Shown one piece after another: positions 1 through 64,000 of a stretch of DNA of 64,000 nt. This stretch comes from Gemmatimonadales bacterium. Lineage in GTDB: Bacteria; Gemmatimonadota; Gemmatimonadetes; Gemmatimonadales; Gemmatimonadaceae. The stretch's first letter is position 1, and each line of letters opens with the position of its first letter. The translations under genes were made by a program, and so were the position numbers. The notes beneath the pieces are model-generated. The model saw only the letters and a list, made by a program, of their open reading frames with translations. It had not been told where the DNA came from and ran no database searches. The stretch covers positions 2,905-66,904 of the forward strand of contig JBBROY010000019.1 in the NCBI GenBank assembly GCA_038228795.1. The letters are read 5' to 3'.

Positions 1-378
1 TCCGTGCTCATCGTCGATGACGATGCGAGAGCGGTCGAGCTGGTTGCCGCGAGCATCGTAGGACTGGCGAGCAAGGTGTTGCGCGCCAGCGGCGGGAAGG
101 AGGCGATCGCCATCGCGCGGCGGGAGCTTCCCGACGTCATCGTGCTGGACCTGATGATGCCGGATGTCAACGGTTTCGATGTGGTCGAGGCGCTTCAGAC
201 GAACCCTGACACGGCGCGCATTCCAATTCTCGTCGTCACCGCCAAGCAGATCAGCGCCGAAGACCGCGCCAAGCTGAACGGCTTCGTCGCGGCAATCTTG
301 GAGAAGACCGAGTTCAATCGCGAGCGCTTCACGGTGGAAGTCCGGCGCGCAATGTCCGGTCGCCAGCTGGTCGCCTAG
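1..378 (+). CDS. Receiver (REC) domain protein, possibly 5'-truncated by the window edge (stand-alone CheY-like protein or C-terminal receiver of a hybrid kinase)
   Basis: Frame is open from nt 1. Receiver signature LIVDDD...DVIVLDLMMPDVNGFDV...ILVVTAK. Stop TAG 376-378 abuts the next ATG. Confidence 0.8.
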   Translation, partial: SVLIVDDDARAVELVAASIVGLASKVLRASGGKEAIAIARRELPDVIVLDLMMPDVNGFDVVEALQTNPDTARIPILVVTAKQISAEDRAKLNGFVAAILEKTEFNRERFTVEVRRAMSGRQLVA

Positions 379-747
379 ATGGCAAAGATTCTCGTCGTGG
401 AAGACAACGCCACCAACATGATGCTGGCGGTGTTTCTTCTGCAGTCCGCCGGACACGCGGTGCTGAGCGCCACGGACGCCGAGGCCGGCCTCACGCTGGC
501 GCGCGACGAACAGCCCGAGTTGATCCTGATGGACATCCATCTGCCAGGCATGGATGGCCTCGAGGCGACTGCGTTGCTCAAGCAGGACGACGCGACACGC
601 GCCATTCCGGTGGTCGCGCTCACCGCGCTGGCGATGAAGGGCGACGAGGAGCGCATCCGCGCGGCCGGGTGCGACGGGTATATCGCGAAGCCGATGGACT
701 ATCAGGCGTTCCTGGCCACGGTCGCGGCGCATCTCGTGCGGGCGTAG
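379..747 (+). CDS. Single-domain CheY-like response regulator
   Basis: KILVVEDN...LILMDIHLPGMDG...VVALTA...AKP receiver motifs; 122 aa with no output domain. Confidence 0.85.
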   Translation: MAKILVVEDNATNMMLAVFLLQSAGHAVLSATDAEAGLTLARDEQPELILMDIHLPGMDGLEATALLKQDDATRAIPVVALTALAMKGDEERIRAAGCDGYIAKPMDYQAFLATVAAHLVRA

Positions 748-1183
748 CTCGGTACGCCGGCGAGCGTCGAAACGCTGGGCGGTCGCGACTGCACGCGTTG
801 CGCGACTCTCCATGCAACCCCGAGTCAGCCGACAGGCCACCGCTGCATCCGCCGCGCCGATGCTTTGCGTGCGGGACGAAGACAGCTCGCGGGACGGGGC
901 GGACGCGCGCGACACGTATGTGGTCAAAGTGCCCCCGCCGGAAAACCCGACGGCCCGGCGCGGGCGGCCGGCGGCGGCGGCGCTTGGCGCGTAGCTAGAG
1001 ACGGCTCGCGGCGCGCCGAATCCGAATGCCGCGCAGAAACTGAAAGCGCGCCGGCTCGCAGCGTTTAAGCGCCCGCGCCGCCAGAGCCGGGCGCCCGCGC
1101 CGGGCCGCGCGCGATGCGCTCGAATCCGCGCTACGCCACGCGCGGATGAACTCAGCGCCCTCGCCGGCCAGGCGCGCCAAAGG

Positions 1184-2521
1184 CTAGGTCTTCGGCCCGA
1201 CCTTTTGCCCGGCGAGCTTGAGCGCCGTGGCGAGCGCGTCCGCCGCCGGAACCTTGATGTCAGGCTCGACGCCGACGCCTTCCCAGTTGGTCTTGGAGAC
1301 CGGATTGATCGCGCGCGCGCCGGGCACGCCCACCATGAAGTGGTCGTCGGCCTTGCGCCCACTCACCGGGTGTGCGCCGCCGCCGGTCGTCTCACCGATG
1401 ATCGTGGCGCGTTTCAGCATCTTGAGGTTGTAGCTGAACTCCTCCGCGCCCGAGAAGGTGCGCGCGGAGGTGAGCACGTACACCGGAACGTTCGCCAATC
1501 GCTTGCCCGGCACATCGGCCCGCGTCCAGAACTCCTTGGTCGAATTTTCCTTGCGATTCCACAGATCGTTCAGGTGCGTCGGCTTGTCGAAGAGATACGA
1601 CGACACGTACGCGACCATCGCCGGGCTGCCTCCGCCGTTCTCGCGAAGATCGACGATCAGCGCGGTCACGTCGCCGAGGACGTTCATCGCCAAGCTCGCC
1701 GTCGCACCGCAGACCTCGGGATCGGCAAACATGTTGAATTTGAGATACCCGATGTTTCCCGGCAGAATGTCGTTCTTCTCGAAGCCGCAGTGCATTTTCT
1801 CCATCTGCTCGCGGTACTGCTGCGACGGCCCGGTATTCGCCGCGGCCTGTCTGTCTGGAATCACCGCCGGACTGAACGTGACACCGAGGTGACGGTCGTG
1901 GCTCACGGCGCGAAGGTCAGCGGTGAGCAGCTGGGCGTAGGCATCGCCGTCGGTCACCGCATCGTAGGCGCCACTCTTCTGCCGGGCGCGCACGGCGTCC
2001 TCCATCTTCTTCGCGACATCCGGGAACACGTAGAACTCATTCAGCTGCGCCACCACGCCGTCGATCGCGCGTGCGCGCTCGGCTGCATCGATCGAGAAGT
2101 CGGCGAGCGTCGCGCCTCGGGGAACGGCGCGCAGGCCGAAAGTCGTCACGGGTCCCGGCGTGCTGGACGGAAGGATAAGCGTGCCCCGGGCGACCGTCTC
2201 GCTCGCCTTCTCCTTGACCATGAAAACGATACGGAGCGGCTCGCTCGTCTGGATCGAGATCAGATCAAAGCCGCCGGTCTGCTTCCGGAAGCCCATCTCG
2301 CCGTCGGCCGACATGTCCGGCTGATACGTCTTGTAGTACGCATCCAACTGCGCGCGGTCGCCACTGTTGAACGCGGCCAGCCACGCCTGGAGCGTGCGGC
2401 CAGCCGGAGTATCGGGGATCGTCACGGGCGCCGCCTGCGCGTTCGACGCCGGTGCGACGCTGAGATCGCTCGCGGCGATCGCGACGGCGGTGAACAGCGT
2501 TCGAACGTGACGAGAGGCCAT
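1184..2521 (-). CDS. S41 family (tail-specific / IRBP-like) serine peptidase, secreted
   Basis: N-terminal signal-like MASRHVRTLFTAVAIAA...AQA. S41 core motifs DLRENGGGSP and SARTFSGAEEF...IIGETTGGGAHP. Confidence 0.75.
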   Translation of the reverse strand: MASRHVRTLFTAVAIAASDLSVAPASNAQAAPVTIPDTPAGRTLQAWLAAFNSGDRAQLDAYYKTYQPDMSADGEMGFRKQTGGFDLISIQTSEPLRIVFMVKEKASETVARGTLILPSSTPGPVTTFGLRAVPRGATLADFSIDAAERARAIDGVVAQLNEFYVFPDVAKKMEDAVRARQKSGAYDAVTDGDAYAQLLTADLRAVSHDRHLGVTFSPAVIPDRQAAANTGPSQQYREQMEKMHCGFEKNDILPGNIGYLKFNMFADPEVCGATASLAMNVLGDVTALIVDLRENGGGSPAMVAYVSSYLFDKPTHLNDLWNRKENSTKEFWTRADVPGKRLANVPVYVLTSARTFSGAEEFSYNLKMLKRATIIGETTGGGAHPVSGRKADDHFMVGVPGARAINPVSKTNWEGVGVEPDIKVPAADALATALKLAGQKVGPKT

Positions 2522-2758
2522 CGAGTCTCCTGGACTTGGAAGGGCTGATCACAGCGTACGCAGATTCACAGATTACTTCCTCGAGTGACAAAGTCGAGTG
2601 CGCAATTCGTGAAATTCGTGCACAACGGACACCGATCGCTCGCGAACGTTGGAGTAAACGCAGTCACTGCCCGGTGCCATTCCCCTCTCCTAAACAGGCG
2701 ATGGTTGTGATATGGCTCACATTTCTGCAGCTTCTACGGTCGCCGCTATCCTCTCGGC

Positions 2759-4738
2759 ATGTCCAACCCTGCCGCCATCGGCCGTAGTCCCGTGAGGCGA
2801 ATCATGATGTCGACTCGGTTGCCCGCATCCCAGCTCGAGAGACGGCGCGCACGGCTGATGCCGCGCCTGCGCGCGCGCCGCGGCGGCGCCGCGATACTCC
2901 TAGTGCTCTTCCTCTCCGTGTCGATCGTCGCGCTGGCGATGTCGGCGATCTTCCTCACGTCGGGCTCGCGCTCACTCAGCGCGGCGCTCGATCGCGAAGA
3001 GATCGATTCCTATGCGGCGGACGCGGCGCTGGCGCTCGGCAAGAGCCAGCTGGAAGTCGATGCCTCCATGGTACCGGATTCTGGATACGTCTTGCTGCTC
3101 GATCACACGACGATTCCGGATGCGAGCAACAATCCCATCCCGGGCATCACCGCAACGGTGTACGCCGGCCCCTCGGGCTCGATCAGTCAGAAGGGCGGCC
3201 GCTTCGTCACGCTGTTCGCCGAGATCGTCGACAACAATGGCGCGCACACCATCCGGCGGCTCGAGCTGGTGCAGGAGAGCTTCGCCCGCTTCGCCTATTG
3301 GTCGAACCAGGAGGGCAGCATCTGCTTTGGCTCCGGCGACCACATCTGGGGCCCGATGTTCTCCAACGACGTCATCCACACGTGCTCGGGGTCGACGTCC
3401 ACGTTCCACGACTCCGTGGGAACGGCGCAAACGGTGAGCAATCTTTCGGGGGCCGGCGCTGTGTTCATGTACGGGTATCAGGAGCACCTGCCGCCGATGG
3501 TGCTCCCGAACCTGACGTCGCTCAACACGCTGATACCGCGCGCCACGTCGGGCCTGCTGCACTTCACGGCGCCGAACACCGGCACTTTGGACCAGATCGC
3601 GATGCGGCTGGAGTTCGTCACCACGGACCTCGACGCCGACGGCGACTCGACGGACGCGAACGAAGGGTTCGTCCGCGCCTACCAATCGACGACGCCGAAC
3701 GCGGACTGGGTTCGCGGGGAGTGGAGCTCGCTGAATTGCGGCGCCTGGTTTCCCACCGCGGCTGGCGGCACGCATCCTGGATTTTTCCCCCACGCCATCC
3801 TGAGCAGGGGTTGGGTGCGCCCGCTCCTCGAGGCCGGCGGCATGACGTCGGCGCAATCGCTCACGGTGACCACGAAGCTCCTGCCGCAATTCATGAGCGA
3901 GCCGACGTCGCGGTGCTATGCCGGGGGCGATCCGCGACTCGCTCCGGTCGCGCGCGACACCAGCGTCAACTTCGGCAACAAGAGCATTCCTGGTCACGAT
4001 TCGACATTCACTCCCATTGATCGGTGGGGCACGTGGGTCGCGTACCCCGGCACGGTGAACGGCGCCGTGAGCGCGAAGCGGCCGAACGACGCGGATTACC
4101 TCTTCCCCCTGTCGAAAACGCTCAATCCCGGCTTTCAGGGCGTGCTGTACGTCAACGGCACCGTCGGCGTGAGCGGCAGGCTGCGTGGCAAAGTCACGCT
4201 CTACACGTCGGGGAACATCGGCATCCTCGGCGACCTGCGGTATCAGTCGGACCCGTCGTCGTCAAACTGCTTCGACATCATGGGGATGATCTCGATGCAG
4301 AACATCATGTTGGCGGACAACGCCATCCACGTGCCGCACCTCGTGGACGCGGGCCTTGGATTGTTCTACAAGACGATGGACGACACGCCCGACGCTTATG
4401 TGCACTCCACCGTCATGGCGCTGGGCAATTCGTGGGGCGCGCAGAACTCGGGCTTCGGCGCCGACGCGAATCTTAATTGCGGCGGCGTACTCTTGGGACG
4501 AGGCTGCCTCTATCTCACCGGCAGCGTCATCCAGCGGACGCGAGCGACGGTAAACGCCAACGGCGTCGCCAATCGCGGCTACGCCAAGCGCTACAGCTTC
4601 GACCGTTGCGTGCTCACGTCGCCGCCGCCCTACTTCCCGACGAGCGGACCGTATCTGGCGAACCGGTATTTCGAGGTCGATCCAGGCCGCTTCACCAACG
4701 TGACGGCGCTCTATCGAGCGATGTCGCCCACGCACTGA
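2759..4738 (+). CDS. Large secreted/membrane-anchored hypothetical protein with a PilX_N-like N-terminus
   Basis: Arg-rich N-terminus, then the hydrophobic helix GGAAILLVLFLSVSIVALAMSAIFL typical of PilX N-terminal domains. The rest is Gly/Ser/Thr/Asn-rich (YVNGTVGVSGRLRGKVTLYTSGNIGILGDL). The start codon is uncertain. Confidence 0.6.
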   Translation: MSNPAAIGRSPVRRIMMSTRLPASQLERRRARLMPRLRARRGGAAILLVLFLSVSIVALAMSAIFLTSGSRSLSAALDREEIDSYAADAALALGKSQLEVDASMVPDSGYVLLLDHTTIPDASNNPIPGITATVYAGPSGSISQKGGRFVTLFAEIVDNNGAHTIRRLELVQESFARFAYWSNQEGSICFGSGDHIWGPMFSNDVIHTCSGSTSTFHDSVGTAQTVSNLSGAGAVFMYGYQEHLPPMVLPNLTSLNTLIPRATSGLLHFTAPNTGTLDQIAMRLEFVTTDLDADGDSTDANEGFVRAYQSTTPNADWVRGEWSSLNCGAWFPTAAGGTHPGFFPHAILSRGWVRPLLEAGGMTSAQSLTVTTKLLPQFMSEPTSRCYAGGDPRLAPVARDTSVNFGNKSIPGHDSTFTPIDRWGTWVAYPGTVNGAVSAKRPNDADYLFPLSKTLNPGFQGVLYVNGTVGVSGRLRGKVTLYTSGNIGILGDLRYQSDPSSSNCFDIMGMISMQNIMLADNAIHVPHLVDAGLGLFYKTMDDTPDAYVHSTVMALGNSWGAQNSGFGADANLNCGGVLLGRGCLYLTGSVIQRTRATVNANGVANRGYAKRYSFDRCVLTSPPPYFPTSGPYLANRYFEVDPGRFTNVTALYRAMSPTH

Positions 4739-4836
4739 TCGACCGCGCGAATGTCAGCGGCCAGCCGGGGCGACGGCGTTGAAACTCCGGAAGGGCGACC
4801 CTTGCAAAGCCGCGGCGCCTGATCACCTCGGCGGGT

Positions 4837-6129
4837 TCAGCGGTTGAACGGCTGCTCCTGCACCCAGTTGAACCCGCGGCTCAGCAGCAGGTACTTCTTC
4901 TCGCTCAGCTTCAACGTCGCAACGACCGAATCGGAACCAACCCGGCCGCTGAGCACGAGCTGACCAAGGCTCGGCCGCGCATACGCGAACATCATCGAGC
5001 GCGTCGAATCGAAGCGTGACTTGAGCGCGACGGTCTGGTGGATAGTGTCGACCTTCGCGGTAAAGCGGCTGAACGAGTCGTTCATCAGCTGTACGCTCAC
5101 GCGGTCGAACTTGCTAAAGACGACCCGCTTCCAGAGCACGGAGTCGGTGACCAGCAGCGGCACGGGTTGGCCATTCCGCGTCAGCTGCTGCACGTCGTAG
5201 ATACCATAGAGGAGCGGCTTCGACGACTCCGACTGGCTCGCGACGTACGCTTGCCGACCGAACTTCACCTGAGCGTAGAGCACCTGCGCCAGCAACAGAG
5301 CGCGCAGTACCATCGACGTCATGTGCATGGGGGGCGTGGCGAAGAGCGGCTTGATCTCCGTCGGCTGCGTCGGGCGGTGGCGGACGATGAGGTTGTAGAT
5401 GCGCGGCATGTCGGGTGCCGCGAGGAAGATCGCCATCAACAAGAGGTTGGTCGAGAACAGCTTCACCGGCACGTCGTACGCGAAGTTGAGAATCACCACG
5501 TTGCCCAACACGGTGATCAGGAGCAGCGCGCCGGCGGTCGTCGTCCGGCGGAAGCAGAGCAGGAGGCCGCCGAGGGCCTCGCCCGTGCCGCTAAAAATAT
5601 TGTAGGCGATCGAGTAGCCCATGAAGCTCCAGAGCAGGCCCATGGGCGAGAGATCGCCGAACGGCTCGACCAGACGCTCCAGGCCCGGCCGCCCGAACTG
5701 GAGCGGGAAGATCTTGTTGAAGCCGTAGCCGAACATCGTGAACGCCAGGGCGAATCGCACGAGGATGCGCAGCCACTCGTAGAGCTTACGATAGTCGCGG
5801 CGATGGCGATCGAGGCCCGACCACACGAGCGCGATCATCACCGCCAGCGCGAGGGTCACAAAGTTGCTCACCCATCCGATCATCGTGTCGCCGCTGCCGG
5901 TGGGCGCGATGATGATCGGCTTGGACAGGTGCAGCACGTGCGCGCCGGTCCACAGCGACAGCGACTGCATCCATGTGAAGAGATATCCCGCAACACGACC
6001 GATGAGCGGCACCGAGCCCAACGCGATCGGCAGATCGTAGAGCACGAAGTACGCGGCGATGAAGCGGAAGCCGATGAGCTGCGCGGTGCTCCATTTGCCC
6101 GACGATGACGAGAGCGCGGACGTTCCCAT
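4837..6129 (-). CDS. Integral membrane protein (DoxX-like multi-helix N-terminal part plus a soluble C-terminal domain)
   Basis: Several hydrophobic helices (FRFIAAYFVLY, LRILVRFALAFTMFGYGFNKIFPLQF, LLLITVLGNVVILNF). Start MGTSAL at 6129 shares one nt with the DUF72 stop (TGATG). Confidence 0.55.
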   Translation of the reverse strand: MGTSALSSSSGKWSTAQLIGFRFIAAYFVLYDLPIALGSVPLIGRVAGYLFTWMQSLSLWTGAHVLHLSKPIIIAPTGSGDTMIGWVSNFVTLALAVMIALVWSGLDRHRRDYRKLYEWLRILVRFALAFTMFGYGFNKIFPLQFGRPGLERLVEPFGDLSPMGLLWSFMGYSIAYNIFSGTGEALGGLLLCFRRTTTAGALLLITVLGNVVILNFAYDVPVKLFSTNLLLMAIFLAAPDMPRIYNLIVRHRPTQPTEIKPLFATPPMHMTSMVLRALLLAQVLYAQVKFGRQAYVASQSESSKPLLYGIYDVQQLTRNGQPVPLLVTDSVLWKRVVFSKFDRVSVQLMNDSFSRFTAKVDTIHQTVALKSRFDSTRSMMFAYARPSLGQLVLSGRVGSDSVVATLKLSEKKYLLLSRGFNWVQEQPFNR

Positions 6130-6833
6130 CACGTTGCGCTCGCACGCATGAACGCGCCGACCGCCGGCGGACCCGAGCCGATCCCTTCGTCGTGCTTGAA
6201 GTACACGTACGCCTCGGACCAGGGCATCGCCGCGATGCGCCTCGACCACTCGGTCAATGCCGCGTCGTCATAGTCGAAGCGATGCAGTCGCGCGTAGCCC
6301 CATGACGCTGTCGCGATGACGGGTGAGGCGAATTCCGGCTGCTCGGTAATGCAGAGCGCGATGTCCCGCTCCCGCAAGGCGCCGAACACCTCCTCATCGA
6401 ACCAGCTCTCGTGGCGGAACTCGATCGTGTAGCGGCGGCCTTCGGGCAAGGTGTCGATGAACGCGCGCAGCCTGTCGACGTTCTTTTTCAGGCTCGGCGG
6501 AAGCTGAAAAAGGATGGGGCCGAGCCTGCTCGCCAGCGACGATGTCGTCTTGAGCAGAAACTCGAGCGCGCTCGCGCATTCGGGCTTGAGGCGCGCGTGG
6601 TGCGTAATGCGCTGGCTAGCCTTGATCGCGAAGGTGAAGGGATTCTGGACCTGTGACGCCCAGTCCTGCAGTACGTGCTCTTTCGGGAGGCGGTAGAACG
6701 TGTTGTTGATCTCGACCGTCGGGAATTTGCTGGCGTAGAAGCCGAGCATCCCGTCGTCTTTGAGATCGGCGGGGTAGAAAGATCCCTTCCATTCCTTGAA
6801 AGCAAATCCGCTCGTGCCGGCGTGTAGCTTCAT
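6129..6833 (-). CDS. DUF72 (YecE-like) family protein
   Basis: MKLHAGTSGFAFKEWKGSFYP...KFPTVEINNTFYRLP is the typical DUF72 N-terminus. The ATG overlaps the phosphatase stop (ATGA). Confidence 0.8.
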   Translation of the reverse strand: MKLHAGTSGFAFKEWKGSFYPADLKDDGMLGFYASKFPTVEINNTFYRLPKEHVLQDWASQVQNPFTFAIKASQRITHHARLKPECASALEFLLKTTSSLASRLGPILFQLPPSLKKNVDRLRAFIDTLPEGRRYTIEFRHESWFDEEVFGALRERDIALCITEQPEFASPVIATASWGYARLHRFDYDDAALTEWSRRIAAMPWSEAYVYFKHDEGIGSGPPAVGAFMRASAT

Positions 6834-7420
6834 GGGCCGGAAGCTTCCCAACTTCGGACGTACGCGCGCTGCGGCTCGGTCTCCGGCGATCCATCCGGAT
6901 GCCGGGCGAGCTTTGCCGCGGACATGCCGGCGAAGAGTTGTTTGACCTGGGCCAGCGCCTCGATGCCCGAGTGACCGCGGCGCACGAGAAGGCAGCCCAC
7001 CACCGTGCCCGTTCGGCCGACGCCGCCCCAGCAGTGCACGTAGGCAATTTCATTCGCGGCCGCGGCGGCGTCGAGTACGTCGAGAATGTCGTGCATCGTC
7101 CCGTTCGACGCGGGAATGCTCATGTCGGGAATCGCAAAGCGGTGATGGCGCACCGCGACGCCCAGCGCCGCGGCCTCCTCTAGGAGCATCACGTCGTAGG
7201 CGCGCAGGCCCTCGTTCGATTCGGTGAGATCGATGAACACGCGCACACCGGCGTCGAGAATCGCCCGCAATCGCGCGCGCGACGAAGCGTCGTCGCGATG
7301 GGCGGGATACTCGCCGGCGAGCACGGAGCTGTTCGGCACCCAATAGCAGTTGGGGTGCGGCGTCGACCGGTTCGGATCTGGTGTTTGGCTCGCGTCTTCG
7401 TTTTTCGCTGACGAATCCAT
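6830..7420 (-). CDS. Dual-specificity / protein-tyrosine phosphatase-like protein
   Basis: Cys-X5-Arg active-site loop HCWGGVGRTGT. An alternative upstream start at 7501 is possible. Confidence 0.75.
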   Translation of the reverse strand: MDSSAKNEDASQTPDPNRSTPHPNCYWVPNSSVLAGEYPAHRDDASSRARLRAILDAGVRVFIDLTESNEGLRAYDVMLLEEAAALGVAVRHHRFAIPDMSIPASNGTMHDILDVLDAAAAANEIAYVHCWGGVGRTGTVVGCLLVRRGHSGIEALAQVKQLFAGMSAAKLARHPDGSPETEPQRAYVRSWEASGP

Positions 7421-7699
7421 TCGTGAATCCAGGCAGGCAAGAGAAGTGAATCGCCGCGCCGGCAACAACGCCTCCGGCCGCGCCGACACCGACGTTGCCA
7501 AGCCCGGACTGCCCGCTTGACCGCACGGACGCGATAGACGACGGCTTCAGTGCACCGGAAGAAGAGGACAGCGAGCGGCGCGATCGGTTTTGGCGGCTGG
7601 GCCCTTCCACTAAGTATTGCTGTCTATTGGCCGGGCAAACAAGGCTCCAGATAGGGTGACTTACTTGCGTGCGCATCGCACCCGTGCCTATTCCTCGGC

Positions 7700-8095
7700 A
7701 TGAGCATTGGAGACCATGATCACGCAACCGAGATCCCGCCGTGCGGCTGCGCCATACCGGGCGACGTGTCGGCTGCCATATGCTACTGTGCCGTCGACGA
7801 CTTGCTTCGCATCATTCGCCGGCGATACTCGCTCGCGGTGATGAACGCGATCCACTCGCGAGGCCATTCCCGCTACCATGAGATCGCGGAAGCGATTCCG
7901 AGCGCCAGCAGCTCGACGTTGGCCGAAACGCTCCGCGCGCTCGAAATTGCCGAATTGCTCGTGCGCGAGGATCGCTCGGGCGATGCCGGGCCGCACATGC
8001 GCTACTCGCTCACCGCCTCCGGAATCAAATTGCTCAGCAGGCTGCGTCTCCTGCTGGGCGAGGTGCAGCCCGAGAGCCGATTCGCGGAGGAATAG
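7700..8095 (+). CDS. HxlR-type winged-helix transcriptional regulator with a Cys-rich N-terminus
   Basis: YSLAVMNAIH...RYHEIAEAIP..SSSTLAETLRALEIAELLVRE......RYSLTASG matches the HxlR/MarR-like wHTH layout. N-terminal part is PPCGCAIPG...ICYCAV. Lies directly upstream of hypF. Confidence 0.65.
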   Translation: MSIGDHDHATEIPPCGCAIPGDVSAAICYCAVDDLLRIIRRRYSLAVMNAIHSRGHSRYHEIAEAIPSASSSTLAETLRALEIAELLVREDRSGDAGPHMRYSLTASGIKLLSRLRLLLGEVQPESRFAEE

Positions 8096-8115
8096 GCCGT
8101 TCCGCCACCCGGGTA

Positions 8116-8131
8116 CTTCGATCGATCGAAG
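8116..8131. promoter_or_regulatory. Perfect 16-bp palindrome CTTCGATCGATCGAAG, candidate operator (or small hairpin) upstream of hypF
   Basis: Read directly from the sequence. It lies 20 nt after the regulator stop and about 105 nt before the hypF ATG. A TACAAT hexamer (8148-8153) follows 17 nt downstream. Confidence 0.3.
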
Positions 8132-8235
8132 CGCCATTGCTCTCGCCTACAATAAAGAGGTAACGTCCGAGCGCAGTGCGAGATGGCGATCTCCCTGTGG
8201 GGTCATCACGGTCGCATCGCTGTCGGAGAGTGCGG

Positions 8236-10569
8236 ATGGTGGAGCGCCGGCTGATCGTGGTCGAGGGCATGGTGCAGGGCGTCGGCTTTCGGCCGTTCGT
8301 GCACGGACTGGCGAACGCGCTCGAGCTCCGTGGATCGGTGCGCAACGCGCCCGCTGGAGTTCTGGTCGACGTCGAGGGTGAGACCGACGCGATCGACCGT
8401 TTTCTCCAGCGGCTGACGACCGACTCGCCTCCACTCGCCGCCATCCACGACGTCGATGTGCGCGGCGCGCCATTGGCCGCTCAGCGCGGATTCACCGTCG
8501 CGGCAAGTGCGACCGGCGGCGCGCGGGCGACACATATTCCGCCCGACATCGCGTCGTGCGACGCGTGCGTGGCCGAACTGTTTGACCCGGCCGACCGCCG
8601 GCATCGTTATCCGTTCATTACCTGCGCGCACTGCGGACCGCGCTTCACGATCGTCACCGATCTGCCCTACGATCGGCCGCGCACCACCATGGCGTCCTTT
8701 CCAATGTGCGACGCATGTCGCGCCGAGTATGAGAATCCGCGCGACCGACGCTTTCACGCGCAGGCGATCGCTTGCTGGGGCTGCGGTCCGTCGCTCAGCC
8801 TGACGGTCGCCGGGTCGCGCGAAACAAGCGCGACGGGCGAGGTCGCGATGAGCGAGGCGGTCACCGCCCTGCGCCGCGGCCGCATCGTCGCCGTGAAGGG
8901 GCTTGGCGGCTATCACCTCGCCTGCAATGCGTCGTCGTCCGCCGCGGTCGCCCGGCTTCGATCGCGCAAGCATCGCGAGGCGAAGCCCTTCGCGATCATG
9001 GTGCGCGATCTCGCGGCCGCCCGAACGCTGTGCGCCGTCAGCGATGCGGAAGCGGCGCTGCTGCAGTCACCCGCTCGTCCGATCGTATTGCTCTTTAAGC
9101 GCGCGGGTTCGAACGATGTCGTGGACGACGTCGCACCGACGCTCCGCCAGTTCGGCGTCATGCTTCCGTACACGCCGCTGCATCATCTGCTGCTGATGGC
9201 GCTCGACGCGCCACTCGTCATGACTAGCGGCAATCTGCGTGACGAACCGATCGCGATCGATGACGATGACGCGCGCTTCCGACTCGAAGGCGTTGCGGAC
9301 CTATTTCTCTCGCACGACCGGCCTATCGCCGCGCGATGCGACGACAGCGTGGCGCGCATCGTGAACGGCCGGCCGGCGATCCTCCGCCGGTCGCGCGGCT
9401 ACGCACCGCAACCGATTGCCCTATCCCTCTCGCTCGTCGCGCCGACCCTCGCCGTTGGCGGGCAGCTCAAGAACAGCTTTAGCATCGGCGACGGAAAGCG
9501 CGCGTGGCCTTCGCAACACATCGGTGACCTCGCCCACACCGACACCTCACGCGCCCTGCACGATGGCATCGATCACTTCACGCGGCTGCTCGGCGTTCGG
9601 CCTCGGGTAATCGCGCACGATTTGCACCCCGACTATCGCTCGACTCGCATCGCCGAGTCGCTGGCGCCGGAATTGGGCGCGAGGCTCATCGCGGTTCAAC
9701 ATCATCACGCGCATGTCGCGGCGTGCATGGCCGAGCACGGTGTGGCGAGCGCGACGATCGGCATCGTGTTCGATGGCGCCGGACTCGGCACCGATGGCGC
9801 GATTTGGGGCGGCGAGTTCATGCTCGTGGAGCTTGGCGAGCGCGCGAGATGCGAGCGACTCGGGTCGCTGCGCTATGTCCCGCTTCCGGGCGGCGACGCG
9901 GCGGCTCGCTCGCCGTGGCGTTCGGCCTGCGCTCATGCCTGGGCCGCCCACGGCGGTGATGCGAGCGGACTCGAGCGACACGCGGCTCTTTCAACCAGCG
10001 ATGGCATCGACGCCGTCGCCTACCGCGCCGTCGCGCAGATGATCCAGCGCGATGTCTCGTGTCCGCGCACGTCCAGCATCGGCCGGCTGTTCGACGCAGC
10101 CGCATCGCTCGCCGGCCTGCGCCACATCTCGCGATTCGAAGGCGACGCCGCGATGGAGCTCGAGGCAATCGCCGACCGCTCGACGACGAGAAGCTATCCG
10201 GTCGACGTTGCCGCGTCGGGCGCGTCGTGGGTGATCGATCCGGCCGCGATCGTTCGCGGGATCATGGACGACGTCGAGCACGGGCGCTCCACCTCCGAGA
10301 TTGCTGGAGCGTTCCACAACGCAATACGGGACCTGGTGGTCGCCGGCGCGGAGGAAGCGCGCCGGGCGACGGGCATCACGCGTGTCGCGCTGTCTGGAGG
10401 CGTTTTTCAGAACGCGCTACTCGCGGAACGCGGCGCCGACGCGCTGCGCGCGCGAGGCTTTGAGGTTCTGTTGCATCGCGTCGTGCCCTGCAACGACGGC
10501 GGCCTCGCGCTCGGTCAGCTCGTGATCGCGGGAACGTCGGACCCTGCGCGGGAGGCCGCATGTGCCTAG
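8236..10569 (+). CDS. hypF: [NiFe]-hydrogenase maturation carbamoyltransferase HypF
   Basis: Acylphosphatase domain VEGMVQGVGFRPFV. Two zinc-finger pairs (CDACVAEL...CAHCGPRF; CDACRAEY...CWGCGP). YrdC-like VAVKGLGGYHLACNA. Kae1-like C-terminal domain. In-frame upstream start at 8176 is possible. Confidence 0.95.
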   Translation: MVERRLIVVEGMVQGVGFRPFVHGLANALELRGSVRNAPAGVLVDVEGETDAIDRFLQRLTTDSPPLAAIHDVDVRGAPLAAQRGFTVAASATGGARATHIPPDIASCDACVAELFDPADRRHRYPFITCAHCGPRFTIVTDLPYDRPRTTMASFPMCDACRAEYENPRDRRFHAQAIACWGCGPSLSLTVAGSRETSATGEVAMSEAVTALRRGRIVAVKGLGGYHLACNASSSAAVARLRSRKHREAKPFAIMVRDLAAARTLCAVSDAEAALLQSPARPIVLLFKRAGSNDVVDDVAPTLRQFGVMLPYTPLHHLLLMALDAPLVMTSGNLRDEPIAIDDDDARFRLEGVADLFLSHDRPIAARCDDSVARIVNGRPAILRRSRGYAPQPIALSLSLVAPTLAVGGQLKNSFSIGDGKRAWPSQHIGDLAHTDTSRALHDGIDHFTRLLGVRPRVIAHDLHPDYRSTRIAESLAPELGARLIAVQHHHAHVAACMAEHGVASATIGIVFDGAGLGTDGAIWGGEFMLVELGERARCERLGSLRYVPLPGGDAAARSPWRSACAHAWAAHGGDASGLERHAALSTSDGIDAVAYRAVAQMIQRDVSCPRTSSIGRLFDAAASLAGLRHISRFEGDAAMELEAIADRSTTRSYPVDVAASGASWVIDPAAIVRGIMDDVEHGRSTSEIAGAFHNAIRDLVVAGAEEARRATGITRVALSGGVFQNALLAERGADALRARGFEVLLHRVVPCNDGGLALGQLVIAGTSDPAREAACA

Positions 10570-10832
10570 GCATTCCGGCGCGGGTGATCGAGTTCGTCGA
10601 CGAGGGCCGGCATCTGGCGAAAGTCGACGTGTCCGGCGTACGACGCGTCGTCAACGTGGGCCTGGTGCTGCCCGACGGGCTCGAGATCGGCGATTGGGTG
10701 TTGCTCCACGTCGGCTTCGCGTTGAGCAAGATCGACGAGGAGGAGGCGCAGCGCACGATCGATTTCCTCAAGGAGCTCGACGGCGAATACGAGCAGGAGA
10801 TCGAGCAGTTGAAGGAGACGCGCATCCAATGA
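10560..10832 (+). CDS. hypC: HypC/HybG/HupF-family hydrogenase chaperone (canonical)
   Basis: N-terminal MCLGIPARVIEF with the essential Cys2. 90 aa. Overlaps the hypF end by 10 nt. Confidence 0.9.
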   Translation: MCLGIPARVIEFVDEGRHLAKVDVSGVRRVVNVGLVLPDGLEIGDWVLLHVGFALSKIDEEEAQRTIDFLKELDGEYEQEIEQLKETRIQ

Positions 10833-11386
10833 GTGCCGTGGTCACGGAGATTCATCCTCACGCACATCTGGCGGCGTTGGCGGAGCGCCGCGTGGAAGCG
10901 GGCGCCGAGGCGGCGACACGCTTCTTCGACGAGGCGGCCGACCGGATCGCCGACGCCTGCTCCGCGATGGCGCGGCGCTTTCAGGGGGGCGCTCGGCTAT
11001 TCGTATTCGGCACGCCGGCGACGGCGAGCGATGCGCACCATGTGGCCGTCGAGTTCGTGCACCCCGTGCTCGTCGGGAAGCGGGCGTTGCCCGCGATTGC
11101 GCTCGACGGCGACGTAGGCGCGGCGCTCGCCACGCTGGCGCGCGCCAATGACATCGCGATCGGCCTGAGCACCGCGCCCGATTCGGCGGTGGACGATGCG
11201 CTCTCGCTCGCGCGCGCGGCGGGCCTGCTCACCATAGGGATCTCGGGCGGCGGCGCGGCGGGCGGCGCGCTGGCGTTCGTCGTTCCGTCGAGCGACGCGA
11301 TGATCGTGCAGGAGGTGCAGGAGACGCTGTACCACGTGTTGTGGGAGCTGGTGCACGTCTCCCTCGACGGGAGCGAGACACGATGA
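10829..11386 (+). CDS. SIS-domain protein, divergent GmhA-like (paralogue 1)
   Basis: VFGTPATASDAHHVAVEFVHP...LPAIAL...IGLSTAPDS...IGISGG...VQETLYHVLWELV follows the GmhA/SIS scaffold, but the GNGGS loop is degenerate. ATGA overlaps at both ends. Confidence 0.7.
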   Translation: MSAVVTEIHPHAHLAALAERRVEAGAEAATRFFDEAADRIADACSAMARRFQGGARLFVFGTPATASDAHHVAVEFVHPVLVGKRALPAIALDGDVGAALATLARANDIAIGLSTAPDSAVDDALSLARAAGLLTIGISGGGAAGGALAFVVPSSDAMIVQEVQETLYHVLWELVHVSLDGSETR

Positions 11387-11619
11387 GCGACTGCACGCCC
11401 GACGCAACGGGACATTGCTCGCTCTGCGGCGACGACGCGATCGAGGTGATGATCGTCAGTGTCGACCGTGCCGCGCGGCTCGCGACGGCGCGCGTGAACG
11501 GCGCGCTGGCGACGGTTGCGCTCGATCTGGTCGACGGCGTGAGCGAAGGCGACATGGTGCTCGTGCATCAAGGCTTTGCGATCGACAGGGTCGAGCGGCA
11601 CAGCGGAGGCGCGCAATGA
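11383..11619 (+). CDS. HypC-family paralogue with a Cys-rich N-terminal extension
   Basis: MSDCTPDATGHCSLCGDDAIEVMIVSVD...GDMVLVHQGFAIDRV has a HypC-like beta-barrel core. The Cys is not at position 2. ATGA overlaps at both ends. Confidence 0.65.
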   Translation: MSDCTPDATGHCSLCGDDAIEVMIVSVDRAARLATARVNGALATVALDLVDGVSEGDMVLVHQGFAIDRVERHSGGAQ

Positions 11620-12311
11620 CGAAGGAGCGCGACTTCGGCCGCGAGATGTATCCGTTCCTACACGCGCGCGACACGACGGCGTCCGCACCGCGCGCGGATG
11701 CCGAGCGGCGCGACGCCGTGCGGGAGTCGACGCGCGAGAAATGCCGTGACGCTATCGCCGTGCGTCGTCAATTGGTTTCCGAGTATCGCGATCAGTTCGC
11801 CGAGACGGCGATCGCGATGGCCGGCGCCTTTGCGCGGGGCGGCAAGCTGCTCGCCTTTGGCAATGGCGGGAGCGCGACGGACGCCGAGGACGCGGCATCC
11901 GATTGCCTGGCGCCTCCGATGGCGGGATGGCGACCGCTGCCGGCGATCTCGCTCACCGGCGACAGCGCGGTCGTCACCGCGATCGCCAACGATGTCGGCG
12001 TGGAGCACATCTTTACGCGCCAACTGATCGCGTTCGGCCAGCGCGGCGACATTGCCCTCGGCTTCTCGACCAGCGGAGGCTCGCCGAACGTGATCTCGGC
12101 GATGAAAGAGGGGAAGCGTCGCGGTCTGATCACCGTCGCGCTCACTGGCGGCGACGGCGGCGCGCTCGCTCGCTCGAGCGATGTCGTCGACTTCTGCTTC
12201 GTGGCGCGGCTCGAGTACATCCCGCGAATTCAAGAAGGGCATGCGACGGCCTGGCACATCCTCCTCGAGCTCGTCCACGCGGTGCTGTCGAGCGGAGAGG
12301 CGGCCGCATGA
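11616..12311 (+). CDS. SIS-domain protein, GmhA (phosphoheptose isomerase)-like (paralogue 2)
   Basis: LLAFGNGGSATDAEDAASD...LPAISLTGDSAVVTAIANDVG...GFSTSGGSPNV...ALTGGDGG...IPRIQEGH follows the GmhA motif series closely. Confidence 0.8.
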   Translation: MTKERDFGREMYPFLHARDTTASAPRADAERRDAVRESTREKCRDAIAVRRQLVSEYRDQFAETAIAMAGAFARGGKLLAFGNGGSATDAEDAASDCLAPPMAGWRPLPAISLTGDSAVVTAIANDVGVEHIFTRQLIAFGQRGDIALGFSTSGGSPNVISAMKEGKRRGLITVALTGGDGGALARSSDVVDFCFVARLEYIPRIQEGHATAWHILLELVHAVLSSGEAAA

Positions 12312-13447
12312 CACTGCGCCACGTGGATGAGTACCGGCGCCCTGAGGACATCCGGCATCTCACCGCCGAGATCGAGCGACTCGCGCGCGGCCGCGAGATC
12401 AAGGTAATGGAGGTCTGCGGCGGCCATACGCACGCGATCTACAAGCACGGACTGCAGGATTTATTGCCGCCGAACGTCGAGCTGGTGCACGGGCCGGGTT
12501 GTCCGGTGTGCGTGATCCCGATGGGCCGCTTGGACGACGCCATGGCCATCGCGCGGACCCCCGGCGTGATCTTCACCACGTTCGGCGACATGATGCGCGT
12601 GCCGAGCTCGCGCGGCAGCTTGCTCGATGCGAAGGCCGAGGGGGCGGACGTGCGATTCGTCTATTCGCCGCTCGATGCGCTGCGGTTGGCGCGCGAGACA
12701 CCCGATCAGCACGTGGTCTTCTTCGCTGTCGGGTTCGAAACGACCGCGCCGTCCACCGCCGCCACGCTGCTCCGCGCGCGCGAAGAAGGGATCGAGAACT
12801 TCTCCGTCTTCTGCAACCACGTGACGATCGTGCCGGCGATCAAAGCCATTCTCGATTCGCCCGGGATGCAGCTTGATGGCTTCATCGGGCCCGGACACGT
12901 GTGCACCATCATCGGACTCGCGCCCTTCCAGTTCATCGCGAGCGACTATCGGCGCCCGATCGTGGTGTCGGGCTTCGAGCCGGCCGACGTACTTCAGTCG
13001 GTCGTGATGCTGCTCGAGCAGCTCAAACTCGGCGAGGCGCGGGTGGAAAATCAGTACGCGCGCGTCGTGCGCCCGGCGGGCAATCGGCGCGCCATGGAAA
13101 TCCTGCTCGAGACGATGGAGCTGCGGCCCTACTTCGAGTGGCGCGGGCTCGGCTTCATCAATCACAGCGCGCTCAAGCTCAGGCCCGAGTTCGAGGCGTG
13201 GGACGCCGAAGCACGATTCGCCGTGCCAGGCGTGCGCGTGACCGATCCTAAGGCATGCCAGTGCGGCGAAGTACTCAAGGGCGTATTGAAGCCGTGGCAA
13301 TGCCGGGTGTTCGGCAGCGCCTGCACACCGGAAACGCCCATCGGCTCGTGCATGGTGTCGCCCGAGGGCGCGTGCGCCGCGTACTTCAACTATGGCCGCT
13401 ATTCACTGCAGAAGAGCGCGCGGCAAGTGGCGGGGGCGTCGTCGTGA
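12308..13447 (+). CDS. hypD: Hydrogenase maturation Fe-S protein HypD
   Basis: MEVCGGHTH, HGPGCPVCV, GFETTAPS and GPGHV motifs. ATGA overlap with the upstream gene. Confidence 0.95.
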   Translation: MTLRHVDEYRRPEDIRHLTAEIERLARGREIKVMEVCGGHTHAIYKHGLQDLLPPNVELVHGPGCPVCVIPMGRLDDAMAIARTPGVIFTTFGDMMRVPSSRGSLLDAKAEGADVRFVYSPLDALRLARETPDQHVVFFAVGFETTAPSTAATLLRAREEGIENFSVFCNHVTIVPAIKAILDSPGMQLDGFIGPGHVCTIIGLAPFQFIASDYRRPIVVSGFEPADVLQSVVMLLEQLKLGEARVENQYARVVRPAGNRRAMEILLETMELRPYFEWRGLGFINHSALKLRPEFEAWDAEARFAVPGVRVTDPKACQCGEVLKGVLKPWQCRVFGSACTPETPIGSCMVSPEGACAAYFNYGRYSLQKSARQVAGASS

Positions 13448-14538
13448 CGGCGCGCGTCGAGTCATCACTCCCCGCGCAGCTCGAGCGGATGGCGCGCGCG
13501 CACGACGCGCGCAAGACCCGTCACGTGCTCAAGGACGAGCGCGTGACCCTGAGCCACGGCGCGGGCGGAAAGGCGAGCCATCAGCTGCTCGAGGGACTGG
13601 TCTTCCCCGCCCTGGCGAGCGGTGCGCTCCTGGCGCAGGACGACGCCGCGGTGCTGGCCATCGGCGACCTGCGGCTTGCCTTCACGACGGATTCCTACGT
13701 CGTCAGTCCGATTTTTTTCCCGGGCGGCGACATCGGCTCGCTGGCCGTGCACGGCACGGTGAACGATTTGGCGATGCAGGGCGCGCGACCGCTCGCGCTT
13801 TCAGTCGCGCTCGTGCTCGAGGAAGGCTTCGAGACCGCGGAGCTCAGACGCGTGCTCGAGTCCATGGCCACGGCGGCGCGCGCCACCAGCGTCGAGATCG
13901 TCACCGGCGACACGAAGGTCGTGCCACGGGGCAAGGCGGACCGGATCTTCATCACCACCGCCGGCGTGGGCATCATTGCGGGCGCCGTGAATTTGTCCGT
14001 GCGCAACGCGCGCCCCGGCGATCGCGTGATCCTGAGCGGCGCGATCGGCGATCACGGCATAGCGGTCATGCTCGCGCGTGAGGCACTGGAGCTGGAGTCG
14101 GAAATTCGGAGCGACTCGGCGCCACTCTCTGGCCTCGTGGTGACGCTCCTGGCCGCGGCGCCCGGTACGCGCGCGCTCAAGGATCCCACGCGCGGCGGCG
14201 TCGCAACGGCCCTGAACGAGATTGCCGAGCAAGCGGGCGTCGGCATTGCGATTGATGAGGATCGCGTTCTGGTGCACGATGCGGTGCGCGGTGCCTGCGA
14301 AATCTTGGGCCTCGATCCGATGCACATTGCGAACGAAGGCAAGCTGATCGCGATTGTGCCGCCGGACCAAGCGGAGGCGGCTCTCGCGGCGATGCGCTCG
14401 CACTCGTTAGGCAGCGAAGCAGCAATCATCGGCGAAGTGACCGATGAGCACGACGGAATGGTAGTGGTGCGCACGGGCATCGGCGGCTCGCGCGTGCTCG
14501 ACATGCTGGTCGGCGACCCGCTGCCCCGCATCTGCTAG
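13444..14538 (+). CDS. hypE: Hydrogenase maturation carbamoyl dehydratase HypE
   Basis: LSHGAGGKAS N-terminal motif, PurM-like fold motifs, C-terminal PLPRIC. GTG start overlaps the hypD stop (GTGA); ATG at 13489 is an alternative. Confidence 0.93.
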   Translation: MTARVESSLPAQLERMARAHDARKTRHVLKDERVTLSHGAGGKASHQLLEGLVFPALASGALLAQDDAAVLAIGDLRLAFTTDSYVVSPIFFPGGDIGSLAVHGTVNDLAMQGARPLALSVALVLEEGFETAELRRVLESMATAARATSVEIVTGDTKVVPRGKADRIFITTAGVGIIAGAVNLSVRNARPGDRVILSGAIGDHGIAVMLAREALELESEIRSDSAPLSGLVVTLLAAAPGTRALKDPTRGGVATALNEIAEQAGVGIAIDEDRVLVHDAVRGACEILGLDPMHIANEGKLIAIVPPDQAEAALAAMRSHSLGSEAAIIGEVTDEHDGMVVVRTGIGGSRVLDMLVGDPLPRIC

Positions 14539-14558
14539 AAGTCCACGAGGAGAAGAGA

Positions 14559-15851
14559 ATGGCGACGGCGACAGAGCCAGGCAACATCAGGGGCGGACAA
14601 CCCCCGATCCCCGAGACGATGCCCGAGGAAAAGGCACAGCGGCTTCCACTCGGCCCGCTCAAGACGGTGCACGTCTTCTGGATGGCCGGGATGAGCTGCG
14701 ACGGTTGCACGATCACCGTGGCGGGCGCGACCAATCCCGGTATCGAAGGGCTGCTCACGGGTACCGTGCCCGCCATGCCGAAGGTGATCCTGCACCACCC
14801 GGTCCTTTCAGTGGAAGCGGGCGCCGAGTTCATGCAGTCGTTCAAGGACGCCTACGCTGGCACGCTCGCTGATCCGTACGTCGTCGTGTTCGAGGGCTCG
14901 GTGCCAGACGAACGCATCGCCGCGCGCACCGGAGGCTACTGGTCGGCGATGGGCTCCGAGGCGATCGAGGGCGGGAGCGGCGAGACGCATCTCGTGCCGA
15001 CCGCGGAATGGTTGCACCGTCTCGCGCCCGGCGCCGCGGCGACGATCGCCATCGGCACCTGCGCGACGTGGGGCGGCATCCCGTCGGCCGAAGGGAATCC
15101 CACCGGCGCGATGAGCGTGATGGATTTTCTCGGCAAGCAGTATCGCTCCGCGTTCGGCCTTCCGGTCATCAACATTCCTGGCTGCGCGCCGCAGGGCGAC
15201 AATTTCACCGAGACGGTGTTTGCCGTCCTCCTCTTCCTGCAGGGACTCGGCCCTCTGCCCGCCTTCGATGAGCTTGGCCGCCCGTCGTGGCTGTACGGCG
15301 AAACCGTACATCGCGGATGTACGCGCGCTGGCTACTACGAGGAGGGCGTCTTCGCGCATGAGTACGGCGAGAAGGAATGTCTGGTGGAGATCGGCTGCTG
15401 GGGTCCGGTGGTGAATTGCAACATCGTGAAGCGTGGCGCGATCAACCACATGGGCGGATGCATGGAAGCGGGCGGCATCTGCATCGCCTGCACGATGCCC
15501 GGCTTCCCCGACAAATTCTCGCCGTTCTACAAGGCGCCGCCGGGCGGCATTGTGTCGACGGCTCTGTCGTACAGCGTGGGCAGCGTGATTCGCCGCCTGC
15601 GGCGACTCAGCAACCGCCACGCAAGCCGCGAGCATCGGTGGGATGTCAACAATGATGTGCCGAGCGGGTGGGCCAACCTGCCGGGTGAAACGATCGGCCT
15701 CAAGACGATGGAGTTCTTCTACCAGAAGTGGCAGCATTGGGGCGCGAGAAAACCCGGGCGCCGCCCCGGAGAGGAAGCCCGCTTGTGGGGCGGCAATCGT
15801 CCCGGCAAGCCGAGTGACTACATCGACGACAGCGTGTCGGAGGGCAAATGA
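14559..15851 (+). CDS. [NiFe]-hydrogenase small subunit (no Tat signal, no C-terminal anchor helix)
   Basis: FWMAGMSCDGC, IAIGTCATWGGIPSAEGNPTGA, INIPGCAPQGDN and HRGCTRAGYY...GCWGPVVNC...CIACTMPGFPDKF are the cluster-ligand motifs. AGGAG-like RBS lies upstream. Confidence 0.93.
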   Translation: MATATEPGNIRGGQPPIPETMPEEKAQRLPLGPLKTVHVFWMAGMSCDGCTITVAGATNPGIEGLLTGTVPAMPKVILHHPVLSVEAGAEFMQSFKDAYAGTLADPYVVVFEGSVPDERIAARTGGYWSAMGSEAIEGGSGETHLVPTAEWLHRLAPGAAATIAIGTCATWGGIPSAEGNPTGAMSVMDFLGKQYRSAFGLPVINIPGCAPQGDNFTETVFAVLLFLQGLGPLPAFDELGRPSWLYGETVHRGCTRAGYYEEGVFAHEYGEKECLVEIGCWGPVVNCNIVKRGAINHMGGCMEAGGICIACTMPGFPDKFSPFYKAPPGGIVSTALSYSVGSVIRRLRRLSNRHASREHRWDVNNDVPSGWANLPGETIGLKTMEFFYQKWQHWGARKPGRRPGEEARLWGGNRPGKPSDYIDDSVSEGK

Positions 15852-16141
15852 CCGACGCAGAGCTGTGGGCGTCGTGGCGGCTCTGGATGGGCGTGGCGGC
15901 ACTGATCATCGTGATCGCCGCCGTGCTCCTCATCCTCATCTGGCGCACCGCGCGGGGCATTTACACCGAGGCGCTTCGCGCGCTCGCCGCGGCGGAACGC
16001 ATTCGGCAGAACACGATGCCGATCTGGGCGCTCGAGACGACGAACGAAGTCGCGGGCGGTCTCCTCGAGACGGTCCAGCAGATCGAACAGAAGGGCGGCG
16101 CGCTCGCCGCGGCGCTCGAGTCACACGCTGGCGCACACTGA
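15848..16141 (+). CDS. Hydrogenase-associated single-pass membrane mini-protein, paralogue 1 (97 aa)
   Basis: ATGA overlap with the small-subunit stop. Helix WRLWMGVAALIIVIAAVLLILIW, then RTARGI...RIRQNTMPIWAL. Confidence 0.7.
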   Translation: MTDAELWASWRLWMGVAALIIVIAAVLLILIWRTARGIYTEALRALAAAERIRQNTMPIWALETTNEVAGGLLETVQQIEQKGGALAAALESHAGAH

Positions 16142-16154
16142 CGGAGATCAGACC

Positions 16155-16487
16155 ATGCAACAACCATCGGCCGAGGCGGTCCGCACTATCTGGACGCTTT
16201 CTCTCGTTGTCTTCACCGTCGTGCTCGTCGTCGTCGCGGTGCTGCTCACGTTGATCCTGCGCACGGCGCGCGACATCAAAGGGGGCGTGAGCTTGATCTG
16301 GAACGTGGGACAGCGCATCGCCAACAACACCATACATCTGGCGCTGCTCGCGAAGACCAACGCCGGCGCCACGGCGATCCTCAACTCCGCCATCGGCGTC
16401 ATTGGCGCGACATCGGCCGTACAAGCCCACGCCGAGCAGTGTGCCGGGTGTCCGGCGTGCGTTCTCGGGCCGGGGTGGTCGCGATGA
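16155..16487 (+). CDS. Hydrogenase-associated single-pass membrane mini-protein, paralogue 2 (110 aa) with a C-terminal CxxCxxC
   Basis: GGAG RBS lies 9 nt upstream. Helix IWTLSLVVFTVVLVVVAVLLTLIL, then RTARDI...RIANNTIHLALL. Tail is HAEQCAGCPAC. Confidence 0.7.
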   Translation: MQQPSAEAVRTIWTLSLVVFTVVLVVVAVLLTLILRTARDIKGGVSLIWNVGQRIANNTIHLALLAKTNAGATAILNSAIGVIGATSAVQAHAEQCAGCPACVLGPGWSR

Positions 16488-16801
16488 ATCCGTTCACATT
16501 GTTGGCGCTGCTCTCGCTCGTTGGCGCGGCGGCGCTCTTCATCGCGCTGCTGCTCTTTCTGAACTTGATCACCACTGAGCTGGAGAAGATCGGCGGCGAA
16601 GAGAAGGGGTACGGCGTGCGGGCCAGCTTTCTCTCGAAGATTCGCGTCGGCGTTCGCGCGATCGAGACGCAGACGGGCGCGATCGCTCCGCAGGTGACGA
16701 AGCTCAACGGCACGCTCACGCAGGTGCGCGACGGGCTCGTCGCGATCGACAAGAACCTCGCGGGCGTGATTGCCGCCGTCGTGCGACAGGAGACGACATG
16801 A
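16484..16801 (+). CDS. Hydrogenase-associated single-pass membrane mini-protein, paralogue 3 (105 aa)
   Basis: ATGA overlaps at both ends. Helix FTLLALLSLVGAAALFIALLLFLNLI, then AIETQTGAIAPQVTKLNGTL. Confidence 0.7.
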   Translation: MNPFTLLALLSLVGAAALFIALLLFLNLITTELEKIGGEEKGYGVRASFLSKIRVGVRAIETQTGAIAPQVTKLNGTLTQVRDGLVAIDKNLAGVIAAVVRQETT

Positions 16802-17100
16802 GCGCCGATCTCATGCCCGGCTCGGTCTACATCATCTGGTGGATCGGACTGATCGTCACGCTGGTGATTTTCGTGCCGCTCTCGGTCTATCTGCTGCACC
16901 GCACCTGGGTCGCCGCGCGCTCCATCCAGCAATACGCCGCCGAGACACTGACGGCGGCCGCCGGCATCGCGGGCAACACCCAACACATTCCCGCGCTCGA
17001 CGCGACGATTTCGGTCGGCGGCTCCATGGTCGCCGTCGCCGGAGAGATCGCCGCCAAACTCGAAGCCGCCGGCGGTGTGCTCGCCGACCGCGCGAAGTGA
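16798..17100 (+). CDS. Hydrogenase-associated single-pass membrane mini-protein, paralogue 4 (100 aa)
   Basis: ATGA overlap. Helix VYIIWWIGLIVTLVIFVPLSVYLL, then HRTWVAARSI...GIAGNTQHIPAL. Confidence 0.7.
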   Translation: MSADLMPGSVYIIWWIGLIVTLVIFVPLSVYLLHRTWVAARSIQQYAAETLTAAAGIAGNTQHIPALDATISVGGSMVAVAGEIAAKLEAAGGVLADRAK

Positions 17101-17110
17101 GGACACACCC

Positions 17111-17374
17111 ATGCTCTTGATGCTGACGCTCATCGTCGTCGCTCTCGTCGTGCTCGCGTTGGCCGGCTATCTCATCGCGATAGCGTGGGCTCTGATGGCG
17201 GCCCGGCGCAGTGTGGCCGCCATCGCCGACGGACTCGAAGCAGTGGCCGGCCACACCGCGCCGCTGCCGGACAAGCTCACCACGATCAACGGCGCGCTCA
17301 CGCAGCTCCTCACCGGCCTTCAGGCCGCCGACCGCCACCTCGGGCGCGTCGCCACCGTCTTCAAGCTCGGCTGA
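17111..17374 (+). CDS. Hydrogenase-associated single-pass membrane mini-protein, paralogue 5 (87 aa)
   Basis: Helix MLLMLTLIVVALVVLALAGYLIAIAWAL, then MAARRSV...AVAGHTAPLPDKLTTINGAL. Ends 26 nt before the large-subunit ATG. Confidence 0.65.
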   Translation: MLLMLTLIVVALVVLALAGYLIAIAWALMAARRSVAAIADGLEAVAGHTAPLPDKLTTINGALTQLLTGLQAADRHLGRVATVFKLG

Positions 17375-17400
17375 GCGACCGGCCGCGGAGTTAGCGAGTC

Positions 17401-19299
17401 ATGTGCTTCAAGAATCTTCCTGTCGAGTTCGACGCGCAGGGCAAGGCGTTTCTCAAGGACGGCGCCGGGAATCCTTACTCGACCGCGACCGCCGGTCCGC
17501 CCGGCGTTCCCAAGCAGCTGACATCGGAGCGGGTGGCCGAGCTGGTCAAGCGCAACGGACACGTCAAGGATGTCGATTTCGATCCGGTGACGCGCGTCGC
17601 CGGCGCGCTCGCCTTTCACACCGTCGCCGACGTGCGCGAGCGCAAGGTGATCGAAGCGCGCTCCGTCGCGACGCTGTTCCGCGGCTATGAGGTGATCATG
17701 ATCGGCCGCGATCCGCGCGACGCGATCTTCATCACGAGCCGCGCCTGCGGCGTGTGCGGCGGCGTGCACTCGACCTGTTCCGCGCTGGCGATCGAGATGG
17801 CGATCGGTTGCAATCCACCACCGCTCGGCGTGCTCATTCGCAATCTCGCGCTGGCGCTCGAGTTTCTCTACGACAACCCGTTGCACCTGCATCTGCTCGC
17901 CGGCCCCGACTACTCGGCCGCGATCGTCGAGGGGACGAATCCGGGATTGATCGAGCGCGCACGGCACACCGAGGCGAAGCACACCGCGGTGCATGGATAT
18001 AAGACGATTCTCGAATTGATGACCGACCTCAATCCGCTCAGCGGTGGCTTGTATCTCGAGGCGCTGCACATGACGCGCGTGGCGCGCGAAGCCTACGTGC
18101 TCATCTGCGGCAAGTATCCGCATCCGCAGACGATCGTGCCGGGCGGGATGAGCTCGACCATCAACCTGACCGTGATGAACGAGATGTACGTCCGCATGAG
18201 CCAGTTCTTCGATTACGGCAAGAAGATGGCGGGGATCTGGGATGATCTGACCGAGTTCTTTTACGAGGCGGATGAGAAGTACAAGATGGTGGGGGCGCGC
18301 CGCGCCAACATGATCGATACGGGCATCTTCGACCATCCCGACGCGTACGACGCGACGTACAAGAACGCGAGCGAGTGGGGCAATCGCAGGTGGGCGACGC
18401 CGGGCGCGATCGTCGACGGCCAACTCGTCACGACCGATCTGCACAAGATCAACATGGGGCTCGAGGAGTTCGTCGAGCACTCGTACTACGAGCCGTGGAC
18501 TGGCGATGGACAGAAACAGCGCTTCGCAACCGACGAGATCGGGCTGCCGCTCTCGCCCTATCACCCGTGGAACAAGGTGACGAAGCCCAAACCCGGCGCG
18601 CAGAGTTGGAAGGAGAAGTACACGTGGGACACCGCCCCACGGTGGGATCGGCTCGGTATGGAAGCGGGATGCTACGCGCGGCTCTGGAACACGGCTGTCG
18701 CGCGCAAGATGCCGGACAATCCATTCATCGAGTCGACCGGGCATTCGCTCAAGATTCGCTTGCCGCGCGGGAAGCTGCCCGAGATGGAGATCGAGTGGCA
18801 CGTGCCCAAGGTATGGAACGCGTTCGAGCGCAATCGTGCCCGCGCGTACTGCGTGGGCTGGGTCGCGATGACGGCGATGAATCAGTGGATGGCGGCGATG
18901 GAGCGCCTCAAGGATGGAGACACCAAGACGTCGACCAAGTTCGAGATCCCCAAGCGCGGCGAGCAGATGGGCGTCGGCTTCTGGGGCGCCGGTCGCGGAT
19001 ACCTCACGCACCATCTGGTGCTCGATCGCGGCGCGGTCGCCAACTACCAGATCGTCACGCCCTCGACGTGGAACGCGTCGCCGACCGATCGGTGGGGGCA
19101 GCCCGGTCCATACGAGGAGGCGGTGATGAATACGCCGCTCCTCGAGGAGTCGACCGATCCGGCGAAGTTCCGCGGCATCGACATCCTGCGCGCCATTCGT
19201 AGCTTCGACCCATGCATGCCGTGCACGACGCACATTCAGTCGGAGGCGGGTATGATCACGCGCGAGGTCAATACGTGCGCGTGCGGTCTGGACGATTGA
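17401..19299 (+). CDS. [NiFe]-hydrogenase large (catalytic) subunit
   Basis: N-terminal DPVTRVAGAL, L1 motif SRACGVCGGVHS, RGYEVIMIGRDPRD, L2 motif SFDPCMPCTTH followed by a 21-aa C-terminal extension. GGAG RBS lies upstream. Confidence 0.95.
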   Translation: MCFKNLPVEFDAQGKAFLKDGAGNPYSTATAGPPGVPKQLTSERVAELVKRNGHVKDVDFDPVTRVAGALAFHTVADVRERKVIEARSVATLFRGYEVIMIGRDPRDAIFITSRACGVCGGVHSTCSALAIEMAIGCNPPPLGVLIRNLALALEFLYDNPLHLHLLAGPDYSAAIVEGTNPGLIERARHTEAKHTAVHGYKTILELMTDLNPLSGGLYLEALHMTRVAREAYVLICGKYPHPQTIVPGGMSSTINLTVMNEMYVRMSQFFDYGKKMAGIWDDLTEFFYEADEKYKMVGARRANMIDTGIFDHPDAYDATYKNASEWGNRRWATPGAIVDGQLVTTDLHKINMGLEEFVEHSYYEPWTGDGQKQRFATDEIGLPLSPYHPWNKVTKPKPGAQSWKEKYTWDTAPRWDRLGMEAGCYARLWNTAVARKMPDNPFIESTGHSLKIRLPRGKLPEMEIEWHVPKVWNAFERNRARAYCVGWVAMTAMNQWMAAMERLKDGDTKTSTKFEIPKRGEQMGVGFWGAGRGYLTHHLVLDRGAVANYQIVTPSTWNASPTDRWGQPGPYEEAVMNTPLLEESTDPAKFRGIDILRAIRSFDPCMPCTTHIQSEAGMITREVNTCACGLDD

Positions 19300-19303
19300 C
19301 CGC

Positions 19304-19900
19304 ATGGCTCGCCGTACCGTGATGCGCACGGTGATCGGCGGCGTCGGTTATCGCAATCTGCGCGATCACTCGTTAGGCATCATGATGAGCGACGAGCTCG
19401 AGCCGGAAGCGCGCCCGCCGGCGCTGCTGGTCGAAGACTTGAGCTACGGCCCCGTGGCCGTCGGCCAGTGGCTGCTCGATGAGGCGCGCGACGCTCCCGA
19501 AGGACCGATCACGCGCGCGATCTTCATCTCGGCCATCGCGCGGGCAGACGGCCGCCCGCCAGGTACGATGTGCGCCTACCGGTGGGACCGCGTTCTTCCG
19601 TCGCCCGATGAAATTCAACGCTGCGTCACCGATGCGGTGACCGGCGTGATTCTGCTCGACAACACGCTGATCGTCACGGCGTGGATGGGCGCGCTCCCCG
19701 ATGACGTGATCGTGGTCGAAGTCGAGCCGATGGAGCACGCGTTCGGCGATGAGATGAGCGCGTCGGTCGCGGCCGCGTATGCTGAAGCCAAGCCGCTCGT
19801 GATGACGCTCGCGACCGACGTCGCCGCCTCGCGCGCGCTTCCGGTCATGCCCCTGGGCGGAGGCTGGGCGCGTACCGGCGTGTGGAGCCTCGCTCGATGA
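19304..19900 (+). CDS. Divergent HyaD/HybD-like hydrogenase maturation protease family protein
   Basis: MRTVIGGVGYRNLRDHSLG resembles the vlGiGN.l.gDdg.G N-terminus of the endopeptidases. About 198 aa. Starts 4 nt after the large subunit. Confidence 0.55.
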   Translation: MARRTVMRTVIGGVGYRNLRDHSLGIMMSDELEPEARPPALLVEDLSYGPVAVGQWLLDEARDAPEGPITRAIFISAIARADGRPPGTMCAYRWDRVLPSPDEIQRCVTDAVTGVILLDNTLIVTAWMGALPDDVIVVEVEPMEHAFGDEMSASVAAAYAEAKPLVMTLATDVAASRALPVMPLGGGWARTGVWSLAR

Positions 19901-20814
19901 CTGAGGCCGAGCGGGCGCCCGATGCCGATGGCGACTCGGGAGACGTCCTCGCGGAAGTCGAGCAGCTCATCGCCCTGCTCACGGCGCATACCGATCCAAT
20001 CGTCGGCGAGACCGTGACGGCGCTGCTCGACCGCGTCGACGCCGTACACCGTACCGCGCTCGCGCATCTCATGGGCGCCATCCAGTCGATGGCCGGTGAC
20101 GCCTTCGTCAACCGGCTCACCGGCGACCCGGCGATCCGGCTGCTGCTCATGTCATACGACCTGCTCGCCGTGGATCGGCGCACGCTGGCCGAGGAGGCAC
20201 TCGATGCGGTGCGCGGTCACCTCCACGCGCATGGCATCGACGTCGAGCTCGTCGAAGTACTCGGCGGCGTCGTCTCCGTTCGCCTGCACGGGGCGCCGAC
20301 GGACGATCCAGCATATGCGGGCGCGGTGCGAGACATCGGCCAAGCGTTGCAGACAGGGTTCCTTGGCTTTCAGGAGCTCGAGCTGCGCGACGGCAAAGGC
20401 GCGCGGCCGGTGTCGAAAGACTCGACGTTTCTGCCGCGGGAGGCACTGCAGCGGGCGTTTCGGCCGGTGTACTCGGCGATTTGCGCGGCCGCGGAGATTG
20501 CGCCCGGGAGCACTCGGAGCGCGATCGTGAACGGGATGCCCGTGCTGTTGGCAAACGTCGACGGCGAGTTCTACGCTGTTCGCAACGCATGCGGCGATGG
20601 TCCGCTCCCGCTCGACTACAGCACGCTCGACGGCGCCGAGCTCACGTGCAGCTGGCACCGCTGCCGCTACGACATGCGCACCGGCCACCGGTTGGACTAC
20701 CCGGAGGCATCGCAGGATGAGCAGTTGGTCGTGTACCCGGTGCGCGTTCGCGATGGCGTGATCGAAGTCGTGGTCGGCACCGCGCCGGCGAGCGCCAGCG
20801 CGGCGGGCACCTAG
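19897..20814 (+). CDS. NifU-C-like plus Rieske-like two-domain protein (HucE/HhyE-like putative Fe-S electron carrier)
   Basis: HGIDVELVEVLGGVVSVRLHG is NifU-C-like without CxxC. The C-terminal part, FYAVRNACGDGPLPL...LTCSWHRCRYDMRTGH...VYPVRVRDGVIEV, has Rieske/NirD-like fold motifs. ATGA overlap upstream. Confidence 0.6.
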   Translation: MTEAERAPDADGDSGDVLAEVEQLIALLTAHTDPIVGETVTALLDRVDAVHRTALAHLMGAIQSMAGDAFVNRLTGDPAIRLLLMSYDLLAVDRRTLAEEALDAVRGHLHAHGIDVELVEVLGGVVSVRLHGAPTDDPAYAGAVRDIGQALQTGFLGFQELELRDGKGARPVSKDSTFLPREALQRAFRPVYSAICAAAEIAPGSTRSAIVNGMPVLLANVDGEFYAVRNACGDGPLPLDYSTLDGAELTCSWHRCRYDMRTGHRLDYPEASQDEQLVVYPVRVRDGVIEVVVGTAPASASAAGT

Positions 20815-21305
20815 TGCGCACCCTCATCGCAGGTTTCGGCAACGTGCTGCGCGGCGACGATGGCTTCGGAGTCGAGGTGCTTCGGCGGCTCGGGGAGTGC
20901 GGCGTGGCGAGCGACTCGGTCGAGCTGCTCGATGTCGGGACTGGCGGCATCCGCTTGGCGCAGGAGCTGATCAATCCGTACGACCGCCTCATCATCATCG
21001 ACGCGACCACACGGGGAGGCGTGCCGGGAACGGTGTACGTCCTGGCCATCGACGGCGTCGAGGCGGCGCGCGAGATTGACATGCACACCGCGATACCGTC
21101 GGCCGCCCTGTCCGTCGCCAAAGCGTTGGGCGCGCTGCCGCCCGAGATCTTCTTGATTGGATGCGAGCCGGCGGAGGTGGATGATCTCGTGGTTGGGCTG
21201 TCGGCCGCCGTGAGCGTCGCCGCCGATGCGGCGGTGCAACGGGTTCATGAGCTGATGCGGAAGCAGAGTGCGTTTGCGCGAACGGAGGTGAGCAATGAGC
21301 GGTGA
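20814..21305 (+). CDS. Hydrogenase maturation endopeptidase (HyaD/HybD/HupD family)
   Basis: MRTLIAGFGNVLRGDDGFGVEV...LIIIDA...DMHTA...FLIGCEP are canonical protease motifs. GTG start. Confidence 0.88.
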   Translation: MRTLIAGFGNVLRGDDGFGVEVLRRLGECGVASDSVELLDVGTGGIRLAQELINPYDRLIIIDATTRGGVPGTVYVLAIDGVEAAREIDMHTAIPSAALSVAKALGALPPEIFLIGCEPAEVDDLVVGLSAAVSVAADAAVQRVHELMRKQSAFARTEVSNER

Positions 21306-21678
21306 CCAACCCGGCGACGATATTGCTCGCCGCGACGAGCTGCTGGAGCTGCTATACTGGCTCGAAGGCGAGGGCTTCCATGGCAACGCGACGTTGGACG
21401 GGATCGTCCGCTTCGTCGCGCACCCGGAAGCGCAGGTGCGTCACACGCTGAGCGACCTCGTGCGGCGCGGCGACGTGATCGTCCATCACGAGAGTGGCGA
21501 GCATCGCCTGACCGAGCCTGGCCGTCGCGAAGCGGCACGCCGATTCGCGGCGGAGTTCGCGCCGCTGTTGGGTCAGGGGCACGGCGAGTGTAGTGATCCG
21601 AATTGCGACTGTCACGAAAATCCAGGTGCGGCGGCCGAGTGTCATGCAGCGCGCGCCCATCAAGGTCACGAGCACTGA
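21295..21678 (+). CDS. Winged-helix-like protein with a C-terminal Cys/His-rich metal-binding tail
   Basis: LLELLYWLEGEGF...VRHTLSDLVRRGDVIV...HRLTEPGRREA is wHTH-like. Tail is GHGECSDPNCDCHENPGAAAECHAARAHQGHEH. Overlaps both neighbours. Confidence 0.5.
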   Translation: MSGDQPGDDIARRDELLELLYWLEGEGFHGNATLDGIVRFVAHPEAQVRHTLSDLVRRGDVIVHHESGEHRLTEPGRREAARRFAAEFAPLLGQGHGECSDPNCDCHENPGAAAECHAARAHQGHEH

Positions 21679-22448
21679 TGCGACTCGCCATTGCGGGAAA
21701 GGGCGGCACGGGAAAAACGACGATTGCCGGCACATTGGCGCGGATTCTCGCGCAGAGCGGCCGCCATGTGATCGCGATCGACGCCGATACCAATCCGAAT
21801 CTGGCGACGACGCTCGGGGTGCCGCCGGATCAGGTGCAGAGCATCGCGGCGCTCCCGCGCAACTTGATGGAGCGGCGCGCAAATGAAGACGGCACCACGA
21901 GGGTGGTGTTCACCGCGTCGCCGGCCGACGTGCTCGAACGGTTCGGCACGCGCGCGCCCGACGGCGTGCGACTGTTGATGATGGGCAAGGTCGATCACGG
22001 CGGCGCCGGTTGACTGTGCTCCGCCCACGCCACGGTCCGTGGCTTACTCGGAGAGATCGTCCAGAACAGCAGTGACGACAGCGACATCATCGTCGACATG
22101 GAGGCGGGCCTCGAGCATCTCTCGCGCGGCACCGGCCGGCATCTCTCGCGCTTCGTCGCCGTGCTCGAGCCGTACTACCGCTCGATGGAAACCGCCCGGC
22201 GCGTGGCGCTGCTCGCCAAAGAGCTGGGGATCGACGATGTCGTGGTGCTCGCGAACAAGGTGCGCGACGACGAGGATCGGCGCGCGATTGCCGAGTTCTG
22301 CGGCGCGCACGAGCTCAGCGTGGTGGGCGAGATCCCCTACGATGCGAGCCTGATCGAGACCGAGCGGCGTGGCGATGCTCCGGTCGAGCAGCGCCCGCAG
22401 GGCCCCGCGGTCACCGCGATCCGCGCGCTGGTTGATGTTCTCGCGTAG
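21678..22448 (+). CDS. CooC-type (MinD/ParA-class) nickel-insertion ATPase with one in-frame TGA (22011-22013): candidate selenoprotein, otherwise a pseudogene or split gene
   Basis: P-loop AIAGKGGTGKTT, GKVDHGGAG-[TGA]-LCSAHATVRGLL, DMEAGLEHLSRGT. Both ORF-track pieces (21603..22013 and 22098..22448) are in the same frame. Residues between them still read as CooC. Confidence 0.75.
22019..22053 (+). promoter_or_regulatory. SECIS-like bipartite stem-loop immediately downstream of the in-frame UGA
   Basis: Lower stem CUCCG (22019-22023) pairs with CGGAG (22049-22053). A 5x5 internal loop follows. Upper stem GCCAC (22029-22033) pairs with GUGGC (22039-22043). Apical loop is GGUCC. Confidence 0.35.
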
Positions 22449-24027
22449 GAAGAGACGCCACGGCTCGTGGCGCACCGTATCGGTGGTGGCGTCGGGCATG
22501 GCCGTCGTCTCATCGTCGCTCGCTCAAGTGAGCACGAGATCGCCGTCCACGATCGTCGCCGTCACCGGTACCGATCCGGCGCACCTCAACTCGGCCATCA
22601 CGACCGCGGGTGGCGTGCACACCATCGCGGGTTCGCTCTACGACGGACTCGTCGAGCTCGATTCCGCGGGCCGTCCATTGCCGGGGCTCGCCGAACGCTG
22701 GGACGTGAAGGACGGTGGGCGAACTTACGTATTTCACCTGCGACGCGATGTCGTGTGGCACGACGGCATTCGCTTCACGTCGCGCGACGTGACATACACG
22801 TTCACGGAGATGCTGCTCAAGTACTCGGCGCGCGCGAAGGCCGGCCTCGAGCCAGCCTTGTCCGGCATTGATGCGCCCGATGACACGACGGTCATCTTTC
22901 GCTTCAAGGCGCCGTACGCGCCGTTGCTCAAGCGACTGACTGTCGACGAGACGCCGATTCTGCCGCGCCATCTCTATGAGGGAACGGACCCGCTCACGAA
23001 TCCACATAACGCGAGTCCGGTCGGCACGGGACCGTATCGCTTCGTGGAGTGGGTGCGCGGCGATCGCATCGTCTTCGCCCGGAATCCACGGTACTTCATC
23101 AAGGGCCGCGCGCGCATCGACCGCGTCGTCTGGCGCATTCTGCCCAACGTCACCGCCCAAACCATCGCGCTCGAGCGAGGCGAAGTCGACTACCTCGGGG
23201 GCGTCGAGGGGTCGCAGCTCGCTCGCCTTCGAGCGGCGCCGGCCGTGCGGCTGGCGCGTCATCCCGCCGGCGCCGGTGGCGGGTGGTGCGTGAACACGCT
23301 CGTGCCCAACTTGCACCGCCACCCGCTCGACGATGCGCGAGTGCGGCGCGCGCTCAGCCTCTCGATCGACCGGGCCTTTCTCGCGAGCCGCCTATACCAA
23401 GGCACCGCCAGCCCGGCGCGCGGTCCCTTTCACACCGCGCTCGGCGCGACGGATCGCGTTGCGGCGCCACTCGCGTTTGACTCCGCCCGCGCCGACAGTC
23501 TCTTCGCCGCGGCCGGGATCGTTCGGCGCGCGGGTGGGTCGCGCCTTCAACTTCGCTTCAGCTACGGAACGCCCGGGTTCGAAGCGCTGGCCGAAACGCT
23601 GCGCGACCAGTTCGCGCGCGCCGGCGTCGAGTTAGTGCTCGATCCGATGGACTTCAATGCCGCGGTCGAGAAGGTGTACATCAAGCAGGACTTCGATCTC
23701 GGTGTGGCCTCGTACTGCAACGGCGCCGACCCCGACATCGGCGTGAAGCGCGTGTACGATTCGCGAAACATCCTTCCGATTCCATTCGGAAACGGCGCGG
23801 CATACCGCAATCCAGTCGTCGATTCACTCTTCGATCTGGCGGCCGCAACGCTCGACCCGGCGCGACGGAAACAGCTCTACGGCAGGCTGCAGCGCATCCT
23901 CCTCGACGACGTCCCCTATCTCTGGCTCGTCGAGACCGACGGGCTGCGCGCCTGGCGCGCCGAGGTGCGAGGTCTCCGCATCTGGAGCGGGCATACGTTC
24001 GACGAGGCGACGATCGTCGCGCACTGA
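22435..24027 (+). CDS. ABC transporter substrate-binding protein, family 5 (peptide/nickel, NikA/DppA-like)
   Basis: Signal-like N-terminus, then family-5 motifs (LVELD..G...PGLAERWDV.DGG.TYVFHLR.DV.WHDG). The start at 22435 overlaps the CooC-like gene by 14 nt. Confidence 0.85.
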   Translation: MFSRRKRRHGSWRTVSVVASGMAVVSSSLAQVSTRSPSTIVAVTGTDPAHLNSAITTAGGVHTIAGSLYDGLVELDSAGRPLPGLAERWDVKDGGRTYVFHLRRDVVWHDGIRFTSRDVTYTFTEMLLKYSARAKAGLEPALSGIDAPDDTTVIFRFKAPYAPLLKRLTVDETPILPRHLYEGTDPLTNPHNASPVGTGPYRFVEWVRGDRIVFARNPRYFIKGRARIDRVVWRILPNVTAQTIALERGEVDYLGGVEGSQLARLRAAPAVRLARHPAGAGGGWCVNTLVPNLHRHPLDDARVRRALSLSIDRAFLASRLYQGTASPARGPFHTALGATDRVAAPLAFDSARADSLFAAAGIVRRAGGSRLQLRFSYGTPGFEALAETLRDQFARAGVELVLDPMDFNAAVEKVYIKQDFDLGVASYCNGADPDIGVKRVYDSRNILPIPFGNGAAYRNPVVDSLFDLAAATLDPARRKQLYGRLQRILLDDVPYLWLVETDGLRAWRAEVRGLRIWSGHTFDEATIVAH

Positions 24028-24042
24028 TTGGACGGCGGCTCC

Positions 24043-25002
24043 ATGTGGCGCATCGTCGGCCGTCGGCTGGCGCTCGCGGTGCCGCTGCTGGTCGGTGTCG
24101 CGGCGATCAACTTCGCCCTGATCTCGCTCGTTCCCGGTGATCCCGTCGCCCTGCTCTTCGGCGAAGGCGGTGCGCCCGATGTGGCGACGCTGGCCGCGCT
24201 GCGCGCCAGACTCGCCCTGGACCGGCCACTCCCAGAACGATTCCTCGCCTATCTGAGCGAGCTGGCACACGGGCATCTCGGACAATCGATCGTGCAGGGA
24301 CGCTCGGTGACGGACGCGATCGCCGAGCGGCTGCCGGCGACGCTCCTGCTGGCGGGCACCGCATTGCTGCTCGCCGCCGTTTTCGGTGTGGGGCTCGGCC
24401 TCCTGCTCACGAGAATCGCGCAGCGAGCGCCTCGCCTCGAGCGCGCGGCGTTTCTCGCGTTGCTCCTGGGCGGGAATCAGCCGCCCTTCGTCGCCGGGCT
24501 GGTGCTCATGGTCGTCTTCGCGCTGGTGCTTGGCGTGCTGCCGAGCCAGGGAATGACGTCGGCTCGCAACGGCGGCCCGCTCGACATGATTGCCCATCTC
24601 GCGCTCCCCGCTCTAACGCTGGCGCTGCAGCCGATGTTTGGAGTGGCGCGCGTCACCCGCGCGCGGCTGCTCGACCTGTGGCAGCGCGACCACGTACGGA
24701 CCGCGCGCGCGAGCGGGATTCCGGAGTGGCGCATCCTCTGGCGGCACGTGCTGCGGAACGCGCTTACGGCGCCGCTCACGCTGCTCGCGCTCACCGCGGC
24801 GCACTGGGCTGGCGGCGCGGTGCTCACCGAAACGGTGTTCGCTTGGCCGGGCATCGGCCGCCTCGCCGTGGACGCGACATTGGCGCGCGACTATCCAATG
24901 ATTCTCGGCGTGATCTTGACCGGAACGTTGCTCGTCGTGGTGGCGAACCTGGCGGCCGATCTGCTGCTGGCCGTCGTCGACCCGAGGCTCCGGCATGACT
25001 GA
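24043..25002 (+). CDS. ABC transporter permease (NikB/DppB-like)
   Basis: MWRIVGRRLALAVPLLVGVAAINFALISLVPGDP is the typical N-terminus of this family. Multiple TM helices. Confidence 0.88.
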   Translation: MWRIVGRRLALAVPLLVGVAAINFALISLVPGDPVALLFGEGGAPDVATLAALRARLALDRPLPERFLAYLSELAHGHLGQSIVQGRSVTDAIAERLPATLLLAGTALLLAAVFGVGLGLLLTRIAQRAPRLERAAFLALLLGGNQPPFVAGLVLMVVFALVLGVLPSQGMTSARNGGPLDMIAHLALPALTLALQPMFGVARVTRARLLDLWQRDHVRTARASGIPEWRILWRHVLRNALTAPLTLLALTAAHWAGGAVLTETVFAWPGIGRLAVDATLARDYPMILGVILTGTLLVVVANLAADLLLAVVDPRLRHD

Positions 25003-25894
25003 GAACGCCTCGCCGGAGTTTGGCGCGCGCGAGCGCCTCCGCGATGAGCTGCTCATCGTCGAACGCGCTCCGCTGAGCGCACGCATCGCCGGCTCGTGGA
25101 CGATCGGCGAAGGAGCGATCGCCGCGACGATTCTCGTCGCGTTTGCGCTCGTCGCGCTTGCGCCGAATATCTTCGCGTCGGCGGGCGGGCTCGCCAGCGG
25201 AGGCGCGGCACTCGCGCCGCCCAGTGTCGCGCATCCGCTCGGCACCGACCTAGTCGGCCGTGACGGATGGTCGCGCCTCGCATTCGGTGCGCGGACATCG
25301 CTCACCGTCGGCGTGCTCGCGACCGTCATCGCGCTCACGGTCGGCGTGTTCGTTGGGGCCTTGGCCGCGCTCCTTGGTGGTTGGTGGGATGATCTCTTGA
25401 TGCGCGTCGCCGAGCTCGCCGATTCGATTCCCGCGCTGCTGTTGGCGCTGCTGCTCGTCACCGTGATGGGACCAGGACTGGTGCCAGTCGCGCTGGTGGT
25501 GGGGCTGACAGGATGGCTTGGCATCGCGCGCATCGTCCGCGCTGAGCTGCTGGTGGCGTATGCCACACCGTACGTGATCGCCGCGCGCGCGCTCGGTGCG
25601 GGGCGCGCCCGGCTCGCCATACGGCACCTCGCGCCCGAGGTGCTCGTGCCCGTGCTGGCGCTGATTCCATTTCGTATGGAGGGCGCGATCATCGTCGAAG
25701 CGGGTCTGTCATTCTTGGGCGTGGAAAACGCGGGGCGGCCGAGCTGGGGCGCGATGCTGCGGGATGCGCAGCCGCTGCTGCTCGACGCGTGGTGGCTCGC
25801 CGCGGCGCCGATGGCGGCACTGGCTCTTCTCCTGTTCGCGCTCGGCCTGCTGGCTGATCACCTTCAGCGCTCGCTCGATCCGCGGTTTCGGTAG
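24995..25894 (+). CDS. ABC transporter permease (NikC/DppC-like)
   Basis: HPLGTDLVGRDGWSRLAFGARTSL motif. Multiple TM helices. 8-nt overlap with the upstream permease. Confidence 0.88.
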   Translation: MTENASPEFGARERLRDELLIVERAPLSARIAGSWTIGEGAIAATILVAFALVALAPNIFASAGGLASGGAALAPPSVAHPLGTDLVGRDGWSRLAFGARTSLTVGVLATVIALTVGVFVGALAALLGGWWDDLLMRVAELADSIPALLLALLLVTVMGPGLVPVALVVGLTGWLGIARIVRAELLVAYATPYVIAARALGAGRARLAIRHLAPEVLVPVLALIPFRMEGAIIVEAGLSFLGVENAGRPSWGAMLRDAQPLLLDAWWLAAAPMAALALLLFALGLLADHLQRSLDPRFR

Positions 25895-25995
25895 CGGGGC
25901 TGCTGGCGCCAGACGCCCGGCGCGGTGTAACTATGTACCGATCCTGCGCCAATGCGGCGCGCGCCGTGTTCTGCCATCTCTTGCCTCATACGCCC

Positions 25996-26580
25996 ATGCG
26001 ATATCACTCCGCCGTGCTCGCGCTCTCGCTCACCGTGGCCGTCTCACTTCCGGCGCAGGGGGCAATGCGCGCCGCGCCGAGTGGTCGCGCGACGACTGAA
26101 GTCACGATCACCTTTGTGGATAGCGCGGCGCGCGCAGCCGCGCAGCCGTCGAAGATTCGCATCGACTATGGACAGCCGCATCTGCGCGGTCGCACGCTGC
26201 TCACCGATAGCCTCGTGCCGTACGACAAGGCGTGGCGCACCGGCGCGGGTGGCGCGACGATGCTCACGACAGATCTCGATCTGATCATTGGCGGAGCCAG
26301 CGTTCCAAAAGGCAGCTACGTGGTGCAGACCATTCCGGGCCGAAGCGGATGGAAGCTGCTCATTCAGAAGGAAGTCGGGCAATCGCCGATGGCGGCCGCG
26401 ATGACATACAACCCCGCCAACGACGTCGCGCGCATCGACCTGCGGCAGAGCACGGCGGCAGCGCCGCTCGAGAGCTTTAGCATTTGGCTGATTCCCTCGA
26501 CGCAACCGGGCACGCCGCACGGCGAGCTTCGACTGGCGTGGGGATCTTTCGCGCTCGCCACCGACTGGTCGGTCAAATGA
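25996..26580 (+). CDS. DUF2911-family secreted protein
   Basis: Signal peptide MRYHSAVLALSLTVAVSLPAQG. YGQPHLRGR...VPYDKAWRTGAGGATMLTTD...GSYVVQTIPG...WKLLI fits DUF2911. Confidence 0.6.
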   Translation: MRYHSAVLALSLTVAVSLPAQGAMRAAPSGRATTEVTITFVDSAARAAAQPSKIRIDYGQPHLRGRTLLTDSLVPYDKAWRTGAGGATMLTTDLDLIIGGASVPKGSYVVQTIPGRSGWKLLIQKEVGQSPMAAAMTYNPANDVARIDLRQSTAAAPLESFSIWLIPSTQPGTPHGELRLAWGSFALATDWSVK

Positions 26581-26667
26581 TTGTCGCGCGGCGGGCGACA
26601 AAATGCTGAGGAAAGATTAATTGCATCGCCTCTAGCGCGTTCGCCCGAGCATCGGTCAACTGTGCGC

Positions 26668-26952
26668 ATGGAGCGACAGCGATCTCGGGTTCGCGATGCG
26701 GAAGGCGTCGAGTGGAGTGTGCGGCCGGAGCACGTGCGCCGCACCGTGATCGACTTCGCGCTCCGGCGAAGCGATGACACGGTGGAGACTTTTCTCGTGT
26801 TCAGGTCGGCGTTCGGGGCAATTCGCCGGACGTTTCAGCCCGTGAATCACGACTGGCCGACGCTCGGCGCGGACGACCTGCTACGACTTCTCGACAGCGC
26901 GGCGTGGATCCATCCCCGGCCGCCCTTTCCACGATTGTCGGAGCAGAGCTAG
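26668..26952 (+). CDS. Hypothetical small protein (weak call)
   Basis: ORF only, with plausible non-Arg-biased composition in its second half. No recognisable motif. Confidence 0.25.
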   Translation: MERQRSRVRDAEGVEWSVRPEHVRRTVIDFALRRSDDTVETFLVFRSAFGAIRRTFQPVNHDWPTLGADDLLRLLDSAAWIHPRPPFPRLSEQS

Positions 26953-27025
26953 CCGAGCCGATCTGAGTATTGATTGCAGACGGTGTCAGCGAGCTCTCTG
27001 CTGCGCGGCATGAACCGCGGCTCCG

Positions 27026-28501
27026 TTAGTGCGTTGCGAACCAGCGTGCGATCGATTTCGTGACGCCGGTGAGCCGTGACTTGAGCTGCTCCTGCGCCGC
27101 TTCCCGCACCGCCTCAGGGTAGGTCGGGTACGCGTGGATCGTCGTCGCCAGCGCGCTTGCCTTCACGCCGTGCTTCATCGCGAGTGCGACCTCCGCGATG
27201 AGATTCCCCGCGCCGTGTCCCAAGATGTGTCCGCCGAGGATGCGTCCCGTGCGATCGGTGACGATCTTGACGAGACCACACGTCTCGCCGTCCGTGATCG
27301 CGCGATCGACATCGCCGAATGGCCGCCGCCACACGCGCACCTGATCGCCATGTCTGTCGCGCGCCTCCGCCTCGGTGAGCCCGACGTGCGCGAGCTCCGG
27401 CTCGGTGAAGGTGACCCACGGCACCACCCGGTAATCGGCCTTCGCGCGAAAGGGAAAGAAGGCGTTGCGTACGACGAGACCGGCCTGATATCCGGCGACG
27501 TGGGTGAATCGCAACCCGCCCGTGACATCCCCGGCGGCCCACACACCGTCGGCCGTTGTCCGCATTCCTTCGTCGACGACGATCCCCTCCTCCGAGAGCT
27601 CGACGCCGCCGACCGCCGCGTCGATCGTTCGCGTGTTGGACACGCGCCCCGTGGCGACGAGGAGCGCGTCGCCGCGGAGCGTCTCGGTACGGCCGTCGTC
27701 GTGAGTGATGTCGAGCGCGATGTCGGCGCCGTCGTCACCTCCAGCGCGCGAGACACGCGAGGCGCGCGCGCCCAGCACCAGCGTCACGCCTTCCGCGGCG
27801 AGCCGCCCGCGAAGTTCTCCAGCGAGCTCCTCGTCCTCGCGCGGCAGAAGTCGCGGTGACATCTCCACCACGATCGCGTGCGTACCGAGGCGCGCGAACG
27901 CCTGCGCCAACTCGAGCCCGATCGGTCCGCCGCCGAGCATGAGCAACGTACGCGGCTGGCGCTCGAGATCGAAGATCGTCTCGTTCGTCAAGTATGGAAC
28001 GGTGTCGAGACCGTCAAGCGCCGGGATCGCCGGCTTGGACCCAGTCGCGAGCAGCACGCGCTTCGCGGTAAGTGCGCGCCCGTCGGCGTCGAACGTGCGC
28101 TCTCCGGTGAAGCGCGCACGCGCGCGAATGACCTCCACGCCCATTCCCCGAAATCGCTCCGGGCTGTCATGCGGCTCGATGCGATGCTGCGCCTCGCGCA
28201 CCCAACTACGAACCGCGTCGAAGTCAATCTCGAGCGGCGGAACGCGGACGCCGAACCGGCCTGCGTCGCGCGCGGCGTGCGCGGCACGCGCGCAGGCTAT
28301 CAGCGCCTTGCTCGGCACGCATCCGGTCCAGAGGCATTCGCCCCCGAGCCGATTCTCCTCGACGAGTGCCACGCGCGCACCGAGTGCCGCCGCGGCCGCA
28401 CTGGCGACGAGGCCCGCGCTCCCGCCGCCCACGACGATCAGATCGAAGGATGCAATGCGTGATGCGGATGATCGAGCGGATTCGCGCGCGACGCGGCTCA
28501 T
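27026..28501 (-). CDS. FAD-dependent pyridine nucleotide-disulfide oxidoreductase (dihydrolipoamide dehydrogenase / mercuric reductase-like class I)
   Basis: DLIVVGGGSAGLV (FAD), redox-active GGECLWTGCVPSK, LLATGS, C-terminal interface HAYPTYPE. Confidence 0.88.
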   Translation of the reverse strand: MSRVARESARSSASRIASFDLIVVGGGSAGLVASAAAAALGARVALVEENRLGGECLWTGCVPSKALIACARAAHAARDAGRFGVRVPPLEIDFDAVRSWVREAQHRIEPHDSPERFRGMGVEVIRARARFTGERTFDADGRALTAKRVLLATGSKPAIPALDGLDTVPYLTNETIFDLERQPRTLLMLGGGPIGLELAQAFARLGTHAIVVEMSPRLLPREDEELAGELRGRLAAEGVTLVLGARASRVSRAGGDDGADIALDITHDDGRTETLRGDALLVATGRVSNTRTIDAAVGGVELSEEGIVVDEGMRTTADGVWAAGDVTGGLRFTHVAGYQAGLVVRNAFFPFRAKADYRVVPWVTFTEPELAHVGLTEAEARDRHGDQVRVWRRPFGDVDRAITDGETCGLVKIVTDRTGRILGGHILGHGAGNLIAEVALAMKHGVKASALATTIHAYPTYPEAVREAAQEQLKSRLTGVTKSIARWFATH

Positions 28502-29283
28502 TCGCGGGTGAGCCGCGCCAGGAAGTCGCGCACGCGCGCGGCATTGGTTCCGACATCGCTCCCGCCGACGCGCGACAGTGATCTTACATCGACAATCGAA
28601 CCCGCAGCGCCCGGACGCACCCGAATCACCACGTCATCCTTGAATCCGAACCAGCGCGTCGTGGCGGTCCCCTCGATCCGACCGGTTGCGGAGTCGGAGG
28701 CAGCCATCGCCCACCCCATTGCCTTCGCCGTCGCGAGCGCGCGCGCGAAGGCAATCGCCGGCGGCGCGTCGAGGTGAAGCGCGCGGATGTCGGGATACCC
28801 GCTGTGCTGGAGCGCGGCCACCTTCTCGCCACCGTACACGACGGGATTCGACGCTCCGGCGCGCAGTGGCAGCACCGCCACGAACGCCGGTGGATCGTTC
28901 GTGTCGGTGGAGATGTCGTGAATTGGCGGAACGCGTTTCGCATTCTGCAGCCATCGCCACGGGAGTACGAACGACGTACTCGCGAGCACGAACGCGACGA
29001 GCACCGCTGCCAGGCTGGCGCCGCGTGGGCGTGTGAACGCGAGCGCCAAGAGTGTGAGGGCGGCGCCTGCCACGCCGGCGTACGCCGCCCAGGGAATAAG
29101 TCCCAACCCCGTTTGAAAAGTCCAGAGTCCCATTCGTGTGCCAATACCTGATACGCCGAGAAGGAGAATGGCAATCAGCGCTACGGCGATCGCGAGTACG
29201 CGCAGTCTCAAGATGCCCCTCGACCGAAGAAGGTTCGAAGCCGGCTGTTCGATAGGACCGAAACATGCCATTGCTCGAACCAT
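28498..29283 (-). CDS. DUF1499-like membrane protein
   Basis: Three N-terminal hydrophobic helices, then a C-terminal VDVRSLSRVGGSDVGTNAARVRDFL motif. ATGA overlap with the downstream oxidoreductase. Confidence 0.55.
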   Translation of the reverse strand: MVRAMACFGPIEQPASNLLRSRGILRLRVLAIAVALIAILLLGVSGIGTRMGLWTFQTGLGLIPWAAYAGVAGAALTLLALAFTRPRGASLAAVLVAFVLASTSFVLPWRWLQNAKRVPPIHDISTDTNDPPAFVAVLPLRAGASNPVVYGGEKVAALQHSGYPDIRALHLDAPPAIAFARALATAKAMGWAMAASDSATGRIEGTATTRWFGFKDDVVIRVRPGAAGSIVDVRSLSRVGGSDVGTNAARVRDFLARLTRE

Positions 29284-29307
29284 GCGTCACCCTCCGCCGG
29301 CATTATC

Positions 29308-30156
29308 GTGAGTCGCCCACGGGCCGCGACCTTTCCGTCATCGTCGCAACCTCGTCGCTCGCCCTGGATTGCCGCTGCACTGGGACTCGGCGTAGCCGGA
29401 GCGCTCGTGTGGGCCGAGCGACGCCGGGCGCTGCGCTCGCGCTCGGCACCCACCCGCGAACGAACCGTGACGAATCTCGCGCTCGCCGGCGGAACCGCCG
29501 CGGTCGCGGCCCTTGCGATGACGCCGGCCGTGAGGCCGCTCACTCGATGGGCGGAGCGAGAGCGCGTGGGCGTCGTTCAGCAGCTGCGCGCGCCGGCGTG
29601 GCTCCGTGATGCTCTGGCGGTCATTCTCCTCGACTATACCCTCTACTGGTGGCACGTCGCGGAGCATCGGGTGCCCTGGCTCTATCGGTTCCACGAAGTG
29701 CATCACGCCGACCTCGACCTCGACACATCGACGGCGCTGCGATTCCATTTCGGAGAGTTTTTGCTCTCGATCCCCTGGCGCGCCGCGCAGATCGTCACGA
29801 TCGGCGTGTCGCCCAGAGCACTCGACATCTGGCAAAAGCTCACGGCGCTCTCAGTCCTCTTTCACCATTCGAACGTCGAGCTGCCGCTCGGCGTGGAGCG
29901 CACACTCGCCCGCGCGATCATGACGCCGCGCCTCCACGGGATTCACCATTCGACCGTCGCGCGCGAACAGAATTCGAACTGGTCGAGTGGGCTGACCATG
30001 TGGGACCGATTGCATCGCACGTATCTCGGCACCGTGCGCCAGCGCGACATCGTCATAGGCGTTCCCGCGCTCCGTGACCCTCGCGATGTCACCCTTGCCA
30101 AGAGCGTCGCGCTCCCCTTCACCGCCAAGCCGGCGTCGCGAAGTGCCGACGCGTAG
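29308..30156 (+). CDS. Fatty acid hydroxylase / sterol desaturase family membrane protein
   Basis: His boxes HVAEHRVPWLYRFHEVHH, LFHHSN and HGIHHS. Confidence 0.8.
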   Translation: MSRPRAATFPSSSQPRRSPWIAAALGLGVAGALVWAERRRALRSRSAPTRERTVTNLALAGGTAAVAALAMTPAVRPLTRWAERERVGVVQQLRAPAWLRDALAVILLDYTLYWWHVAEHRVPWLYRFHEVHHADLDLDTSTALRFHFGEFLLSIPWRAAQIVTIGVSPRALDIWQKLTALSVLFHHSNVELPLGVERTLARAIMTPRLHGIHHSTVAREQNSNWSSGLTMWDRLHRTYLGTVRQRDIVIGVPALRDPRDVTLAKSVALPFTAKPASRSADA

Positions 30157-30173
30157 TGTGGTGAAGGCCGCAC

Positions 30174-31250
30174 TCATGCGGCGCTCGAAGGACCGACAGC
30201 AGGTGAAGCCGCAACGGCACCGCCGCACGAGCTGCCCGCACCCGCCGTGCATCCGTAGCAGTGCGGTCCGACGATGATCGACCGCGATTCCAGCGCCTCC
30301 AACGTCGCGTCAAAGATCGTGCGTGGCATGCCGGTCCCGATGGGCAGCTCGAGCATCTGGTTGAAGTCGCAATCGTAGAGCGTGCCGTCGTAGCCGACCG
30401 AGAGCGTGTTCCGGCACATCACTCCCGCTGCGGCCGCCGGGTTGAACGCGTTGGCGAGGCGCGTCATGTATTCCTCCGTCTTGCCGCGCTCGTCCAGGAA
30501 GTCGAGAAAGCGGCTGATGGGCAAGTTTGTGATCGTGTAGAGATGATCGAACACGATGCCGTGCCGGCGCATCAGCTCGAGCTTCCACTGCGCTTCGAGC
30601 GCCTGCTGGTTGCCCGGTAGAAAGGTGCCGACCGGATTCGTGACGAGATTGAGGCGCAGCGCGGGGTCCGTGCCATACCCGAGCCCGTTCAAGCGCTTCA
30701 GCCCCTCGATCGACTCGTCGAACACGCCGTCGCCGCGCTGGGCATCGGTCTCGCGCGCCTGGAAATATGGAAGCGATGCGACGATCTCCACGCGATGTTT
30801 CGCCAGGAACGCCGGGATGTCGGCGTAATTCGGCAGGAGAATCGCGGTGAGATTACAGCGGTGCATCACCTGCGCGCCCGTCCCCGCCCCGCGCACGACG
30901 ATCTCGCGAAAATCCGGATGCAGCTCTGGTGCGCCGCCCGTGATGTCGAACGTCGGAATGCGGTAGCGTTCGAGAAAGGTGAGCACGGCCTCGATGACCG
31001 GCCGGGTCATGACCTCCTTCTTGTCCGGTCCCGCATCGACGTGACAGTGCCGGCACGTCTGGTTGCAGCGTTTGCCGACGTTGATCTGTAGGATGTCCAG
31101 CGCGGTTGGTCTCAGCGGGAACAGGCCTGCCGAGCCGAGCGCCGCCTCGAACGGCCGCGCGAGCGCCACTTCGGCCAGACGGGCGCGCTGCGCGCTGGCC
31201 GCCGAGAGCCGGGCGCCGCGCTTTTCCAGCGTGGGAAGAATGCGCGCCAT
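30174..31250 (-). CDS. arsS: ArsS-family radical SAM protein (arsenosugar biosynthesis radical SAM (seleno)protein family, Cys form)
   Basis: INVGKRCNQTCRHCHV (CxxxCxxC), GGAPELHPDF, C-terminal Cys-rich CYGCTAGAGSSCGG. The start shares one nt with the upstream stop (TAATG). Confidence 0.85.
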   Translation of the reverse strand: MARILPTLEKRGARLSAASAQRARLAEVALARPFEAALGSAGLFPLRPTALDILQINVGKRCNQTCRHCHVDAGPDKKEVMTRPVIEAVLTFLERYRIPTFDITGGAPELHPDFREIVVRGAGTGAQVMHRCNLTAILLPNYADIPAFLAKHRVEIVASLPYFQARETDAQRGDGVFDESIEGLKRLNGLGYGTDPALRLNLVTNPVGTFLPGNQQALEAQWKLELMRRHGIVFDHLYTITNLPISRFLDFLDERGKTEEYMTRLANAFNPAAAAGVMCRNTLSVGYDGTLYDCDFNQMLELPIGTGMPRTIFDATLEALESRSIIVGPHCYGCTAGAGSSCGGAVAASPAVGPSSAA

Positions 31251-31609
31251 TACATGCCGAGATCGTCGGCGTGATTGAGCATCTGCACGCCGTGCACCAG
31301 CGAGGCACCGCCGCGAATCGCCGCCGCGACGTGCACCGCCTCCGTCATCTGATCGATGTTCGAGCCCTTCTCCAACGCATCCTTGGCGTAGGCGTCGATG
31401 CAGTAGGGGCACTGCACAGCGTGGGCGACGGCGAGCGCGATCAGCGACTTCTCCCGCTGCGTGAGCGCGCCTTCGGCGAACACCGCGCCGTACCAGTCGA
31501 AGAACTTTTTCGCCAGCTCCGGGGCGCCGCGCCCGATCTCACCAAAGCGACCGAGATCGTCCTGGTGATAATAGGACGGGCGGTCAGCGGCGCGATGCGA
31601 ATCGGACAT
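31250..31609 (-). CDS. Carboxymuconolactone decarboxylase (AhpD-like) family, ArsS-associated peroxidase-like protein
   Basis: LIALAVAHAVQCPYCIDAY CxxC motif. AGGAG RBS lies 5 nt upstream of the ATG. Confidence 0.8.
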   Translation of the reverse strand: MSDSHRAADRPSYYHQDDLGRFGEIGRGAPELAKKFFDWYGAVFAEGALTQREKSLIALAVAHAVQCPYCIDAYAKDALEKGSNIDQMTEAVHVAAAIRGGASLVHGVQMLNHADDLGM

Positions 31610-31697
31610 GGAGCTCCTGATCGAAAGATGACATCCGAATGCCGCCACGACGACTTTGCATTATCGGGACCGCCGCTCCATCGCCTATCGTTATACG

Positions 31698-32360
31698 ATG
31701 GCATCCCGCGAAACAGACTCCTCTGCGCCACGATCACGTGCGCGGCGAACGATCATAGTCTTCGCGCGCGCCCCTCGCCTCGGCGAGGTCAAAACCCGGC
31801 TTGCCGTCGAGTTGGGAAACGAAGTCGCGCTCCAAGTCTATCGAGAACTCGCGGAGATCGCATTTGGTTCCGCCGCTCGGGCGATGGCCGATGAGGCCGT
31901 CGTCGCCTGCACGCCCGACACCGCGCTGCGCGAGCTGCGCGCGTGGACCGAGGAGAGTACCGGAGTGGCGATGCACTGCGTGCCCCAGGGCGCCGGGGAT
32001 CTCGGTGAACGACTCACGAGGGTGATCGACAACGGCTTCCGTGATGGCGCCGACGCGGTGATCGTCATCGGCACCGACTGTCCGGCGCTCACCTCCGCGA
32101 CGCTGAACGACGCTTTCGCTCTACTGGAGCAGGCGGATGTGGTGATCGGGCCGGCGCGCGATGGCGGCTATTACCTCATCGGCCTCGGGGCGCCGCATGC
32201 CGGACTGTTCGCCGGAATTCCCTGGAGCACGCCGGAGGTTCTCGCGATGACGATCGATGCCGCGCAACGCGGTGCGCTGCGGGTTCGCCTGCTCTCGCCG
32301 CTGGCCGACGTCGACACGGCCGCGGACTGGCAAACGTGGCGCGGTGCTATCGAACCGTAG
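31698..32360 (+). CDS. DUF2064 / TIGR04282-like glycosyltransferase-fold protein
   Basis: IIVFARAPRLGEVKTRL, IGTDCPALT, GPARDGGYYLIGL, PWSTPEVL. Confidence 0.75.
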   Translation: MASRETDSSAPRSRARRTIIVFARAPRLGEVKTRLAVELGNEVALQVYRELAEIAFGSAARAMADEAVVACTPDTALRELRAWTEESTGVAMHCVPQGAGDLGERLTRVIDNGFRDGADAVIVIGTDCPALTSATLNDAFALLEQADVVIGPARDGGYYLIGLGAPHAGLFAGIPWSTPEVLAMTIDAAQRGALRVRLLSPLADVDTAADWQTWRGAIEP

Positions 32361-33090
32361 GCGCTCGCTCCGCGCGATACCATCGCGCGAGGCGGCGCGG
32401 AGAAATGCCGACCGAATGGCCGAGCAACAGCATCCAGTTCAGGAGCGTGCGCCGAAGCACGCCCTGACGCTGCCAGCGCCGGGCGGAGACCGACACGCGC
32501 TCGGGGAGCGTTTGCACCGGAGCGGCACGGCGCAGCGCTCGCATCAACGCGACATCCTCCATGATCGGCAGGTCTTCATAGCCGCCAACTCGTTCGTAGA
32601 GCGCGCGGGTGAGTGCCAGTCCCTGATCGCCGTACGGAAGACGCATCCATCGCGAGCGGCGATTGGCGCCCCACTCGATGACGCGATAAGGCCAACCCGT
32701 GGCGTCGATGGCGAGCGTAAAAGCGGATGCCTCGTCGCCGTGGTCCCTCGCACGTGCGACCAGCCGCTCGAGCGCCCGGCAAGCGTCTGGCCCCATCCGG
32801 ATGTCGGCATGGAGAAAACAGAGGAATGGTGCACTGCATGCCCGCGCGCCGGCCGCGAGCTGCGCCCCGCGCCCCGCGGGCGTCACGACCACCTGCGCGC
32901 CGGCCGAGCGCGCCGCGGCAGCGGTGCCATCCGTGCTGCCGCCGTCGACGACCACCACGTGCGTGTCGATCGAGAGGGCGCGCAAATCGGCGAGCAGTGC
33001 CGGCAGCGCCTCGACCTCGTTCAGCACCGGGATGATGATGGCAAGTGCAGGAGACGCGGGTGGCGCCGGGGGAGGAGGCCGATCCATCAT
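32347..33090 (-). CDS. Family 2 glycosyltransferase (TIGR04283-like partner of DUF2064)
   Basis: LAIIIPVLNE...VVVVDGGSTDGT...FLHAD motifs. Its convergent 14-nt overlap is with the DUF2064 gene. Confidence 0.8.
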   Translation of the reverse strand: MMDRPPPPAPPASPALAIIIPVLNEVEALPALLADLRALSIDTHVVVVDGGSTDGTAAAARSAGAQVVVTPAGRGAQLAAGARACSAPFLCFLHADIRMGPDACRALERLVARARDHGDEASAFTLAIDATGWPYRVIEWGANRRSRWMRLPYGDQGLALTRALYERVGGYEDLPIMEDVALMRALRRAAPVQTLPERVSVSARRWQRQGVLRRTLLNWMLLLGHSVGISPRRLARWYRAERAPTVR

Positions 33091-33192
33091 CCCCGAACGT
33101 TACTAGCGGAAAGGCGTCCGAGGGAACTTCATCAGATGGCCTGGGATTCTGTCTGAACATCATCTCGCCACGAAGGGAGCGCGCGGATCGAT

Positions 33193-34728
33193 ATGGGAAG
33201 CACGGGAGACGGGCGCGAATCGGGCAGGGGCAGGCGCAACGCGATCATGCGCGGTGCTCTGCTCGTGATGATTCTCGCCGTGGCGGCGGTGATCGCGTAT
33301 CGGACAGGGTGGTTTCGCGGAGTGACGCCGGAGCGCGTCGGAATGTTGCGCGACCGGCTGCGCGGCGCGCCCGGCGCGCCACTGGTGTTCGTCGGCTTGT
33401 ATGTACTCGCAAGCGCGCTCGCGCTGCCCGGCACGCTGCTCACTCTCGCCGGCGGTGCCATCTTCGGAACGGTGCTCGGCACTCTGCTCAATTGGATCGG
33501 CGCGACCATGGGCGCCACCGCGTCATTCGCGATTTCACGCTGGTTTGGGCGCGACGCCGCACGAGCGGTGATCGGACGTCGCGCCGCGGTGCTCGACAAG
33601 CTGTCGGCCGAGCACGGCTTCGTGGCGCTGTTGCGGCTCCGGCTCATTCCGATCGTTCCCTTCAATATTTTGAACTTCGCCGCCGGACTCACCGGCATCG
33701 GCGTCGTACATTACGTCGCGGCAACAGCGATCGGCATATTGCCCGCCACGGCGATCTACACGTACTTCGCCAGCGCGCTCATCGGTGGCGCATCCGGCGC
33801 GCGGGCGCACGCTCTCGCGAGCGCCGCCATCGCCGGAGGACTACTCATCGTGCTGTCTTTCGTACCTACCCTTGCACGACGTTTTGGATGGATCGACAAG
33901 AGGTCTGTCGCGCTGATCATTGCCGCGTTGCTTCTTGGATGGAGCACATCGCCGGACGCTCGCGGCAGCGTGCTCCCACCGCGTACTCCGAGCATAGCCG
34001 CTTCGTTCGACCACACCGTGTTCGACGCATTGCTCAAGGCGCACGTCGTAAATGGCATGGTAGATTACGATGCGTTCGCTCGCGCGCCGGAGTTCGAGGC
34101 GTACCTGGGCGCGCTCGCGCACTTTGATCCCGCATTGCTTGCGCGCGACGAGCAGCTGGCCTTCTGGATAAACGCGTACAACGCCTACACGATCCGGCTG
34201 ATCACGGCGCACCGGGAGCGACGGTCGATCCGGAACATCAACAAGTCGTTCGGCTTCGTGAAAGCGTCCGGACCATGGAAAGAGAAGCTGGCGGCCGTCG
34301 GCGGACGCGCGTACGGACTCGATGAGATCGAGCAGGAGATCATTCGCCCGCGCTATCACGAGCCTCGCATCCACTTCGCGCTCGTGTGCGCAGCGATGGG
34401 TTGTCCACCGCTTCGCAGCGAGGCGTACGTGGGAGACCATCTCGAGGCGCAGCTCGAAGCCCAGGCCCGCGTGTTTCTGCTCGAATCACCGGCGAAGAAT
34501 CGCGTTGACGTCGCGACGCGTAGGGTATACGTGAGCCAGATCTTCGTCGGTTTTCGGGACTACATCAAAGACTTTGGCGGTACTGAGCGCGCTGTCGGTC
34601 AGTTCATTGCGCGCTACTATCCCGACGGGCCGTCAAAGCAGCTGCTCGAGGCAGGCGACTTCACGATGACCCAGACCAGCTACGACTGGACGCTCAACAG
34701 TCAAGAAAACGCCCGGAAGCGGCCGTGA
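33193..34728 (+). CDS. Fusion protein: TVP38/TMEM64 (DedA-related) membrane domain plus DUF547 domain
   Basis: N-terminal part has LPGTLLTLAGGAIFG...RLIPIVPFNILNFAAG. C-terminal part has FWINAYNAYTIRLI...HFALVCAAMGCPPLR. Confidence 0.75.
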   Translation: MGSTGDGRESGRGRRNAIMRGALLVMILAVAAVIAYRTGWFRGVTPERVGMLRDRLRGAPGAPLVFVGLYVLASALALPGTLLTLAGGAIFGTVLGTLLNWIGATMGATASFAISRWFGRDAARAVIGRRAAVLDKLSAEHGFVALLRLRLIPIVPFNILNFAAGLTGIGVVHYVAATAIGILPATAIYTYFASALIGGASGARAHALASAAIAGGLLIVLSFVPTLARRFGWIDKRSVALIIAALLLGWSTSPDARGSVLPPRTPSIAASFDHTVFDALLKAHVVNGMVDYDAFARAPEFEAYLGALAHFDPALLARDEQLAFWINAYNAYTIRLITAHRERRSIRNINKSFGFVKASGPWKEKLAAVGGRAYGLDEIEQEIIRPRYHEPRIHFALVCAAMGCPPLRSEAYVGDHLEAQLEAQARVFLLESPAKNRVDVATRRVYVSQIFVGFRDYIKDFGGTERAVGQFIARYYPDGPSKQLLEAGDFTMTQTSYDWTLNSQENARKRP

Positions 34729-35975
34729 GCGCGGCGCACGCACCCACGGCAAACGCATTCATCATCTTGCTGTTGGTGGCGACACTGGTCGCGGCGCTGA
34801 CGCGGCCCCTGCGCATCCCATTCACGATCGCGCTCGTCGTGGTCGGCTTGGCGCTGGGCGCGCTCGATCTCGTCGCGGCGCCGGCGCTGAGCAAAGAGCT
34901 GCTGTTCTCGGTGTTCCTGCCCGCCCTCCTCTACGAGGCCGCCTATCATCTCAAGGCCGAGGAGTTTTGGCGCAACAAGCTGGCGATCATCGTGCTGGCG
35001 GTGCCGGGCGTCGCGGTCGCCATCGCGCTCACGGCGGCGCTCGTTCTCGGAGCGGCGTCTGCCGGATGGCTGCCCGGCGTGGGGTGGAGACAAGCGTTGG
35101 TGTTCGCGGCGCTCATCGCGGCCACTGATCCCGTGGCGGTCGTCGCGCTGCTGCGGGAATTGAATGTAGCGCGGCGACTACAGGTGTTGGTCGAAGGCGA
35201 GAGCTTGCTGAACGACGGCACGGCGGTCGTCCTCTTCACACTCGCGCTCGCCGTCGCGACGGCCGCGTCGGCGACACCGCCCTCACCGCTGCGACTCCTC
35301 GGTTCATTCACCTTCATGGTTGGCGGCGGCGCGGCTGTCGGCATCCTCGTCGCGCTCGCCGTCACCTGGCTCATGCGCCGGGCAGATGACCCGGCGGCGG
35401 AAATTACGTTGACGATGATTGCCGCGTACGGCGCGTTCGCGCTCGCCGAGTGGCTCGGCGTTTCGGGTGTAATCGCAACGGTTTCCTCAGGGATGGTGTG
35501 CGGCACCTATGCCGAGCGGATGGCCATGTCGCCCGCGACCCGCGCGGCGGTCGTCAGCTTCTGGTCCTATGTCTCCTTCATGTTGAACTCGATCGTCTTT
35601 CTTCTGCTCGGCCTCCAGGTGCATCTGCGCGCGCTCGCCGATGCATGGCTCGCGGTGCTCCTGTCGTTCCTTGCCGTGAGCGTGGGCCGCGCCGTGATGA
35701 TCTTCGGCGTGAGCGCGCTGCTGCGGCCAACGCGCGAGCGGCTGCCCAAGGGTTGGCCGACCTTTCTCGTGTTCGGCGGATTGCGCGGCGCACTCTCAAT
35801 GGTGCTTGCCTTGAGCCTGCCGGACACATTTCCCTATCGCGGGCGCATTGTGACCACGACATTCGGCGTCGTGATCTTGTCCATTCTCGTGCAGGGGAGC
35901 GCGGCGGCGATCCTCACGCGCCGCATGACCGGTCTCGCGGCGAAACCGGCGACGGACCCCGCGGCCCAGACGTGA
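34725..35975 (+). CDS. Cation:proton antiporter (CPA1, NhaP-type)
   Basis: ATDPVAVVALLREL...VEGESLLNDGTAVVLF signature. About 11-12 hydrophobic helices. GTGA overlap with the upstream gene. Confidence 0.85.
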   Translation: MSAAHAPTANAFIILLLVATLVAALTRPLRIPFTIALVVVGLALGALDLVAAPALSKELLFSVFLPALLYEAAYHLKAEEFWRNKLAIIVLAVPGVAVAIALTAALVLGAASAGWLPGVGWRQALVFAALIAATDPVAVVALLRELNVARRLQVLVEGESLLNDGTAVVLFTLALAVATAASATPPSPLRLLGSFTFMVGGGAAVGILVALAVTWLMRRADDPAAEITLTMIAAYGAFALAEWLGVSGVIATVSSGMVCGTYAERMAMSPATRAAVVSFWSYVSFMLNSIVFLLLGLQVHLRALADAWLAVLLSFLAVSVGRAVMIFGVSALLRPTRERLPKGWPTFLVFGGLRGALSMVLALSLPDTFPYRGRIVTTTFGVVILSILVQGSAAAILTRRMTGLAAKPATDPAAQT

Positions 35976-36085
35976 GCGACACGTTCGCGCCGCTGACCCG
36001 TATGTGATGGTGGGTTGCGGTGATCGAGCATTGCGGAGACCATCTCACGACGATTCTCTCGAACTCGAGTGCTGAGGTGCAGGCG

Positions 36086-36415
36086 ATGACACCACGAGTC
36101 GGTACGGCGCTGATGACGGCGGGGGCCGCGGTCGGAGTGGTGGGCGTGCTCGTCTACGCGTCCGATTTTCAGGTGCACCTGTCGCCTGCCATCGTATCGT
36201 TGCTTCTCGTCAAGGCGACGTTCGCCGCGGCGGGTGGGCTCATGGTCATCGGAGCGGTAGTCCGCCGTCGGGCTTTGCAGCGGTCCGGAGAACGGCCCGG
36301 CGAGATCTCCTCGTCCGATGAGGGCACGCGGCTTCCTCCGGCCGACGTGCCGAATCGCGGCGACATTTCCAACGACGCTCCATCGACCATGCGGCCTGGC
36401 GATCGACGACCGTGA
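36086..36415 (+). CDS. Hypothetical small two-helix membrane protein (weak call)
   Basis: Two hydrophobic stretches (ALMTAGAAVGVVGVLVYA; LLLVKATFAAAGGLMVIGAVV), then a polar tail. No family recognised. Confidence 0.3.
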   Translation: MTPRVGTALMTAGAAVGVVGVLVYASDFQVHLSPAIVSLLLVKATFAAAGGLMVIGAVVRRRALQRSGERPGEISSSDEGTRLPPADVPNRGDISNDAPSTMRPGDRRP

Positions 36416-36455
36416 TGGTGCGTTCGCCCCACACCACGCAGCCCGGGTGCAATGC

Positions 36456-37151
36456 ATGACCGCGGATGAGACAGCAACGCCGACCCCACCAGAGCGCGCG
36501 TTCGTGCCGTTGCGCTTCACGCGAATGGGCCTCGAGACATCGGGGGAACGCGCGCGGGCTTTTTTCGAACAGATGAACCAGCGCCGCACCACGCGCCACT
36601 TCTCGCGCGACCCGGTGCCGCGCGAGCTGATCGAAAGCGCCATCCGCACCGCCGGCACGGCGCCGAGCGGCGCCCATCAACAGCCGTGGACCTTCGTCGC
36701 CGTATCGGACGCCGCCCTCAAGACGAAGATTCGCGAAGCCGCCGAACACGAAGAGCGCGAGTTCTACCGCGGCAAGGCGCCACGAGAGTGGCTGGAGGCG
36801 CTCCGTCCACTCGGCACCGACGAGCACAAGCCGCATCTCACGGACGCGCCGTGGGTCGTGGTGTTGTTCCGCCAGGCGTATGGGTTGAACGCGGATGGCA
36901 CCAAGCGCGTGTACTACTACACGGATGAATCGTGCGGCATCGCTGCCGGCTTCTTTATCGCGGCGATTCACCACATGGGCCTCGTCACGCTCACCCACAC
37001 GCCGAATCCGATGGGCTTTCTGCGCGATCTGCTCGGGCGGCCCGCAAACGAGAAGGCGATGCTCGTGATGCCGGTCGGGTATCCGGCGCCCGATGCGCGT
37101 GTGCCGGATCTCGCGCGCAAAGCGCTCGAGGAGATCGCCGTCTGGCGGTGA
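36456..37151 (+). CDS. Nitroreductase-superfamily flavoprotein, iodotyrosine deiodinase (IYD)-like
   Basis: RRTTRHFS...TAPSGAHQQPWTFVAV...EREFY...HKPHLTDAPWVVVLF...YYYTDESCGIAAG closely follows the IYD/BluB-branch pattern. Confidence 0.8.
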   Translation: MTADETATPTPPERAFVPLRFTRMGLETSGERARAFFEQMNQRRTTRHFSRDPVPRELIESAIRTAGTAPSGAHQQPWTFVAVSDAALKTKIREAAEHEEREFYRGKAPREWLEALRPLGTDEHKPHLTDAPWVVVLFRQAYGLNADGTKRVYYYTDESCGIAAGFFIAAIHHMGLVTLTHTPNPMGFLRDLLGRPANEKAMLVMPVGYPAPDARVPDLARKALEEIAVWR

Positions 37152-37163
37152 GGCGCGCGGAGG

Positions 37164-40100
37164 CTAGACGCGGCCCATGCTGACGACAACCTCGTGGCGG
37201 CCGCCATCGTCGACGAGCTGCACGACGCGATCGCTCATCACGACTCCATCGACTTCGACCCGCCTGACGCTCCGGCTCACGCCGTCCGGGTTCTGCACCG
37301 CGATCGCATACGTGCTCGACCCGAACCGGTACTCGATGGCGAATTCTTTCCACGCGGCCGGCACGCAGGGCTCGATCGCGAGATGACTGCCGCGTTTGGT
37401 GAAGCCGAGAACTCCCTCGAGCGCCACGCGATACATCCAGCTCGCTGATCCGGTATACCAGGTCCAGCCGCCGCGGCCGACGTGTCCGAGCGCGGTATAC
37501 ACATCCGCGCACACCACATACGGCTCGACCTTATAGGTGGCGACGTCCTGCTGCGTGCGCGCGTGGGTGAGTGGGTTCAGCATCGCCAGCAGATGCGCCG
37601 CGCGGTCGCCGTCGCCGAGGCGCGCCGCGGCGAGCGCGGTCCAGAGCGCGGCGTGCGTGTACTGTGCGCCGTTCTCGCGCACGCCAGGGAGATAGCCCTT
37701 GATGTAGCCCGGATCGCGCGCCGTATGGTCGAAGGGCGGCGAGAGCAACATGATGAGGCGCGCATCCTCGCGAACCAACCGCTCGCCGACCGACTGCATC
37801 GCGCGCCGCGCGCGATCGCCGTCGGCGGCGCCCGAGAGCACGGCCCAACTCTGCGCGATGGCGTCGATCTGGCACTCGTCGCTCGCCGCCGAACCGAGGG
37901 GCGTGCCGTCGTCAAAGTAGGCGCGGCGGTACCAGGCGCCATCCCACGACGTGCGCTCCACCGCCGCGGCATAGTCGGCGGCGCGTTGGCGGCAGCGCGC
38001 GACCACCTCGCTATCGCCGCGCGCGGCCGCGTGCTCCGCGAACCGGCGCAGGGCAGCAACCAGAAACCACGCCAGCCACACGCTTTCTCCGTGACCGTCG
38101 ATGCCGACGCGGTTCATGCCGTCGTTCCAATCGCCGGAGCCGATGAGTGGCAAGCCATTCGATCCGGTGGTGCAGGCGCGATCCAGCGCGCGCACGCAGT
38201 GCTCGTACAGCGTCGCCGATTCGGCGCTCACCCGGGGCTGCTCGTACGCCTCGTGCTGGTGCGGCGCCAGCGGCTTCTGCTCGAGAAATGATGCGCGCTC
38301 GTCCCACACGCTCGCGTCTCCGGTGACGACGACGTAGTGATCGGCGACGAAGGGAAGCCACACGAGATCGTCGGAGAAGCGCGTTCGCACGCCGCTGCCT
38401 CCCGGCTCGTGCCACCAATGCTGTACGTCCCCTTCAGGAAATTGCCTTCCGGCGCACCGCACGAGGTGCGCGCGCGCAATGGCGGGCTCGGCGTACGCGA
38501 ACGCCATGCAATCCTGCAGCTGGTCGCGAAATCCGTATGCGCCACTCGATTGATAGAACGCCGAGCGTGCCCACATGCGGCAGGCGAGCGCTTGATAGAG
38601 CGACCACCGGTTCAACATCGCGTCGAACTCGGGTGATGGCGTGCGCGCCGAGATCACCGAAAGGCGCGCTTCCCAGGCGCGCACCGAGCCATCGACGGCC
38701 GCGCTCGCCGCGCTCGGCGCGGCGTGGCGCCCGATGATCGCCCGCGCCTCGCTTTCACTCGTGGCCGCGCCCAGCAGCACGACGATCTCGCGCGTCTCGC
38801 CAGGCTCGAGCACCACCGCCGCGCGGAATGCCGCGCATGGATCAAAGCCGGCGCCACAGGTGCCGGAGAGCGCGTCGGCGAAGAGCGCCGCGGGCGCGAC
38901 CAGGTCACCATTTCGTCCGATGAACTCCTCGCGGTTGGCGGTGAAGCCGGCCACTGGCGCGCTGATCCACGAAAACGCCACGCGCGAGGCGAAGTCGTCG
39001 GTAAAATAATTCTGGGCGAAGACAGCGCCCGTCTGCTCGTCGCGCCACGTGTGCAGCTGATGGCGCGTGTGCTCGCGCTGCGCGCCGAGCGTCAGCTCCA
39101 CGAAGCTGGTGAGGGTGAGGCGGCGCTGCTTGGCGCCGCGGTTGGTGAGCGTCAGTCGCGTGATCTTCACCGGATCGGACTCTGGCACCCCGAGCACCAG
39201 CTCGCTCGCGATGCCGTCCCGCTCGTGGGTGAAGCTGCTGCGTCCGGGCCCGTGCCGCACTACGTAGGGCGGCGGTCCGTTCCCGAGTGTGTCGACGTCG
39301 TCGATCGCCAGGGCGGGTGCGGGGGTGGGCGTCCACATGCGCCGTGAATCGTCGTCACGCAGGTAGAGCACCTCGCCGCACGGATCGCATACGGGATCGT
39401 TCTGCCATGGCGTGAGACGGAAGAAGTAGCTGTTCTCCGCCCACGCGAAGCCGCCGCCGCGCTCGGTCACGCAGAATCCCGCGTTGGGATTGGCGATCAC
39501 GTTGGCCCACGGCGCCGGTGGCACGTGCGCGCCCGCGATGCGCATCTCGTAGTCGCCGTTGTCCGTGAGTTTCCCAAAGCCGTTTGTGTCGCCGGCATCC
39601 GTGTTCGTCAGTGCGTCGGGACCCGCTCTGGTGCCGGCGACAACAGCCAACGCCGGCGGAGTCGACAGCGCGCGCGACGCGCTGCGTCCGCGATCAACGA
39701 CCATCCACTGTTCCACCGGCGCAGCGGGCGCGCCCAGCTCGGCGTTCTCCGCGACGTTGCCGAGTCCAACGCCATCGCACGCGATCGTGACGCGGGCGGT
39801 GGCTTGTAGCAGCGCGACATCTTCGGGCTGCATGGTGTCGGCTCGCCGGATGAAGACGCCGCCAGGCCGGTCGATCACGCCTCCCTCGCTCGACGAGAGC
39901 ACGATGGAGACGATCTGATCGTGCAGATCCTGCACGTACGTCGGCGCCTTGGCGTTGATGATCACCAGATCGGCCGTCACACCTTTCATGCGCCAATATT
40001 TGTGCGCGACGAGCAGCTGGCGCACGCTCGGGAGGCCCCCTTCATCGGTGATGGTGGCGAGCACCAGTGGCCAGTCACCGGAGATGCCGTGCGCCCAGAG

Positions 40101-43100
40101 CGCTCGCTGCCCGCGACGATTCTCGGCCCGCAGCGTCGCCGATGCGCGCAACTCCTCGTTCGGGTAGATCAGCGTGCCGGCGAGCTCCTGATACAGCGCC
40201 GCTTCCGCGGGCGGCACGTCGAGGTCGCGAAGCTCAACCTGCGCGGTGGTCCAGGAGAGGGAGAGCGCGCGGTCGGCGGCGCGAAGATCGCGATAGCGGT
40301 CGGCCAGGTTGCGCGCCTCGTCGCGCCCATCGGCGACAAGCGTGGAAAACGCGGCGGTGGCCGTGCGTCCGGGGAGAAGCCGCAGCCGAACGCGCAGCGC
40401 CATCGTCGGATCGAGCACCGCGCCGGTCGTGCCGGACAACTCCACGTCGTGATCGAGCGCGCGCGGCGCCCGCACCGTGCGGCCGCGACCGATGAAGCGC
40501 GCGCGATCTGTTTCGCACGTCACGTCGCCCACGCGCTCGGCGCCCGTCGCGACGACGTGCGCGCACCACGGCCGCCGCTCGGTCGCGGAACGCGGCCGCC
40601 GGCTCGCGAGAATGATGCCGTCCGGCAGCCACTCGGTCTCCACGAATAAATTCTGAAACGCCGGATGGGCGCGATCGGCGTCGGGATCGGCGAGCACCAC
40701 CTCGGCGTAGCTCGTCAGCTCGATATCGCGCGTCTCGCGCGAGCGATTCGTGACGGTCACCACGCGCACTTCGGCGCGGTCACGCGGCACCACGATGATG
40801 TCCGTTCGCGTGTCGATGTCGCCATCGCGTCGCGCGAAGACGACACGGTCCGTGGCGAAGGTGACACGATACGTATCGGGTGTCGCGCCGGTCGGCTGAT
40901 ACGCACCCGACCAGACGCGGTCCGCGTCCAGATCCTTCACGTAGATCCACTGGCCGGTGTCGTCACGCGTCGCGTCGGCGCGCCAACGCGTGACCGCCAT
41001 GCCGTTCGAGCGGCTGTACCCGCCGCCGGCGTTTGTGACGAGCACACAATACGGCAGATCGCCGAGCAGTCCCACGCGCGGCTCCGCGGTGTGTGCGGTG
41101 TCGAACTCCCGTACCACGGGCTCGGCCACCGCCGCGCGCCGGGGCGCGAGATCGGCGACGTCCGGCTGCGGCGACTGTGCGACATAGCGGCGAGGGACGC
41201 GCTCATCGAGCAAAAGCCTCGCGGCACGGCAGGCCGGATCGGTCATGAAGCGCCGCTGCCAGAGGCCATCTCCCTCCGCGATGTGCAGCGCGTTGTCGAG
41301 GGCGATCAGGCTCATTCCGACGTGATGCGCCATTGATGTCCGGACCACGGCGCGCGTTCCGTCGCCGTCGGGCCGGGTATAGTCGATCGCATCATGAAAG
41401 CCGTAGTCGCCCAGCGCGCCAGCATGCTCGAGCGCCATCAGATTCGCCAGCGCCTCGTGCGGGTCGATCGGCAGTGCGAGCGCGGTCGCGTAGGGCGCGA
41501 TGACCAGCTCGTTGGCGAGCCCGCGCTTGAGCGCGAGATCGGGCACGCCGAATGCGCGGTACTGATACGTATCGTGACGGTCGCGAACGTTGTACGCCGA
41601 CTCCGAGATCCCCCACGGCACACCACGGGCGCGCGCATACGCGATGTGTCGCCGCACTGCAGCGCGGTGCGTCTGATCGAGCAGCGAATATGGGCGCGAC
41701 GGCATGACCAGCGAGGGCATCAGATACTCGAACATGCTGCCGCTCCACGACACGAGCGCGGTCTCTCCCGCCTGCGAGGTGAGCGAGCGCCCCAGCCGAA
41801 ACCAGTGCTCGGTCGGCGCGTCGCCCTTCGCGATCGCGATGAAGCTCGCCAGGCGCGCCTCCGACGCGAGGAGATCGTAGGTCGAGGCATCGAGCCGGTT
41901 CGCGCGCTCATCGAATCCGATCGCGAACAGCTTGCGCCGCGCGTCGAAGAGGAGCGTGAAGTCCATCTCCATCGCCATCGCTCGCGCCTGCGCGGCAACG
42001 GCCGCCAGGCGAGCCGCTTCGGCCGGCGCGTCGGATCGCGCGCCGTCGGCGAGCTCGCGGCAGGCAGCGGCGACGGCGATCAGATGACCGGCGAGGTTGC
42101 CGGAATCCACGGTCGAGACGTACGGCGGCTCGAGCACGCCCCGGTCGGATAGCCGATACCAGTTGTAGAAGTGGCCACGCAGCCTGCGCAGCGACGCCAT
42201 GGTCGCCAGCGCGCGCTCGAGGCGCTCGACCATGTCACCGCGTGAGATGAAATGCAGGTCGAACGCGGAGACCGTCGCGAGAAGCTGCAGACCCATATTG
42301 GTCGGCGACGTGCGATCGGCCACGACCGGCGCCGGCGTCTCCTGAAAATTGTCCGGCGCGAGCCAGCGCGTGTCCGCGCTGACAAAGTGATCGAAGAAAC
42401 GCCAGTGGAGTTTTGCGTAGCGCACTAGCGCCTCGCGCTGCGATGGCGTGATCGCCAGATCCGGACGCGCTTTGGGCTCGCTGATGTAGCGGGCGATCCA
42501 CGGCGCCGCGATCCAACACAGGGCGAAGGGGAGCACGAGCCAGAGGTGCGATGCGTACGCGCCCAACGCCGTGAACACCACACCCAGCACCACGGCGACC
42601 CACATCTCGCGCCATGCCGCCGTGGTCCGCTGGGCGGCGAAGCGTTCGACCTGCGAGGCGGTCTTCCACTCAAGCATTCGCCGCCTCGTCACCAGCGTGC
42701 GCACGAGGGCGCGTCCGACGCCGTCCACGGCGTCGCTCGCTTGATGCGGTAGAAACACGATGCCAAGCGCCGCCTGCTGCGCCGACGACCACGCGTCACC
42801 GCGCAACGCCGCGTAATACGGGCGCCACGACTGCTCGCGCGGTGGGCGCATCATCGCCAGTGCCGGCGCGAGCAGCCAGCGCAGCGCGAACGCGCCGAGC
42901 GCGACGGCCGTCCATGTCGCGGCGGGCCCGGGCAGCACGGTCCATCCCGCGACGAGCCAAGCCGTCATCGCCACCGGTACCAGACTGCGCCGGAGGTTGT
43001 CGAAGATCTTCCAGCGCGAAAGCGCCGACACGGCGCCAGCACTCTCGCCGCGCGCGAACAGGAACGGCAACAGCTGCCAATCGCCCCGCGTCCAGCGATG

Positions 43101-45560
43101 CTGCCGCTGCATGGCCGTCGAGTAGCGCGACGGGTATTCATCGAACAGCTCGACGTCGGTCACCAGTCCGGCGCGGGCATACGCTCCTTCGATCAGATCG
43201 TGACTGAGTAGCGCGTTCTCTGGAAAGCGGTCGTGCGTTGCGCGCTCGAATGCCGCGACATCGTAGATCCCCTTCCCCGTGTACGAGCCTTCATCGAACA
43301 AGTCTTGATAGACGTCGGATACCGCCGTCGTGTACGGATCGACCCCCGGATGCCCGGAGAAGATCGACGCGAACCGCGACCAGTTGGCGCTCTCGAGCGT
43401 CACGCCGACCCGCGGCTGCAGGATCCCATAGCCGCGCGTCACGCGCGTGCCGCCGCTGCGGAACGCGGCGCGATTGAGCGGATGCGCAATCGTGCCAATG
43501 AGCGCGGCCGCCGCGCCGCGCGGCAGCAGTGTATCGGCATCGAGGGTGATGACGTACCGCGCGCCGGCGAGCCACTCGGTATCGCCCTCTACCGTGGAGA
43601 ACGCCTCGCGCGCGCCGCCGCCGAGGTACGCGTTGAATTCGCCCAGCTTGCCGCGCTTTCGCTCCCAGCCCATCCACACGCCCTCCTGCTCGTTCCACAG
43701 GCGCGGCCGCTGAAAGAAGTAGAAGGGAGAGGATGCGCCGTATTCCATGTTCAGCGCTCGCAATCCATCCACCGCCGCGTCGACGATTGCCGCGTCGGCC
43801 GGCAGTGTCTCACGCTCGGCGTCGGTGAAGTCGCTCAGCAGAGCGAAGCGCACTTGTGGGTCGCGGTTCGCGAGAAACTGCGTCTCGAGATGGTCCAGCG
43901 CATCGCGCGCGGCGTCCGGCCCGTCGAGCAACAGCGGCACCACCACCATCGTGCGATGCTCGGCCGGCACGCCGTTCTTCGCGTAGTCCAAGCGCGACAA
44001 CCGCGCTGGAGGCACGATGAGCATCGTCAGTTGATTGACGACGGCGATCGCGATCTCACTCGCGGGTACGCAGGCGAGCAGCGCGGCGGCGAGGCGCGCC
44101 ATCCATGAAACGGTGTCGGGCAAGGGGGCGATGATGATCGCCAACGCGGCTATCGTCGCGACGGCCACCGCGGTGGCGTAGACCGGTCCGGAATGACGCC
44201 GCGCAAAGCGCGCGATGCGCTGCGCGGGCGCGGGCCGGTAGCCCAGAACGCGCTCGAGATCGCGCCGTCCGCGATCGACGAGGTAGTAACCGACGTGTCC
44301 GACGCGATCGCGCTCGTCTGCCTCGCCGCGCGCATCATCGCGGTCGGTCGCCGCGCCGCGCGCCGCCAGGGCAATCGCGGCGTGGGCCACGGCCGGCTCG
44401 GTCGCCTTCGTGCGCTTGGCCAACTCCTCGATCGCGTGACGATAGCGGTCGCGCGTGTCGAAGGTCAGCGCGGAATAGAGTCCGGAAGGATCGCCGCGCA
44501 ATACCGCTTCGGTCGCGCTCATCGACTCGACGAACTCGGGCCACGAGAAGCTCGAGACGGTTCGGAGACTCGTGATGCTGTTGGCCATCACGAGCTGCGT
44601 CAGTGACAGGCGCCGCGTGGATCGCTGGACGGCCTGCTCCACGCTCATGGCATCCTCGGCGATCCAGCGCTCGAGCCAGAGGAGCGGCATGAAGTCGGCG
44701 CGAGCCACGCGAATCTGCTGGAAGAATCGCGTAAGAAACGCCGGGGTCAGATCCGGCGTGTGGGTGACGAACTCCGCCAGCTCGTGGCGGAGCCGGCCGT
44801 CGTCGCGCAGGCCATCGTCAGACTCGTCAGGTGCGGCGGCGGCCGTCGCGGCGCGGAAGCGTTGCACCCACGTATCCGCACGCTCGGCGTCGACCACGTC
44901 ATGCGTCGTGCGGAGCGCCATGCGCCGCACATTTTCGAGCAGACCCATGCGGAGCATCACCGGCCAAGCCCAAAGCTCGCCGAGCGTGAGCGGCTCGACT
45001 AGCTGGTACTCGCGCACCATGAGCTCGATGTTCTGCTGGTCGAGCTGACCGTCCGTATGGCCGATGAGCTCGAGCGCGATCTCGTAGAGTCGCGGATAGC
45101 CCTGCAATGGGCCGGCGCCGAGCTTCGGCAGCTGGTGATAGAATCCCTGCGGCATGCTCGCGCGAATCTCGTGCGCGTGCTCGACGACCACGAAGAAGTT
45201 GTCGAGCAGCCAGGCACCGGCCGGGCTGGCGTCCAGTCCCCGCGCAGTCGCCTCGAGCAGCGATCGGCGTGCGTCGTGCAATACTCGTTCGGTGTCGGCG
45301 AGCCGGGACAGCAGGAAGCCCGGACCGCGCCTGCGGCCCATGAATCCGGCCAGCTCGGGGGCGAGCTGGTGACGGCGCGCGAGATCGAACGCGTGCTGCG
45401 CCAGTTGGCCGGAGCCATACAGCTCGCCTACCCGATTCGGCGCCGACGACGATGCTGTCGAATGTGACGTATCCACCTGTACAGCCACTAGCGCCAACGC
45501 TCGGCTCGATGGCGGTCGGGTACCGGGCTCGAGCGCGAGAACGCCGCGCTCGTCCCACAT
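37164..45560 (-). CDS. cgs: Cyclic beta-1,2-glucan synthase (Cgs/ChvB/NdvB type; GT84 plus GH94 phosphorylase-like domains), 2798 aa
   Basis: N-terminal TM region. GT domain (MVVVPLLLDG...ITLDADTLLP...QHRWTRGDWQ). Further TM block. Large C-terminal GH94-like region (cellobiose/chitobiose phosphorylase-like motifs, YQSSGAYGFRDQLQD). Confidence 0.9.
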   Translation of the reverse strand: MWDERGVLALEPGTRPPSSRALALVAVQVDTSHSTASSSAPNRVGELYGSGQLAQHAFDLARRHQLAPELAGFMGRRRGPGFLLSRLADTERVLHDARRSLLEATARGLDASPAGAWLLDNFFVVVEHAHEIRASMPQGFYHQLPKLGAGPLQGYPRLYEIALELIGHTDGQLDQQNIELMVREYQLVEPLTLGELWAWPVMLRMGLLENVRRMALRTTHDVVDAERADTWVQRFRAATAAAAPDESDDGLRDDGRLRHELAEFVTHTPDLTPAFLTRFFQQIRVARADFMPLLWLERWIAEDAMSVEQAVQRSTRRLSLTQLVMANSITSLRTVSSFSWPEFVESMSATEAVLRGDPSGLYSALTFDTRDRYRHAIEELAKRTKATEPAVAHAAIALAARGAATDRDDARGEADERDRVGHVGYYLVDRGRRDLERVLGYRPAPAQRIARFARRHSGPVYATAVAVATIAALAIIIAPLPDTVSWMARLAAALLACVPASEIAIAVVNQLTMLIVPPARLSRLDYAKNGVPAEHRTMVVVPLLLDGPDAARDALDHLETQFLANRDPQVRFALLSDFTDAERETLPADAAIVDAAVDGLRALNMEYGASSPFYFFQRPRLWNEQEGVWMGWERKRGKLGEFNAYLGGGAREAFSTVEGDTEWLAGARYVITLDADTLLPRGAAAALIGTIAHPLNRAAFRSGGTRVTRGYGILQPRVGVTLESANWSRFASIFSGHPGVDPYTTAVSDVYQDLFDEGSYTGKGIYDVAAFERATHDRFPENALLSHDLIEGAYARAGLVTDVELFDEYPSRYSTAMQRQHRWTRGDWQLLPFLFARGESAGAVSALSRWKIFDNLRRSLVPVAMTAWLVAGWTVLPGPAATWTAVALGAFALRWLLAPALAMMRPPREQSWRPYYAALRGDAWSSAQQAALGIVFLPHQASDAVDGVGRALVRTLVTRRRMLEWKTASQVERFAAQRTTAAWREMWVAVVLGVVFTALGAYASHLWLVLPFALCWIAAPWIARYISEPKARPDLAITPSQREALVRYAKLHWRFFDHFVSADTRWLAPDNFQETPAPVVADRTSPTNMGLQLLATVSAFDLHFISRGDMVERLERALATMASLRRLRGHFYNWYRLSDRGVLEPPYVSTVDSGNLAGHLIAVAAACRELADGARSDAPAEAARLAAVAAQARAMAMEMDFTLLFDARRKLFAIGFDERANRLDASTYDLLASEARLASFIAIAKGDAPTEHWFRLGRSLTSQAGETALVSWSGSMFEYLMPSLVMPSRPYSLLDQTHRAAVRRHIAYARARGVPWGISESAYNVRDRHDTYQYRAFGVPDLALKRGLANELVIAPYATALALPIDPHEALANLMALEHAGALGDYGFHDAIDYTRPDGDGTRAVVRTSMAHHVGMSLIALDNALHIAEGDGLWQRRFMTDPACRAARLLLDERVPRRYVAQSPQPDVADLAPRRAAVAEPVVREFDTAHTAEPRVGLLGDLPYCVLVTNAGGGYSRSNGMAVTRWRADATRDDTGQWIYVKDLDADRVWSGAYQPTGATPDTYRVTFATDRVVFARRDGDIDTRTDIIVVPRDRAEVRVVTVTNRSRETRDIELTSYAEVVLADPDADRAHPAFQNLFVETEWLPDGIILASRRPRSATERRPWCAHVVATGAERVGDVTCETDRARFIGRGRTVRAPRALDHDVELSGTTGAVLDPTMALRVRLRLLPGRTATAAFSTLVADGRDEARNLADRYRDLRAADRALSLSWTTAQVELRDLDVPPAEAALYQELAGTLIYPNEELRASATLRAENRRGQRALWAHGISGDWPLVLATITDEGGLPSVRQLLVAHKYWRMKGVTADLVIINAKAPTYVQDLHDQIVSIVLSSSEGGVIDRPGGVFIRRADTMQPEDVALLQATARVTIACDGVGLGNVAENAELGAPAAPVEQWMVVDRGRSASRALSTPPALAVVAGTRAGPDALTNTDAGDTNGFGKLTDNGDYEMRIAGAHVPPAPWANVIANPNAGFCVTERGGGFAWAENSYFFRLTPWQNDPVCDPCGEVLYLRDDDSRRMWTPTPAPALAIDDVDTLGNGPPPYVVRHGPGRSSFTHERDGIASELVLGVPESDPVKITRLTLTNRGAKQRRLTLTSFVELTLGAQREHTRHQLHTWRDEQTGAVFAQNYFTDDFASRVAFSWISAPVAGFTANREEFIGRNGDLVAPAALFADALSGTCGAGFDPCAAFRAAVVLEPGETREIVVLLGAATSESEARAIIGRHAAPSAASAAVDGSVRAWEARLSVISARTPSPEFDAMLNRWSLYQALACRMWARSAFYQSSGAYGFRDQLQDCMAFAYAEPAIARAHLVRCAGRQFPEGDVQHWWHEPGGSGVRTRFSDDLVWLPFVADHYVVVTGDASVWDERASFLEQKPLAPHQHEAYEQPRVSAESATLYEHCVRALDRACTTGSNGLPLIGSGDWNDGMNRVGIDGHGESVWLAWFLVAALRRFAEHAAARGDSEVVARCRQRAADYAAAVERTSWDGAWYRRAYFDDGTPLGSAASDECQIDAIAQSWAVLSGAADGDRARRAMQSVGERLVREDARLIMLLSPPFDHTARDPGYIKGYLPGVRENGAQYTHAALWTALAAARLGDGDRAAHLLAMLNPLTHARTQQDVATYKVEPYVVCADVYTALGHVGRGGWTWYTGSASWMYRVALEGVLGFTKRGSHLAIEPCVPAAWKEFAIEYRFGSSTYAIAVQNPDGVSRSVRRVEVDGVVMSDRVVQLVDDGGRHEVVVSMGRV

Positions 45561-45760
45561 GTCGTGTGATACAACTCAGTGACGAGCGTTTCCAATGGGG
45601 TCCAAACCTTCATACCGCGTTTCGCCTCGTAATTTCAGTCGTGAGCGTGATACGCGCGCCGTGCCGGCGGCAGTCGAGACAATGCCTCGAGCGCACCGCG
45701 GCCATGCAGAGCAAGGTAGACGCCACGCGCTCGGAGCGCGCTCGCCCGGCGCTCCCGGCG

Positions 45761-47395
45761 CTACGCCGCGTCGACGATCGCTTGCGCTTCCTCGACGATG
45801 CGGGCCAAGGCGTCCTTCCCCCGAAAACTCTCAGCGTAGATCTTGTAGATGTCCTCGGTTCCCGACGGCCGCGCGGCGAACCAGCCGGTGGCCGAGGTCA
45901 CCTTCACGCCGCCAATCGGCGCATGATTGCCCGGGGCTTCGCTGAAGACGCCCGTGACTTTCTCTCCGGCGAGCTCGGTGCAGTGCACCTGTTCCGGTGA
46001 GAGCGCGCCGAGCCGCTTCTTTTGTTCGGCGGTCGCGGGCGCCTCGACGCGATCGTACGCTGGCTCGCCAAATTCTCGCGTCAGGTCGGCGTAGATCTCT
46101 CCAGGGTCACGACCCGCCGTCACGGTTATTTCCGCGGCGAGCAACGCCGCGACGATGCCGTCCTTGTCCGTAGTCCATGTGGTTCCGTCGCGACGCAGGA
46201 ACGATGCGCCGGCACTCTCCTCCCCGCAGAAGCCGAGCGATCCGTCGGCCAAGCCGCTGACGAACCACTTGAAGCCGACCGGCACCTCGTCGAGCCGGCG
46301 GCCGAGCTTCGCGGTCACGCGATCGATCATACTGCTGCTCACCACCGTCTTCCCAACGCCGGCGTTCGCGCTCCAGTGCGGCCGATGCTGAAAGAGGTGT
46401 TGGATGGCGACGCTGAGATAGTGATTGGGCGGCAAAAGACCCGTGCTCGCCGCCACGATGCCGTGACGATCGTGATCGGTATCGCAGGCGAAGGCAATGT
46501 CGAAGCGATCCTTCAGCGCGATCAACCGTTGCATGGCGTAGGGTGACGACGGATCCATTCTGATCCGGCCGTCCCAATCCACGCTCATGAACCGGAATGT
46601 CTGATCGACCACGTCGCTCACGACGGTCAGGTTCAGATGGTAGTGCTCGGCGATGGGCGCCCAGTAGTGAACGCCGGCGCCGCCGAGTGGGTCCACGCCC
46701 AGACGGATGCCGGCGCCGCGAATCGCATCCATGTCGATCACGTTTCCCAGATCGTGCACGTACGCGTTGAGATAGTCGTGCCGATGCGTCGTGCTCGCGC
46801 GTAGGGCGCGCTCGTACGGAATGCGTTTCACACCGTCGAGACTGTGATCCAACAGCTCGTTGGCCCGCGCTTCGATCCAGCGGGTGACGTCCGCATCCGC
46901 CGGCCCGCCGTTGGGCGGATTGTACTTGAAGCCACCGTCGGCCGGCGGATTATGCGATGGCGTGATCACGATGCCGTCGGCCAGTCCCGACGTGCGGCCG
47001 CGATTGTATGCGAGAATAGCGTGTGAGACCGCCGGTGTCGGCGTGTAGTCGTCGTGCTCGGCGAGCATCACGTCCACGCCGTGAGCCGCCAACACCTCGA
47101 GCGCGCTGGCACGTGCCGGCTCCGATAGCGCGTGGGTGTCGATGCCGAGGTAGAGCGGGCCGTCAATGCCCTGCTGCCGGCGGTAGCGGCAGATAGCCTC
47201 GCTGATCGCGAGCACGTGCCATTCGTTGAAGGTCGTGTCGAAGGACGAGCCGCGATGACCCGACGTGCCGAAGGACACGCGCTGTGCCGCCGCATGCGGA
47301 TCGGGCACGTTGGTGTAGTAGGCGGTTACCAGCTTCGATACGTCGAGCAGCATCGACGCCGGCGGCGGATGGCCGGCGAGGGGACTGACCTTCAC
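45761..47395 (-). CDS. pgm: Phosphoglucomutase (alpha-D-glucose phosphate-specific)
   Basis: Near full-length colinearity with E. coli Pgm as I recall it: [42 protein letters not shown]. Confidence 0.95.
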
Positions 47396-47422
47396 GGTCG
47401 ATACCGCGTTAGCATCTCGGCA

Positions 47423-48445
47423 TCACGCGGACGCGCTCTTCTCCGCATGCCCGCCGAATTCGGAGCGCATCGCGGAGAGCACGCGGTTCTGGAAGTCGGC
47501 CTCGCCGCGCGATGAGAATCGGCTGAAGAGCGCCGCCGCGAGCACGTTGGCAGGTACCGCCTCGTCGATCGCCGCTTCGAGCGTCCAGCGTCCTTCGCCC
47601 GAGTCGGACACGCGTCCCTGGTAGTGATCGAGCGCGGGATCGCCGGCCAGCGCCGCGGCGGTGAGATCGAGCAGCCACGACGCGATGACGCTCCCGCGAC
47701 GCCACACTTCGGTGATGTCGGGGAGGTTGAGATCGTACTGATACGCGGCGGGATCGCGCAGCGGTGTGGTCTCGGCGTCCGCCGCGCCGGCAACCGCCTT
47801 TCCCACGTTGGCGTGCTTGAGGATGTTCAGCCCTTCGGCGTACGCCGCCATCATCCCGTATTCGATTCCGTTGTGGACCATCTTCACGAAATGGCCGGCG
47901 CCGTTGGGACCGCAATGCAAGTAGCCGCGCTCCGCCGTGGCGCTCATGCCGGCGCGGCCGGGCGTCTTGGGCGCGGATCCCTCTCCCGGCGCGAGCGTGG
48001 CGAAGATCGGATCGAGCCGGCCCACCACGTCGGGCTCACCGCCAATCATCAGACAATAGCCGCGCTCGAGGCCGAACACGCCGCCGCTGGTGCCGCAGTC
48101 CACATGGTGTAATCCCAGCTCGGCGAGCCGCTTGGCGCGGCGGAGGTCGTCGCGATAATAGGAATTTCCGCCGTCCACCACGATGTCCCCGGCGGCCAGC
48201 TTGGGCAGGATGAGGTCGAGTGTGGAATCGACGACAGCCGCCGGCACCATCAACCAGATGGTTCGTGGAGTCGCGAGGCGCGCGACAAAATCGTCGAGAG
48301 TGGTCGCACCACTTACGTTGTCGCCGGTCAGAGCCTGCACGGCCTTCGGTTGCGGGTCGTATCCCACGCACGTGTGGCCGCCGCGCGCGAGACGACGCAC
48401 CATGTTGGCGCCCATGCGCCCGAGTCCAACCATCCCTAGTTGCAT
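47423..48445 (-). CDS. gnd: 6-phosphogluconate dehydrogenase (decarboxylating), short Gnd/YqeC-like form
   Basis: MQLGMVGLGRMGANMV Rossmann motif, GGNSYY, GTSGGVFG, GAGHFVKMVHNGIEYG. Confidence 0.85.
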   Translation of the reverse strand: MQLGMVGLGRMGANMVRRLARGGHTCVGYDPQPKAVQALTGDNVSGATTLDDFVARLATPRTIWLMVPAAVVDSTLDLILPKLAAGDIVVDGGNSYYRDDLRRAKRLAELGLHHVDCGTSGGVFGLERGYCLMIGGEPDVVGRLDPIFATLAPGEGSAPKTPGRAGMSATAERGYLHCGPNGAGHFVKMVHNGIEYGMMAAYAEGLNILKHANVGKAVAGAADAETTPLRDPAAYQYDLNLPDITEVWRRGSVIASWLLDLTAAALAGDPALDHYQGRVSDSGEGRWTLEAAIDEAVPANVLAAALFSRFSSRGEADFQNRVLSAMRSEFGGHAEKSASA

Positions 48446-48527
48446 GAAATATTTCCTCTCGATTGTCTACACTGTAGCGCCGCCGTGGCGGCGGCGCCCC
48501 GAAGTGGTTTCAGGTGACGGTCCCGCT

Positions 48528-50174
48528 CTATTGCCGCGATTTACGGTATCGGCGCATCAGCTCGTTGGTCGAGCTGTCGTGCGCATCGGGCGGCGAACTC
48601 TCGCTCGCGAGCGCACCGGCGATGCGCTTGGCGAGCGCTTTCCCAAGCTCGACGCCCCATTGATCGAATGAATCGATCCCCCAGATGACGCCCTGTGTGA
48701 AGACGCTGTGCTCGTAGAGCGCGACCAGCGAGCCAAGTAGACGTGGCGTCAGCCGCTCCGCGAGAATCGTCGACGTCGGCCGATTTCCCTCGAACACGCG
48801 ATGCGGCACGAGCCACTCCGGCGTCCCTTCGGCGCGTACCTCGTCCGCCGTCTTGCCGAACGCGAGCGCTTCCGTCTGCGCGAACACGTTCGCCATGAGA
48901 ATCTCGTGCTGGCCGTCGAGCGGATTCAACGACTGTGAGAACGCGATGAAATCACAGGGAATGAGCCTCGTTCCCTGATGAATCATCTGATAGAACGAAT
49001 GCTGCCCATTGGTGCCCGGCTCGCCCCACACGATGGCGCTCGTCTCGTAGTCCACGCGCTTGCCATCGAGCACGACGTGCTTGCCGTTGCTCTCCATGGT
49101 CAGCTGCTGAAGATACGCCGGAAAGCGCTTGAGATATTGATCGTACGGCAGCACCGCGACGGTCGCGGCGTCGAAGAAGTCGGCGTACCATACCGCGAGC
49201 AGGCCCATGATCACCGGGAGATTTCGATCGGGGGGCGTGGTTCGGAAATGCTCGTCCATCTCGTGGAACCCGGCGAGCATCTCGCGAAACTGATCGGGTC
49301 CGATGGCCAGCATGGTCGAGAGTCCGATCGACGACTCCATCGAGTAACGTCCCCCAACCCAATCCCAGAACTCGAACATGTTGGCGGGATCGATGCCGAA
49401 CTTCGCGATGGCATCCGTATTGGTGGACACCGCGACGAAGTGCTTGCCGATCGCCCCGTCATCGCCGAGCGCGCGGGAGCACCAGCCGCGCGCCGCGTTG
49501 GCGTTGGTCATCGTCTCGAGGGTGGTGAACGTCTTGGAGCAGATGATGAACAGCGTCTCCGCGGGATCGAGATCGCGCGTGGCCTCCACGAAGTCCGTGC
49601 CGTCGACGTTGGAGACGAACCGGAAGTCCAACGTGCGTTGGCTGTAATGGCGCAGCGCTTCGTACGCCATCACCGGGCCGAGGTCGGATCCGCCGATGCC
49701 GATGTTGACGACCGTGCGAATGCGCCGGCCCGTGTGACCGGTCCAGCTGCCATCGCGGACGGCGTTGGCGAACGTCGACATGCGGTCGAGCACCGCGTGC
49801 ACCATCGGCACGACGTCCGCGCCATCGAGGAGTATTCGCGCGTTCCTGGGCGCGCGCAGGGCGACGTGGAGGACGGCACGCTGTTCGGTGACGTTGATCT
49901 TCTCGCCGCTGAACATGGCGTTGATGCGCGGTTGGAGGGCGCGCTCTTCGGCCAACTGGAGCAACAATCGGAGTGTCTCGCCGGTGACGCGATGCTTGGA
50001 GTAATCGAGATAGAGCCCGGCGGCTTCGGCCGAGAGGCGCGTTCCGCGCGCGGGATCGTCGGCGAATAGCTGCCGCAGATGCACTTGGCGGATGCTGCGA
50101 TAATGCTCCTGCAACGCCTTCCAGGCCGAGCTTTCACCGAGCGGTTTCGCCTGTGCAGCGGTAAGGGTCGTCAT
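48528..50174 (-). CDS. pgi: Glucose-6-phosphate isomerase
   Basis: [33 protein letters not shown] and [10 protein letters not shown] motifs. Confidence 0.95.
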
Positions 50175-50396
50175 ATTTGCCCGTCGCGCGTTTGCCTCGC
50201 GTCCCCGTCGTCCGCGGTCGCCTTCATCGTGACACCTCGTGTCGAGCTAGTATCGTGCGAGTGGGATGAGCGCCTTGCTACACCGCTATACATCTTCCAC
50301 AGAGACCGACCTGTCCAGTACTGACGTGAATCGCGGCGCTCGCTCCTGCGCGACCGCTGTGCTAGGGTTCGACGTGTCCCATAGCGAGCGCTGCCC

Positions 50397-51833
50397 TTGC
50401 CCTTGATCCTGGTGACCGGTGCCTCCGGATACATCGGCGGTCGCCTGGTACGTGCGCTACAAGGACGATCGGTACGCTGCATGGCAAGGAATCCCGCGAC
50501 CGTCCAGTTCCGGCTGCCGAGCGACGTCGATGTCGTCGCCGGTGACGTGCTCGACCGCGACTCACTCGATCGCGCACTGGCTGGGGTGGACGTGGCATAC
50601 TACCTCGTTCACTCCCTCGCCGCGGGCTCCGCCTTCGAGGAGCAGGATCGGCGGGGCGCGGAGAACTTCGCGCAGAGCGCGCGAGCGGCGGGAGTGCGAC
50701 GGATCATCTATCTCGGAGGGCTCGGCGAGCCCTCGGCCGCACTCTCATCCCATCTGCGAAGCCGCCAGGACACGGGCGACGCGCTGCGATCCGCCGGTGT
50801 ACCGGTGCTCGAGTTTCGCGCATCGGTCGTGATTGGATCGGGAAGTCTTTCGTTCGAGCTGATTCGATCGTTGGTCGAGCGCCTTCCCATCATGATATGC
50901 CCGCGCTGGGTGTCGACGCGCACGCAACCGATCGGGATCGATGATGTGATCGCCTACCTCGTCGCGGCGGCGGACGCCGACCTGGTCGAGCGCGTGTTCG
51001 AGATCGGCGGCGGCGAGGTCACATCGTTTGGCGGGATCATGCGCGAGTACGCGCGCCAGCGAGGCCTGCGCCGGTACCTGATATCAGTGCCGCTCCTCAC
51101 GCCTCGTCTCTCGAGCTTGTGGCTTGGCCTCGTGACGCCCATCTACGCGCGCGTTGGCAAGCCGCTCGTCGAGGGAATGCGAAATCCCACCATCGTGCGG
51201 GACACCTCGGCGTTGGCGCAGTTCGCGATCAAGCCAATGGGATTGTCGGAGATGATCCGCCGCGCGCTTCGGAGGGAGGATCGAGAGGCGGCGGAAACAC
51301 TGTGGACGGACGCGGTCTCCTCATCCGGCAGCCGGCAACCGTGGGGAGGCACGCGGTACGGGTCGCGCCTGGTCGAGGTTCGCACGCGCGCGACCGATAA
51401 AACGGTTGCCCAAGCGTTCGAGCCAATTCGCCGCATTGGCGGCCAGAGCGGATGGTACTACGCCAATTTCATTTGGCGCCCGCGTGGTCTGTTCGATCTG
51501 TGGGTGGGCGGGCCGGGAATGCGACGCGGCCGTCGGCATCCCGAGCGGCCGGATGTCGGCGGGCACATCGACTGGTGGCGCGTCGAGGCATTCGAACCGG
51601 ATCACCTGCTGCGTCTGCGGGCGGAAATGCGCCTACCAGGACGCGCCTGGCTTCAATTCGAAGTCGAGCCGGATGGAGCGGGGTCGATCATTCGGCAAAC
51701 GGCGATCTTCGACCCGCTGGGCCTCGCGGGTCTCATCTATTGGTACGCCCTCTACCCGATTCACCGGCTCATCTTCACAGGCATGCTGCGAAACATCGCG
51801 ACGGCGCCGGCGGGTGCAAGCGTGTCGCGGTAG
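50397..51833 (+). CDS. NAD(P)-binding SDR/NmrA-like domain fused to a DUF2867-like C-terminal domain
   Basis: ILVTGASGYIGGRL Rossmann motif. The C-terminal part (WWRVEAFEP...LRLRAEMRLPGRAWLQFEV) fits DUF2867. Apparent TTG start. Confidence 0.7.
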   Translation: MPLILVTGASGYIGGRLVRALQGRSVRCMARNPATVQFRLPSDVDVVAGDVLDRDSLDRALAGVDVAYYLVHSLAAGSAFEEQDRRGAENFAQSARAAGVRRIIYLGGLGEPSAALSSHLRSRQDTGDALRSAGVPVLEFRASVVIGSGSLSFELIRSLVERLPIMICPRWVSTRTQPIGIDDVIAYLVAAADADLVERVFEIGGGEVTSFGGIMREYARQRGLRRYLISVPLLTPRLSSLWLGLVTPIYARVGKPLVEGMRNPTIVRDTSALAQFAIKPMGLSEMIRRALRREDREAAETLWTDAVSSSGSRQPWGGTRYGSRLVEVRTRATDKTVAQAFEPIRRIGGQSGWYYANFIWRPRGLFDLWVGGPGMRRGRRHPERPDVGGHIDWWRVEAFEPDHLLRLRAEMRLPGRAWLQFEVEPDGAGSIIRQTAIFDPLGLAGLIYWYALYPIHRLIFTGMLRNIATAPAGASVSR

Positions 51834-51949
51834 AGGTGGCTCAGCCCGGGCGCGCCGTAGGTCGAGCGCCCTGGTGTACTTCGCGATGGGTTCTGGACGA
51901 TCGGGATGCCAATGCGCTATGCTCATACCGAATCCCATCCGGAGCCGTC

Positions 51950-53317
51950 ATGCCTCGTCCCCTAGGCGCTCGCGCGTGCGCGCTCGGCGTCTGTGTTCTT
52001 CTGTCGGCTCTGCTCGGTGCTTCAGCTCCGGAGAGCTCCTCGGCGGATCTCGCATTCAGCGATACCCGTCTCGCCAACGGTCTTCGCGTCATCATCGCCG
52101 AAGATCACAGCGCTCCCGTCTATTCGATCGCGATCAGCTACAACGTCGGATCGCGCGACGAGCGCCGCGGCCGGACCGGATTCGCGCATCTGTTCGAGCA
52201 CATGATGTTCAAGGGCTCGGCCAACGTCGGGAATGGCGAGCACTTTACGGTCGTGTTCAACAACGGCGGCAACATGAACGGTACGACCAACAAGGACCGT
52301 ACCCTCTACTATGAGACGTTGCCCGCCAACCAGCTCGAGCTCGGCCTCTTTCTCGAAGCGGATCGCATGCGCTCGCTGGTCATCACGCAGGCCAATCTCG
52401 ACAACCAGCGCAACGCCGTGCAGGAGGAGCGCCGGCTCGGCGTCGACAATGCCCCATACGGTAGAACGTCGGAGGCGATCGATTCGCTCGCGTTTTCCAA
52501 TTTTTCGTATTCGCATTCCGTGATCGGCTCGATGGCCGATTTGAGTGCCGCGTCGGTGGAAGATGTGCAGGCGTTCTTCAAGACGTACTACGCGCCCAAC
52601 AACGCGGTGCTGGCAATTGTCGGTGACGTCAATGCAGCCCAAGCCCTGGCGAGAGTGCGCAAGCACTTCGAGTCGATACCGTCGCAGACCGCGCCCCCGG
52701 CCGTGGACATGGCGGAGCCGCCGCCGAGCGGCGAAAAGCGCATTGCGCTCGACGACGCGCTCGCGCGCGCAACGCGTTTGGACATTTCCTACGAGGTGCC
52801 ACCGTCCAGCTCGCCGGATGACGCCGCGCTTTCGGTGCTCGCCACCGTGCTCAGCAGTGGACGCAGCTCGCGGTTCTACGAGCAGGTTGTCCGGCAACAG
52901 CAACTCGCGACGAACGCGACCGCGATGAAGGGCGAGAGTCGCGGCCCGGGATTGTTCACCGTGAGGATTATCGTGGCGCCGGGCAAGCAGGCCGCGGACG
53001 CCGAGAAGGCCGTGATGGATGAAATCGAGAAGATCAAAGCCGCGCCCCCGGCGGACTGGGAGATGGACAAGGCGCGCGCCAATGCGCAGCGGAGCGCGAT
53101 TGCCTCCCAGGAGAGCTCGTTGTCGCGCGCGATTCTGCTCTCGCAGTACGCGATGTTCTACGATGATCCAGGCCGCATCAACACGCGTGTCGCCCGCATC
53201 AAGGCGGTGACCGCCGCCGATGTGCAGCGCGTGGCGAAGCAGTACCTCGTGGAGAACAATCGCAGCGTCATCCAGACCAATCCCAAGCCGGCCGCACCAG
53301 GCCGCGGAGGCCAGTGA
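51950..53317 (+). CDS. M16 (pitrilysin/insulinase) family zinc peptidase, catalytic-type subunit
   Basis: Signal peptide. Inverted zinc motif FAHLFEHMMFKGS (HxxEH). The ORF-track N-terminal extension (51452-51949) is Arg-rich and was discarded. Confidence 0.85.
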   Translation: MPRPLGARACALGVCVLLSALLGASAPESSSADLAFSDTRLANGLRVIIAEDHSAPVYSIAISYNVGSRDERRGRTGFAHLFEHMMFKGSANVGNGEHFTVVFNNGGNMNGTTNKDRTLYYETLPANQLELGLFLEADRMRSLVITQANLDNQRNAVQEERRLGVDNAPYGRTSEAIDSLAFSNFSYSHSVIGSMADLSAASVEDVQAFFKTYYAPNNAVLAIVGDVNAAQALARVRKHFESIPSQTAPPAVDMAEPPPSGEKRIALDDALARATRLDISYEVPPSSSPDDAALSVLATVLSSGRSSRFYEQVVRQQQLATNATAMKGESRGPGLFTVRIIVAPGKQAADAEKAVMDEIEKIKAAPPADWEMDKARANAQRSAIASQESSLSRAILLSQYAMFYDDPGRINTRVARIKAVTAADVQRVAKQYLVENNRSVIQTNPKPAAPGRGGQ

Positions 53318-54810
53318 TGTCACGCCCCTATGCCGTGGTCCGCGTCGTGGCGTGCTCGCTTGCCGCCGGTAGTCTGATGCTGAATGAGGCGCGCGCACAG
53401 GGCGTGCCCGCTCCGCCGAAGAGCCAGACGCTCGTGATGTTGGGCAAGGTGCCGGTGAGCGATAAGGTGCTCGAGGTGAAGTTGCCAAAGCCTCACGAGG
53501 GAAACCTCGCCAACGGGATTCATCTCATCGTGCTCGAGGACCATCGCGCCCCGCAGGTGAGCTTTCAGCTGATCATCCCCGGCGCCGGCGGATATTTCGA
53601 CCCGCCGGGTTCGCCGGGGTTGGCGAGCGTCACCGCGACGATGATGCGCGAAGGGACGCCGACGCTGACCACCACGCAAATCTCCGAGCGGCTCGAGACG
53701 ATGGCCGCCGGACTCGACGTCGGGGCCGGCATCGCCGCGCTCGACGCGACCGTCTCGGGCTCCGCGCTCACTGAAAAACTCGACCCCCTGTTCGAGCTCG
53801 CGGCGGACGTGATTCTGCATCCGACCTTCCCCGAGGCCGAGCTGGCGAAGTACAAGCAGCGCGCGGCGGCGCAGCTGGCTCAATTGCGATCGAATGCCGG
53901 TTTTTTGGCGCAGGAGCGCTACCAAAAGGTGATGATGGGTGAGCATCCGGGAAGCCGGATCTCGATGACATCCGATGAGGTGATGAAGGCGACGCGAAAC
54001 GACATCGTCGCCTTCTATCAGTCGCACTATGTTCCCGATCACGCAGCGATCGCTTTCGCCGGAGACATTTCCTACGGGCAGGCGAAGCAGCTCGTGGAGT
54101 CGAAGCTCGGCGGATGGAAAAAGAGCGGAGCGGCGGCCGTATCGGCCAAGAACCCCGCCGCAGCCGGCCCGGCGAAGGTGTATCTGGTGGACCGGCCCAA
54201 TTCCGTGCAGACGAGCTTCGTCGTTGGTGCCCAGACGATCGAGCGCACCAATCCCGATTACGATGTGCTCCAGATGATGAACGCAGTGGTTGGCGGTGGT
54301 CCGACCGGACGTCTGTTCACGCATCTGCGCGAGGAGAAGGGTTACACGTACGGCGCCTACAGTGGACTCGACGTGGGTCGCTACAAGGGAGTGTGGACCG
54401 CGAGTACCGACGTCCGCTCCGATGTCACCGAGCCGGCGCTGCGCGATCTCATGGACGAGATCCGGCAGATTCGGGAGATGACCGTTCCCACGAAGGAGCT
54501 GCAAGACAAGAAGCGGTCGCTCGTCGCCGCCTTCGCGCTATCGCTGGAGTCGCCGCAGCAAGTGCTCGACTACTACGTCACGAGGTGGATTTACAAGCTG
54601 CCAGCGGATTATTGGGATCAGTATCCGAAGCGAGTGATGGCGGTCACCGCCCAGCAGGTACAGCTGGCGGCGCGGAAGTACCTCGACCCGCAGAAGGTGC
54701 AGATCGTCGCGGTGGGAGATGGCAAGAAGATCGAGCAGACGTTGAAGAAATTCGGGCCGCTCGAGGTGTACGACACTGAGGGCAAGCGTCGGCCGGAGCT
54801 CGTGCCGTAG
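53314..54810 (+). CDS. M16 family peptidase, non-catalytic-type partner (no HxxEH)
   Basis: Signal-like N-terminus and an M16 fold pattern (GIHLIVLEDHRAPQVSF...). Start overlaps the upstream stop. Confidence 0.8.
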   Translation: MMSRPYAVVRVVACSLAAGSLMLNEARAQGVPAPPKSQTLVMLGKVPVSDKVLEVKLPKPHEGNLANGIHLIVLEDHRAPQVSFQLIIPGAGGYFDPPGSPGLASVTATMMREGTPTLTTTQISERLETMAAGLDVGAGIAALDATVSGSALTEKLDPLFELAADVILHPTFPEAELAKYKQRAAAQLAQLRSNAGFLAQERYQKVMMGEHPGSRISMTSDEVMKATRNDIVAFYQSHYVPDHAAIAFAGDISYGQAKQLVESKLGGWKKSGAAAVSAKNPAAAGPAKVYLVDRPNSVQTSFVVGAQTIERTNPDYDVLQMMNAVVGGGPTGRLFTHLREEKGYTYGAYSGLDVGRYKGVWTASTDVRSDVTEPALRDLMDEIRQIREMTVPTKELQDKKRSLVAAFALSLESPQQVLDYYVTRWIYKLPADYWDQYPKRVMAVTAQQVQLAARKYLDPQKVQIVAVGDGKKIEQTLKKFGPLEVYDTEGKRRPELVP

Positions 54811-54860
54811 GTTGCCGCCGGAATTCGGCGACGGGCGCTCACGTACGGTCGCCCGCCTGC

Positions 54861-56381
54861 TCACGCTGGGATTTGCGGCGTTCTCTTTTGGATTCCTGTG
54901 GAGTACGTCGAGCGCGGTGCGGTGGCTGGATCGACAAGGATGGGACCGGCTGCCGTAAGCGGCCGGGCTCCCTGCAGCACTCGCGCCTCCTCCGTGGGTG
55001 GAGCGACGCACCCGCCGGCGCCGTTGGCGACTCCAGTCGGGCATGGCGCGCCGGCAGGCAAATTCACGCACGTACTTCCCTTCGGCGTCTGACCCATTGA
55101 GCACGTCATAGTTTGCGGCGCCACGCAAACGCCTGCGCCATCCGCGACTCCAGTAGCGCACGGCGCGCCAACCGGCAGATTCACGCATGTACTGCCCTTC
55201 GGCGTCTGACCAGTCGTACACGTCATCGCCTGGGGCGCGACGCACACGCCGGCGCCATTCGCGACTCCAGTTGGGCACGGCGCGCCAGTCGGCAGATTCA
55301 CGCACGAATTTCCCTTCGGCGTTTGGCCCATTGAGCACGTCATAGTTTGCGGCGCCAAGCAAACGCCGGCGCCATTCGCGACTCCCGTCGCGCACGGCGC
55401 GCCAGCCGGCAGATTCACGCACGAATTTCCCTTCGCCGTCTGTCCCGTTGAGCACGTCATAGTCTGCGGCGCCACGCACACTCCGCCGCCATCCGCGACT
55501 CCAGTCGCGCACGGCGCGCCAGCCGGTAGATTCACGCACGAATTTCCCTTCGCCGTCTGTCCCGTTGAGCACGTCATAGTCTGCGGCGCCACGCACACTC
55601 CGCCGCCATCCGCGACTCCAGTCGCGCACGGCGCGCCAGCCGGCAGATTCACGCACGAGTTTCCCTTCGCCGTCTGTCCCGTTGAGCACGTCATGGTCTG
55701 CGGCGCCACGCAAGCTCCGCCGCCATCCGCGACTCCAGTCGCGCACGGCGCGCCAGCCGGCAGATTCACGCACGCGCTGCCGTTCACGGTTTGACCAGTC
55801 GCACATGTGGTCTGAGCGCCCGACGCGGTCGTCCTCGGCTGCGCGTTCGCTGGAGATGCAGGCCGCGTCGAGGTTGTCGTGGTGGACGTCTTCGCGTTCG
55901 ACGCATCTACGATGGTTGTTTTCTGCCCGTCGCAGCCGGTGGGATTGTTCGTGCCGTAGGCCTTCGACATCGGAATCGTCAGCGCGGCCTGGAATGCCAC
56001 GCCGGGCACGCGAGACTTTTCCGCAAGCAATTTTGCCGGATACGACGCGGTGAGAGTCACTGGCGTGCCGATGGCCGAGCCCTGGCAGCCGCAGACCGAC
56101 CATGCATTCGGCCCATTCCATACACCCACGACACTTCTGGGATCGGGCGCCGACGCGGTCATGTCGAAATCGGCGATGGATACGCGCGTTCCAGCAGGAT
56201 TGCGCGGCGCGTCCTTGCCGGTCTCATCCTTGAGCGTGATGTACACGCTGCTGCAGTTGCCGATGGGCAACGGGTTGACGGCAGCACTGAGTGTGACCGA
56301 CCACGGCACTTGCGCGGGAAGTGGAGCACCGCTCAGGAAGCCGATGATCGCCAGCATTTCACGGCAATGAACGCGTGCCAT
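54861..56381 (-). CDS. Secreted protein with an N-terminal globular domain, a Thr-rich linker and seven 39-aa Cys-rich tandem repeats
   Basis: Signal-like MARVHCREMLAIIGFLSGAPLPAQ. Linker TSTTTTST. The repeat unit is C-x-T-G-Q-T-x-x-G-x-x-C-V-N-L-P-x-G-A-P-C-x-T-G-V-A-x-G-x-G-x-C-V-A-P-Q-x-M-T. The ORF-track N-terminal extension overlaps the M24 gene and was trimmed. Confidence 0.6.
   Translation of the reverse strand: MARVHCREMLAIIGFLSGAPLPAQVPWSVTLSAAVNPLPIGNCSSVYITLKDETGKDAPRNPAGTRVSIADFDMTASAPDPRSVVGVWNGPNAWSVCGCQGSAIGTPVTLTASYPAKLLAEKSRVPGVAFQAALTIPMSKAYGTNNPTGCDGQKTTIVDASNAKTSTTTTSTRPASPANAQPRTTASGAQTTCATGQTVNGSACVNLPAGAPCATGVADGGGACVAPQTMTCSTGQTAKGNSCVNLPAGAPCATGVADGGGVCVAPQTMTCSTGQTAKGNSCVNLPAGAPCATGVADGGGVCVAPQTMTCSTGQTAKGNSCVNLPAGAPCATGVANGAGVCLAPQTMTCSMGQTPKGNSCVNLPTGAPCPTGVANGAGVCVAPQAMTCTTGQTPKGSTCVNLPVGAPCATGVADGAGVCVAPQTMTCSMGQTPKGSTCVNLPAGAPCPTGVANGAGGCVAPPTEEARVLQGARPLTAAGPILVDPATAPRSTYSTGIQKRTPQIPA
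54995..55810. repeat. Seven tandem copies of a 117-bp unit inside the CDS
   Basis: The AGATTCACGCA anchor recurs at exact 117-nt spacing where I indexed it (55411, 55528, 55645); further copies lie at about 55062, 55179, 55295 and 55762. Units 55411-55527 and 55528-55644 differ at 1 of 117 nt by my reading. Confidence 0.9.
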
Positions 56382-56640
56382 AAAGGGCGAATTGGCCGTT
56401 GACCGAGCATGCAGGCTGCGAGACAATTGACACTCCCGAGTAGTTTGGCGCTGACCGATCTTTCCGTCACGACGCAGCGAGGCGCGCGCGATCGGAATCA
56501 TCTGGTGTTGACGTACACAATACGCGCTCGGGCGCAGACGATCGTCAAGCCCAGTGTCAATCGGATGCGGCGCAAGGAGATGCGCTTCCTTCTCGGCGCT
56601 TCGCTTGACGCGCGCATCTGACGGCGTCACGTTCCCGCGT

Positions 56641-59061
56641 ATGCGTTTACCCTCCCTGACGACCCTTTCCGGTACGCGGGTTTTGCTCCGCACAGGGCGG
56701 ATGGCATTGGCGCTCGCGGCAGTCGCGAGCGCCGCTCCGGCGCTGCAGGCGCAGGGGACCGAGCGGTTCACGATGTGGACGCACCCGGTGTATCCCGGCG
56801 CCGAGTACGTTGCGCGCCGCGCAAGCGCGCTCGGCTCGCTGCGGGGGAATGAAATCCTGCTGGTACCGGGCGCCGAGGGCACCAGCGGCGGGGAGACCTT
56901 TCGGCAGCTGGACGATTTCGAGTACCTGTGTGGTTTGGAGGTTCCGCGCTCCGTGCTGGCCATCGATGGCCGCACACGACGCGCGGTGTTGTTCGTACCG
57001 CGCACCGACCGGCGCTTCGAGGGCAGCGGACGACCGAATGATTTTCCCGGGCGCCCGCTGGCCGCCGATCCCGCCCTGCGAGCGCTGAGCGGCGTGGACA
57101 TCGTGCTGCCTGACAGCGCCCTCGACGAGTTTCTGTCCGGCGCCATGGCGCGCGGGGCGCGCGTGCTGATCAACAGCGGGCGACTTGCGGCGGCAATCGC
57201 GCCGGCAGCTTCGGAGATCCTGCAGCCATCGCCCGGTGAATTGCTTGCGACGCATCTCCAGCGAGCGCACGCCGGTATAACCATTGGAAATGCGTACACG
57301 CTGATGGCCACGCTGCGCATGATCAAGTCGGCGCGAGAAATTGCGACGATGCGCGAGGCCGCGCGTGCCACCATGGTGGGCATCGCTCGTGGCGCGGCGC
57401 GCGTCTCACCCGGTGAGGACGAGCGGACCCTGACCGGCGCGTTCAGCGCCGACTGCATGGCGCTAGGCGCGCAACGCGACGCCTTCAGCCCCATCGTCAA
57501 GTCGGGCGACAATTCGCTCTGGCCATGGCGCATTCTGGGCGCGCACTATGACCGGCGGAATCGCATCCTTCAGCGTGGTGAGCTGGTGATCTATGATGTC
57601 GGGTGCGAGCGCGACCACTACGCGAGCGATGTCGGGCGCACCTTCCCGGTCAGTGCGCATTTCACGACGCGCCAGCGCGAGCTGGTCGACATGGTGCGGC
57701 AAGTCTCCGACGCCGTGATGGCCGCCGCAAAGCCGGGAGTAACGCTCGCCGATCTGCAGCGCGTGGCGGCCGCGGCAATTCCTACGGCGGCCAAACCGTA
57801 CATGCAGGCCCCGTTGTATTTCGGGCATCACATCGGCCTCGACGCCGGCGATCCATCATTGCCAGACGCCCGGCTGGCCCCAGGGATGGTGTTCACGATC
57901 GAGCCGTGGTATTACAACCATGACGAGCGCGTGGCCGCCTTCATTGAAGACGAGATTCTCATCACCGCCGCCGGCAGCGAGAACCTAACGGCCGGGCTGC
58001 CGCGGGACGCGGAGGGACTGGAGCGACTCCGCTCCGGGCACGATTCGGGACTGATGGACGCCAACGCGATGCGGACGACGACGCGTGACGGCGTCTTATC
58101 GTTCACGCTCGATCGCGCGCGTGCCACGGTACGCGTCTACGACCTGTTGAATGGCGCGGACGCCGCCTCGACGCCGGTGTGTCACGAGCCCCTGTCGGGC
58201 GAGCTCACGCCCAATGATGTCTCATTCGCCGTGCGCTGCGCCGGCTCCACGCCGGTGTATTTGAACACGGCGTCGTATGCCGTTGTCGCGACGCCACCAC
58301 TCACTAGTGGGCGGCCGGGCGCGACCGTGGGGCGCCGCGCGCGCGGCGACCTCACGCGGAAAAACGAGGTGCTGGTGGTGGGGACCATTCACGGCGCGCA
58401 CCGCACCAGCACGCGCTACGGCACCGACGTCCTGCGCCGGTTGCTGCAGGCCATGCGTCCCGACTTCGTTCTCACTGAGATCGCGCCCAACCGATTGGAC
58501 GCCGCCACTCGCGAGTTCGCCACCACTGGGAAAATCACCGAGGCGCGCGTGGCGCGTTTCCCGGAGTACGTGGACGTGCTCTTTCCGCTCACCACGTCCA
58601 TGCGTTTCACCATCGTGCCCACCGCCGGCTGGTCGCGACCCATGGACGCCTATCGGACAGCGGCGCTCAAGCGTATTGAGGCCGACACGACCCGGCGGGA
58701 TGAGTGGCAGACGTATTCGCGCGCCATTCAGGTCGAGGATTCGCTCCTGGCACTTCGTGGCGCCGACGATCCGTACTTCATCAACTCAGCCGCATACGAT
58801 TCCGTCGAAACCGTTGCGCACGAGCCGTACAACCGGTTGTTCAATAGCGAGCTCGGCCCAGGCGGCTGGGACAACATCAATGTCGCGCATTTTGCCAACA
58901 TTGCCCGCGCACTCGATGAGCACCGCGGCGAAGGGCGGCGCTTCGTGATCACCTACGGTGCGGGGCACAAGGAGTGGTTCATGCGGGCACTTCGGAAGCG
59001 CGACGACATCAGCATTCTCGATGTCGCTCCGTTTCTCGAGCGGATCGGCGCGAAACGCTAG
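56641..59061 (+). CDS. Fusion protein: M24 Xaa-Pro aminopeptidase-like domain plus a C-terminal TraB/GumN/Tiki-superfamily-like (DUF5694-like) domain
   Basis: Signal peptide ...AAPALQAQG. M24 metal ligands (IYDVGCERDHYASDVGRTF, HHIGLD, FTIEPW, EDEILIT). C-terminal part has VVGTIHGAH...VLTEIAPNR...ITYGAGHKEWF. Confidence 0.8.
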   Translation: MRLPSLTTLSGTRVLLRTGRMALALAAVASAAPALQAQGTERFTMWTHPVYPGAEYVARRASALGSLRGNEILLVPGAEGTSGGETFRQLDDFEYLCGLEVPRSVLAIDGRTRRAVLFVPRTDRRFEGSGRPNDFPGRPLAADPALRALSGVDIVLPDSALDEFLSGAMARGARVLINSGRLAAAIAPAASEILQPSPGELLATHLQRAHAGITIGNAYTLMATLRMIKSAREIATMREAARATMVGIARGAARVSPGEDERTLTGAFSADCMALGAQRDAFSPIVKSGDNSLWPWRILGAHYDRRNRILQRGELVIYDVGCERDHYASDVGRTFPVSAHFTTRQRELVDMVRQVSDAVMAAAKPGVTLADLQRVAAAAIPTAAKPYMQAPLYFGHHIGLDAGDPSLPDARLAPGMVFTIEPWYYNHDERVAAFIEDEILITAAGSENLTAGLPRDAEGLERLRSGHDSGLMDANAMRTTTRDGVLSFTLDRARATVRVYDLLNGADAASTPVCHEPLSGELTPNDVSFAVRCAGSTPVYLNTASYAVVATPPLTSGRPGATVGRRARGDLTRKNEVLVVGTIHGAHRTSTRYGTDVLRRLLQAMRPDFVLTEIAPNRLDAATREFATTGKITEARVARFPEYVDVLFPLTTSMRFTIVPTAGWSRPMDAYRTAALKRIEADTTRRDEWQTYSRAIQVEDSLLALRGADDPYFINSAAYDSVETVAHEPYNRLFNSELGPGGWDNINVAHFANIARALDEHRGEGRRFVITYGAGHKEWFMRALRKRDDISILDVAPFLERIGAKR

Positions 59062-59093
59062 CATCGCGATGCCGGGCCGTGCGCGCGCAACGT

Positions 59094-60236
59094 TTACCTC
59101 ACCGCGAACCGCACCGTCCGAAAAATCGTGAGCTCCAGATCCGACGTCGCCCGATCGAACGCCGTCCCGAGCAAGCTGATCGCCGACGCCATCCACACAG
59201 CGGTCCAGCTGTATCTACCCTCGGAACGGCTCGAGTAGAGGCTCACCGACCGGCCGCCGATGGACTCGGAGCGGGGCTGCGTGCCGGCGCTCGATCGGCC
59301 GGCCATCAGCCGGGCGTCGTGGGCGGGAACGCTCGCGTGCATCCGCTCGCTCGCCATGCCTGGATCGGCAATGCCAAGGCTCAGTGATACGGACGCACCG
59401 TTTGCGGCGCGCCAGCTTTCGCCATCGCCCGACCAATCCGGCGGCACGCAGAAGGTGAAACGGCTCGTGGCGACGGCGCGCCAGCCGCGCAGCTCCGCGC
59501 CTTGCACCGCGACGTCGCATAACGCACCGTCACGCGCACCGTCGCCTGGCGTCGCGCCAGTCGAAGCCGCCCTGATCACCGCGTGCTCCCCGGGCGCGTC
59601 CCCAGCCACGCCGAATTGGAAGGTGATCTGGACGACTTGCCTCACACGTGCCCCCTCGCGCTCCGCCGGATCGTAACGCCACTCGCGGAGCGCGTCGCCC
59701 ACCGTGCGCATGAACGCGCTGTCAGAGGTGCTCAGCATCTGCAGCGTGCGCATCTCGGGACGTCCGTCTTCGCCCACGACGAACATCGCGATCACCGAAC
59801 CGCGGATCTGCCGCTGTGCCATCGCCTCCGGATAGGAGGGCGCCGCATTGCCGGCGTGCGGCACGGCGGGAATGTCGACCTCGGCCGGGAAGTACGCGTC
59901 ACAGAGCGCGGGGGGCAGCGCGGGCACGAGGAACTCGCGCTCGATGAAGTCGCCCGCGGCCGCCAGAATCTCCGGGCTCAAAAAGAAGCTGCCGCTGGCG
60001 AGCACGATCACGACTCGGTATCGGCCCGGTCCCGGCGCGTCGACGTAGAAGATCCCCGTCGTGTCGCCTTCCGCGCTGGCGACCACCCGCGCGCTGTCAT
60101 CGACCAACTCGATGCTGATGCGACCGACCGATTTCCTGGTCGCATAGTCGACCACCCGGCCGGCGATCGTCTGGGTGTACATCGGTGCAGCGGCGCAGGC
60201 GAGCGCGAGAGCGGTGGAGAGAAGCGGCAGCTTCAT
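59094..60236 (-). CDS. Secreted protein with a carboxypeptidase-regulatory-like domain, a TonB C-terminal-like domain and an unassigned C-terminal domain
   Basis: Signal MKLPLLSTALALACAAAP. IAGRVVD...GRISIELVD...GIFYVDAPGPGRY. PSYPEAMAQRQIRGSVIAMFVVGEDGRPE...REWRYDPAEREG is TonB_C-like. Confidence 0.6.
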   Translation of the reverse strand: MKLPLLSTALALACAAAPMYTQTIAGRVVDYATRKSVGRISIELVDDSARVVASAEGDTTGIFYVDAPGPGRYRVVIVLASGSFFLSPEILAAAGDFIEREFLVPALPPALCDAYFPAEVDIPAVPHAGNAAPSYPEAMAQRQIRGSVIAMFVVGEDGRPEMRTLQMLSTSDSAFMRTVGDALREWRYDPAEREGARVRQVVQITFQFGVAGDAPGEHAVIRAASTGATPGDGARDGALCDVAVQGAELRGWRAVATSRFTFCVPPDWSGDGESWRAANGASVSLSLGIADPGMASERMHASVPAHDARLMAGRSSAGTQPRSESIGGRSVSLYSSRSEGRYSWTAVWMASAISLLGTAFDRATSDLELTIFRTVRFAVR

Positions 60237-60364
60237 GGGACGCAGCCTGAAGAGGTATGACTAGAGTGTCGTCCGCATCGCGCGAATCCTTCGCCGCTCT
60301 ACGGAACGCCCCTCCGGTACCCATCCACGCCGAACATCCACCAACAGCCCAGCGGCACGCGCCG

Positions 60365-62191
60365 TTAGCGCACCACCGGGAGAACGAGTCGCGACAGGTG
60401 CGGCGCCGAGTGGTGGATCGCGTTGTGCGCCACGCGCCACGTCGTCTCGTCGTAGTTGTGGCCGCCCGTATTGAGATTGCGATCGAAGCGTGGGAAGCTC
60501 GAGCTCGAGATCTCCACCCGCAAACGATGTCCGGGCGCGAGATACCACGACGTCGCGTGCAGCACGACCGGAACCAGGTAGACCGTACCCGGTTTCATCA
60601 TGTGCGGCTGGTCGAAGCCGTCGCGCCAGCGCGCGCGCGTGATCCCCTCCTGCATGTTCATCGCGCGGCCGTCGGGGTAGACATCGAGGAGCTTCACCGT
60701 GACGTCCGTGTCGAGCGCGTCGGAGCTCAGGTAGACCTCGGCGCTCATCGAACCCGTCAGCTCCAATCCATCCCGGAGCACGTCGCCCGAGAACACCAGC
60801 ACGTCGGCGCGTTTCTCGATGTCGGCGTTGTCGTAGGAGCCCGGCTGATCCTTGGGGTTGCCCGTGCAGCAGATCGAGCCACCGCGCGAGCCGACGGGAT
60901 TGGCCGGGTCATAGGTGAAGCTGTCGGGACGCTCACGGGTCGGCGGCGTCAGGCTCAGGCGACCGTTCCCGCTCGACGTGTTCGCGCCCCCGTCGCTGCG
61001 GAGGTAGAAGGAGGTCTCGTGCATTCCCTTCACCGGCCACGTGTCGGACTTTCGCCAGGCGTTGCGGCCGATGGTGTAGTACTGAAAGCGCGGCAGCGAG
61101 TCGATCGCGTGCGCGTTGCCGCGAAGCCAGCGATCAAACCAGGCGAGGTAGGTGTCCCAGTAGTGCAGGCGCGCGTCGCCGACCGGAAGGTCGCCCGCCA
61201 TCGTTTCGCGCGACGCGCGCTCCGATAAGCAGTGCGTGGTAGGAGAGATGATGGCGTACTGCCCCGTGCGTGCCCGGTCATTGATCGCGTTGGTCCGAAA
61301 GATCTCCGCCTCCTCGAGAGCCTCCCCGGCCATGTCGAACCACGACGACACGTGCAGCGCCGCGATCCCCACGCTGTCGGTCGCCGTGAGGTAGCCTTGC
61401 GCGTCCCACCACGGATCATCCGGAGCGCGCTGGAGAAAGTTGCGCCAGTCCCGCGAGGGCGAGCCCGCGCGGTCGGTCATGTCGATCACCGGTAGCGTTC
61501 GGAAGAACGACGCCAGATCGACCTTCGGCATGGGGCGCATTCCTTTGTCGATGGAGGCGAAGACTGGCATCCAGCCAAAGTTGATCGAGATCGAAAAGGC
61601 GCCTCCCTCGACCGATCCCCAAAATTCGCGGTGCCGCCCTACGCGGCCGAGGTTCCCGCCGGCCGCTTGCGCAACAGCGGCGATGTGATGCTTGTTGCGC
61701 TGCTGCGCAGCGACGATCTGTCCCTCCCCCAGGTACGAACAGCCGAGCGTGCCAACGTTCCCGGTCGACCACGGCTGCGCGGCAATCCAGTCGAACGCAT
61801 CGGACCAGTCCGTCATGTCGCCCTGATAGACGCGAAACTCACCCTCCGAGGCGAATTTTCCGCGGACGTCCTGCACCACCACCGCGTAGCCATGCGACGC
61901 GAAGAACGACGGGGGCGTGGCTGCGCCGCGATAGGCCGACTTGTCATACGGTGTCCGCATGAGAATCGTCGGCAAGGCGCCGGCCATGCCCTTCGGCCGA
62001 TAGACGTCGGTTGCGAGCCGAACGCCGTCGCGCATCGGCACCATCAGCGCTCGCTCGACCTCCACCTCATAGCTCCCCTTCGGGCGCGCGAAGGGGGCGC
62101 CCGTCGAGTCCTGGGCCGCGCCGCTCGTCGCGGGCACGAGAAGAGCGGCGGCCAGGGTGAAAAGCTCGAGACGCAATGGGGGACGGCGCAT
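60365..62191 (-). CDS. CocE/NonD family (S15, X-Pro dipeptidyl-peptidase-like) hydrolase
   Basis: Signal peptide. VVVQDVRG, nucleophile elbow GCSYLG, and a C-terminal jelly-roll ending HNAIHHSAPHLSRLVLPVV. Confidence 0.8.
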   Translation of the reverse strand: MRRPPLRLELFTLAAALLVPATSGAAQDSTGAPFARPKGSYEVEVERALMVPMRDGVRLATDVYRPKGMAGALPTILMRTPYDKSAYRGAATPPSFFASHGYAVVVQDVRGKFASEGEFRVYQGDMTDWSDAFDWIAAQPWSTGNVGTLGCSYLGEGQIVAAQQRNKHHIAAVAQAAGGNLGRVGRHREFWGSVEGGAFSISINFGWMPVFASIDKGMRPMPKVDLASFFRTLPVIDMTDRAGSPSRDWRNFLQRAPDDPWWDAQGYLTATDSVGIAALHVSSWFDMAGEALEEAEIFRTNAINDRARTGQYAIISPTTHCLSERASRETMAGDLPVGDARLHYWDTYLAWFDRWLRGNAHAIDSLPRFQYYTIGRNAWRKSDTWPVKGMHETSFYLRSDGGANTSSGNGRLSLTPPTRERPDSFTYDPANPVGSRGGSICCTGNPKDQPGSYDNADIEKRADVLVFSGDVLRDGLELTGSMSAEVYLSSDALDTDVTVKLLDVYPDGRAMNMQEGITRARWRDGFDQPHMMKPGTVYLVPVVLHATSWYLAPGHRLRVEISSSSFPRFDRNLNTGGHNYDETTWRVAHNAIHHSAPHLSRLVLPVVR

Positions 62192-62351
62192 GTCGTCGTA
62201 TCCGGAATAAGGGTGGCGGGTGAGGCGGTTTGATAATCTCACCGTGAGCACAGAGCGGCAAGCCGGCACTCCAGCTTACGCCTCCGTGTCATATGCCCGA
62301 GCGCTGGAAACGACTAATCTCCCGACAAGCGCAACGAGCGAGGCGCGCCGG

Positions 62352-62876
62352 ATGGAACATGCCGAGCTGCGTCTGCAACTCGAGACGTGCCATGGTCAGA
62401 GCTACAGTTGGGCGCTGCACTGCTGTGAGAGGGATCGCGTGGAGGCTGAGGATGTTCTTCAAGCCGCCTACCTCAAGGTGCTCGATGGACGAGCCCGGTT
62501 CGATGGGCGATCATCCTTCGCGACGTGGCTGTTCGCCGTCATAAGGCGAACGGCAGCCGATGAGCGGCGGCGGCGAATGCTCCGTTTCGCCCGGCATGCG
62601 CCGCTGCGTGATGATCTGCCGCTCGGGGGCGAGCGCGCGGGGGCGGTGGAGCTGAGTGAGAGTGCGGAGCGGCGCGCGATACTCGAGGCCGCGTTGGACG
62701 CCCTGCCTCGCCGGCAGCGCGAGGTGCTACTGCTGGTGATGTACCACGAGCGAACGGTCGAGGAAGCGGCGGCGGTGATCGGGATTGGAGTGGGGTCCGC
62801 GCGCACGCACTATGCCCGCGGCAAGCAACGACTGCGCGAGCTGCTGCAACACTCGGAGCTACGACATGACCGGTGA
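62352..62876 (+). CDS. ECF (sigma-24 type) RNA polymerase sigma factor
   Basis: Region 2 (AEDVLQAAYLKVL...FATWLFAVIRR) and region 4 (LPRRQREVLLLVMYHERTVEEAAAVIGIGVGSARTHYARGKQRLRELL). Confidence 0.85.
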   Translation: MEHAELRLQLETCHGQSYSWALHCCERDRVEAEDVLQAAYLKVLDGRARFDGRSSFATWLFAVIRRTAADERRRRMLRFARHAPLRDDLPLGGERAGAVELSESAERRAILEAALDALPRRQREVLLLVMYHERTVEEAAAVIGIGVGSARTHYARGKQRLRELLQHSELRHDR

Positions 62877-63270
62877 GTGGAAGGACGACGACATGGAGAG
62901 AGCGTTCGCGGAATGGCGAGCCGGTGATGCGCGTGACGCTCCGCTCTTCAGCGCGACGTACGCCGCGGCAATGAACGCCGCGACGAAGCGGCCGGCGACT
63001 GCTCCGTGGCAACGCACAGCCGCGGCGGCGACAATTCTCGCCGTGGCCGCCGGCGGATGGCTCACACTGCACGAGCGGCTGCCGCAGGTGACAACGCGCT
63101 TCCCGGAAGGGGGAGTGCCCGCGCCTGCCCTCTCCACCTGGCGCTCCCCGACCGCATTTCTTCTTCAGGGACCGAGCGACATGCTGACCACGACTCTCCC
63201 CACCATCTCGGCATCGTTCGCCGATCTCCACGCGCTCGGCGTTCACGCCGGGCACCAGAGGCAGCAATGA
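62866..63270 (+). CDS. Putative single-pass anti-sigma factor
   Basis: Overlaps the sigma gene by 11 nt. One hydrophobic helix (AAAATILAVAAGGWL). The call rests on position only. Confidence 0.45.
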   Translation: MTGEWKDDDMERAFAEWRAGDARDAPLFSATYAAAMNAATKRPATAPWQRTAAAATILAVAAGGWLTLHERLPQVTTRFPEGGVPAPALSTWRSPTAFLLQGPSDMLTTTLPTISASFADLHALGVHAGHQRQQ

Positions 63271-63704
63271 GAGCGATTCGCTTGGGCGTCGCGGTCGCGC
63301 TGCTGGTATTCGCCGGCGCCGCGCGCGCGCAGCAGCCAGGAGCGCAGCCTCCCGCCGACCCGATTGGCGACAATTTCTTTCCACCCGAGCTGGTGATGCA
63401 ACACCAGCGGGATATCGGTCTGACCGATGCGCAGCGAAGCTTCATCATCGCCGAGGTCGGCAATGCGCAACAGCGGGCGACGGAGCTGCAGTGGAAGCTC
63501 CAGCGCGAAGTCGAGACGATGGCGGCGCTCGTGAAGCAGGAGCCGATCGATGAAGAGAAAATGTTGGCGCAGCTCGACCGCGTGCTGGCGGTCGAGCACG
63601 ACATCAAGCGGATCCACCTCACCCTCGTCGCCCGCATCAAGAACCGCCTCACACCGGAACAGCGTGCGCGCCTGCGAGAGCTGCGTGCGGGCGCGCCACG
63701 GTAA
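63267..63704 (+). CDS. Periplasmic CpxP/Spy-like (LTXXQ motif) protein
   Basis: Signal MRAIRLGVAVALLVFAGAARAQ. Two LTxxQ motifs (LTDAQRSF, LTPEQRARL). ATGA overlap with the upstream gene. Confidence 0.6.
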   Translation: MRAIRLGVAVALLVFAGAARAQQPGAQPPADPIGDNFFPPELVMQHQRDIGLTDAQRSFIIAEVGNAQQRATELQWKLQREVETMAALVKQEPIDEEKMLAQLDRVLAVEHDIKRIHLTLVARIKNRLTPEQRARLRELRAGAPR

Positions 63705-63740
63705 CCCCGGTTTCACGACACATCACTCGAGGAATTTCAT

Positions 63741-64000
63741 ATGTCTATGATCAAAGCCCGGAGCGGCGGCGCGGCGGCCGTCTGTCTCACCGCGATGCTC
63801 GCGGCGTGCAGCCACGATACCGCGGGCCCTGGCACGACTACTCCAGTGACGCTGGCGCAGGCGATACAGATCGGCACTCAGCTATCGCGCGAGATGTCGC
63901 TATCGCTCAACGCGCTCACGTTGGGGGGGATTGGCGGATTCGCGGCGGCATCGCTGAAAATGTCTGGACACATGGCGCAGGCCTCGGGCGGCGCGGGCAC
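63741..64000 (+). CDS. Putative lipoprotein, 3'-truncated by the window end
   Basis: Lipobox-like CLTAMLAAC. The ORF runs to the window edge. Confidence 0.5.
   Translation, partial: MSMIKARSGGAAAVCLTAMLAACSHDTAGPGTTTPVTLAQAIQIGTQLSREMSLSLNALTLGGIGGFAAASLKMSGHMAQASGGAG

What the first reader, a model, noticed from the sequence alone, without database searches (positions are those of the whole stretch)
10560..12311. Alternating hypC - SIS - hypC-like - SIS module inside the hyp cluster
Seen: two HypC-family genes alternate with two GmhA-like SIS-domain genes, and all four junctions are ATGA overlaps. The first HypC is canonical (MCLGIP). The second has a 14-aa extension with three Cys (C4, C12, C15: MSDCTPDATGHCSLCGDD), so its conserved Cys is not N-terminal. 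The two SIS proteins are complementary in what they retain. SIS1 keeps DAHHVAVEF but has lost the GNGGS loop (GTPATAS). SIS2 keeps GNGGSATDA and the RIQE-H motif but has DAEDAASD. Established: HypC needs its Cys at position 2 to carry the Fe(CN)2CO unit with HypD, and GmhA is a sedoheptulose-7-P isomerase forming tetramers. I believe gmhA-like genes are annotated in some actinobacterial hydrogenase loci without an assigned role; I cannot verify this here. Inference: the SIS pair may form a heteromer acting in cofactor or maturation chemistry (sugar-phosphate or CO/CN-ligand related), each partnered with one HypC paralogue.
Basis: partly seen in the sequence, partly recalled or inferred. Interest (0 to 1): 0.6.

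Follow-up and report, generated by a model that had tools for sequence, protein, structure and literature searches.

The report
Split GmhA-like hydrogenase maturation module
Inside the assembly operon of an air-tolerant nickel-iron hydrogenase, three tightly coupled genes encode two complementary halves of a sugar-phosphate-isomerase-like protein and a cysteine-rich relative of the iron chaperone HypC. They almost certainly act as one complex in building the enzyme's metal centre, but its chemical job has not been studied.

Summary
The window holds hypF-hypC1-SIS1-hypC2-SIS2-hypD-hypE, with four ATGA overlaps, upstream of a group-1l-type [NiFe]-hydrogenase in a Gemmatimonadota genome.

- **Complementarity is conserved.** Across 120 homologues each, SIS1 keeps the GmhA metal ligands His64, Glu68, Gln175 and His183 but has lost both sugar-phosphate loops. 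SIS2 keeps the loops, Gln175 and His183 but carries Asp, Asp and Cys at positions 64, 68 and 69.
- **A composite site is predicted.** In solved GmhA, Glu and His come from one chain, and Gln and the substrate loops from the neighbour. A SIS1:SIS2 pair would therefore rebuild one complete site.
- **Fusions link the parts.** SIS1~SIS2, SIS1~HypC2, HypC2~SIS2, SIS1~HypC2~SIS2 and HypC1~HypC2 fusions all exist.
- **Ancestry.** Cupriavidus, Afipia, Bradyrhizobium and Sphingopyxis carry one unsplit, fully equipped SIS gene at the same operon position.
- **Distribution.** SIS1 occurs in 7 of 121 Gemmatimonadota genomes, always inside hyp clusters.

The literature notes "gmhA" in group 1h/2a operons without assigning a role. 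The heteromer idea is supported; "each SIS pairs with one HypC" is not. The chemistry remains unknown.

The parts
8176..10569 (+). hypF (carbamoyltransferase), overlaps hypC1 by 10 nt
   Evidence: Pfam HypF_C_2, Sua5, zf-HYPF and acylphosphatase
10560..10832 (+). hypC1, canonical HypC (MCLGIP; Cys2)
   Evidence: PF01455 at 90.5 bits; TIGR00074 at 79.7 bits, above its cut-off of 48
10829..11386 (+). SIS1: GmhA-derived SIS protein. It keeps His71/Glu75/Gln161/His169 (= GmhA H64/E68/Q175/H183). It has lost the GNGGS and STSG loops and the ND helix.
11383..11619 (+). hypC2: HypC-like OB-fold protein with a 14-aa N-terminal extension. It carries C4, H11, C12 and C15 (HCSLCGDD), and H62 matches HypC His51. 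It has no C-terminal helix.
11616..12311 (+). SIS2: GmhA-like SIS protein. It keeps GNGGS (82-86), N125/D126, STSGGS (151-156), Q206 and H214. It has D92/D96/C97 in place of H64/E68/F69.
12308..13447 (+). hypD
   Evidence: PF01924 at 516 bits
13444..14538 (+). hypE
   Evidence: AIRS and AIRS_C; 364-aa product matched in related loci
14559..15851 (+). hydrogenase small subunit (HylS-like, 430 aa)
   Evidence: Oxidored_q6 and NiFe_hyd_SSU_C
15848..17374 (+). five short ORFs, each with one N-terminal hydrophobic helix (HylTM1-5-like)
   Evidence: the same five ORFs are called in L018; group 1l description
17401..19299 (+). hydrogenase large subunit (HylL-like, 632 aa), 42% identical to C. necator group 1h HhyL
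19304..19900 (+). conserved 198-aa protein of unknown function
   Evidence: no Pfam hit; conserved in L011, L018 and L041
19882..20814 (+). NifU/Rieske protein (HylE/HhyE-like)
20814..21305 (+). maturation endopeptidase (HupD/HycI family)

Best explanation
The four genes are the ordinary iron chaperone HypC (HypC1) plus a three-protein accessory module, SIS1-HypC2-SIS2. The module is inserted at the HypC/HypD step of [NiFe]-cofactor assembly for an oxygen-tolerant, group-1l-type hydrogenase.

SIS1 and SIS2 are ancient paralogues of a hyp-linked GmhA-like enzyme that is still a single gene in Cupriavidus, Afipia, Bradyrhizobium and Sphingopyxis.

They most likely assemble as a heteromer, probably a GmhA-like dimer of dimers. 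Each SIS1:SIS2 interface would rebuild one complete GmhA-type site:
- SIS1 supplies metal ligands His71, Glu75 and His169.
- SIS2 supplies Gln206 and both sugar-phosphate loops (GNGGS, STSGGS, N125/D126).

The reciprocal site is remodelled to Asp92/Asp96/Cys97/His214 of SIS2 plus Gln161 of SIS1. In the one mycobacterial pair examined it is abolished.

HypC2 is a HypC OB-fold whose iron-binding Cys lies inside an H-C-x-x-C-G-D motif. It docks on this heteromer and on HypC1, as fusions to each partner indicate. It probably passes a metal or a ligand-bearing intermediate on to HypC1/HypD.

Shown here: gene anatomy, the conserved residue pattern, the fusions, synteny and phylogeny. Inferred: physical heteromer, composite site, and a role in maturation. 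Speculative: the chemical reaction.
For: 1. Composite-site geometry from solved GmhA. Zn is bound by H64, E68, Q175 and H183 (PMC5705639). Glu lies on helix a2, Gln on a6' of the neighbouring chain, and His on a6 (PMC4697000). A modelled M. tuberculosis GmhA-S7P complex built on PDB 2X3Y places the substrate on the N53/G55/S121-S126/Q173 residues of one monomer, with Glu66 coming from the other (PMC7705670).
2. Conservation in 120 SIS1 and 120 SIS2 homologues. SIS1 has H64, E68, F69, Q175, E176 and H183 in 120/120, with degenerate loops. SIS2 has N55, G57 and S58 in 116/120, T124 and S125 in 116/120, S123 in 109/120, Q175 in 120/120 and H183 in 119/120. Its H64->D, E68->D and F69->C changes occur in 116/120. 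The same pattern holds in 17 loci.
3. In the M. intracellulare pair only the composite site survives. The SIS2 partner has T/L/Y at positions 64/68/183, and the SIS1 domain has lost Q175.
4. Fusions exist between all partners: SIS1~SIS2 (Thermus P0138; P0185, P0157, P0236, P0237, P0247), SIS1~HypC2 (P0137, P0074, P0261), HypC2~SIS2 (P0291), SIS1~HypC2~SIS2 (P0267) and HypC1~HypC2 (P0307, P0364, P0387).
5. Synteny. The module sits between or beside hypC/hypD/hypE/hypF in every locus. SIS1 is present in 7 of 121 Gemmatimonadota genomes, and all 7 copies lie in hyp clusters.
6. SIS1 and SIS2 are each monophyletic (100/100 and 95/94 support), with matching 1l-type and 1h-type sub-clades.
7. The genome has a separate canonical GmhA with all residues intact.
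8. The HypC2 model has a HypC OB core (rmsd about 1 A to 3VYT/2Z1C). H62 is invariant, and C12/C15 are invariant in 14 homologues.
9. Expression. GmhA protein levels rise together with Hyp proteins in A. ferrooxidans. MSMEG_2706 'gmhA' is listed among the Hhy-cluster genes in M. smegmatis microarray tables.
Against: - No direct evidence of a physical complex, of metal or sugar-phosphate binding, or of any effect on hydrogenase activity.
- The structure tool folds single chains only. The model of a natural SIS1~SIS2 fusion (pTM 0.78, from 5 sequences) shows two GmhA-like domains, but inter-domain contacts could not be measured.
- SIS2's D/D/C replacements are themselves conserved, so the 'second' site may be functional rather than vestigial, and the simple one-site picture may be incomplete.
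- One group-1l locus (L018) has the SIS fusion with no HypC2, so HypC2 is dispensable in some lineages.
- In this sample, 42 of the 49 Gemmatimonadota genomes with a [NiFe]-hydrogenase have no SIS1 and none has HypX, so the module is not a general requirement.
- Three genomes with another hydrogenase type distantly related to 1h/1l (27-30% identity to HylL) also lack the module.
Confidence: 0.65

Rival explanations
1. Non-catalytic scaffold. The SIS heteromer has lost enzymatic function, like the GmhA homologue DiaA, which binds DnaA. It would only hold HypC1, HypC2 and HypD/E together during cofactor assembly.
For: DiaA is among the PDB and NCBIfam matches of both SIS proteins. SIS1 has lost both substrate loops. 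Fusions to HypC-like domains show a protein-binding role.
Against: A scaffold would not need the four metal ligands and all phosphate-loop residues to be invariant across more than 100 homologues and several phyla. Nor would the losses need to be so exactly complementary. The unsplit proteobacterial form keeps the complete GmhA catalytic set.
Confidence: 0.15
2. Metabolic sensor. The module binds a sugar phosphate to couple hydrogenase maturation to carbon or energy status, without contributing to cofactor chemistry.
For: Phosphate loops are retained in SIS2. Group 1h/1l/2a hydrogenases are starvation-induced, as shown by M. smegmatis expression data. SIS domains serve as sensor modules in RpiR/MurR regulators, which appear as weak NCBIfam hits.
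Against: There is no DNA-binding or signalling domain. The module is translationally coupled inside the structural maturation genes and fused to HypC-like domains. The retained catalytic Glu/His/Gln are not needed for sensing.
Confidence: 0.08
3. Ordinary heptose biosynthesis genes (sedoheptulose-7-P isomerase) that merely sit in the operon, with SIS1 a decaying duplicate.
For: The best PDB and NCBIfam matches are GmhA. Databases label relatives as D-sedoheptulose-7-phosphate isomerase.
Against: Scores are far below the GmhA equivalog cut-offs: 126 and 49 bits against 209. A complete canonical GmhA lies elsewhere in the genome. None of the annotated loci lists another heptose-pathway gene next to the module. 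SIS1 is an old, monophyletic family under selection with invariant residues, not a decaying copy. It is found only in hyp clusters.
Confidence: 0.03

Closest known systems
GmhA, D-sedoheptulose-7-phosphate isomerase (SIS_2 class; e.g. B. pseudomallei 2X3Y/2XBL, E. coli 2I2W/2I22)
   Same: Same fold: the SIS1~SIS2 fusion model matches GmhA chains at TM 0.8-0.88 per domain. Same Zn-ligand positions and phosphate loops, but shared out over two chains.
   Different: GmhA is a homotetramer with four identical sites. Here there are two non-identical chains, each missing half of the site. NCBIfam scores are well below the equivalog cut-off. The module is encoded only in hyp operons and is sometimes fused to HypC-like domains. 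The genome has its own true GmhA.
Hyp-linked single 'gmhA'/SIS gene of group 1h/2a (and the Afipia) hydrogenase operons (e.g. C. necator H16 pHG1 H16_RS31885; M. smegmatis MSMEG_2706)
   Same: Same operon position, hypF-hypC-SIS-hypD-hypE. Same N-terminal YPFLH segment as SIS2. Noted in papers without a function.
   Different: The proteobacterial form is one chain with the full residue set and no HypC2. Here the protein is split into two complementary paralogues plus a Cys-rich HypC-like partner.
HypC/HybG/HupF chaperones (e.g. T. kodakarensis HypC 2Z1C, HypCD 3VYR)
   Same: HypC2 has the OB-fold core (rmsd about 1 A over 53-55 columns) and the conserved His (H62, equivalent to His51). A Cys aligns with Cys2.
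   Different: The Cys is internal (Cys15) within H-C-x-x-C-G-D, so the free N-terminal cysteine of HypC cannot exist. There is no C-terminal helix. TIGR00074 scores 29.4 against a cut-off of 48.
HypX (aerobic CO-ligand synthase of C. necator)
   Same: An accessory maturation factor associated with oxygen-tolerant hydrogenases and encoded in hyp operons.
   Different: No sequence or fold relation. HypX is absent from this genome and from all 121 Gemmatimonadota genomes sampled. C. necator pHG1 carries both, in different operons.

Membership tests
GmhA (sedoheptulose-7-P isomerase, TIGR00441) | Score above the curated equivalog cut-off (209.45 bits) | tested here: not met
   SIS2 scores 126.1 bits and SIS1 49.1 bits
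GmhA (sedoheptulose-7-P isomerase, TIGR00441) | All four Zn ligands (H64, E68, Q175, H183) in one chain | tested here: not met
   SIS1 has 4 of 4. SIS2 has 2 of 4 (D92 and D96 replace His and Glu)
GmhA (sedoheptulose-7-P isomerase, TIGR00441) | Substrate loops GNGGS and S-T-S-G-x-S plus N97/D98 in the same chain as the ligands | tested here: not met
   SIS1 has lost them and SIS2 keeps them. The full set exists only across the two chains
GmhA (sedoheptulose-7-P isomerase, TIGR00441) | Homotetramer with isomerase activity on S7P | not testable with these tools
   Needs biochemistry or a multimer model
SIS_2 domain (PF13580) | Pfam gathering score of 27 bits | tested here: met
   SIS1 scores 28.7 and SIS2 70.9 bits
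HypC/HybG/HupF (PF01455 / TIGR00074) | OB-fold domain; Pfam cut-off of 28.5 bits | tested here: met
   HypC1 scores 90.5 and HypC2 41.4 bits. The HypC2 model matches HypC structures
HypC/HybG/HupF (PF01455 / TIGR00074) | Cysteine at position 2, which becomes the N-terminal residue after Met removal | tested here: not met
   Met by HypC1 (MCLGIP). Not met by HypC2, where the aligned Cys is residue 15. No start codon precedes it, and the upstream residues are conserved and internal in the fusions
HypC/HybG/HupF (PF01455 / TIGR00074) | TIGR00074 subfamily cut-off of 48 bits | tested here: not met
   HypC1 scores 79.7 (met). HypC2 scores 29.4 (not met)
Hyp-linked GmhA-like accessory genes of group 1h/2a operons (literature 'gmhA') | SIS_2 gene embedded among hypF/C/D/E of an oxygen-tolerant uptake hydrogenase | tested here: met
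Group 1l [NiFe]-hydrogenase (Hyl) | Five short single-helix ORFs between the small and large subunit genes, plus a Rieske-type HylE and a protease | tested here: met
Group 1l [NiFe]-hydrogenase (Hyl) | Phylogenetic placement of the large subunit in the 1l clade | not tested
   Only 42% identity to C. necator group 1h HhyL was measured. No reference tree was built

The most novel reading that the evidence does not exclude
The SIS1:SIS2 composite site is a working metalloenzyme, possibly with Fe(II) in place of Zn. It would convert a ketose or aldose phosphate and hand a one-carbon fragment or a ligated iron to the Cys/His motif of HypC2. That would give air-living bacteria without HypX their own route to the Fe-CO (or Fe-ligand) unit of the [NiFe] cofactor.
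Probability: 0.12. Interest if true: 0.9.

Novelty: new variant of a known kind. Interest (0 to 1): 0.6.

Why it matters
Group 1h, 1l and 2a hydrogenases let soil bacteria live on atmospheric hydrogen and form the main biological sink for H2. How their Fe(CN)2CO centre is built in air, and especially where the CO comes from in organisms without HypX, is unresolved.

This module is a conserved, hyp-embedded candidate enzyme with a clear, testable architecture: a split composite site tethered to a HypC-like carrier. It is present in genetically tractable strains (M. smegmatis, C. necator H16).

It is also a clean natural case of a homo-oligomeric enzyme with paired sites becoming an obligate heteromer in which each chain keeps half of the site.

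Tried and rejected
- **Genome-contig scan with the HypC2 profile**. The exact peptide patterns found only 7 loci, all but one labelled Gemmatimonadota (one record says only 'bacterium'), so the scan gave no cross-phylum count.
- **tblastn of HypC2 against plasmids**. No match; the protein is too short and divergent. The mycobacterial fusion found only itself.
- **HypX anti-correlation test**. HypX is absent from all 121 Gemmatimonadota genomes, including 42 with hydrogenases but no SIS1. The test is therefore uninformative here and argues against the module being a universal HypX substitute. C. necator pHG1 holds both.
- **Deep alignment for folding the fusion** (A3). MAFFT stacked the single SIS1 sequences on the SIS2 half, so it was discarded. 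The fold used only 5 fusion sequences (A4).
- **Fold search of the fusion model**. It confirmed GmhA-like domains but cannot show interface contacts.
- **Literature**. No functional study of the hyp-linked SIS genes was found.
- **Rejected idea: HypC2's start is mis-called and its Cys is really N-terminal.** No start codon precedes Cys15. The upstream H-C-x-L motif is conserved and is internal in the fusion proteins.

Full report
**1. What is in the window**

Reading the DNA gives a plus-strand operon:
- hypF, 8176-10569
- hypC1, 10560-10832
- SIS1, 10829-11386
- hypC2, 11383-11619
- SIS2, 11616-12311
- hypD, 12308-13447
- hypE, 13444-14538

The four junctions from hypC1 to hypD are ATGA overlaps, at 10829, 11383, 11616 and 12308. 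The hypF/hypC1 junction is a 10-nt overlap.

Pfam and NCBIfam confirm the families. HypC1 is canonical: MCLGIP, with TIGR00074 at 79.7 bits. HypC2 passes Pfam HupF_HypC (41.4 bits) but not TIGR00074 (29.4 against a cut-off of 48). Both SIS proteins hit SIS_2. GmhA is their best named relative, but they score far below the equivalog cut-off (126 and 49 bits against 209).

Downstream genes:
- a 430-aa small subunit
- five short ORFs, each with one N-terminal hydrophobic helix
- a 632-aa large subunit
- a conserved 198-aa protein
- a NifU/Rieske protein
- the maturation protease

This is the gene organisation published for group 1l [NiFe]-hydrogenases: HylS, HylTM1-5, HylL, HylE, HupD (bioRxiv 10.1101/2020.08.06.239558). 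The large subunit is 42% identical to the C. necator group 1h enzyme. Its placement in the 1l clade was not tested by a tree.

The closest relatives are Gemmatimonadota MAGs.

**2. The complementary pattern is real and conserved**

I aligned both proteins to B. pseudomallei GmhA. I then scored 120 homologues of each and every SIS domain in 17 loci.

| Feature (GmhA numbering) | SIS1 | SIS2 |
|---|---|---|
| H64, E68 | kept, 120/120 | replaced by Asp, Asp in 116/120 |
| F69 | kept, 120/120 | replaced by Cys in 116/120 |
| Q175, E176 | kept, 120/120 | kept, 120/120 |
| H183 | kept, 120/120 | kept, 119/120 |
| GNGGS loop | lost | kept (N55/G57/S58 in 116/120) |
| S-T-S-G loop | lost | kept (S123 in 109/120; T124/S125 in 116/120) |
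| N97/D98 helix | lost | kept (N97 117/120, D98 116/120) |

In window numbering:
- SIS1: His71, Glu75, Gln161, His169.
- SIS2: GNGGS 82-86, Asp92, Asp96, Cys97, Asn125/Asp126, STSGGS 151-156, Gln206, His214.

It keeps all four metal ligands.

**3. Why this implies a heteromer with a composite site**

Three published results on GmhA matter here:
- Zn is bound by H64, E68, Q175 and H183. All four are conserved and needed for activity (PMC5705639).
- The site is built from helices a2/a6 of one subunit and a2'/a6' of another. Glu lies on a2, Gln on a6' of the partner chain, and His on a6 (PMC4697000).
- In a model of the M. tuberculosis enzyme with S7P and Zn, built on PDB 2X3Y, the substrate is held by N53, G55, S121-S126 and Q173 of one monomer. 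Glu66 comes from the other (PMC7705670).

So His/Glu/His belong to one chain, and Gln plus the phosphate loops belong to the neighbour. SIS1 retains exactly the first set and SIS2 exactly the second. A SIS1:SIS2 interface would rebuild one complete GmhA-type site.

The reciprocal site would consist of SIS2 Asp/Asp/Cys/His plus SIS1 Gln, next to SIS1's dead loops.

The M. intracellulare pair is the sharpest natural test. The partner SIS has Thr/Leu/Tyr at positions 64/68/183, and the SIS1 domain has lost Gln175. Only the predicted composite site remains.

GmhA already shows half-of-sites behaviour between paired sites. This makes such a split easy to understand. The heteromer and the composite site are inference, not observation.

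**4. Fusion proteins tie all four parts together**

| Fusion | Examples |
|---|---|
| SIS1~SIS2 | Thermus thermophilus pTHTHE1601 (392 aa); five metagenomic clusters of 386-405 aa |
| SIS1~HypC2 | M. intracellulare plasmid (236 aa); P0074; P0261 |
| HypC2~SIS2 | P0291 |
| SIS1~HypC2~SIS2 | P0267 (479 aa), same domain order as the window's genes |
| HypC1~HypC2 | P0307, P0364, P0387 |

A profile of HypC2-like proteins finds 227 clusters (at 50% identity) with E <= 1e-10 among 1.84 billion representatives.

A model of one natural SIS1~SIS2 fusion has pTM 0.78 and mean pLDDT 77.6, from only five sequences. Each half matches GmhA chains at TM 0.8-0.88. Contacts between the halves could not be read out.

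**5. HypC2**

Fourteen homologues share an invariant C12-x-L-C15-G-D motif and L-V-H62-Q-G-F-A-I. Cys15 aligns with HypC Cys2, and His62 with the conserved HypC histidine.

The model has a confident OB core (pLDDT about 95 over residues 20-70). It superposes on T. kodakarensis HypC at about 1 A. It has no C-terminal helix, and the N-terminal 19 residues are less certain.

The Cys cannot be N-terminal. No start codon precedes it, and the upstream motif is conserved and internal in the fusions. HypC2 is therefore HypC-like in fold, but it fails a defining feature of the family.

**6. Distribution and ancestry**

Proteobacteria carry a single SIS gene with the complete GmhA residue set at the same place, hypF-hypC-SIS-hypD-hypE:
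- C. necator pHG1, group 1h operon
- Afipia carboxidovorans pHCG3
- Bradyrhizobium and Sphingopyxis operons that also encode an NHL-repeat protein, as in the group 2a operons described in the Frankia paper

In a tree, SIS1 (100/100) and SIS2 (95/94, with the mycobacterial partner as sister) are each monophyletic. They include the Thermus and Mycobacterium members, and both show the same 1l-type and 1h-type sub-clades. The split is therefore old, and the two chains have diversified together.

Gene order varies:
- Nine Gemmatimonadota group-1l loci, including the window, have the window's quartet.
- One 1l locus has hypC-[SIS1~SIS2]-hypD with no HypC2.
- Group-1h loci and Thermus have hypC1-hypC2-hypD-hypE-[SIS1~SIS2]-hypF.

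So the alternation is a local arrangement, not a pairing rule.

Tally over 121 Gemmatimonadota genomes:
- 49 have a [NiFe] large subunit.
- 7 have SIS1, and every copy lies among hyp genes.
- Five of those 7 carry a 1h- or 1l-type large subunit on the same contig. The other two are on contigs under 6 kb.
- About 26 genomes with a classical, high-scoring group-1 enzyme lack SIS1.
- Three genomes with another hydrogenase type distantly related to 1h/1l (27-30% identity to HylL) also lack it.

The window's genome has only these two HypC genes. It also has a separate, fully canonical GmhA on another contig.

**7. What the literature knows**

[quoted passage not shown] That paper also describes hypF-hypC-hypothetical-gmhA-hypE-hypC-hypD.
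- An acidobacterial survey marks a putative gmhA in 1h clusters (PMC5900883).
- A neighbourhood analysis lists a SIS cluster next to hydrogenases (PMC12727194).
- GmhA protein levels rise with Hyp proteins in A. ferrooxidans (PMC7735108).
- MSMEG_2706 is annotated gmhA in the M. smegmatis Hhy cluster (PMC5445863).

I found no paper that assigns a function or describes the split pair or the Cys-rich HypC paralogue. Six of the eight literature searches run were aimed at this.

Earlier notes of this scan describe the same module in other genomes. I treated them as leads.

**8. Function**

Best supported is an accessory complex of the Fe(CN)2CO stage of maturation for oxygen-tolerant uptake hydrogenases. 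It would have one GmhA-type metal/sugar-phosphate site per SIS1:SIS2 pair and a HypC-like carrier docked to it.

The reaction is unknown. A HypX-independent source of the CO ligand is attractive, because HypX is absent from this genome. The evidence is weak for three reasons:
- HypX is absent from all 121 sampled genomes of the phylum.
- Forty-two of the hydrogenase-bearing genomes among them also lack SIS1.
- C. necator has both HypX and the SIS gene, in different operons.

The rival readings are a DiaA-like scaffold, a sugar-phosphate sensor, and hitch-hiking heptose genes. All are less consistent with the invariant, complementary catalytic residues.

**9. Verdict**

Noticed in passing
whole genome of the window (G000); also G097: No HypA (PF01155) and no HypB were detected in this 99.9%-complete genome. 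HypB was also not detected in G097, the other genome sampled that carries a group-1l locus with this module. Five Gemmatimonadota genomes with group 1h or other hydrogenases all have HypB (positive controls). Group-1l clusters here may lack the standard nickel-insertion pair.
   Followed up: partly
window 15848-17374: Five short ORFs (97-120 aa) lie between the small and large subunit genes. Each has one N-terminal hydrophobic helix, matching the HylTM1-5 genes described for group 1l hydrogenases.
   Followed up: partly
window 19304-19900: A conserved 198-aa protein with no Pfam match follows the large subunit. It is also present after HylL in L011, L018 and L041 (46-54% identity).
   Followed up: no
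121 Gemmatimonadota genomes: 49 of 121 genomes encode a [NiFe]-hydrogenase large subunit, and none has a HypX homologue at E <= 1e-20.
   Followed up: partly
window 37164-45575 (minus strand): A very long open frame of about 2804 aa with high third-position GC. It was not examined.
   Followed up: no
window 2759-4738 (+) and 4837-6249 (-): Two large ORFs (659 and 470 aa) upstream of the hyp cluster have no Pfam match.
   Followed up: no
L016 (Thermus thermophilus pTHTHE1601) 9542-9802: A glutaredoxin-like 'Uxx-star' (seleno)protein gene directly follows the SIS1~SIS2 fusion gene and precedes hypF. An acidobacterial survey also marks a glutaredoxin in group 1h clusters.
   Followed up: no

What the first reader, a model, noticed from the sequence alone, without database searches (positions are those of the whole stretch)
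17581..17619. Ala replaces the proton-gate Glu in the large subunit (DPVTRVAGAL instead of DP(I/V)TRIEGH)
Seen: codon 67 (17599-17601, GCC) encodes Ala in FDPVTRVAGALAFH. By eye this segment aligns residue-for-residue with the conserved N-terminal DPITRIEGHLRI of standard group 1 large subunits. The downstream RG.E.I..GRDPRD and RACGVC motifs are in register. So the Glu and the following His are both Ala here. Established: this Glu (Glu25 in Desulfovibrio fructosovorans numbering) sits next to a Ni-ligating Cys, and its mutation to Gln blocks proton transfer and catalysis. Inference: either this lineage uses a different proton pathway, or the enzyme has altered kinetics or a non-standard role. 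It may be a lineage signature rather than unique to this genome.
Basis: partly seen in the sequence, partly recalled or inferred. Interest (0 to 1): 0.6.

Follow-up and report, generated by a model that had tools for sequence, protein, structure and literature searches.

The report
Hydrogenase lacking its usual proton-gate glutamate
The hydrogen-oxidising enzyme in this soil bacterium really does have alanine where textbook [NiFe]-hydrogenases have an essential proton-relay glutamate. This is a fixed trait of the whole group 1l/1h family of air-hydrogen scavengers, which may supply the missing acid group from the partner subunit instead.

Summary
Codon 67 (17599-17601, GCC) of the 632-aa large subunit (17401-19299) encodes Ala. 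It aligns without gaps to the gate Glu of standard enzymes (E. coli Hyd-1 DPITRIEGH). The locus is a typical group 1l (Hyl) [NiFe]-hydrogenase operon: HylS, five HylTM mini-genes, HylL, HylE, protease.

The substitution is not peculiar to this genome. Ala is invariant in 120/120 close homologues and in 78/78 species genomes from at least nine phyla, and all four Ala codons are used. The sister group 1h has Val or Ile there, including the solved, active C. necator enzyme (5AA5: DPITRIVGS). In a tree, 1h+1l form one clade (support 0.93) without the Glu. The nearest outgroup (1g), Huc (2a) and all other groups keep E-G-H.

New lead: the small-subunit residue next to the first proximal-cluster Cys is Thr18 in D. 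vulgaris, 2.5 Å from the gate Glu. That residue is Asp/Glu in 68/68 1h/1l loci plus 5AA5, and never acidic in about 40 Glu-bearing enzymes. I propose, as an unverified inference, that the carboxylate is supplied in trans by HylS Asp48. No coordinates were available to test this.

Verdict: an ordinary member of a known family, with a family-wide trait that conflicts with the 'universal proton gate' view.

The parts
14559..15851 (+). HylS, small subunit (430 aa), group 1l type
   Evidence: Pfam PF01058 + PF14720. Best PDB hit is 5AA5_A, E 2e-110. It has a four-Cys proximal motif S-C-D-G-C and a roughly 80-100 aa C-terminal extension relative to 5AA5_A (351 aa).
14700..14702 (+). HylS Asp48 (GAC), the residue after the first proximal-cluster Cys; candidate proton acceptor supplied in trans
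   Evidence: It aligns to Thr of C-T-G-C in standard small subunits, which is Thr18S of DvMF, 2.52 Å from the Glu34L carboxylate (PMC10498676). The slot is Asp in 56/56 1l loci, Asp/Glu in 12/12 1h loci, and never acidic in about 40 Glu-bearing enzymes. The proton-acceptor role is inferred.
15848..17374 (+). [quoted passage not shown]
   Evidence: ORFs at 15848-16141, 16155-16487, about 16484-16801, 16798-17100 and about 17111-17374 each have one hydrophobic helix. The layout matches the one described for group 1l (bioRxiv 10.1101/2020.08.06.239558).
17401..19299 (+). HylL, large (catalytic) subunit, 632 aa
   Evidence: PF00374. 5AA5_C matches at E 7e-153. It is the only [NiFe] large subunit in the genome.
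17581..17619 (+). N-terminal strand DPVTRVAGALAFH, the segment of the finding
   Evidence: It is invariant D-P-[VI]-T-R-[VI]-A-G-A-L in 120 homologues and 78 genomes.
17599..17601 (+). Codon 67, GCC = Ala, in the column of the canonical proton-gate Glu (Glu28 Hyd-1 / Glu25 D. fructosovorans / Glu34 DvMF)
   Evidence: All four Ala codons occur at this site across 78 genomes.
17605..17607 (+). Codon 69, GCG = Ala, in the column of the His of E-G-H
   Evidence: His in 26/29 Glu-type sequences, Ala in all 1l, Ser/Asn in 1h.
17746..17769 (+). L1 motif C116-G-V-C119-G-G-V-H123 (Ni/Fe ligands)
   Evidence: invariant.
17872..17877 (+). Asp158-Asn159. Asp158 is the canopy Asp (Asp118 of Hyd-1). Residue 159 is the His104 slot of the alternative Arg-Asp-His-Glu pathway
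   Evidence: Alignment. Asp158 is invariant. Residue 159 is His in 137 and Asn in 29 group 1l sequences, and Asn here. The pathway is described in PMC3325256.
18985..19014 (+). G529-A-G-R532-G-Y-L-T-H537-H538: canopy Arg532 is kept, Glu to Gly at 529, Trp to His at 538
   Evidence: 529 is Glu/Asp in 26/28 Glu-type sequences and Gly in 1l. 538 is Trp in 28/28 Glu-type sequences and His in 1l and mostly in 1h (5AA5 reads SHH).
19207..19233 (+). L2 motif D603-P-C605-M-P-C608-T-T-H611. Cys605 is the equivalent of the proton-accepting terminal Cys, and His611 is the protease cleavage site
19882..20814 (+). HylE, Rieske/NifU-like putative electron-transfer protein
   Evidence: PF00355, PF13806, PF01106. 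Named as a group 1l operon component.
20814..21305 (+). HupD/HycI-type maturation endopeptidase
   Evidence: PF01750, E 6e-21.

Best explanation
The gene encodes an ordinary, functional group 1l (Hyl) [NiFe]-hydrogenase large subunit. Ala67 is the fixed, selected state of that family. The canonical gate Glu, together with the His two residues on, was lost once in the common ancestor of groups 1h and 1l, the cytosolic, O2-insensitive enzymes linked to scavenging of atmospheric H2. It has since been Ala (1l), Gly (a sister clade) or Val/Ile (1h). These enzymes still oxidise H2, so the proton released at the Ni-bound Cys (Cys605 here) must leave another way. My preferred mechanism is inferred, not shown. 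The carboxylate is supplied in trans by the small subunit. The residue directly after the first proximal-cluster Cys is Thr18 in D. vulgaris, where it touches the gate Glu. In 1h/1l it is an Asp (HylS Asp48 here). Shortening the large-subunit side chain to Ala/Val makes room for it. The Asp, perhaps with a water in the cavity left by Ala, would accept the proton from Cys605 and pass it outward along the subunit interface.
For: Shown: Ala67 aligns to the gate Glu. The locus has every group 1l hallmark. Ala is invariant in 120/120 homologues at 74-91% identity, in 78/78 GTDB species genomes across Gemmatimonadota, Acidobacteriota, Methylomirabilota, Chloroflexota, Armatimonadota, Planctomycetota, Pseudomonadota and Actinomycetota, and in all but one of the 50%-identity representatives of 1l type (that one has Gly). 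All four Ala codons are used, which indicates purifying selection on the residue. Group 1h has Val/Ile in 5AA5, in 17 representatives and in 13 genomes. The 1h+1l clade has SH-like support 0.927 and no Cys-bearing member has Glu, while the sister 1g (Hyperthermus, Pyrodictium) keeps E-G-H. Huc keeps Glu. Only three columns carry a conserved Asp/Glu/His in Glu-type enzymes that is lost in 1l: 67, 69 and 529. For the trans-Asp idea: in DvMF, Thr18S O-gamma lies 2.52 Å from the Glu34L carboxylate, which lies 3.20 Å from Cys546L S-gamma (PMC10498676). The Thr18S slot is Asp in 56/56 1l loci, Asp (11) or Glu (1) in 12/12 1h loci, and Asp in 5AA5_A. It is Thr/Ser/Ala/Gly in about 40 Glu-bearing enzymes. 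The Asp is kept whether the fourth cluster ligand is Cys (1l) or Asp (1h), so it is not itself that ligand. For activity: purified 1h enzyme is active but slow (PMC11023054), and a 1l organism is a validated atmospheric H2 oxidiser (PMC13554262).
Against: No three-dimensional check was possible. The AlphaFold2 model was poor (mean pLDDT 52.8) and no coordinates are exposed, so the distance from the Asp to Cys605 is unknown. The Glu loss and the Asp gain may each be a single ancestral event, so their perfect correlation counts as one phylogenetic observation, not 68. The Asp sits next to a proximal-cluster ligand and might tune that cluster's potential or O2 response rather than move protons. 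In 1h the gate column is bulky and hydrophobic (Val/Ile), which could block rather than make room. An independent Glu-less lineage (L141-L158) does not have an acidic residue in the small-subunit slot. I could not read the 5AA5 structure paper, which may already treat this point.
Confidence: 0.6

Rival explanations
1. Protons leave by the 'canopy' route instead (Arg532 - Asp158 - Asp603, onward through His/Asn159 and waters). This is the alternative pathway proposed for standard enzymes. Nothing replaces the Glu at the gate site.
For: Arg532, Asp158 and Asp603 are invariant in 1l and align to Arg509, Asp118 and Asp574 of Hyd-1. An Arg-Asp-His-Glu pathway was supported by mutagenesis in T. roseopersicina, where the gate Glu14Gln variant kept about 50% activity (PMC3325256).
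Against: These residues are equally conserved in Glu-bearing enzymes, so they do not explain what changed. The His of that pathway is variable in 1l (His 137, Asn 29; Asn in this window), and the nearby conserved Glu (column 529) is lost in 1l. This rival does not account for the strictly correlated acidic residue in the small subunit.
Confidence: 0.2
2. There is no dedicated protein gate. A water molecule sits in the cavity left by Ala/Gly, or proton escape is simply slow. This is tolerated because these enzymes turn over slowly at trace H2 and only in the oxidation direction.
For: Group 1h activity is very low (<0.5 µmol H2/min/mg; PMC11023054). In Hyd-1 E28Q, entry of H2O/OH- near the blocked gate rescues proton transfer (PMC8020662). 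Ala and Gly are small enough to admit water.
Against: Group 1h has Val/Ile, which leaves little room for water. Strict invariance of Ala, with synonymous codon turnover over many phyla, suggests a precise steric requirement rather than mere tolerance.
Confidence: 0.15
3. The alignment register is wrong, or another large-subunit acidic residue folds into the gate site.
For: None found. His73 (invariant in 1l, Tyr/His in 1h) lies on the same strand face and replaces a Glu of standard enzymes.
Against: The alignment of about 100 residues around the site is gapless to 5AA5 (E 7e-153) and to Hyd-1. No column gains a conserved Asp/Glu in both 1h and 1l near any active-site motif. The only shared gains are Asp/Glu285 and His538.
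Confidence: 0.03
4. The protein is not a working hydrogenase (a sensor, a scaffold or a decaying gene).
For: Cys-less paralogues do exist inside this clade (P0125, P0131, P0132).
Against: The window's protein keeps all four Cys, the canopy Arg/Asp, the Mg-site Glu97 and the C-terminal cleavage His. It sits in an operon with hypC/D/E/F, a protease and HylE, and it is the sole hydrogenase of a 99.9%-complete genome. The family is under strong purifying selection (PMC13554262).
Confidence: 0.02

Closest known systems
Group 1l [NiFe]-hydrogenase (HylSL with HylTM1-5, HylE), defined from Antarctic soil MAGs and Hymenobacter roseosalivarius (Ortiz et al.; bioRxiv 10.1101/2020.08.06.239558)
   Same: The gene order is the same (small subunit, five single-pass membrane ORFs, large subunit, Rieske-type HylE, endopeptidase). 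It also shares the four-Cys proximal cluster motif, the long HylS C-terminal tail, and the L1/L2 motifs RACGVCGGVH and DPCMPCTTH.
   Different: Nothing essential differs. The tri-Cys tail is on the second mini-protein here, whereas the paper names HylTM4. The papers I could read do not mention the missing gate Glu.
Group 1h 'actinobacterial-type' hydrogenase of Cupriavidus necator (HofKG, PDB 5AA5)
   Same: It is the closest solved structure (large E 7e-153, small E 2e-110). It also lacks the gate Glu and His (DPITRIVGS) and also has Asp after the first proximal-cluster Cys (C-D-G-D). It is cytosolic, O2-insensitive and slow.
   Different: It has Val where the window has Ala. Its fourth proximal-cluster ligand is Asp, not Cys. 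It has no HylTM genes and a shorter small subunit. L1 is RICGICGDNH. It keeps Glu at column 529 and the Asp-His pair at 158-159.
E. coli Hyd-1 E28Q and D. fructosovorans E25Q engineered variants (PDB 5LMM, 6FPI and others)
   Same: The carboxylate is removed at exactly this column, and these variants are the experimental basis for calling it the proton gate.
   Different: They are engineered in enzymes whose small subunit has E-C-T, not S-C-D, and activity collapses. Here the change is natural, ancient and compensated or tolerated.
Huc, group 2a high-affinity hydrogenase of Mycobacterium smegmatis (PDB 7UTD/7UUS)
   Same: It is another O2-insensitive oxidiser of atmospheric H2.
   Different: It keeps the gate Glu (SPLGRVEGD). 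Loss of the Glu is therefore not a requirement for high affinity or O2 insensitivity.

Membership tests
Group 1l [NiFe]-hydrogenase (Hyl) | Large subunit falls in the 1l clade, separate from 1h | tested here: met
   FastTree: the query groups with RACGVCGGVH-type sequences (1l+sister support 0.991), separate from the RICGICGDNH (1h) clade. Identity to 1h representatives is 41-45%.
Group 1l [NiFe]-hydrogenase (Hyl) | [quoted passage not shown] | tested here: met
   There are five ORFs in 15848-17374, each with one hydrophobic helix. This matches. The feature is not universal in the clade: L107 and L108 lack the insert.
Group 1l [NiFe]-hydrogenase (Hyl) | Proximal cluster bound by four Cys (1h has Asp in place of one) | tested here: met
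   HylS reads S-C-D-G-C, against G-C-D-G-D in 5AA5_A. The motif is the same in 56/56 1l loci.
Group 1l [NiFe]-hydrogenase (Hyl) | About 100-aa C-terminal extension of the small subunit | tested here: met
   HylS is 430 aa and 5AA5_A is 351 aa. The alignment ends at query residue 367.
Group 1l [NiFe]-hydrogenase (Hyl) | Rieske-type HylE and maturation endopeptidase downstream | tested here: met
   PF00355/PF13806/PF01106 at 19882-20814 and PF01750 at 20814-21305.
Group 1l [NiFe]-hydrogenase (Hyl) | Aerobic oxidation of H2 to sub-atmospheric levels | not testable with these tools
   It is reported for H. roseosalivarius in the literature. No data exist for this organism.
[NiFe]-hydrogenase large subunit (general) | Four Ni/Fe-ligating Cys in RxCGxCxxxH and DPCxxCxxH, with a C-terminal His cleavage site | tested here: met
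   Cys116, Cys119, Cys605, Cys608 and His611, followed by a 21-aa extension.
[NiFe]-hydrogenase large subunit (general) | Active-site canopy Arg and two Asp (Arg509, Asp118, Asp574 in Hyd-1) | tested here: met
   Arg532, Asp158 and Asp603 are aligned and invariant.
[NiFe]-hydrogenase large subunit (general) | Gate Glu next to the terminal Cys, called a 'universal proton gate' (PMC8020662) | tested here: not met
   Ala67 occupies the column. The same holds for the whole 1h+1l clade, so this feature does not define the superfamily.
Group 1h [NiFe]-hydrogenase (Hhy/AH) | L1 TSRICGICGDNH, L2 SFDPCLPCGVH, Asp-ligated proximal cluster | tested here: not met
   The query has TSRACGVCGGVH, SFDPCMPCTTH and C-D-G-C. 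It is the sister family, not a member.

The most novel reading that the evidence does not exclude
In groups 1h and 1l, which are linked to much of soil uptake of atmospheric H2, the proton-gate carboxylate has moved between subunits. It has shifted from the large-subunit Glu to a small-subunit Asp that is bonded to the first Cys ligand of the proximal Fe-S cluster. That position would couple proton exit directly to the redox state of the proximal cluster. This could contribute to the one-way, O2-insensitive, low-turnover catalysis of these enzymes.
Probability: 0.35. Interest if true: 0.65.

Novelty: new member of a known kind. Interest (0 to 1): 0.42.

Why it matters
Recent mechanistic papers describe the gate Glu as universal (PMC8020662). 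This survey shows that two entire, very abundant hydrogenase groups (1h and 1l) lack it yet work. They are found in hundreds of soil species in at least nine phyla and are linked to atmospheric H2 uptake. The catalytic proton must therefore leave by another route in these enzymes. The correlated small-subunit Asp gives a specific hypothesis that is cheap to test, by inspecting PDB 5AA5 and making one or two point mutants in C. necator or M. smegmatis. That bears on why these enzymes are slow, unidirectional and O2-insensitive, and on their use as air-stable H2 catalysts. For this particular window, though, the finding is an ordinary family trait.

Tried and rejected
1. An AlphaFold2 model of HylL from a 30-sequence alignment gave mean pLDDT 52.8, with the N- and C-terminal active-site parts below 50. 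No coordinates are exposed in the Python box. I did not use the model and did not spend the second job or any fold search.
2. Pfam PF00374 starts after the N-terminal strand, at window 17680, so it cannot score the gate column. NCBIfam has no 1h/1l-specific model above cut-off.
3. Literature: nine searches and nine papers were read for any statement that 1h/1l lack the gate Glu, and none was found. The 5AA5 structure paper (PMID 26749450) is not held, so prior description cannot be excluded.
4. I looked for independent support from a second Glu-less lineage (metagenome scan). That lineage has Asn/His/Ser in the gate column and Thr/Ser in the small-subunit slot. It neither supports nor contradicts the trans-Asp idea.
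5. I looked for a compensating large-subunit acid. The only Asp/Glu/His gains shared by 1h and 1l are at columns 285 and 538 (Trp to His). I cannot place either in 3D.
6. I could not retrieve the H. roseosalivarius HylL sequence by name, because the genome-contig scan returned only the 80 closest loci. Its Ala is therefore inferred from clade-wide invariance.
7. I checked whether the in-frame TGA flagged in 1h locus L103 was a Sec codon. It lies outside the gene.
Full report
**1. The observation**

The window carries a 632-aa ORF at 17401-19299 (+). It is a nickel-dependent hydrogenase large subunit (PF00374, E 7e-78). Bases 17581-17619 encode DPVTRVAGALAFH, and codon 67 is GCC (Ala) at 17599-17601.

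phmmer against all PDB chains aligns this stretch, without gaps, to E. coli Hyd-1 'DPITRIEGHM'. Ala67 lies opposite Glu28 and Ala69 opposite His30. It aligns in the same way to the engineered E28Q variant 'DPITRIQGHM'. The downstream landmarks are in register:
- FRGYE and GRDPRD;
- the L1 motif RACGVCGGVH (Cys116, Cys119);
- the canopy residues Asp158, Arg532 and Asp603;
- the L2 motif DPCMPCTTH (Cys605, Cys608, His611).

In a MAFFT alignment with 58 family representatives, column 67 is Glu in all 29 Cys-bearing sequences outside the 1h/1l clade, apart from three that lack it (P0215, P0260, P0268). Column 69 is His in 26 of them. The observation and its register are confirmed.

**2. What the locus is**

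The small subunit lies at 14559-15851 (PF01058 + PF14720). Five short ORFs with one hydrophobic helix each fill 15848-17374. Downstream of the large subunit come a Rieske/NifU-like protein (19882-20814) and a HycI-type endopeptidase (20814-21305).

This is the arrangement published for group 1l (HylS, HylTM1-5, HylL, HylE, HupD) (bioRxiv 10.1101/2020.08.06.239558 and its Supplementary Note 1). Two further 1l traits named there are met:
- a four-Cys proximal cluster motif (S-C-D-G-C, against G-C-D-G-D in the 1h structure 5AA5_A);
- a long C-terminal tail on the small subunit (430 aa against 351 aa).

The closest solved structure is the group 1h enzyme of C. necator (5AA5: large E 7e-153, small E 2e-110). 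The genome is 99.9% complete and has no other [NiFe] large subunit. Close homologues are labelled Gemmatimonadota, Vicinamibacterales and similar soil taxa.

**3. How widespread the substitution is**

- All 120 nearest protein clusters (74-91% identity) read D-P-[VI]-T-R-[VI]-A-G-A-L.
- A scan of one genome per GTDB species found 532 genomes encoding a relative. Of the 80 loci kept, 78 include the N-terminus, and all 78 have A-G-A-L-A. They span Gemmatimonadota, Acidobacteriota, Methylomirabilota, Chloroflexota, Armatimonadota, Planctomycetota (Gemmatales), Pseudomonadota (Luteimonas, Sphingomicrobium) and Actinomycetota.
- Across these genomes codon 67 uses GCC (47), GCG (19), GCT (8) and GCA (4). 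The residue, not the codon, is conserved.
- An exhaustive HMMER search of 1.84 billion 50%-identity representatives shows a clear pattern. Sequences of 1l type have Ala, except one cluster with Gly. A sister clade also has Gly (P0129, P0130; V-G-G-A-L). Every group 1h sequence (L1 RICGICGDNH) has Val or Ile (DPITRIVGSLG or IIGNLG). All other groups have E-G-H.
- The solved 1h enzyme itself reads DPITRIVGSLGIY, and 13 further 1h genomes read the same.
- In a FastTree phylogeny, 1h, 1l and the Gly clade form one clade (SH-like support 0.927) in which no Cys-bearing member has Glu. The neighbouring clade keeps E-G-H and includes Hyperthermus butylicus and Pyrodictium sequences, that is, group 1g.

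One ancestral loss is the parsimonious reading. Huc, the other structurally characterised atmospheric-H2 oxidiser (group 2a), keeps the Glu (SPLGRVEGD). Losing the Glu is therefore not needed for high affinity or O2 insensitivity.

**4. Function**

Nothing suggests an inactive protein. All metal ligands, the canopy, the Mg-site Glu97 and the cleavage His are present. The hyp genes and a protease are adjacent. Purifying selection on the family is strong (PMC13554262).

The 1h enzyme that shares the substitution has been purified and is active, though slow (<0.5 µmol H2/min/mg; PMC11023054). H. roseosalivarius, the 1l type organism, is cited as an experimentally validated atmospheric H2 oxidiser.

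The established background is as follows. The gate Glu accepts the proton from the terminal Ni-bound Cys. Its Gln variant abolishes turnover in D. fructosovorans (as cited in PMC3325256 and PMC8020662). It is still described as 'a universal proton gate' (PMC8020662). However, the same Glu-to-Gln change left about 50% activity in T. roseopersicina, and an Arg-Asp-His-Glu route was proposed as an alternative (PMC3325256).

**5. A candidate replacement (inference)**

Comparing Glu-type enzymes with 1l, only three columns carry a conserved Asp/Glu/His that 1l has lost:
- column 67 (Glu to Ala);
- column 69 (His to Ala);
- column 529 (Glu to Gly, three residues before the canopy Arg).

No large-subunit column near an active-site motif gains an acid in both 1h and 1l. 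The shared gains are Asp/Glu285 and a Trp-to-His change at 538.

The small subunit is more telling. In the D. vulgaris Miyazaki F neutron/X-ray structure, the relay runs from Cys546L S-gamma to the Glu34L carboxylate (3.20 Å), then to Thr18S O-gamma (2.52 Å), then to Glu16S (PMC10498676). Thr18S is the residue right after the first proximal-cluster Cys (E16-C17-T18-G-C20).

In the window this stretch is S46-C47-D48-G-C50, and in 5AA5 it is G-C-D-G-D. I tabulated the slot against the large-subunit gate column:

| Enzyme set | Residue in the Thr18S slot |
|---|---|
| Group 1l loci | Asp in 56/56 |
| Group 1h loci | Asp in 11, Glu in 1, of 12 |
| 30 Pseudomonadota small subunits | Thr in 28 (E-C-T), Ser in 2 |
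| About 10 further Glu-bearing enzymes, and D. baculatum | Thr, Ser, Ala or Gly |

An Asp in that slot would put its carboxylate close to where the Glu carboxylate normally sits. A shorter large-subunit side chain (Ala, Gly, Val) would make room for it. The Asp is kept whether the fourth cluster ligand is Cys (1l) or Asp (1h), so it is not that ligand.

I therefore propose that HylS Asp48 is the proton acceptor for Cys605, possibly through one water.

The caveats are substantial:
- The correlation may reflect a single ancestral event.
- The Asp might instead tune the proximal cluster.
- Val/Ile in 1h may not leave room.
- I could not inspect any coordinates. The AF2 model was poor (pLDDT 52.8), none are exposed, and the 5AA5 paper is not held.

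**6. Rivals**

- A canopy route (Arg532-Asp158-Asp603) is conserved here. But it is equally conserved in Glu-type enzymes. Its next residue is variable in 1l (His 137, Asn 29; Asn in this window).
- A water-only or 'slow is good enough' gate fits the low turnover and the rescue of Hyd-1 E28Q by water entry. It fits poorly with Val/Ile in 1h and with the strict invariance of Ala.
- Misalignment and loss of function are effectively excluded (sections 1 and 4).

**7. Comparison and novelty**

The window's enzyme is a regular member of group 1l, and every definable family feature tested is met. The one 'general [NiFe]' feature it fails, the gate Glu, is failed by the whole 1h+1l clade, including a structure deposited in 2015-16. 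The substitution is therefore a family trait that anyone could read from public sequences.

I found no explicit discussion of it in the papers I could read, but I cannot exclude one. The correlated small-subunit acid is a lead I have not seen described. It can be checked in minutes on 5AA5.

**8. Verdict**

Interest for this window is moderate to low as a discovery about this genome. It is moderate as a pointer to an unaddressed mechanistic question in environmentally dominant hydrogenases.

Noticed in passing
P0125, P0131, P0132, P0147; loci L109, L110: There are hydrogenase-like large-subunit paralogues (590-800 aa) nested inside the 1l clade that have lost the Ni/Fe-binding Cys (e.g. SRTRGLSSGAH, SRISGRMSVAH). 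In L110 two such genes sit in tandem next to a small-subunit-like gene that keeps its cluster Cys but has Asn (G-C-N-G-C) in the Asp48 slot.
   Followed up: partly
Loci L141-L148, L152, L155, L158; P0260, P0268: A second, unrelated lineage of about 470-aa [NiFe] large subunits (L1 RICGICS[TSQ]AH, L2 DPC[NY]AC[SA]SH) also lacks the gate Glu. The column is Asn, His or Ser. Their small subunits read C-[TS]-G-[DNE], with a non-Cys fourth ligand. The group was not identified.
   Followed up: partly
L107, L108: Two group 1l operons, in genomes drawn from the phylum of the Acidimicrobiia genome G001, have the small-subunit gene within 1.5 kb upstream of the large subunit. They therefore lack the five HylTM genes, so the TM insert is not universal in 1l.
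   Followed up: no
window 17875-17877 (HylL residue 159): The residue after the canopy Asp is polymorphic in 1l: His in 137 sequences and Asn in 29. The window has Asn. This is the His104 slot of the proposed Arg-Asp-His-Glu alternative proton path.
   Followed up: partly
window 18985-19014 (HylL 529-538): Group 1l replaces the conserved Glu of the G-F-x-E-x-P-R-G motif by Gly. Both 1h and 1l replace the otherwise invariant Trp of P-R-G-x-L-x-H-W by His (T-H-H). The structural meaning is unknown.
   Followed up: no
window 19304-19900: The 198-aa ORF between HylL and HylE weakly resembles a hydrogenase maturation protease (TIGR00072, E 1e-5, below cut-off). This would be a second, divergent protease-like gene besides the HycI-type one at 20814-21305.
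   Followed up: no
window 16155-16487: Only the second of the five mini-proteins ends in a Cys-rich tail (H-x3-C-x2-C-x2-C). The group 1l paper reports such a tri-Cys motif on HylTM4 of H. roseosalivarius, so the order or numbering differs.
   Followed up: no
L103 (G270:C11): A divergent 1h enzyme (61% identity to the 1h representative) has Glu instead of Asp after the first proximal-cluster Cys (S-C-E-G-D). This conservative swap keeps the carboxylate.
   Followed up: partly

What the first reader, a model, noticed from the sequence alone, without database searches (positions are those of the whole stretch)
21678..22448. In-frame UGA exactly at the first Cys of the CooC C-x-C nickel site, followed by a SECIS-like hairpin: candidate selenoprotein
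Seen: the two ORF-track fragments 21603..22013 and 22098..22448 are in the same frame, separated by a single TGA (22011-22013). Reading through gives GKVDHGGAG-[UGA]-LCSAHATVRGLLGEIV...DIIVDMEAGLEHLSRGT. This aligns by eye with the CooC consensus, for example Carboxydothermus CooC1 GEIKKGGSQ-C-YCRENSFLGSVV...VVMDMGAGIEHLTRGT. The UGA therefore sits on the first Cys of the C-x-C motif. Six nt after the UGA a bipartite stem-loop can form. Its lower stem is CUCCG/CGGAG (22019-23 with 22049-53), followed by an internal loop. Its upper stem is GCCAC/GUGGC (22029-33 with 22039-43). The apical loop is GGUCC. The G-U of the loop lies about 25 nt from the U of UGA, close to the geometry of the E. coli fdhF SECIS, whose loop is GGUC as I recall. 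Established: the C-x-C motif forms the Ni/Zn site at the CooC dimer interface. Sec/Cys pairs at metal- or redox-active Cys positions are the hallmark of bacterial selenoproteins. I know of no described Sec-containing CooC. Alternatives are a recent nonsense mutation (pseudogene), a sequencing error, or a genuinely split protein. One mild counter-indication is that the ArsS homologue in this window uses Cys where some family members use Sec.
Basis: partly seen in the sequence, partly recalled or inferred. Interest (0 to 1): 0.85.

Follow-up and report, generated by a model that had tools for sequence, protein, structure and literature searches.

The report
Selenocysteine in a hydrogenase nickel-chaperone ATPase
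The apparent stop codon that splits this gene is almost certainly a conserved selenocysteine codon in the nickel-binding site of a CooC-type ATPase, which sits in a high-affinity [NiFe]-hydrogenase operon of soil Gemmatimonadota and belongs to a selenoprotein family missing from the current catalogue.

Summary
Window 21678-22448 (+) is one reading frame with a single TGA (22011-13). That TGA aligns with Cys112 of the Cys-x-Cys metal site of CooC1 (PDB 3KJE, E 2e-33).

It is not a pseudogene or an error:
- In 80 species-representative genomes the codon is TGA (56) or TGT/TGC (24), and never anything else.
- More than 100 public protein clusters stop at exactly residue 111.
- The codons after the TGA evolve as coding sequence (dN/dS 0.22, against 0.20 and 0.18 for the two halves).
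- A 6-bp hairpin, GCCRCG-GUY-CGYGGC, starts 15 nt after the UGA and meets every rule of the bacterial SECIS model. Its loop is GGUC-like, as in E. coli fdhF.
- The hairpin occurs in 54 of 57 TGA forms and in 0 of 24 Cys forms. It shows compensatory changes and about 4.6-fold lower synonymous divergence.
- In metagenomes, 79 of 80 hairpin-bearing copies carry TGA.

The lower stem is not conserved. The gene is not linked to a CO dehydrogenase. It is a fixed member of a group 1h [NiFe]-hydrogenase cluster that has hypCDEF but no hypB nearby, and it lies next to a nickel importer.

The Sec machinery could not be checked. A 2026 catalogue of 119 selenoprotein families lists no such family.

The parts
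21678..22448 (+). Complete gene of the CooC-type (MinD/SIMIBI) P-loop ATPase: 256 codons with an in-frame UGA at codon 112, then the stop codon
   Evidence: Translation. Pfam CbiA 1.9e-18. CooC1 3KJE E 1.9e-33 over residues 1-234. Full-length Cys homologues at 47-68% identity.
21696..21722 (+). Deviant Walker A / P-loop GKGGTGKTT (residues 7-15)
   Evidence: Sequence. Invariant in alignments A1 and A3.
22011..22013 (+). UGA read as selenocysteine (residue 112), first position of the U-x-C metal motif
   Evidence: Aligns to Cys112 of CooC1. The codon is TGA in 56 and TGT/TGC in 24 of 80 species, never another codon. 79 of 80 hairpin-bearing metagenome copies have TGA.
22017..22028 (+). Cys114 codon (22017-19) and His117 codon (22026-28), completing the conserved G-U/C-x-C-x-x-H motif
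   Evidence: C114 and H117 are invariant or nearly invariant.
22029..22043 (+). Conserved SECIS core: 6-bp stem GCCACG/CGUGGC with a GUC loop (or a 5-bp stem with a GGUCC loop). It starts 15 nt after the UGA and lies inside codons A-T-V-R-G.
   Evidence: 15-mer MFE -8.0 kcal/mol. MFE <= -7.5 in 54/57 TGA forms against 0/24 Cys forms. 98.5% of cells paired, with pair types AU 44, GC 10, CG 1, UA 1, GU 1 at one pair. Third-position entropy 0-0.84 bits against 0.8-1.7 in Cys forms. pS 0.13 against about 0.6.
22019..22053 (+). It is present in this sequence but is not a conserved feature.
   Evidence: Fold at -17 kcal/mol. Lower helix only 69.5% paired across 57 sequences.
22095..22118 (+). Conserved DMEAGLEH segment in the C-terminal half. 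Its Met141 (ATG 22098) is what the ORF track took as a start codon.
   Evidence: Invariant in Cys and Sec forms alike. No Shine-Dalgarno-like sequence upstream. The bridge segment between the UGA and Met141 has dN/dS 0.22.
21295..21678 (+). Upstream 127-aa gene whose stop overlaps the ATPase start (TGATG). It has a conserved C-terminal Cys/His-rich tail, GHGECxDPxCDCHxNPxxAAECH..H.H, and is a candidate metal-binding partner.
   Evidence: Sequence. Found 0.7 kb upstream of the ATPase in essentially all Gemmatimonadota loci, both Sec and Cys forms. Alignment. No Pfam or NCBIfam hit.
14559..21305 (+). Group 1h [NiFe]-hydrogenase core. Small subunit 14559-15851; five conserved small ORFs 15848-17374; large subunit 17401-19299; 198-aa ORF 19304-19900; NifU/Rieske protein 19882-20814; HyaD-type maturation protease 20814-21305.
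   Evidence: Pfam and NCBIfam. Large subunit best PDB match 5AA5, E 6.8e-153. The same gene order is seen in the related loci.
8176..14538 (+). Maturation genes hypF (8176-10569), hypC (10560-10832), SIS-domain ORFs (about 10562-12311), hypD (within 11903-13447), hypE (13255-14538). No hypA or hypB.
   Evidence: NCBIfam. tblastn with E. coli HypA and HypB finds nothing in the window or in 160 related loci.
22498..25894 (+). Nickel/oligopeptide-type ABC importer directly downstream: NikA-like binding protein (ORF from 22369; called start 22498, to 24027), permeases 24028-25002 and 24995-25894
   Evidence: NCBIfam nickel_nikA 5e-40, Opp2B nickel permease 1e-71, Opp2C 1.9e-52. Gene call in L001.

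Best explanation
The gene at 21678-22448 encodes one 256-residue protein, a CooC-family (MinD-type, SIMIBI) P-loop ATPase. Codon 112 (UGA) is decoded as selenocysteine.

Recoding. It is directed by a bacterial-type SECIS: a 6-bp stem-loop (22029-22043) that starts 15 nt after the UGA. Its apical GGUC-like loop sits 2 nt further from the UGA than the fdhF loop of E. coli. SelB carrying Sec-tRNA(Sec) would bind this loop while the ribosome is at the UGA.

The metal site. The result is a U-x-C motif in place of the C-x-C motif that chelates Ni/Zn at the dimer interface of CooC1.

Inferred role. The protein is the ATP-driven nickel-insertion chaperone of the adjacent O2-insensitive, high-affinity group 1h [NiFe]-hydrogenase. 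It would do the job that the GTPase HypB does elsewhere, probably together with the Cys/His-rich 127-aa protein encoded just upstream and with nickel supplied by the ABC importer just downstream. ATP- and metal-dependent dimerisation would build a 2 Sec + 2 Cys nickel site, and ATP hydrolysis would release the metal to the hydrogenase large subunit.

Shown here: the single frame, the UGA/Cys dichotomy, translation across the UGA, the conserved RNA element, CooC-type sequence and fold, and the fixed hydrogenase context.
Inferred: that the inserted residue is Sec, that the site binds nickel, and that the client is the hydrogenase.
For: 1. One frame. The UGA falls on Cys112 of CooC1, a nearly invariant Cys in homologues.
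2. 80 species-representative genomes carry TGA 56, TGT 16, TGC 8 at this codon, with no TAA, TAG or sense codon. Of the 120 best protein clusters found with the N-terminal half, nearly all are exactly 111 aa, at 66-100% identity.
3. Purifying selection is the same before and after the UGA. dN/dS is 0.20 (N-terminal part), 0.22 (the 23 codons between the UGA and the first downstream Met, hairpin excluded) and 0.18 (C-terminal part), with pS about 0.6 in all three.
4. The hairpin meets all four rules of the bacterial SECIS model (loop 3-9 nt, stem 4-16 bp, G in the first two loop positions, 16-37 nt spacing, MFE <= -7.5; model text; values).
5. The hairpin is tied to TGA. MFE is <= -7.5 in 54/57 TGA forms and 0/24 Cys forms. 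Of 80 metagenome contigs selected only for the hairpin plus any T-first codon, 79 have TGA, 1 has TCA and none has TGY, in proteins 31-85% identical to this one.
6. There is an RNA-level constraint. The helix is 98.5% paired with A-U/G-C/C-G/U-A exchange at one pair. Third-position entropy collapses at codons +6..+10 only in TGA forms. pS is 0.13 in the hairpin. L068 (TGT; ACC GTG CGC GGG) against L069/70/72/77 (TGA; ACG GTC CGT GGC) encode the same amino acids.
7. Sec and Cys forms interleave on the protein tree, implying at least 4 switches.
8. UGA is an ordinary stop here: 24 of 42 window genes end in TGA.
9. Role. The gene sits at a fixed place in a group 1h hydrogenase cluster in Gemmatimonadota, Actinomycetota, Acidimicrobiia and others. 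hypCDEF are present, but no HypB or HypA match was found in 1.45 Mb of such loci. A Nik-type importer is adjacent. The best structural match of a modelled Cys homologue is CooC1 (TM 0.77/0.80).
Against: - No selA, selB, selD or tRNA-Sec was found in the window or in the 1.45 Mb of related loci I held. This is expected if those genes lie elsewhere, but the Sec trait of these genomes remains unverified. I also found no paper documenting Sec use in Gemmatimonadota.
- The hairpin is not unusually stable for this G+C content (z -0.9). No Rfam family matches it.
- ArsS in the same window is a Cys form.
- Three TGA forms fall short of the hairpin stability threshold. L034 has a mismatch in the stem and L065 uses a shifted stem.
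- The functional assignment (nickel, hydrogenase client, stand-in for HypB) rests on homology and gene context only. hypA and hypB could lie elsewhere in the genome, and HypA is small enough to escape tblastn.
Confidence: 0.88

Rival explanations
1. The UGA is recoded, but not as selenocysteine. One route is Cys insertion through a tRNA-Sec-like tRNA(Cys) with a SelB-like factor. Another is hairpin-stimulated near-cognate read-through (Trp, Cys or Arg).
For: Every comparative result (conserved UGA, conserved hairpin, translation across the UGA) demands recoding but does not identify the amino acid. No Sec machinery could be located.
Against: The codon alternates only with Cys codons, as in known Sec/Cys pairs. 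The hairpin matches the SelB-type SECIS model and the fdhF GGUC loop position. Simple read-through would give a mostly truncated product for a gene kept under strong selection. From my own knowledge, the tRNA(Cys)-UCA systems described so far are rare and come from other lineages.
Confidence: 0.05
2. A truly split gene. The UGA terminates a 111-aa P-loop fragment, and a separate 116-aa C-terminal fragment starts at ATG 22098. The two then assemble.
For: This is how gene callers and GenBank annotate it: 111-aa 'AAA family ATPase' entries such as MEJ7760679.1.
Against: The 28 codons between the UGA and Met141 would be non-coding, yet they evolve with dN/dS 0.22 and keep L/M-C-S-A-H...G-E at the protein level. 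They also contain Cys114 and His117 of the metal motif. Met141 is part of the invariant DMEAGLEH motif in unsplit Cys forms too, and no ribosome-binding site precedes it. A split would not require TGA rather than TAA or TAG in 56 of 56 species, nor explain a TGA-specific hairpin.
Confidence: 0.03
3. A pseudogene created by a recent nonsense mutation.
For: A single in-frame stop in an otherwise intact gene is what a fresh nonsense mutation looks like.
Against: The same TGA is present in 56 species-level genomes and 79 metagenome contigs, down to 31% protein identity. Purifying selection is intact downstream, and there are no frameshifts or second stops.
Confidence: 0.01
4. A sequencing or assembly error, with TGC or TGT misread as TGA.
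For: One base separates TGA from TGC or TGT.
Against: Identical sequence appears in two separately assembled read sets. The same codon appears in assemblies from dozens of unrelated projects.
Confidence: 0.005

Closest known systems
CooC1 of Carboxydothermus hydrogenoformans (PDB 3KJE), the ATP-dependent nickel-insertion factor of Ni,Fe CO dehydrogenase
   Same: Best sequence match among solved structures (E 1.9e-33 over residues 1-234). Best fold match for a modelled Cys homologue (TM 0.77/0.80). Same deviant Walker A. The same position carries the metal motif, and in CooC1 a conserved Cys-X-Cys at the dimer interface chelates the metal (PMC3792862).
   Different: The first Cys is replaced by a UGA-encoded residue. 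About 29% identity only. No Ni-CODH gene is nearby. Instead the gene is a fixed member of a group 1h [NiFe]-hydrogenase cluster. The extended motif G-U/C-x-C-x-x-H has a conserved His that CooC1 lacks.
HypB, the GTPase nickel chaperone of [NiFe]-hydrogenase maturation
   Same: SIMIBI-class NTPase that dimerises around a Cys-ligated metal site (PMC3792862). Same expected place in the pathway: encoded with hypCDEF and the maturation protease.
   Different: A different branch of the class (G3E GTPase against MinD-type ATPase). E. coli HypB finds no match in the window or in any related locus. The resemblance is one of role, and it is inferred.
Mrp/MinD-family ATPase-type HypB of Thermococcus kodakarensis
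   Same: A precedent for a MinD-type ATPase, rather than a GTPase, serving hydrogenase nickel insertion (PMC7055735).
   Different: No nickel site was identified in that protein, whereas this family has a conserved U/C-x-C-x-x-H motif. It appears neither among the sequence matches at E <= 1e-5 nor among the 50 best fold matches.
CobW-related selenoprotein (NF041053, UxxC) in the catalogue of prokaryotic selenoproteins
   Same: An NTPase of the metallochaperone type in which Sec replaces a Cys of the metal-binding motif (Table 1 of PMC13188914).
   Different: A different family (COG0523/G3E GTPase), a different motif (UxxC against UxC), and no hydrogenase link.
E. coli fdhF SECIS and the general bacterial SECIS model
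   Same: A stem-loop inside the coding sequence just after the UGA. The apical loop holds GGUC, starting at nt 24 here and nt 22 in fdhF. All four rules of the consensus model are met.
   Different: A perfect 6-bp stem. I did not identify a counterpart of the bulged U that fdhF carries, as I recall it (from memory, not tested). The stem sequence differs, and no conserved lower stem is present.
[NiFeSe] hydrogenases
   Same: Selenocysteine as a ligand of nickel in hydrogen metabolism (PMC13188914).
   Different: There the Sec is in the catalytic large subunit of anaerobes. Here the large subunit keeps Cys (CMPC), and the Sec would be in the assembly chaperone of an aerobic-type enzyme.

Membership tests
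Bacterial selenoprotein gene (UGA plus in-frame SECIS) | In-frame UGA inside a conserved ORF, with protein-level conservation on both sides | tested here: met
   Single TGA in a 256-codon frame. dN/dS is 0.20 before the UGA, 0.22 right after it and 0.18 in the C-terminal part.
Bacterial selenoprotein gene (UGA plus in-frame SECIS) | Homologues carry Cys at the aligned position, and orthologues keep TGA | tested here: met
   TGA 56, TGT 16, TGC 8 of 80 species, with nothing else. The Cys is nearly invariant in full-length homologues. At least 4 Sec/Cys switches on the tree.
Bacterial selenoprotein gene (UGA plus in-frame SECIS) | Hairpin fitting the bacterial SECIS model: loop 3-9 nt, upper stem 4-16 bp, G in the first two loop positions, 16-37 nt from the UGA to the loop, MFE <= -7.5 kcal/mol | tested here: met
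   Model as given in PMC13188914. Here: a 6-bp stem with loop GUC (or 5 bp with GGUCC), 20-21 nt spacing, -8.0 kcal/mol for the 15-mer and -17 for the extended fold.
Bacterial selenoprotein gene (UGA plus in-frame SECIS) | The RNA element is conserved beyond what the protein sequence requires, and it is linked to the UGA | tested here: met
   54/57 against 0/24. 79/80 TGA among hairpin-bearing metagenome copies. Compensatory pair types. Synonymous-site entropy and pS collapse only in TGA forms.
Bacterial selenoprotein gene (UGA plus in-frame SECIS) | selA, selB, selC (tRNA-Sec) and selD in the same genome | not testable with these tools
   None found in the window or in 1.45 Mb of related loci. 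One SelB-like hit turned out to be EF-G.
Bacterial selenoprotein gene (UGA plus in-frame SECIS) | Selenium shown in the protein (75Se labelling or mass spectrometry) | not testable with these tools
   Requires an experiment.
CooC family (MinD-type nickel-insertion ATPase) | Full-length similarity to CooC, with the deviant Walker A motif GKGGxGKT | tested here: met
   3KJE E 1.9e-33 over residues 1-234. GKGGTGKTT at residues 7-15. Fold match to 3KJE with TM 0.77/0.80 for the modelled Cys homologue P0003.
CooC family (MinD-type nickel-insertion ATPase) | C-x-C metal motif at the dimer interface | tested here: met
   U112-L-C114 aligns with C112-Y-C114 of CooC1. The first position is UGA here and Cys in the Cys forms. 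The dimer itself and metal binding were not tested.
CooC family (MinD-type nickel-insertion ATPase) | Genomic association with a Ni,Fe CO dehydrogenase (cooS/acsA) | tested here: not met
   No CODH among the window ORFs scanned. The gene sits inside a group 1h hydrogenase cluster wherever enough of the related contig is held to see its neighbours. It is therefore a CooC-family ATPase, but not a CooC in the functional sense.
HypB (hydrogenase nickel GTPase) | G3E GTPase fold and sequence | tested here: not met
   tblastn with E. coli HypB gives no hit at E <= 1e-3 in the window or the loci. The protein is MinD-type.
HypB (hydrogenase nickel GTPase) | Encoded with the hydrogenase structural and hyp maturation genes | tested here: met
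   Fixed position after the HyaD protease and the o127 gene, in clusters with hydS, hydL and hypCDEF. This supports 'works like HypB', not membership.
Group 1h (actinobacterial-type, high-affinity) [NiFe]-hydrogenase cluster (context) | Large subunit closest to the solved group 1h enzyme | tested here: met
   5AA5 at E 6.8e-153, against 3.6e-53 or weaker for other hydrogenase groups. A NifU/Rieske protein of the HhyE type follows it (the HhyE naming is from my own knowledge).

The most novel reading that the evidence does not exclude
Selenium would be built into the nickel-delivery step of atmospheric-H2 oxidation in aerobic soil bacteria. A Sec-ligated, CooC-type ATPase would replace HypB as the nickel insertase of group 1h [NiFe]-hydrogenases in most Gemmatimonadota and in some Actinomycetota and Acidimicrobiia. 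A second, paralogous CooC-like clade carries one or two UGA codons at the same motif. It is spread over Gemmatimonadota, Acidimicrobiales, Dormibacterota, Eremiobacterota, Chloroflexota and Acidobacteriota. In the one locus where I examined its neighbours (L007) it lies in the same hydrogenase and nickel-transport cluster, so it may do related work. If so, trace-gas scavenging in soils would depend on selenium supply, and these phyla would hold a Sec-decoding trait that nobody has catalogued.
Probability: 0.45. Interest if true: 0.9.

Novelty: new member of a known kind. Interest (0 to 1): 0.8.

Why it matters
1. It adds a selenoprotein family, and through the paralogue probably two, to a catalogue of 119. 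It would be the first MinD/CooC-type ATPase on that list.
2. Public databases currently hold hundreds of these genes as 111-aa and about 116-aa fragments named 'AAA family ATPase' or 'CO dehydrogenase maturation factor'. Both the annotation and the metabolic inference ('CODH maturation') are wrong for them.
3. It puts selenocysteine in a nickel-trafficking site rather than a redox site, and in aerobic soil bacteria. This gives a natural Sec/Cys pair for asking what selenium does for metal transfer, for example faster exchange or resistance to oxidation.
4. It points to a HypB-independent route of nickel insertion into the high-affinity hydrogenases that consume atmospheric H2. It also points to a possible selenium requirement for that globally important process.
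5. Because the SECIS loop resembles that of fdhF, expression in E. coli may be possible, which makes the claim directly testable.

Tried and rejected
- Rfam. No family matches at the gathering threshold anywhere in the window. In an E-value search of 21980-22090 only chance hits appeared (mir-4599, asR3). Rfam has no general bacterial SECIS model, so this is uninformative.
- Thermodynamics alone. z = -0.9 for the 50-nt fold, and whole-50-mer MFE does not separate Sec from Cys forms (-15.0 against -15.3). I rejected it as a criterion. Only the position-specific 15-mer discriminates.
- Sec machinery. ARAGORN and tblastn with E. coli SelA, SelB and SelD on the window plus 160 loci (1.45 Mb) found nothing. 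SelD-like hits are HypE, and the SelB-like hit in L100 is EF-G.
- Extending the window through exact-protein look-ups returned only short Logan contigs.
- Literature searches for Sec in Gemmatimonadota gave nothing usable.
- Literature searches for a Sec-containing CooC or nickel chaperone found no report. The 'CooC' hits were mostly the word 'cooccurrence'. No supplements were held for BSepDB.
- A covariance model of the element plus its flanks (R1) found only the homologous site and nothing else in the window. The model is dominated by coding sequence, so it adds little.
- A scan for other TGA-bridged ORFs by GC3 in all held DNA gave mostly adjacent same-frame genes. The one real extra was the paralogue, described under the things noticed in passing.
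- HypA/HypB search: none found. HypA is short and divergent, so its absence is weak evidence.
Full report
**1. The observation**

Window 21678-22448 (+) reads as a single 256-codon frame. It is interrupted once, by TGA at 22011-22013. The two ORF-track pieces (21603..22013 and 22098..22448) lie in that frame. The true start is ATG 21678 (MRLAIAGKGGTGKTT), as in all homologues.

With Cys put in for the stop, the protein hits Pfam CbiA (MinD/ParA-type P-loop, 1.9e-18). Among solved structures it matches only CooC1 of Carboxydothermus hydrogenoformans over its whole length (3KJE, E 1.9e-33, residues 1-234). In that alignment GGAG-[UGA]-L-C lies on GGSQ-C112-Y-C114. In CooC1 the conserved Cys-X-Cys motif chelates the metal at the dimer interface (PMC3792862).

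GGUC begins at nt 24 counted from the U of UGA, against nt 22 in E. coli fdhF, which I read from the genome rather than from memory.

**2. Artefact or accident?**

Two separately assembled public read sets contain stretches 100% identical to the window, TGA included. They could be the same strain.

A search with only the N-terminal 111 residues is far more telling. Of the 120 best 90%-identity clusters (66-100% identical), nearly all are exactly 111 residues long. Gene callers stop at this very codon in samples from NCBI, JGI, ENA and Logan.

A scan of one genome per GTDB species returned 80 loci. The codon aligned to the first Cys is TGA in 56, TGT in 16 and TGC in 8. It is never TAA, TAG or a non-Cys sense codon. 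This rules out a pseudogene or a base-call error.

UGA is an ordinary stop in this genome: 24 of 42 confidently coding ORFs in the window end in TGA. A reassigned genetic code is therefore not the explanation.

**3. Translation continues through the UGA**

I compared 49 Gemmatimonadota-type TGA forms pairwise by the Nei-Gojobori method.

| Segment | dN/dS | pS |
|---|---|---|
| Residues 1-111 | 0.20 | about 0.6 |
| The 23 codons between the UGA and the first downstream Met (hairpin codons excluded) | 0.22 | about 0.6 |
| Residues 141-255 | 0.18 | about 0.6 |

The codons just after the UGA keep L/M-C-S-A-H at the protein level while their third positions vary freely.

This contradicts a split gene with a non-coding spacer. 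So do three further points. The 'start' Met141 belongs to the invariant DMEAGLEH motif of unsplit Cys forms. No ribosome-binding site precedes it. Cys114 and His117 of the metal motif lie in the supposed spacer.

**4. The RNA element**

The conserved element is a 15-nt stem-loop, GCCRCG-GUY-CGYGGC, at window 22029-22043. It starts 15 nt after the UGA and sits inside codons A-T/A-V-R-G. It meets all four rules of the published bacterial SECIS consensus (text of the rules):
- loop of 3-9 nt: GUC, or GGUCC with a closing G-C pair;
- stem of 4-16 bp: 6 bp;
- a G in the first two loop positions;
- 16-37 nt between the UGA and the loop: 20-21 nt;
- MFE <= -7.5 kcal/mol: -8.0 for the 15-mer.

Its link to the UGA is the key result:
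- The 15-mer at this position reaches <= -7.5 kcal/mol in 54 of 57 TGA forms and in 0 of 24 Cys forms.
- The helix is paired in 98.5% of cells. One pair takes the forms A-U (44), G-C (10), C-G (1), U-A (1) and G-U (1).
- Third-position entropy falls to 0-0.84 bits at codons +6 to +10 in TGA forms. It is 0.8-1.7 bits at the same codons in Cys forms and 1.0-1.7 in flanking four-fold codons.
- pS is 0.13 in the hairpin against about 0.6 elsewhere.
- A natural control exists. Actinomycetota L068 (TGT) encodes MCSSHATVRG with ACC GTG CGC GGG. Its relatives L069, L070, L072 and L077 (TGA) encode the same residues with ACG GTC CGT GGC.
- I scanned JGI metagenomes for the hairpin preceded by any codon starting with T. 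Of the 80 contigs read, 79 had TGA, one TCA and none TGY. Their proteins are only 31-85% identical to this one.

Two negatives. Overall folding energy does not discriminate in this G+C-rich DNA.

**5. Sec/Cys history**

On a neighbour-joining tree of the proteins, Sec is the prevailing state in the Gemmatimonadota clade. Four observations show interleaving:
- a Cys clade is nested within the Sec forms;
- one Sec form (L053, with a differently compensated stem GCCUC...GAGGC) lies inside that Cys clade;
- one Cys form (L017) lies inside a Sec clade;
- one Cys form (L068) lies among the Actinomycetota Sec forms.

That makes at least four switches. This interleaving is typical of true Sec/Cys families.

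**6. What the protein is and where it sits**

The context says otherwise.

In the window the gene order is: hypF, hypC, SIS-domain ORFs, hypD, hypE, hydrogenase small subunit, five small ORFs, large subunit, a 198-aa ORF, a NifU/Rieske protein, the HyaD-type protease, a 127-aa ORF, this ATPase, then a NikA/B/C-like ABC importer.
- The large subunit is closest by a wide margin to the group 1h (actinobacterial-type, O2-insensitive) enzyme 5AA5. The E-value is 6.8e-153, against 3.6e-53 or weaker for other groups.
- The same order, hydS ... hydL - o198 - NifU/Rieske - HyaD - o127 - ATPase, recurs in most of the Gemmatimonadota loci that are long enough to show it, for Sec and Cys forms alike. In the Actinomycetota, Acidimicrobiia, Nitrospinaceae and Verrucomicrobiota loci long enough to show neighbours, the ATPase also lies next to hydrogenase or hyp genes.
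- No Ni-CODH gene was found among the window ORFs scanned.
- E. coli HypB and HypA find nothing in the window or in 160 related loci, 1.45 Mb in all.
- An AlphaFold model of a 67%-identical Cys homologue has mean pLDDT 88. The metal loop (residues 108-112) is the least confident part. Its best match is CooC1 (TM 0.77/0.80), followed by MinD, FleN and NifH.

**7. Most likely mechanism**

Shown: a CooC-type ATPase whose metal motif is U-x-C-x-x-H, encoded through UGA plus SECIS, and fixed in a group 1h hydrogenase/nickel-uptake cluster that has no HypB nearby.

Inferred: SelB carrying Sec-tRNA(Sec) reads the GGUC-type loop and inserts Sec at residue 112. Two subunits dimerise on ATP and nickel to form a 2 Sec + 2 Cys site. 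ATP hydrolysis hands the nickel to the large subunit before the HyaD protease cleaves it. The protein thus plays the role of HypB.

There is a precedent for a MinD-type ATPase in that role, in Thermococcus kodakarensis, although no nickel site was identified in that protein (PMC7055735). The 127-aa upstream protein has a stop that overlaps the ATPase start (TGATG) and a conserved GHGECxDPxCDCHxNPxxAAECH..H.H tail. It is a plausible partner in nickel handling.

Why Sec rather than Cys is speculation. Candidate reasons, in organisms that live in air, are a lower pKa, faster ligand exchange and easier recovery from oxidation.

**8. What could not be tested**

The Sec machinery. There is no tRNA-Sec and no selA, selB or selD in the window or in any held locus. 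One SelB-like hit is EF-G. The rest of the source genome was not retrievable. I found no paper documenting Sec use in Gemmatimonadota.

The comparative evidence requires recoding of the UGA. That the residue is Sec, rather than for example Cys delivered by a tRNA-Sec-like tRNA, is the standard inference, but it is unproven here.

**9. Known or new?**

A 2026 review lists 119 prokaryotic selenoprotein families and subfamilies with their domain identifiers. None is a CooC/MinD/ParA-type ATPase. The nearest entry in kind is the CobW-related selenoprotein.

Searches for CooC with selenocysteine, and for a Sec-containing nickel chaperone, gave no report.

In the protein database no full-length Sec-annotated form exists, and the best full-length hits are Cys forms at 68% identity or less. 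GenBank names the fragments 'AAA family ATPase', for example MEJ7760679.1 and MGI9079171.1, and IMG names them 'CO dehydrogenase maturation factor'.

The recoding mechanism is conventional, so I file this as a new member of a known kind, namely a new selenoprotein family. Its functional placement as a hydrogenase nickel insertase is unexpected.

**10. Side finding**

While screening all held DNA for other TGA-bridged ORFs, I found a second, paralogous CooC-like gene with UGA at the same motif.
- L033 and L007 (both also carry the main Sec gene) have ...NSGCG-U-CGVSPEQLL.
- L078 has ...DPG-U-P-U-CG, with two UGA codons.
- Each is followed by its own conserved hairpin, CUGAGC-AGUU-GCUCAG.
- Its N-terminal fragment finds more than 100 clusters truncated at exactly 103 or 105 residues. 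They come from Gemmatimonadota, Acidimicrobiales, Dormibacteraeota, Eremiobacteraeota, Chloroflexota and Ca. Sulfotelmatobacter.
- In L007 it lies in the same hydrogenase/nickel cluster, next to a further MinD-type ATPase.

Two different UGA-containing genes on one contig, each with its own hairpin, is indirect support for Sec decoding in these organisms.

**11. Verdict**

- A genuine recoded UGA, very probably selenocysteine: 0.88.
- The nickel-insertase role for the group 1h hydrogenase: about 0.6-0.7. It rests on homology and strict synteny.
- Interest: 0.8.

Noticed in passing
L033:2865-3647 (+; TGA at 3180); L007 about 5050-5800 (+); L078 about 16243-16923 (-): A second, paralogous CooC-like ATPase with in-frame UGA at the same metal motif (SGCG-U-CG; in L078 G-U-P-U-CG with two UGA). 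It has its own conserved hairpin, CUGAGC-AGUU-GCUCAG, about 16 nt downstream. More than 100 public protein clusters are truncated at exactly 103 or 105 aa across Gemmatimonadota, Acidimicrobiales, Dormibacteraeota, Eremiobacteraeota, Chloroflexota and Ca. Sulfotelmatobacter. It is not present in the window.
   Followed up: partly
window 21295-21678 (+): A 127-aa ORF with no family match. Its stop overlaps the ATPase start (TGATG). It has a conserved C-terminal Cys/His-rich tail, GHGECxDPxCDCHxNPxxAAECH..H.H, after a winged-helix-like N-terminal part. It sits directly upstream of the ATPase in essentially all Gemmatimonadota loci. It may be a nickel-binding partner or a HypA analogue.
   Followed up: partly
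window 8176-21305 and related loci: The hydrogenase cluster has hypF, hypC, hypD and hypE but no detectable hypA or hypB. None was found in the 64-kb window or in 160 related loci.
   Followed up: partly
window 15848-17374 (+): Five consecutive small ORFs (97, 110, 120, 100 and 99 aa) lie between the hydrogenase small and large subunit genes. They are conserved in order and sequence in the related loci and have no Pfam or NCBIfam match.
   Followed up: no
window 10562-12311 (+): SIS-domain (GmhA/phosphoheptose-isomerase-like) ORFs lie between hypC and hypD. They are conserved in the related hydrogenase clusters.
   Followed up: no
window 30174-31412 (-): An ArsS radical-SAM '(seleno)protein' family member (TIGR04167, 2e-126). 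It is read here as one ORF with GSSCGG near the C-terminus, so it is the Cys form.
   Followed up: partly
L053:2453-2521; L034:6253-6321; L065:10325-10393: Variant hairpins among the TGA forms. L053 has a doubly compensated stem, GCCUC-CGUGC-GAGGC, and sits inside the Cys clade. L034 has a mismatch (GCCGAG...CGCGGC). L065 (Acidimicrobiia) uses a shifted stem, CAUGCC-CAGGUGC-GGCAUG. These may be independent gains, or elements that are decaying.
   Followed up: partly
window 37164-45560 (-): A giant ORF of 2798 aa with coding-type GC3. I did not examine it.
   Followed up: no
L007:4064-5053 (+); L033:2170-2793 (+); L078 about 16998-17633 (-): A further, more divergent MinD/CbiA-type ATPase ORF lies immediately upstream of the UGA-containing paralogue. 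Some clusters therefore carry three CooC/MinD-like ATPases in a row.
   Followed up: no
metagenome loci L088-L167: The identical hairpin with TGA occurs in CooC-like subfamilies with quite different residues before the UGA (for example MGQPSHGGSG-U, MARATEPGGG-U, MTGLLGAGKG-U, MGRPQAGVG-U). Identity to the window protein goes down to 31%. One copy has TCA (Ser) in place of TGA.
   Followed up: partly
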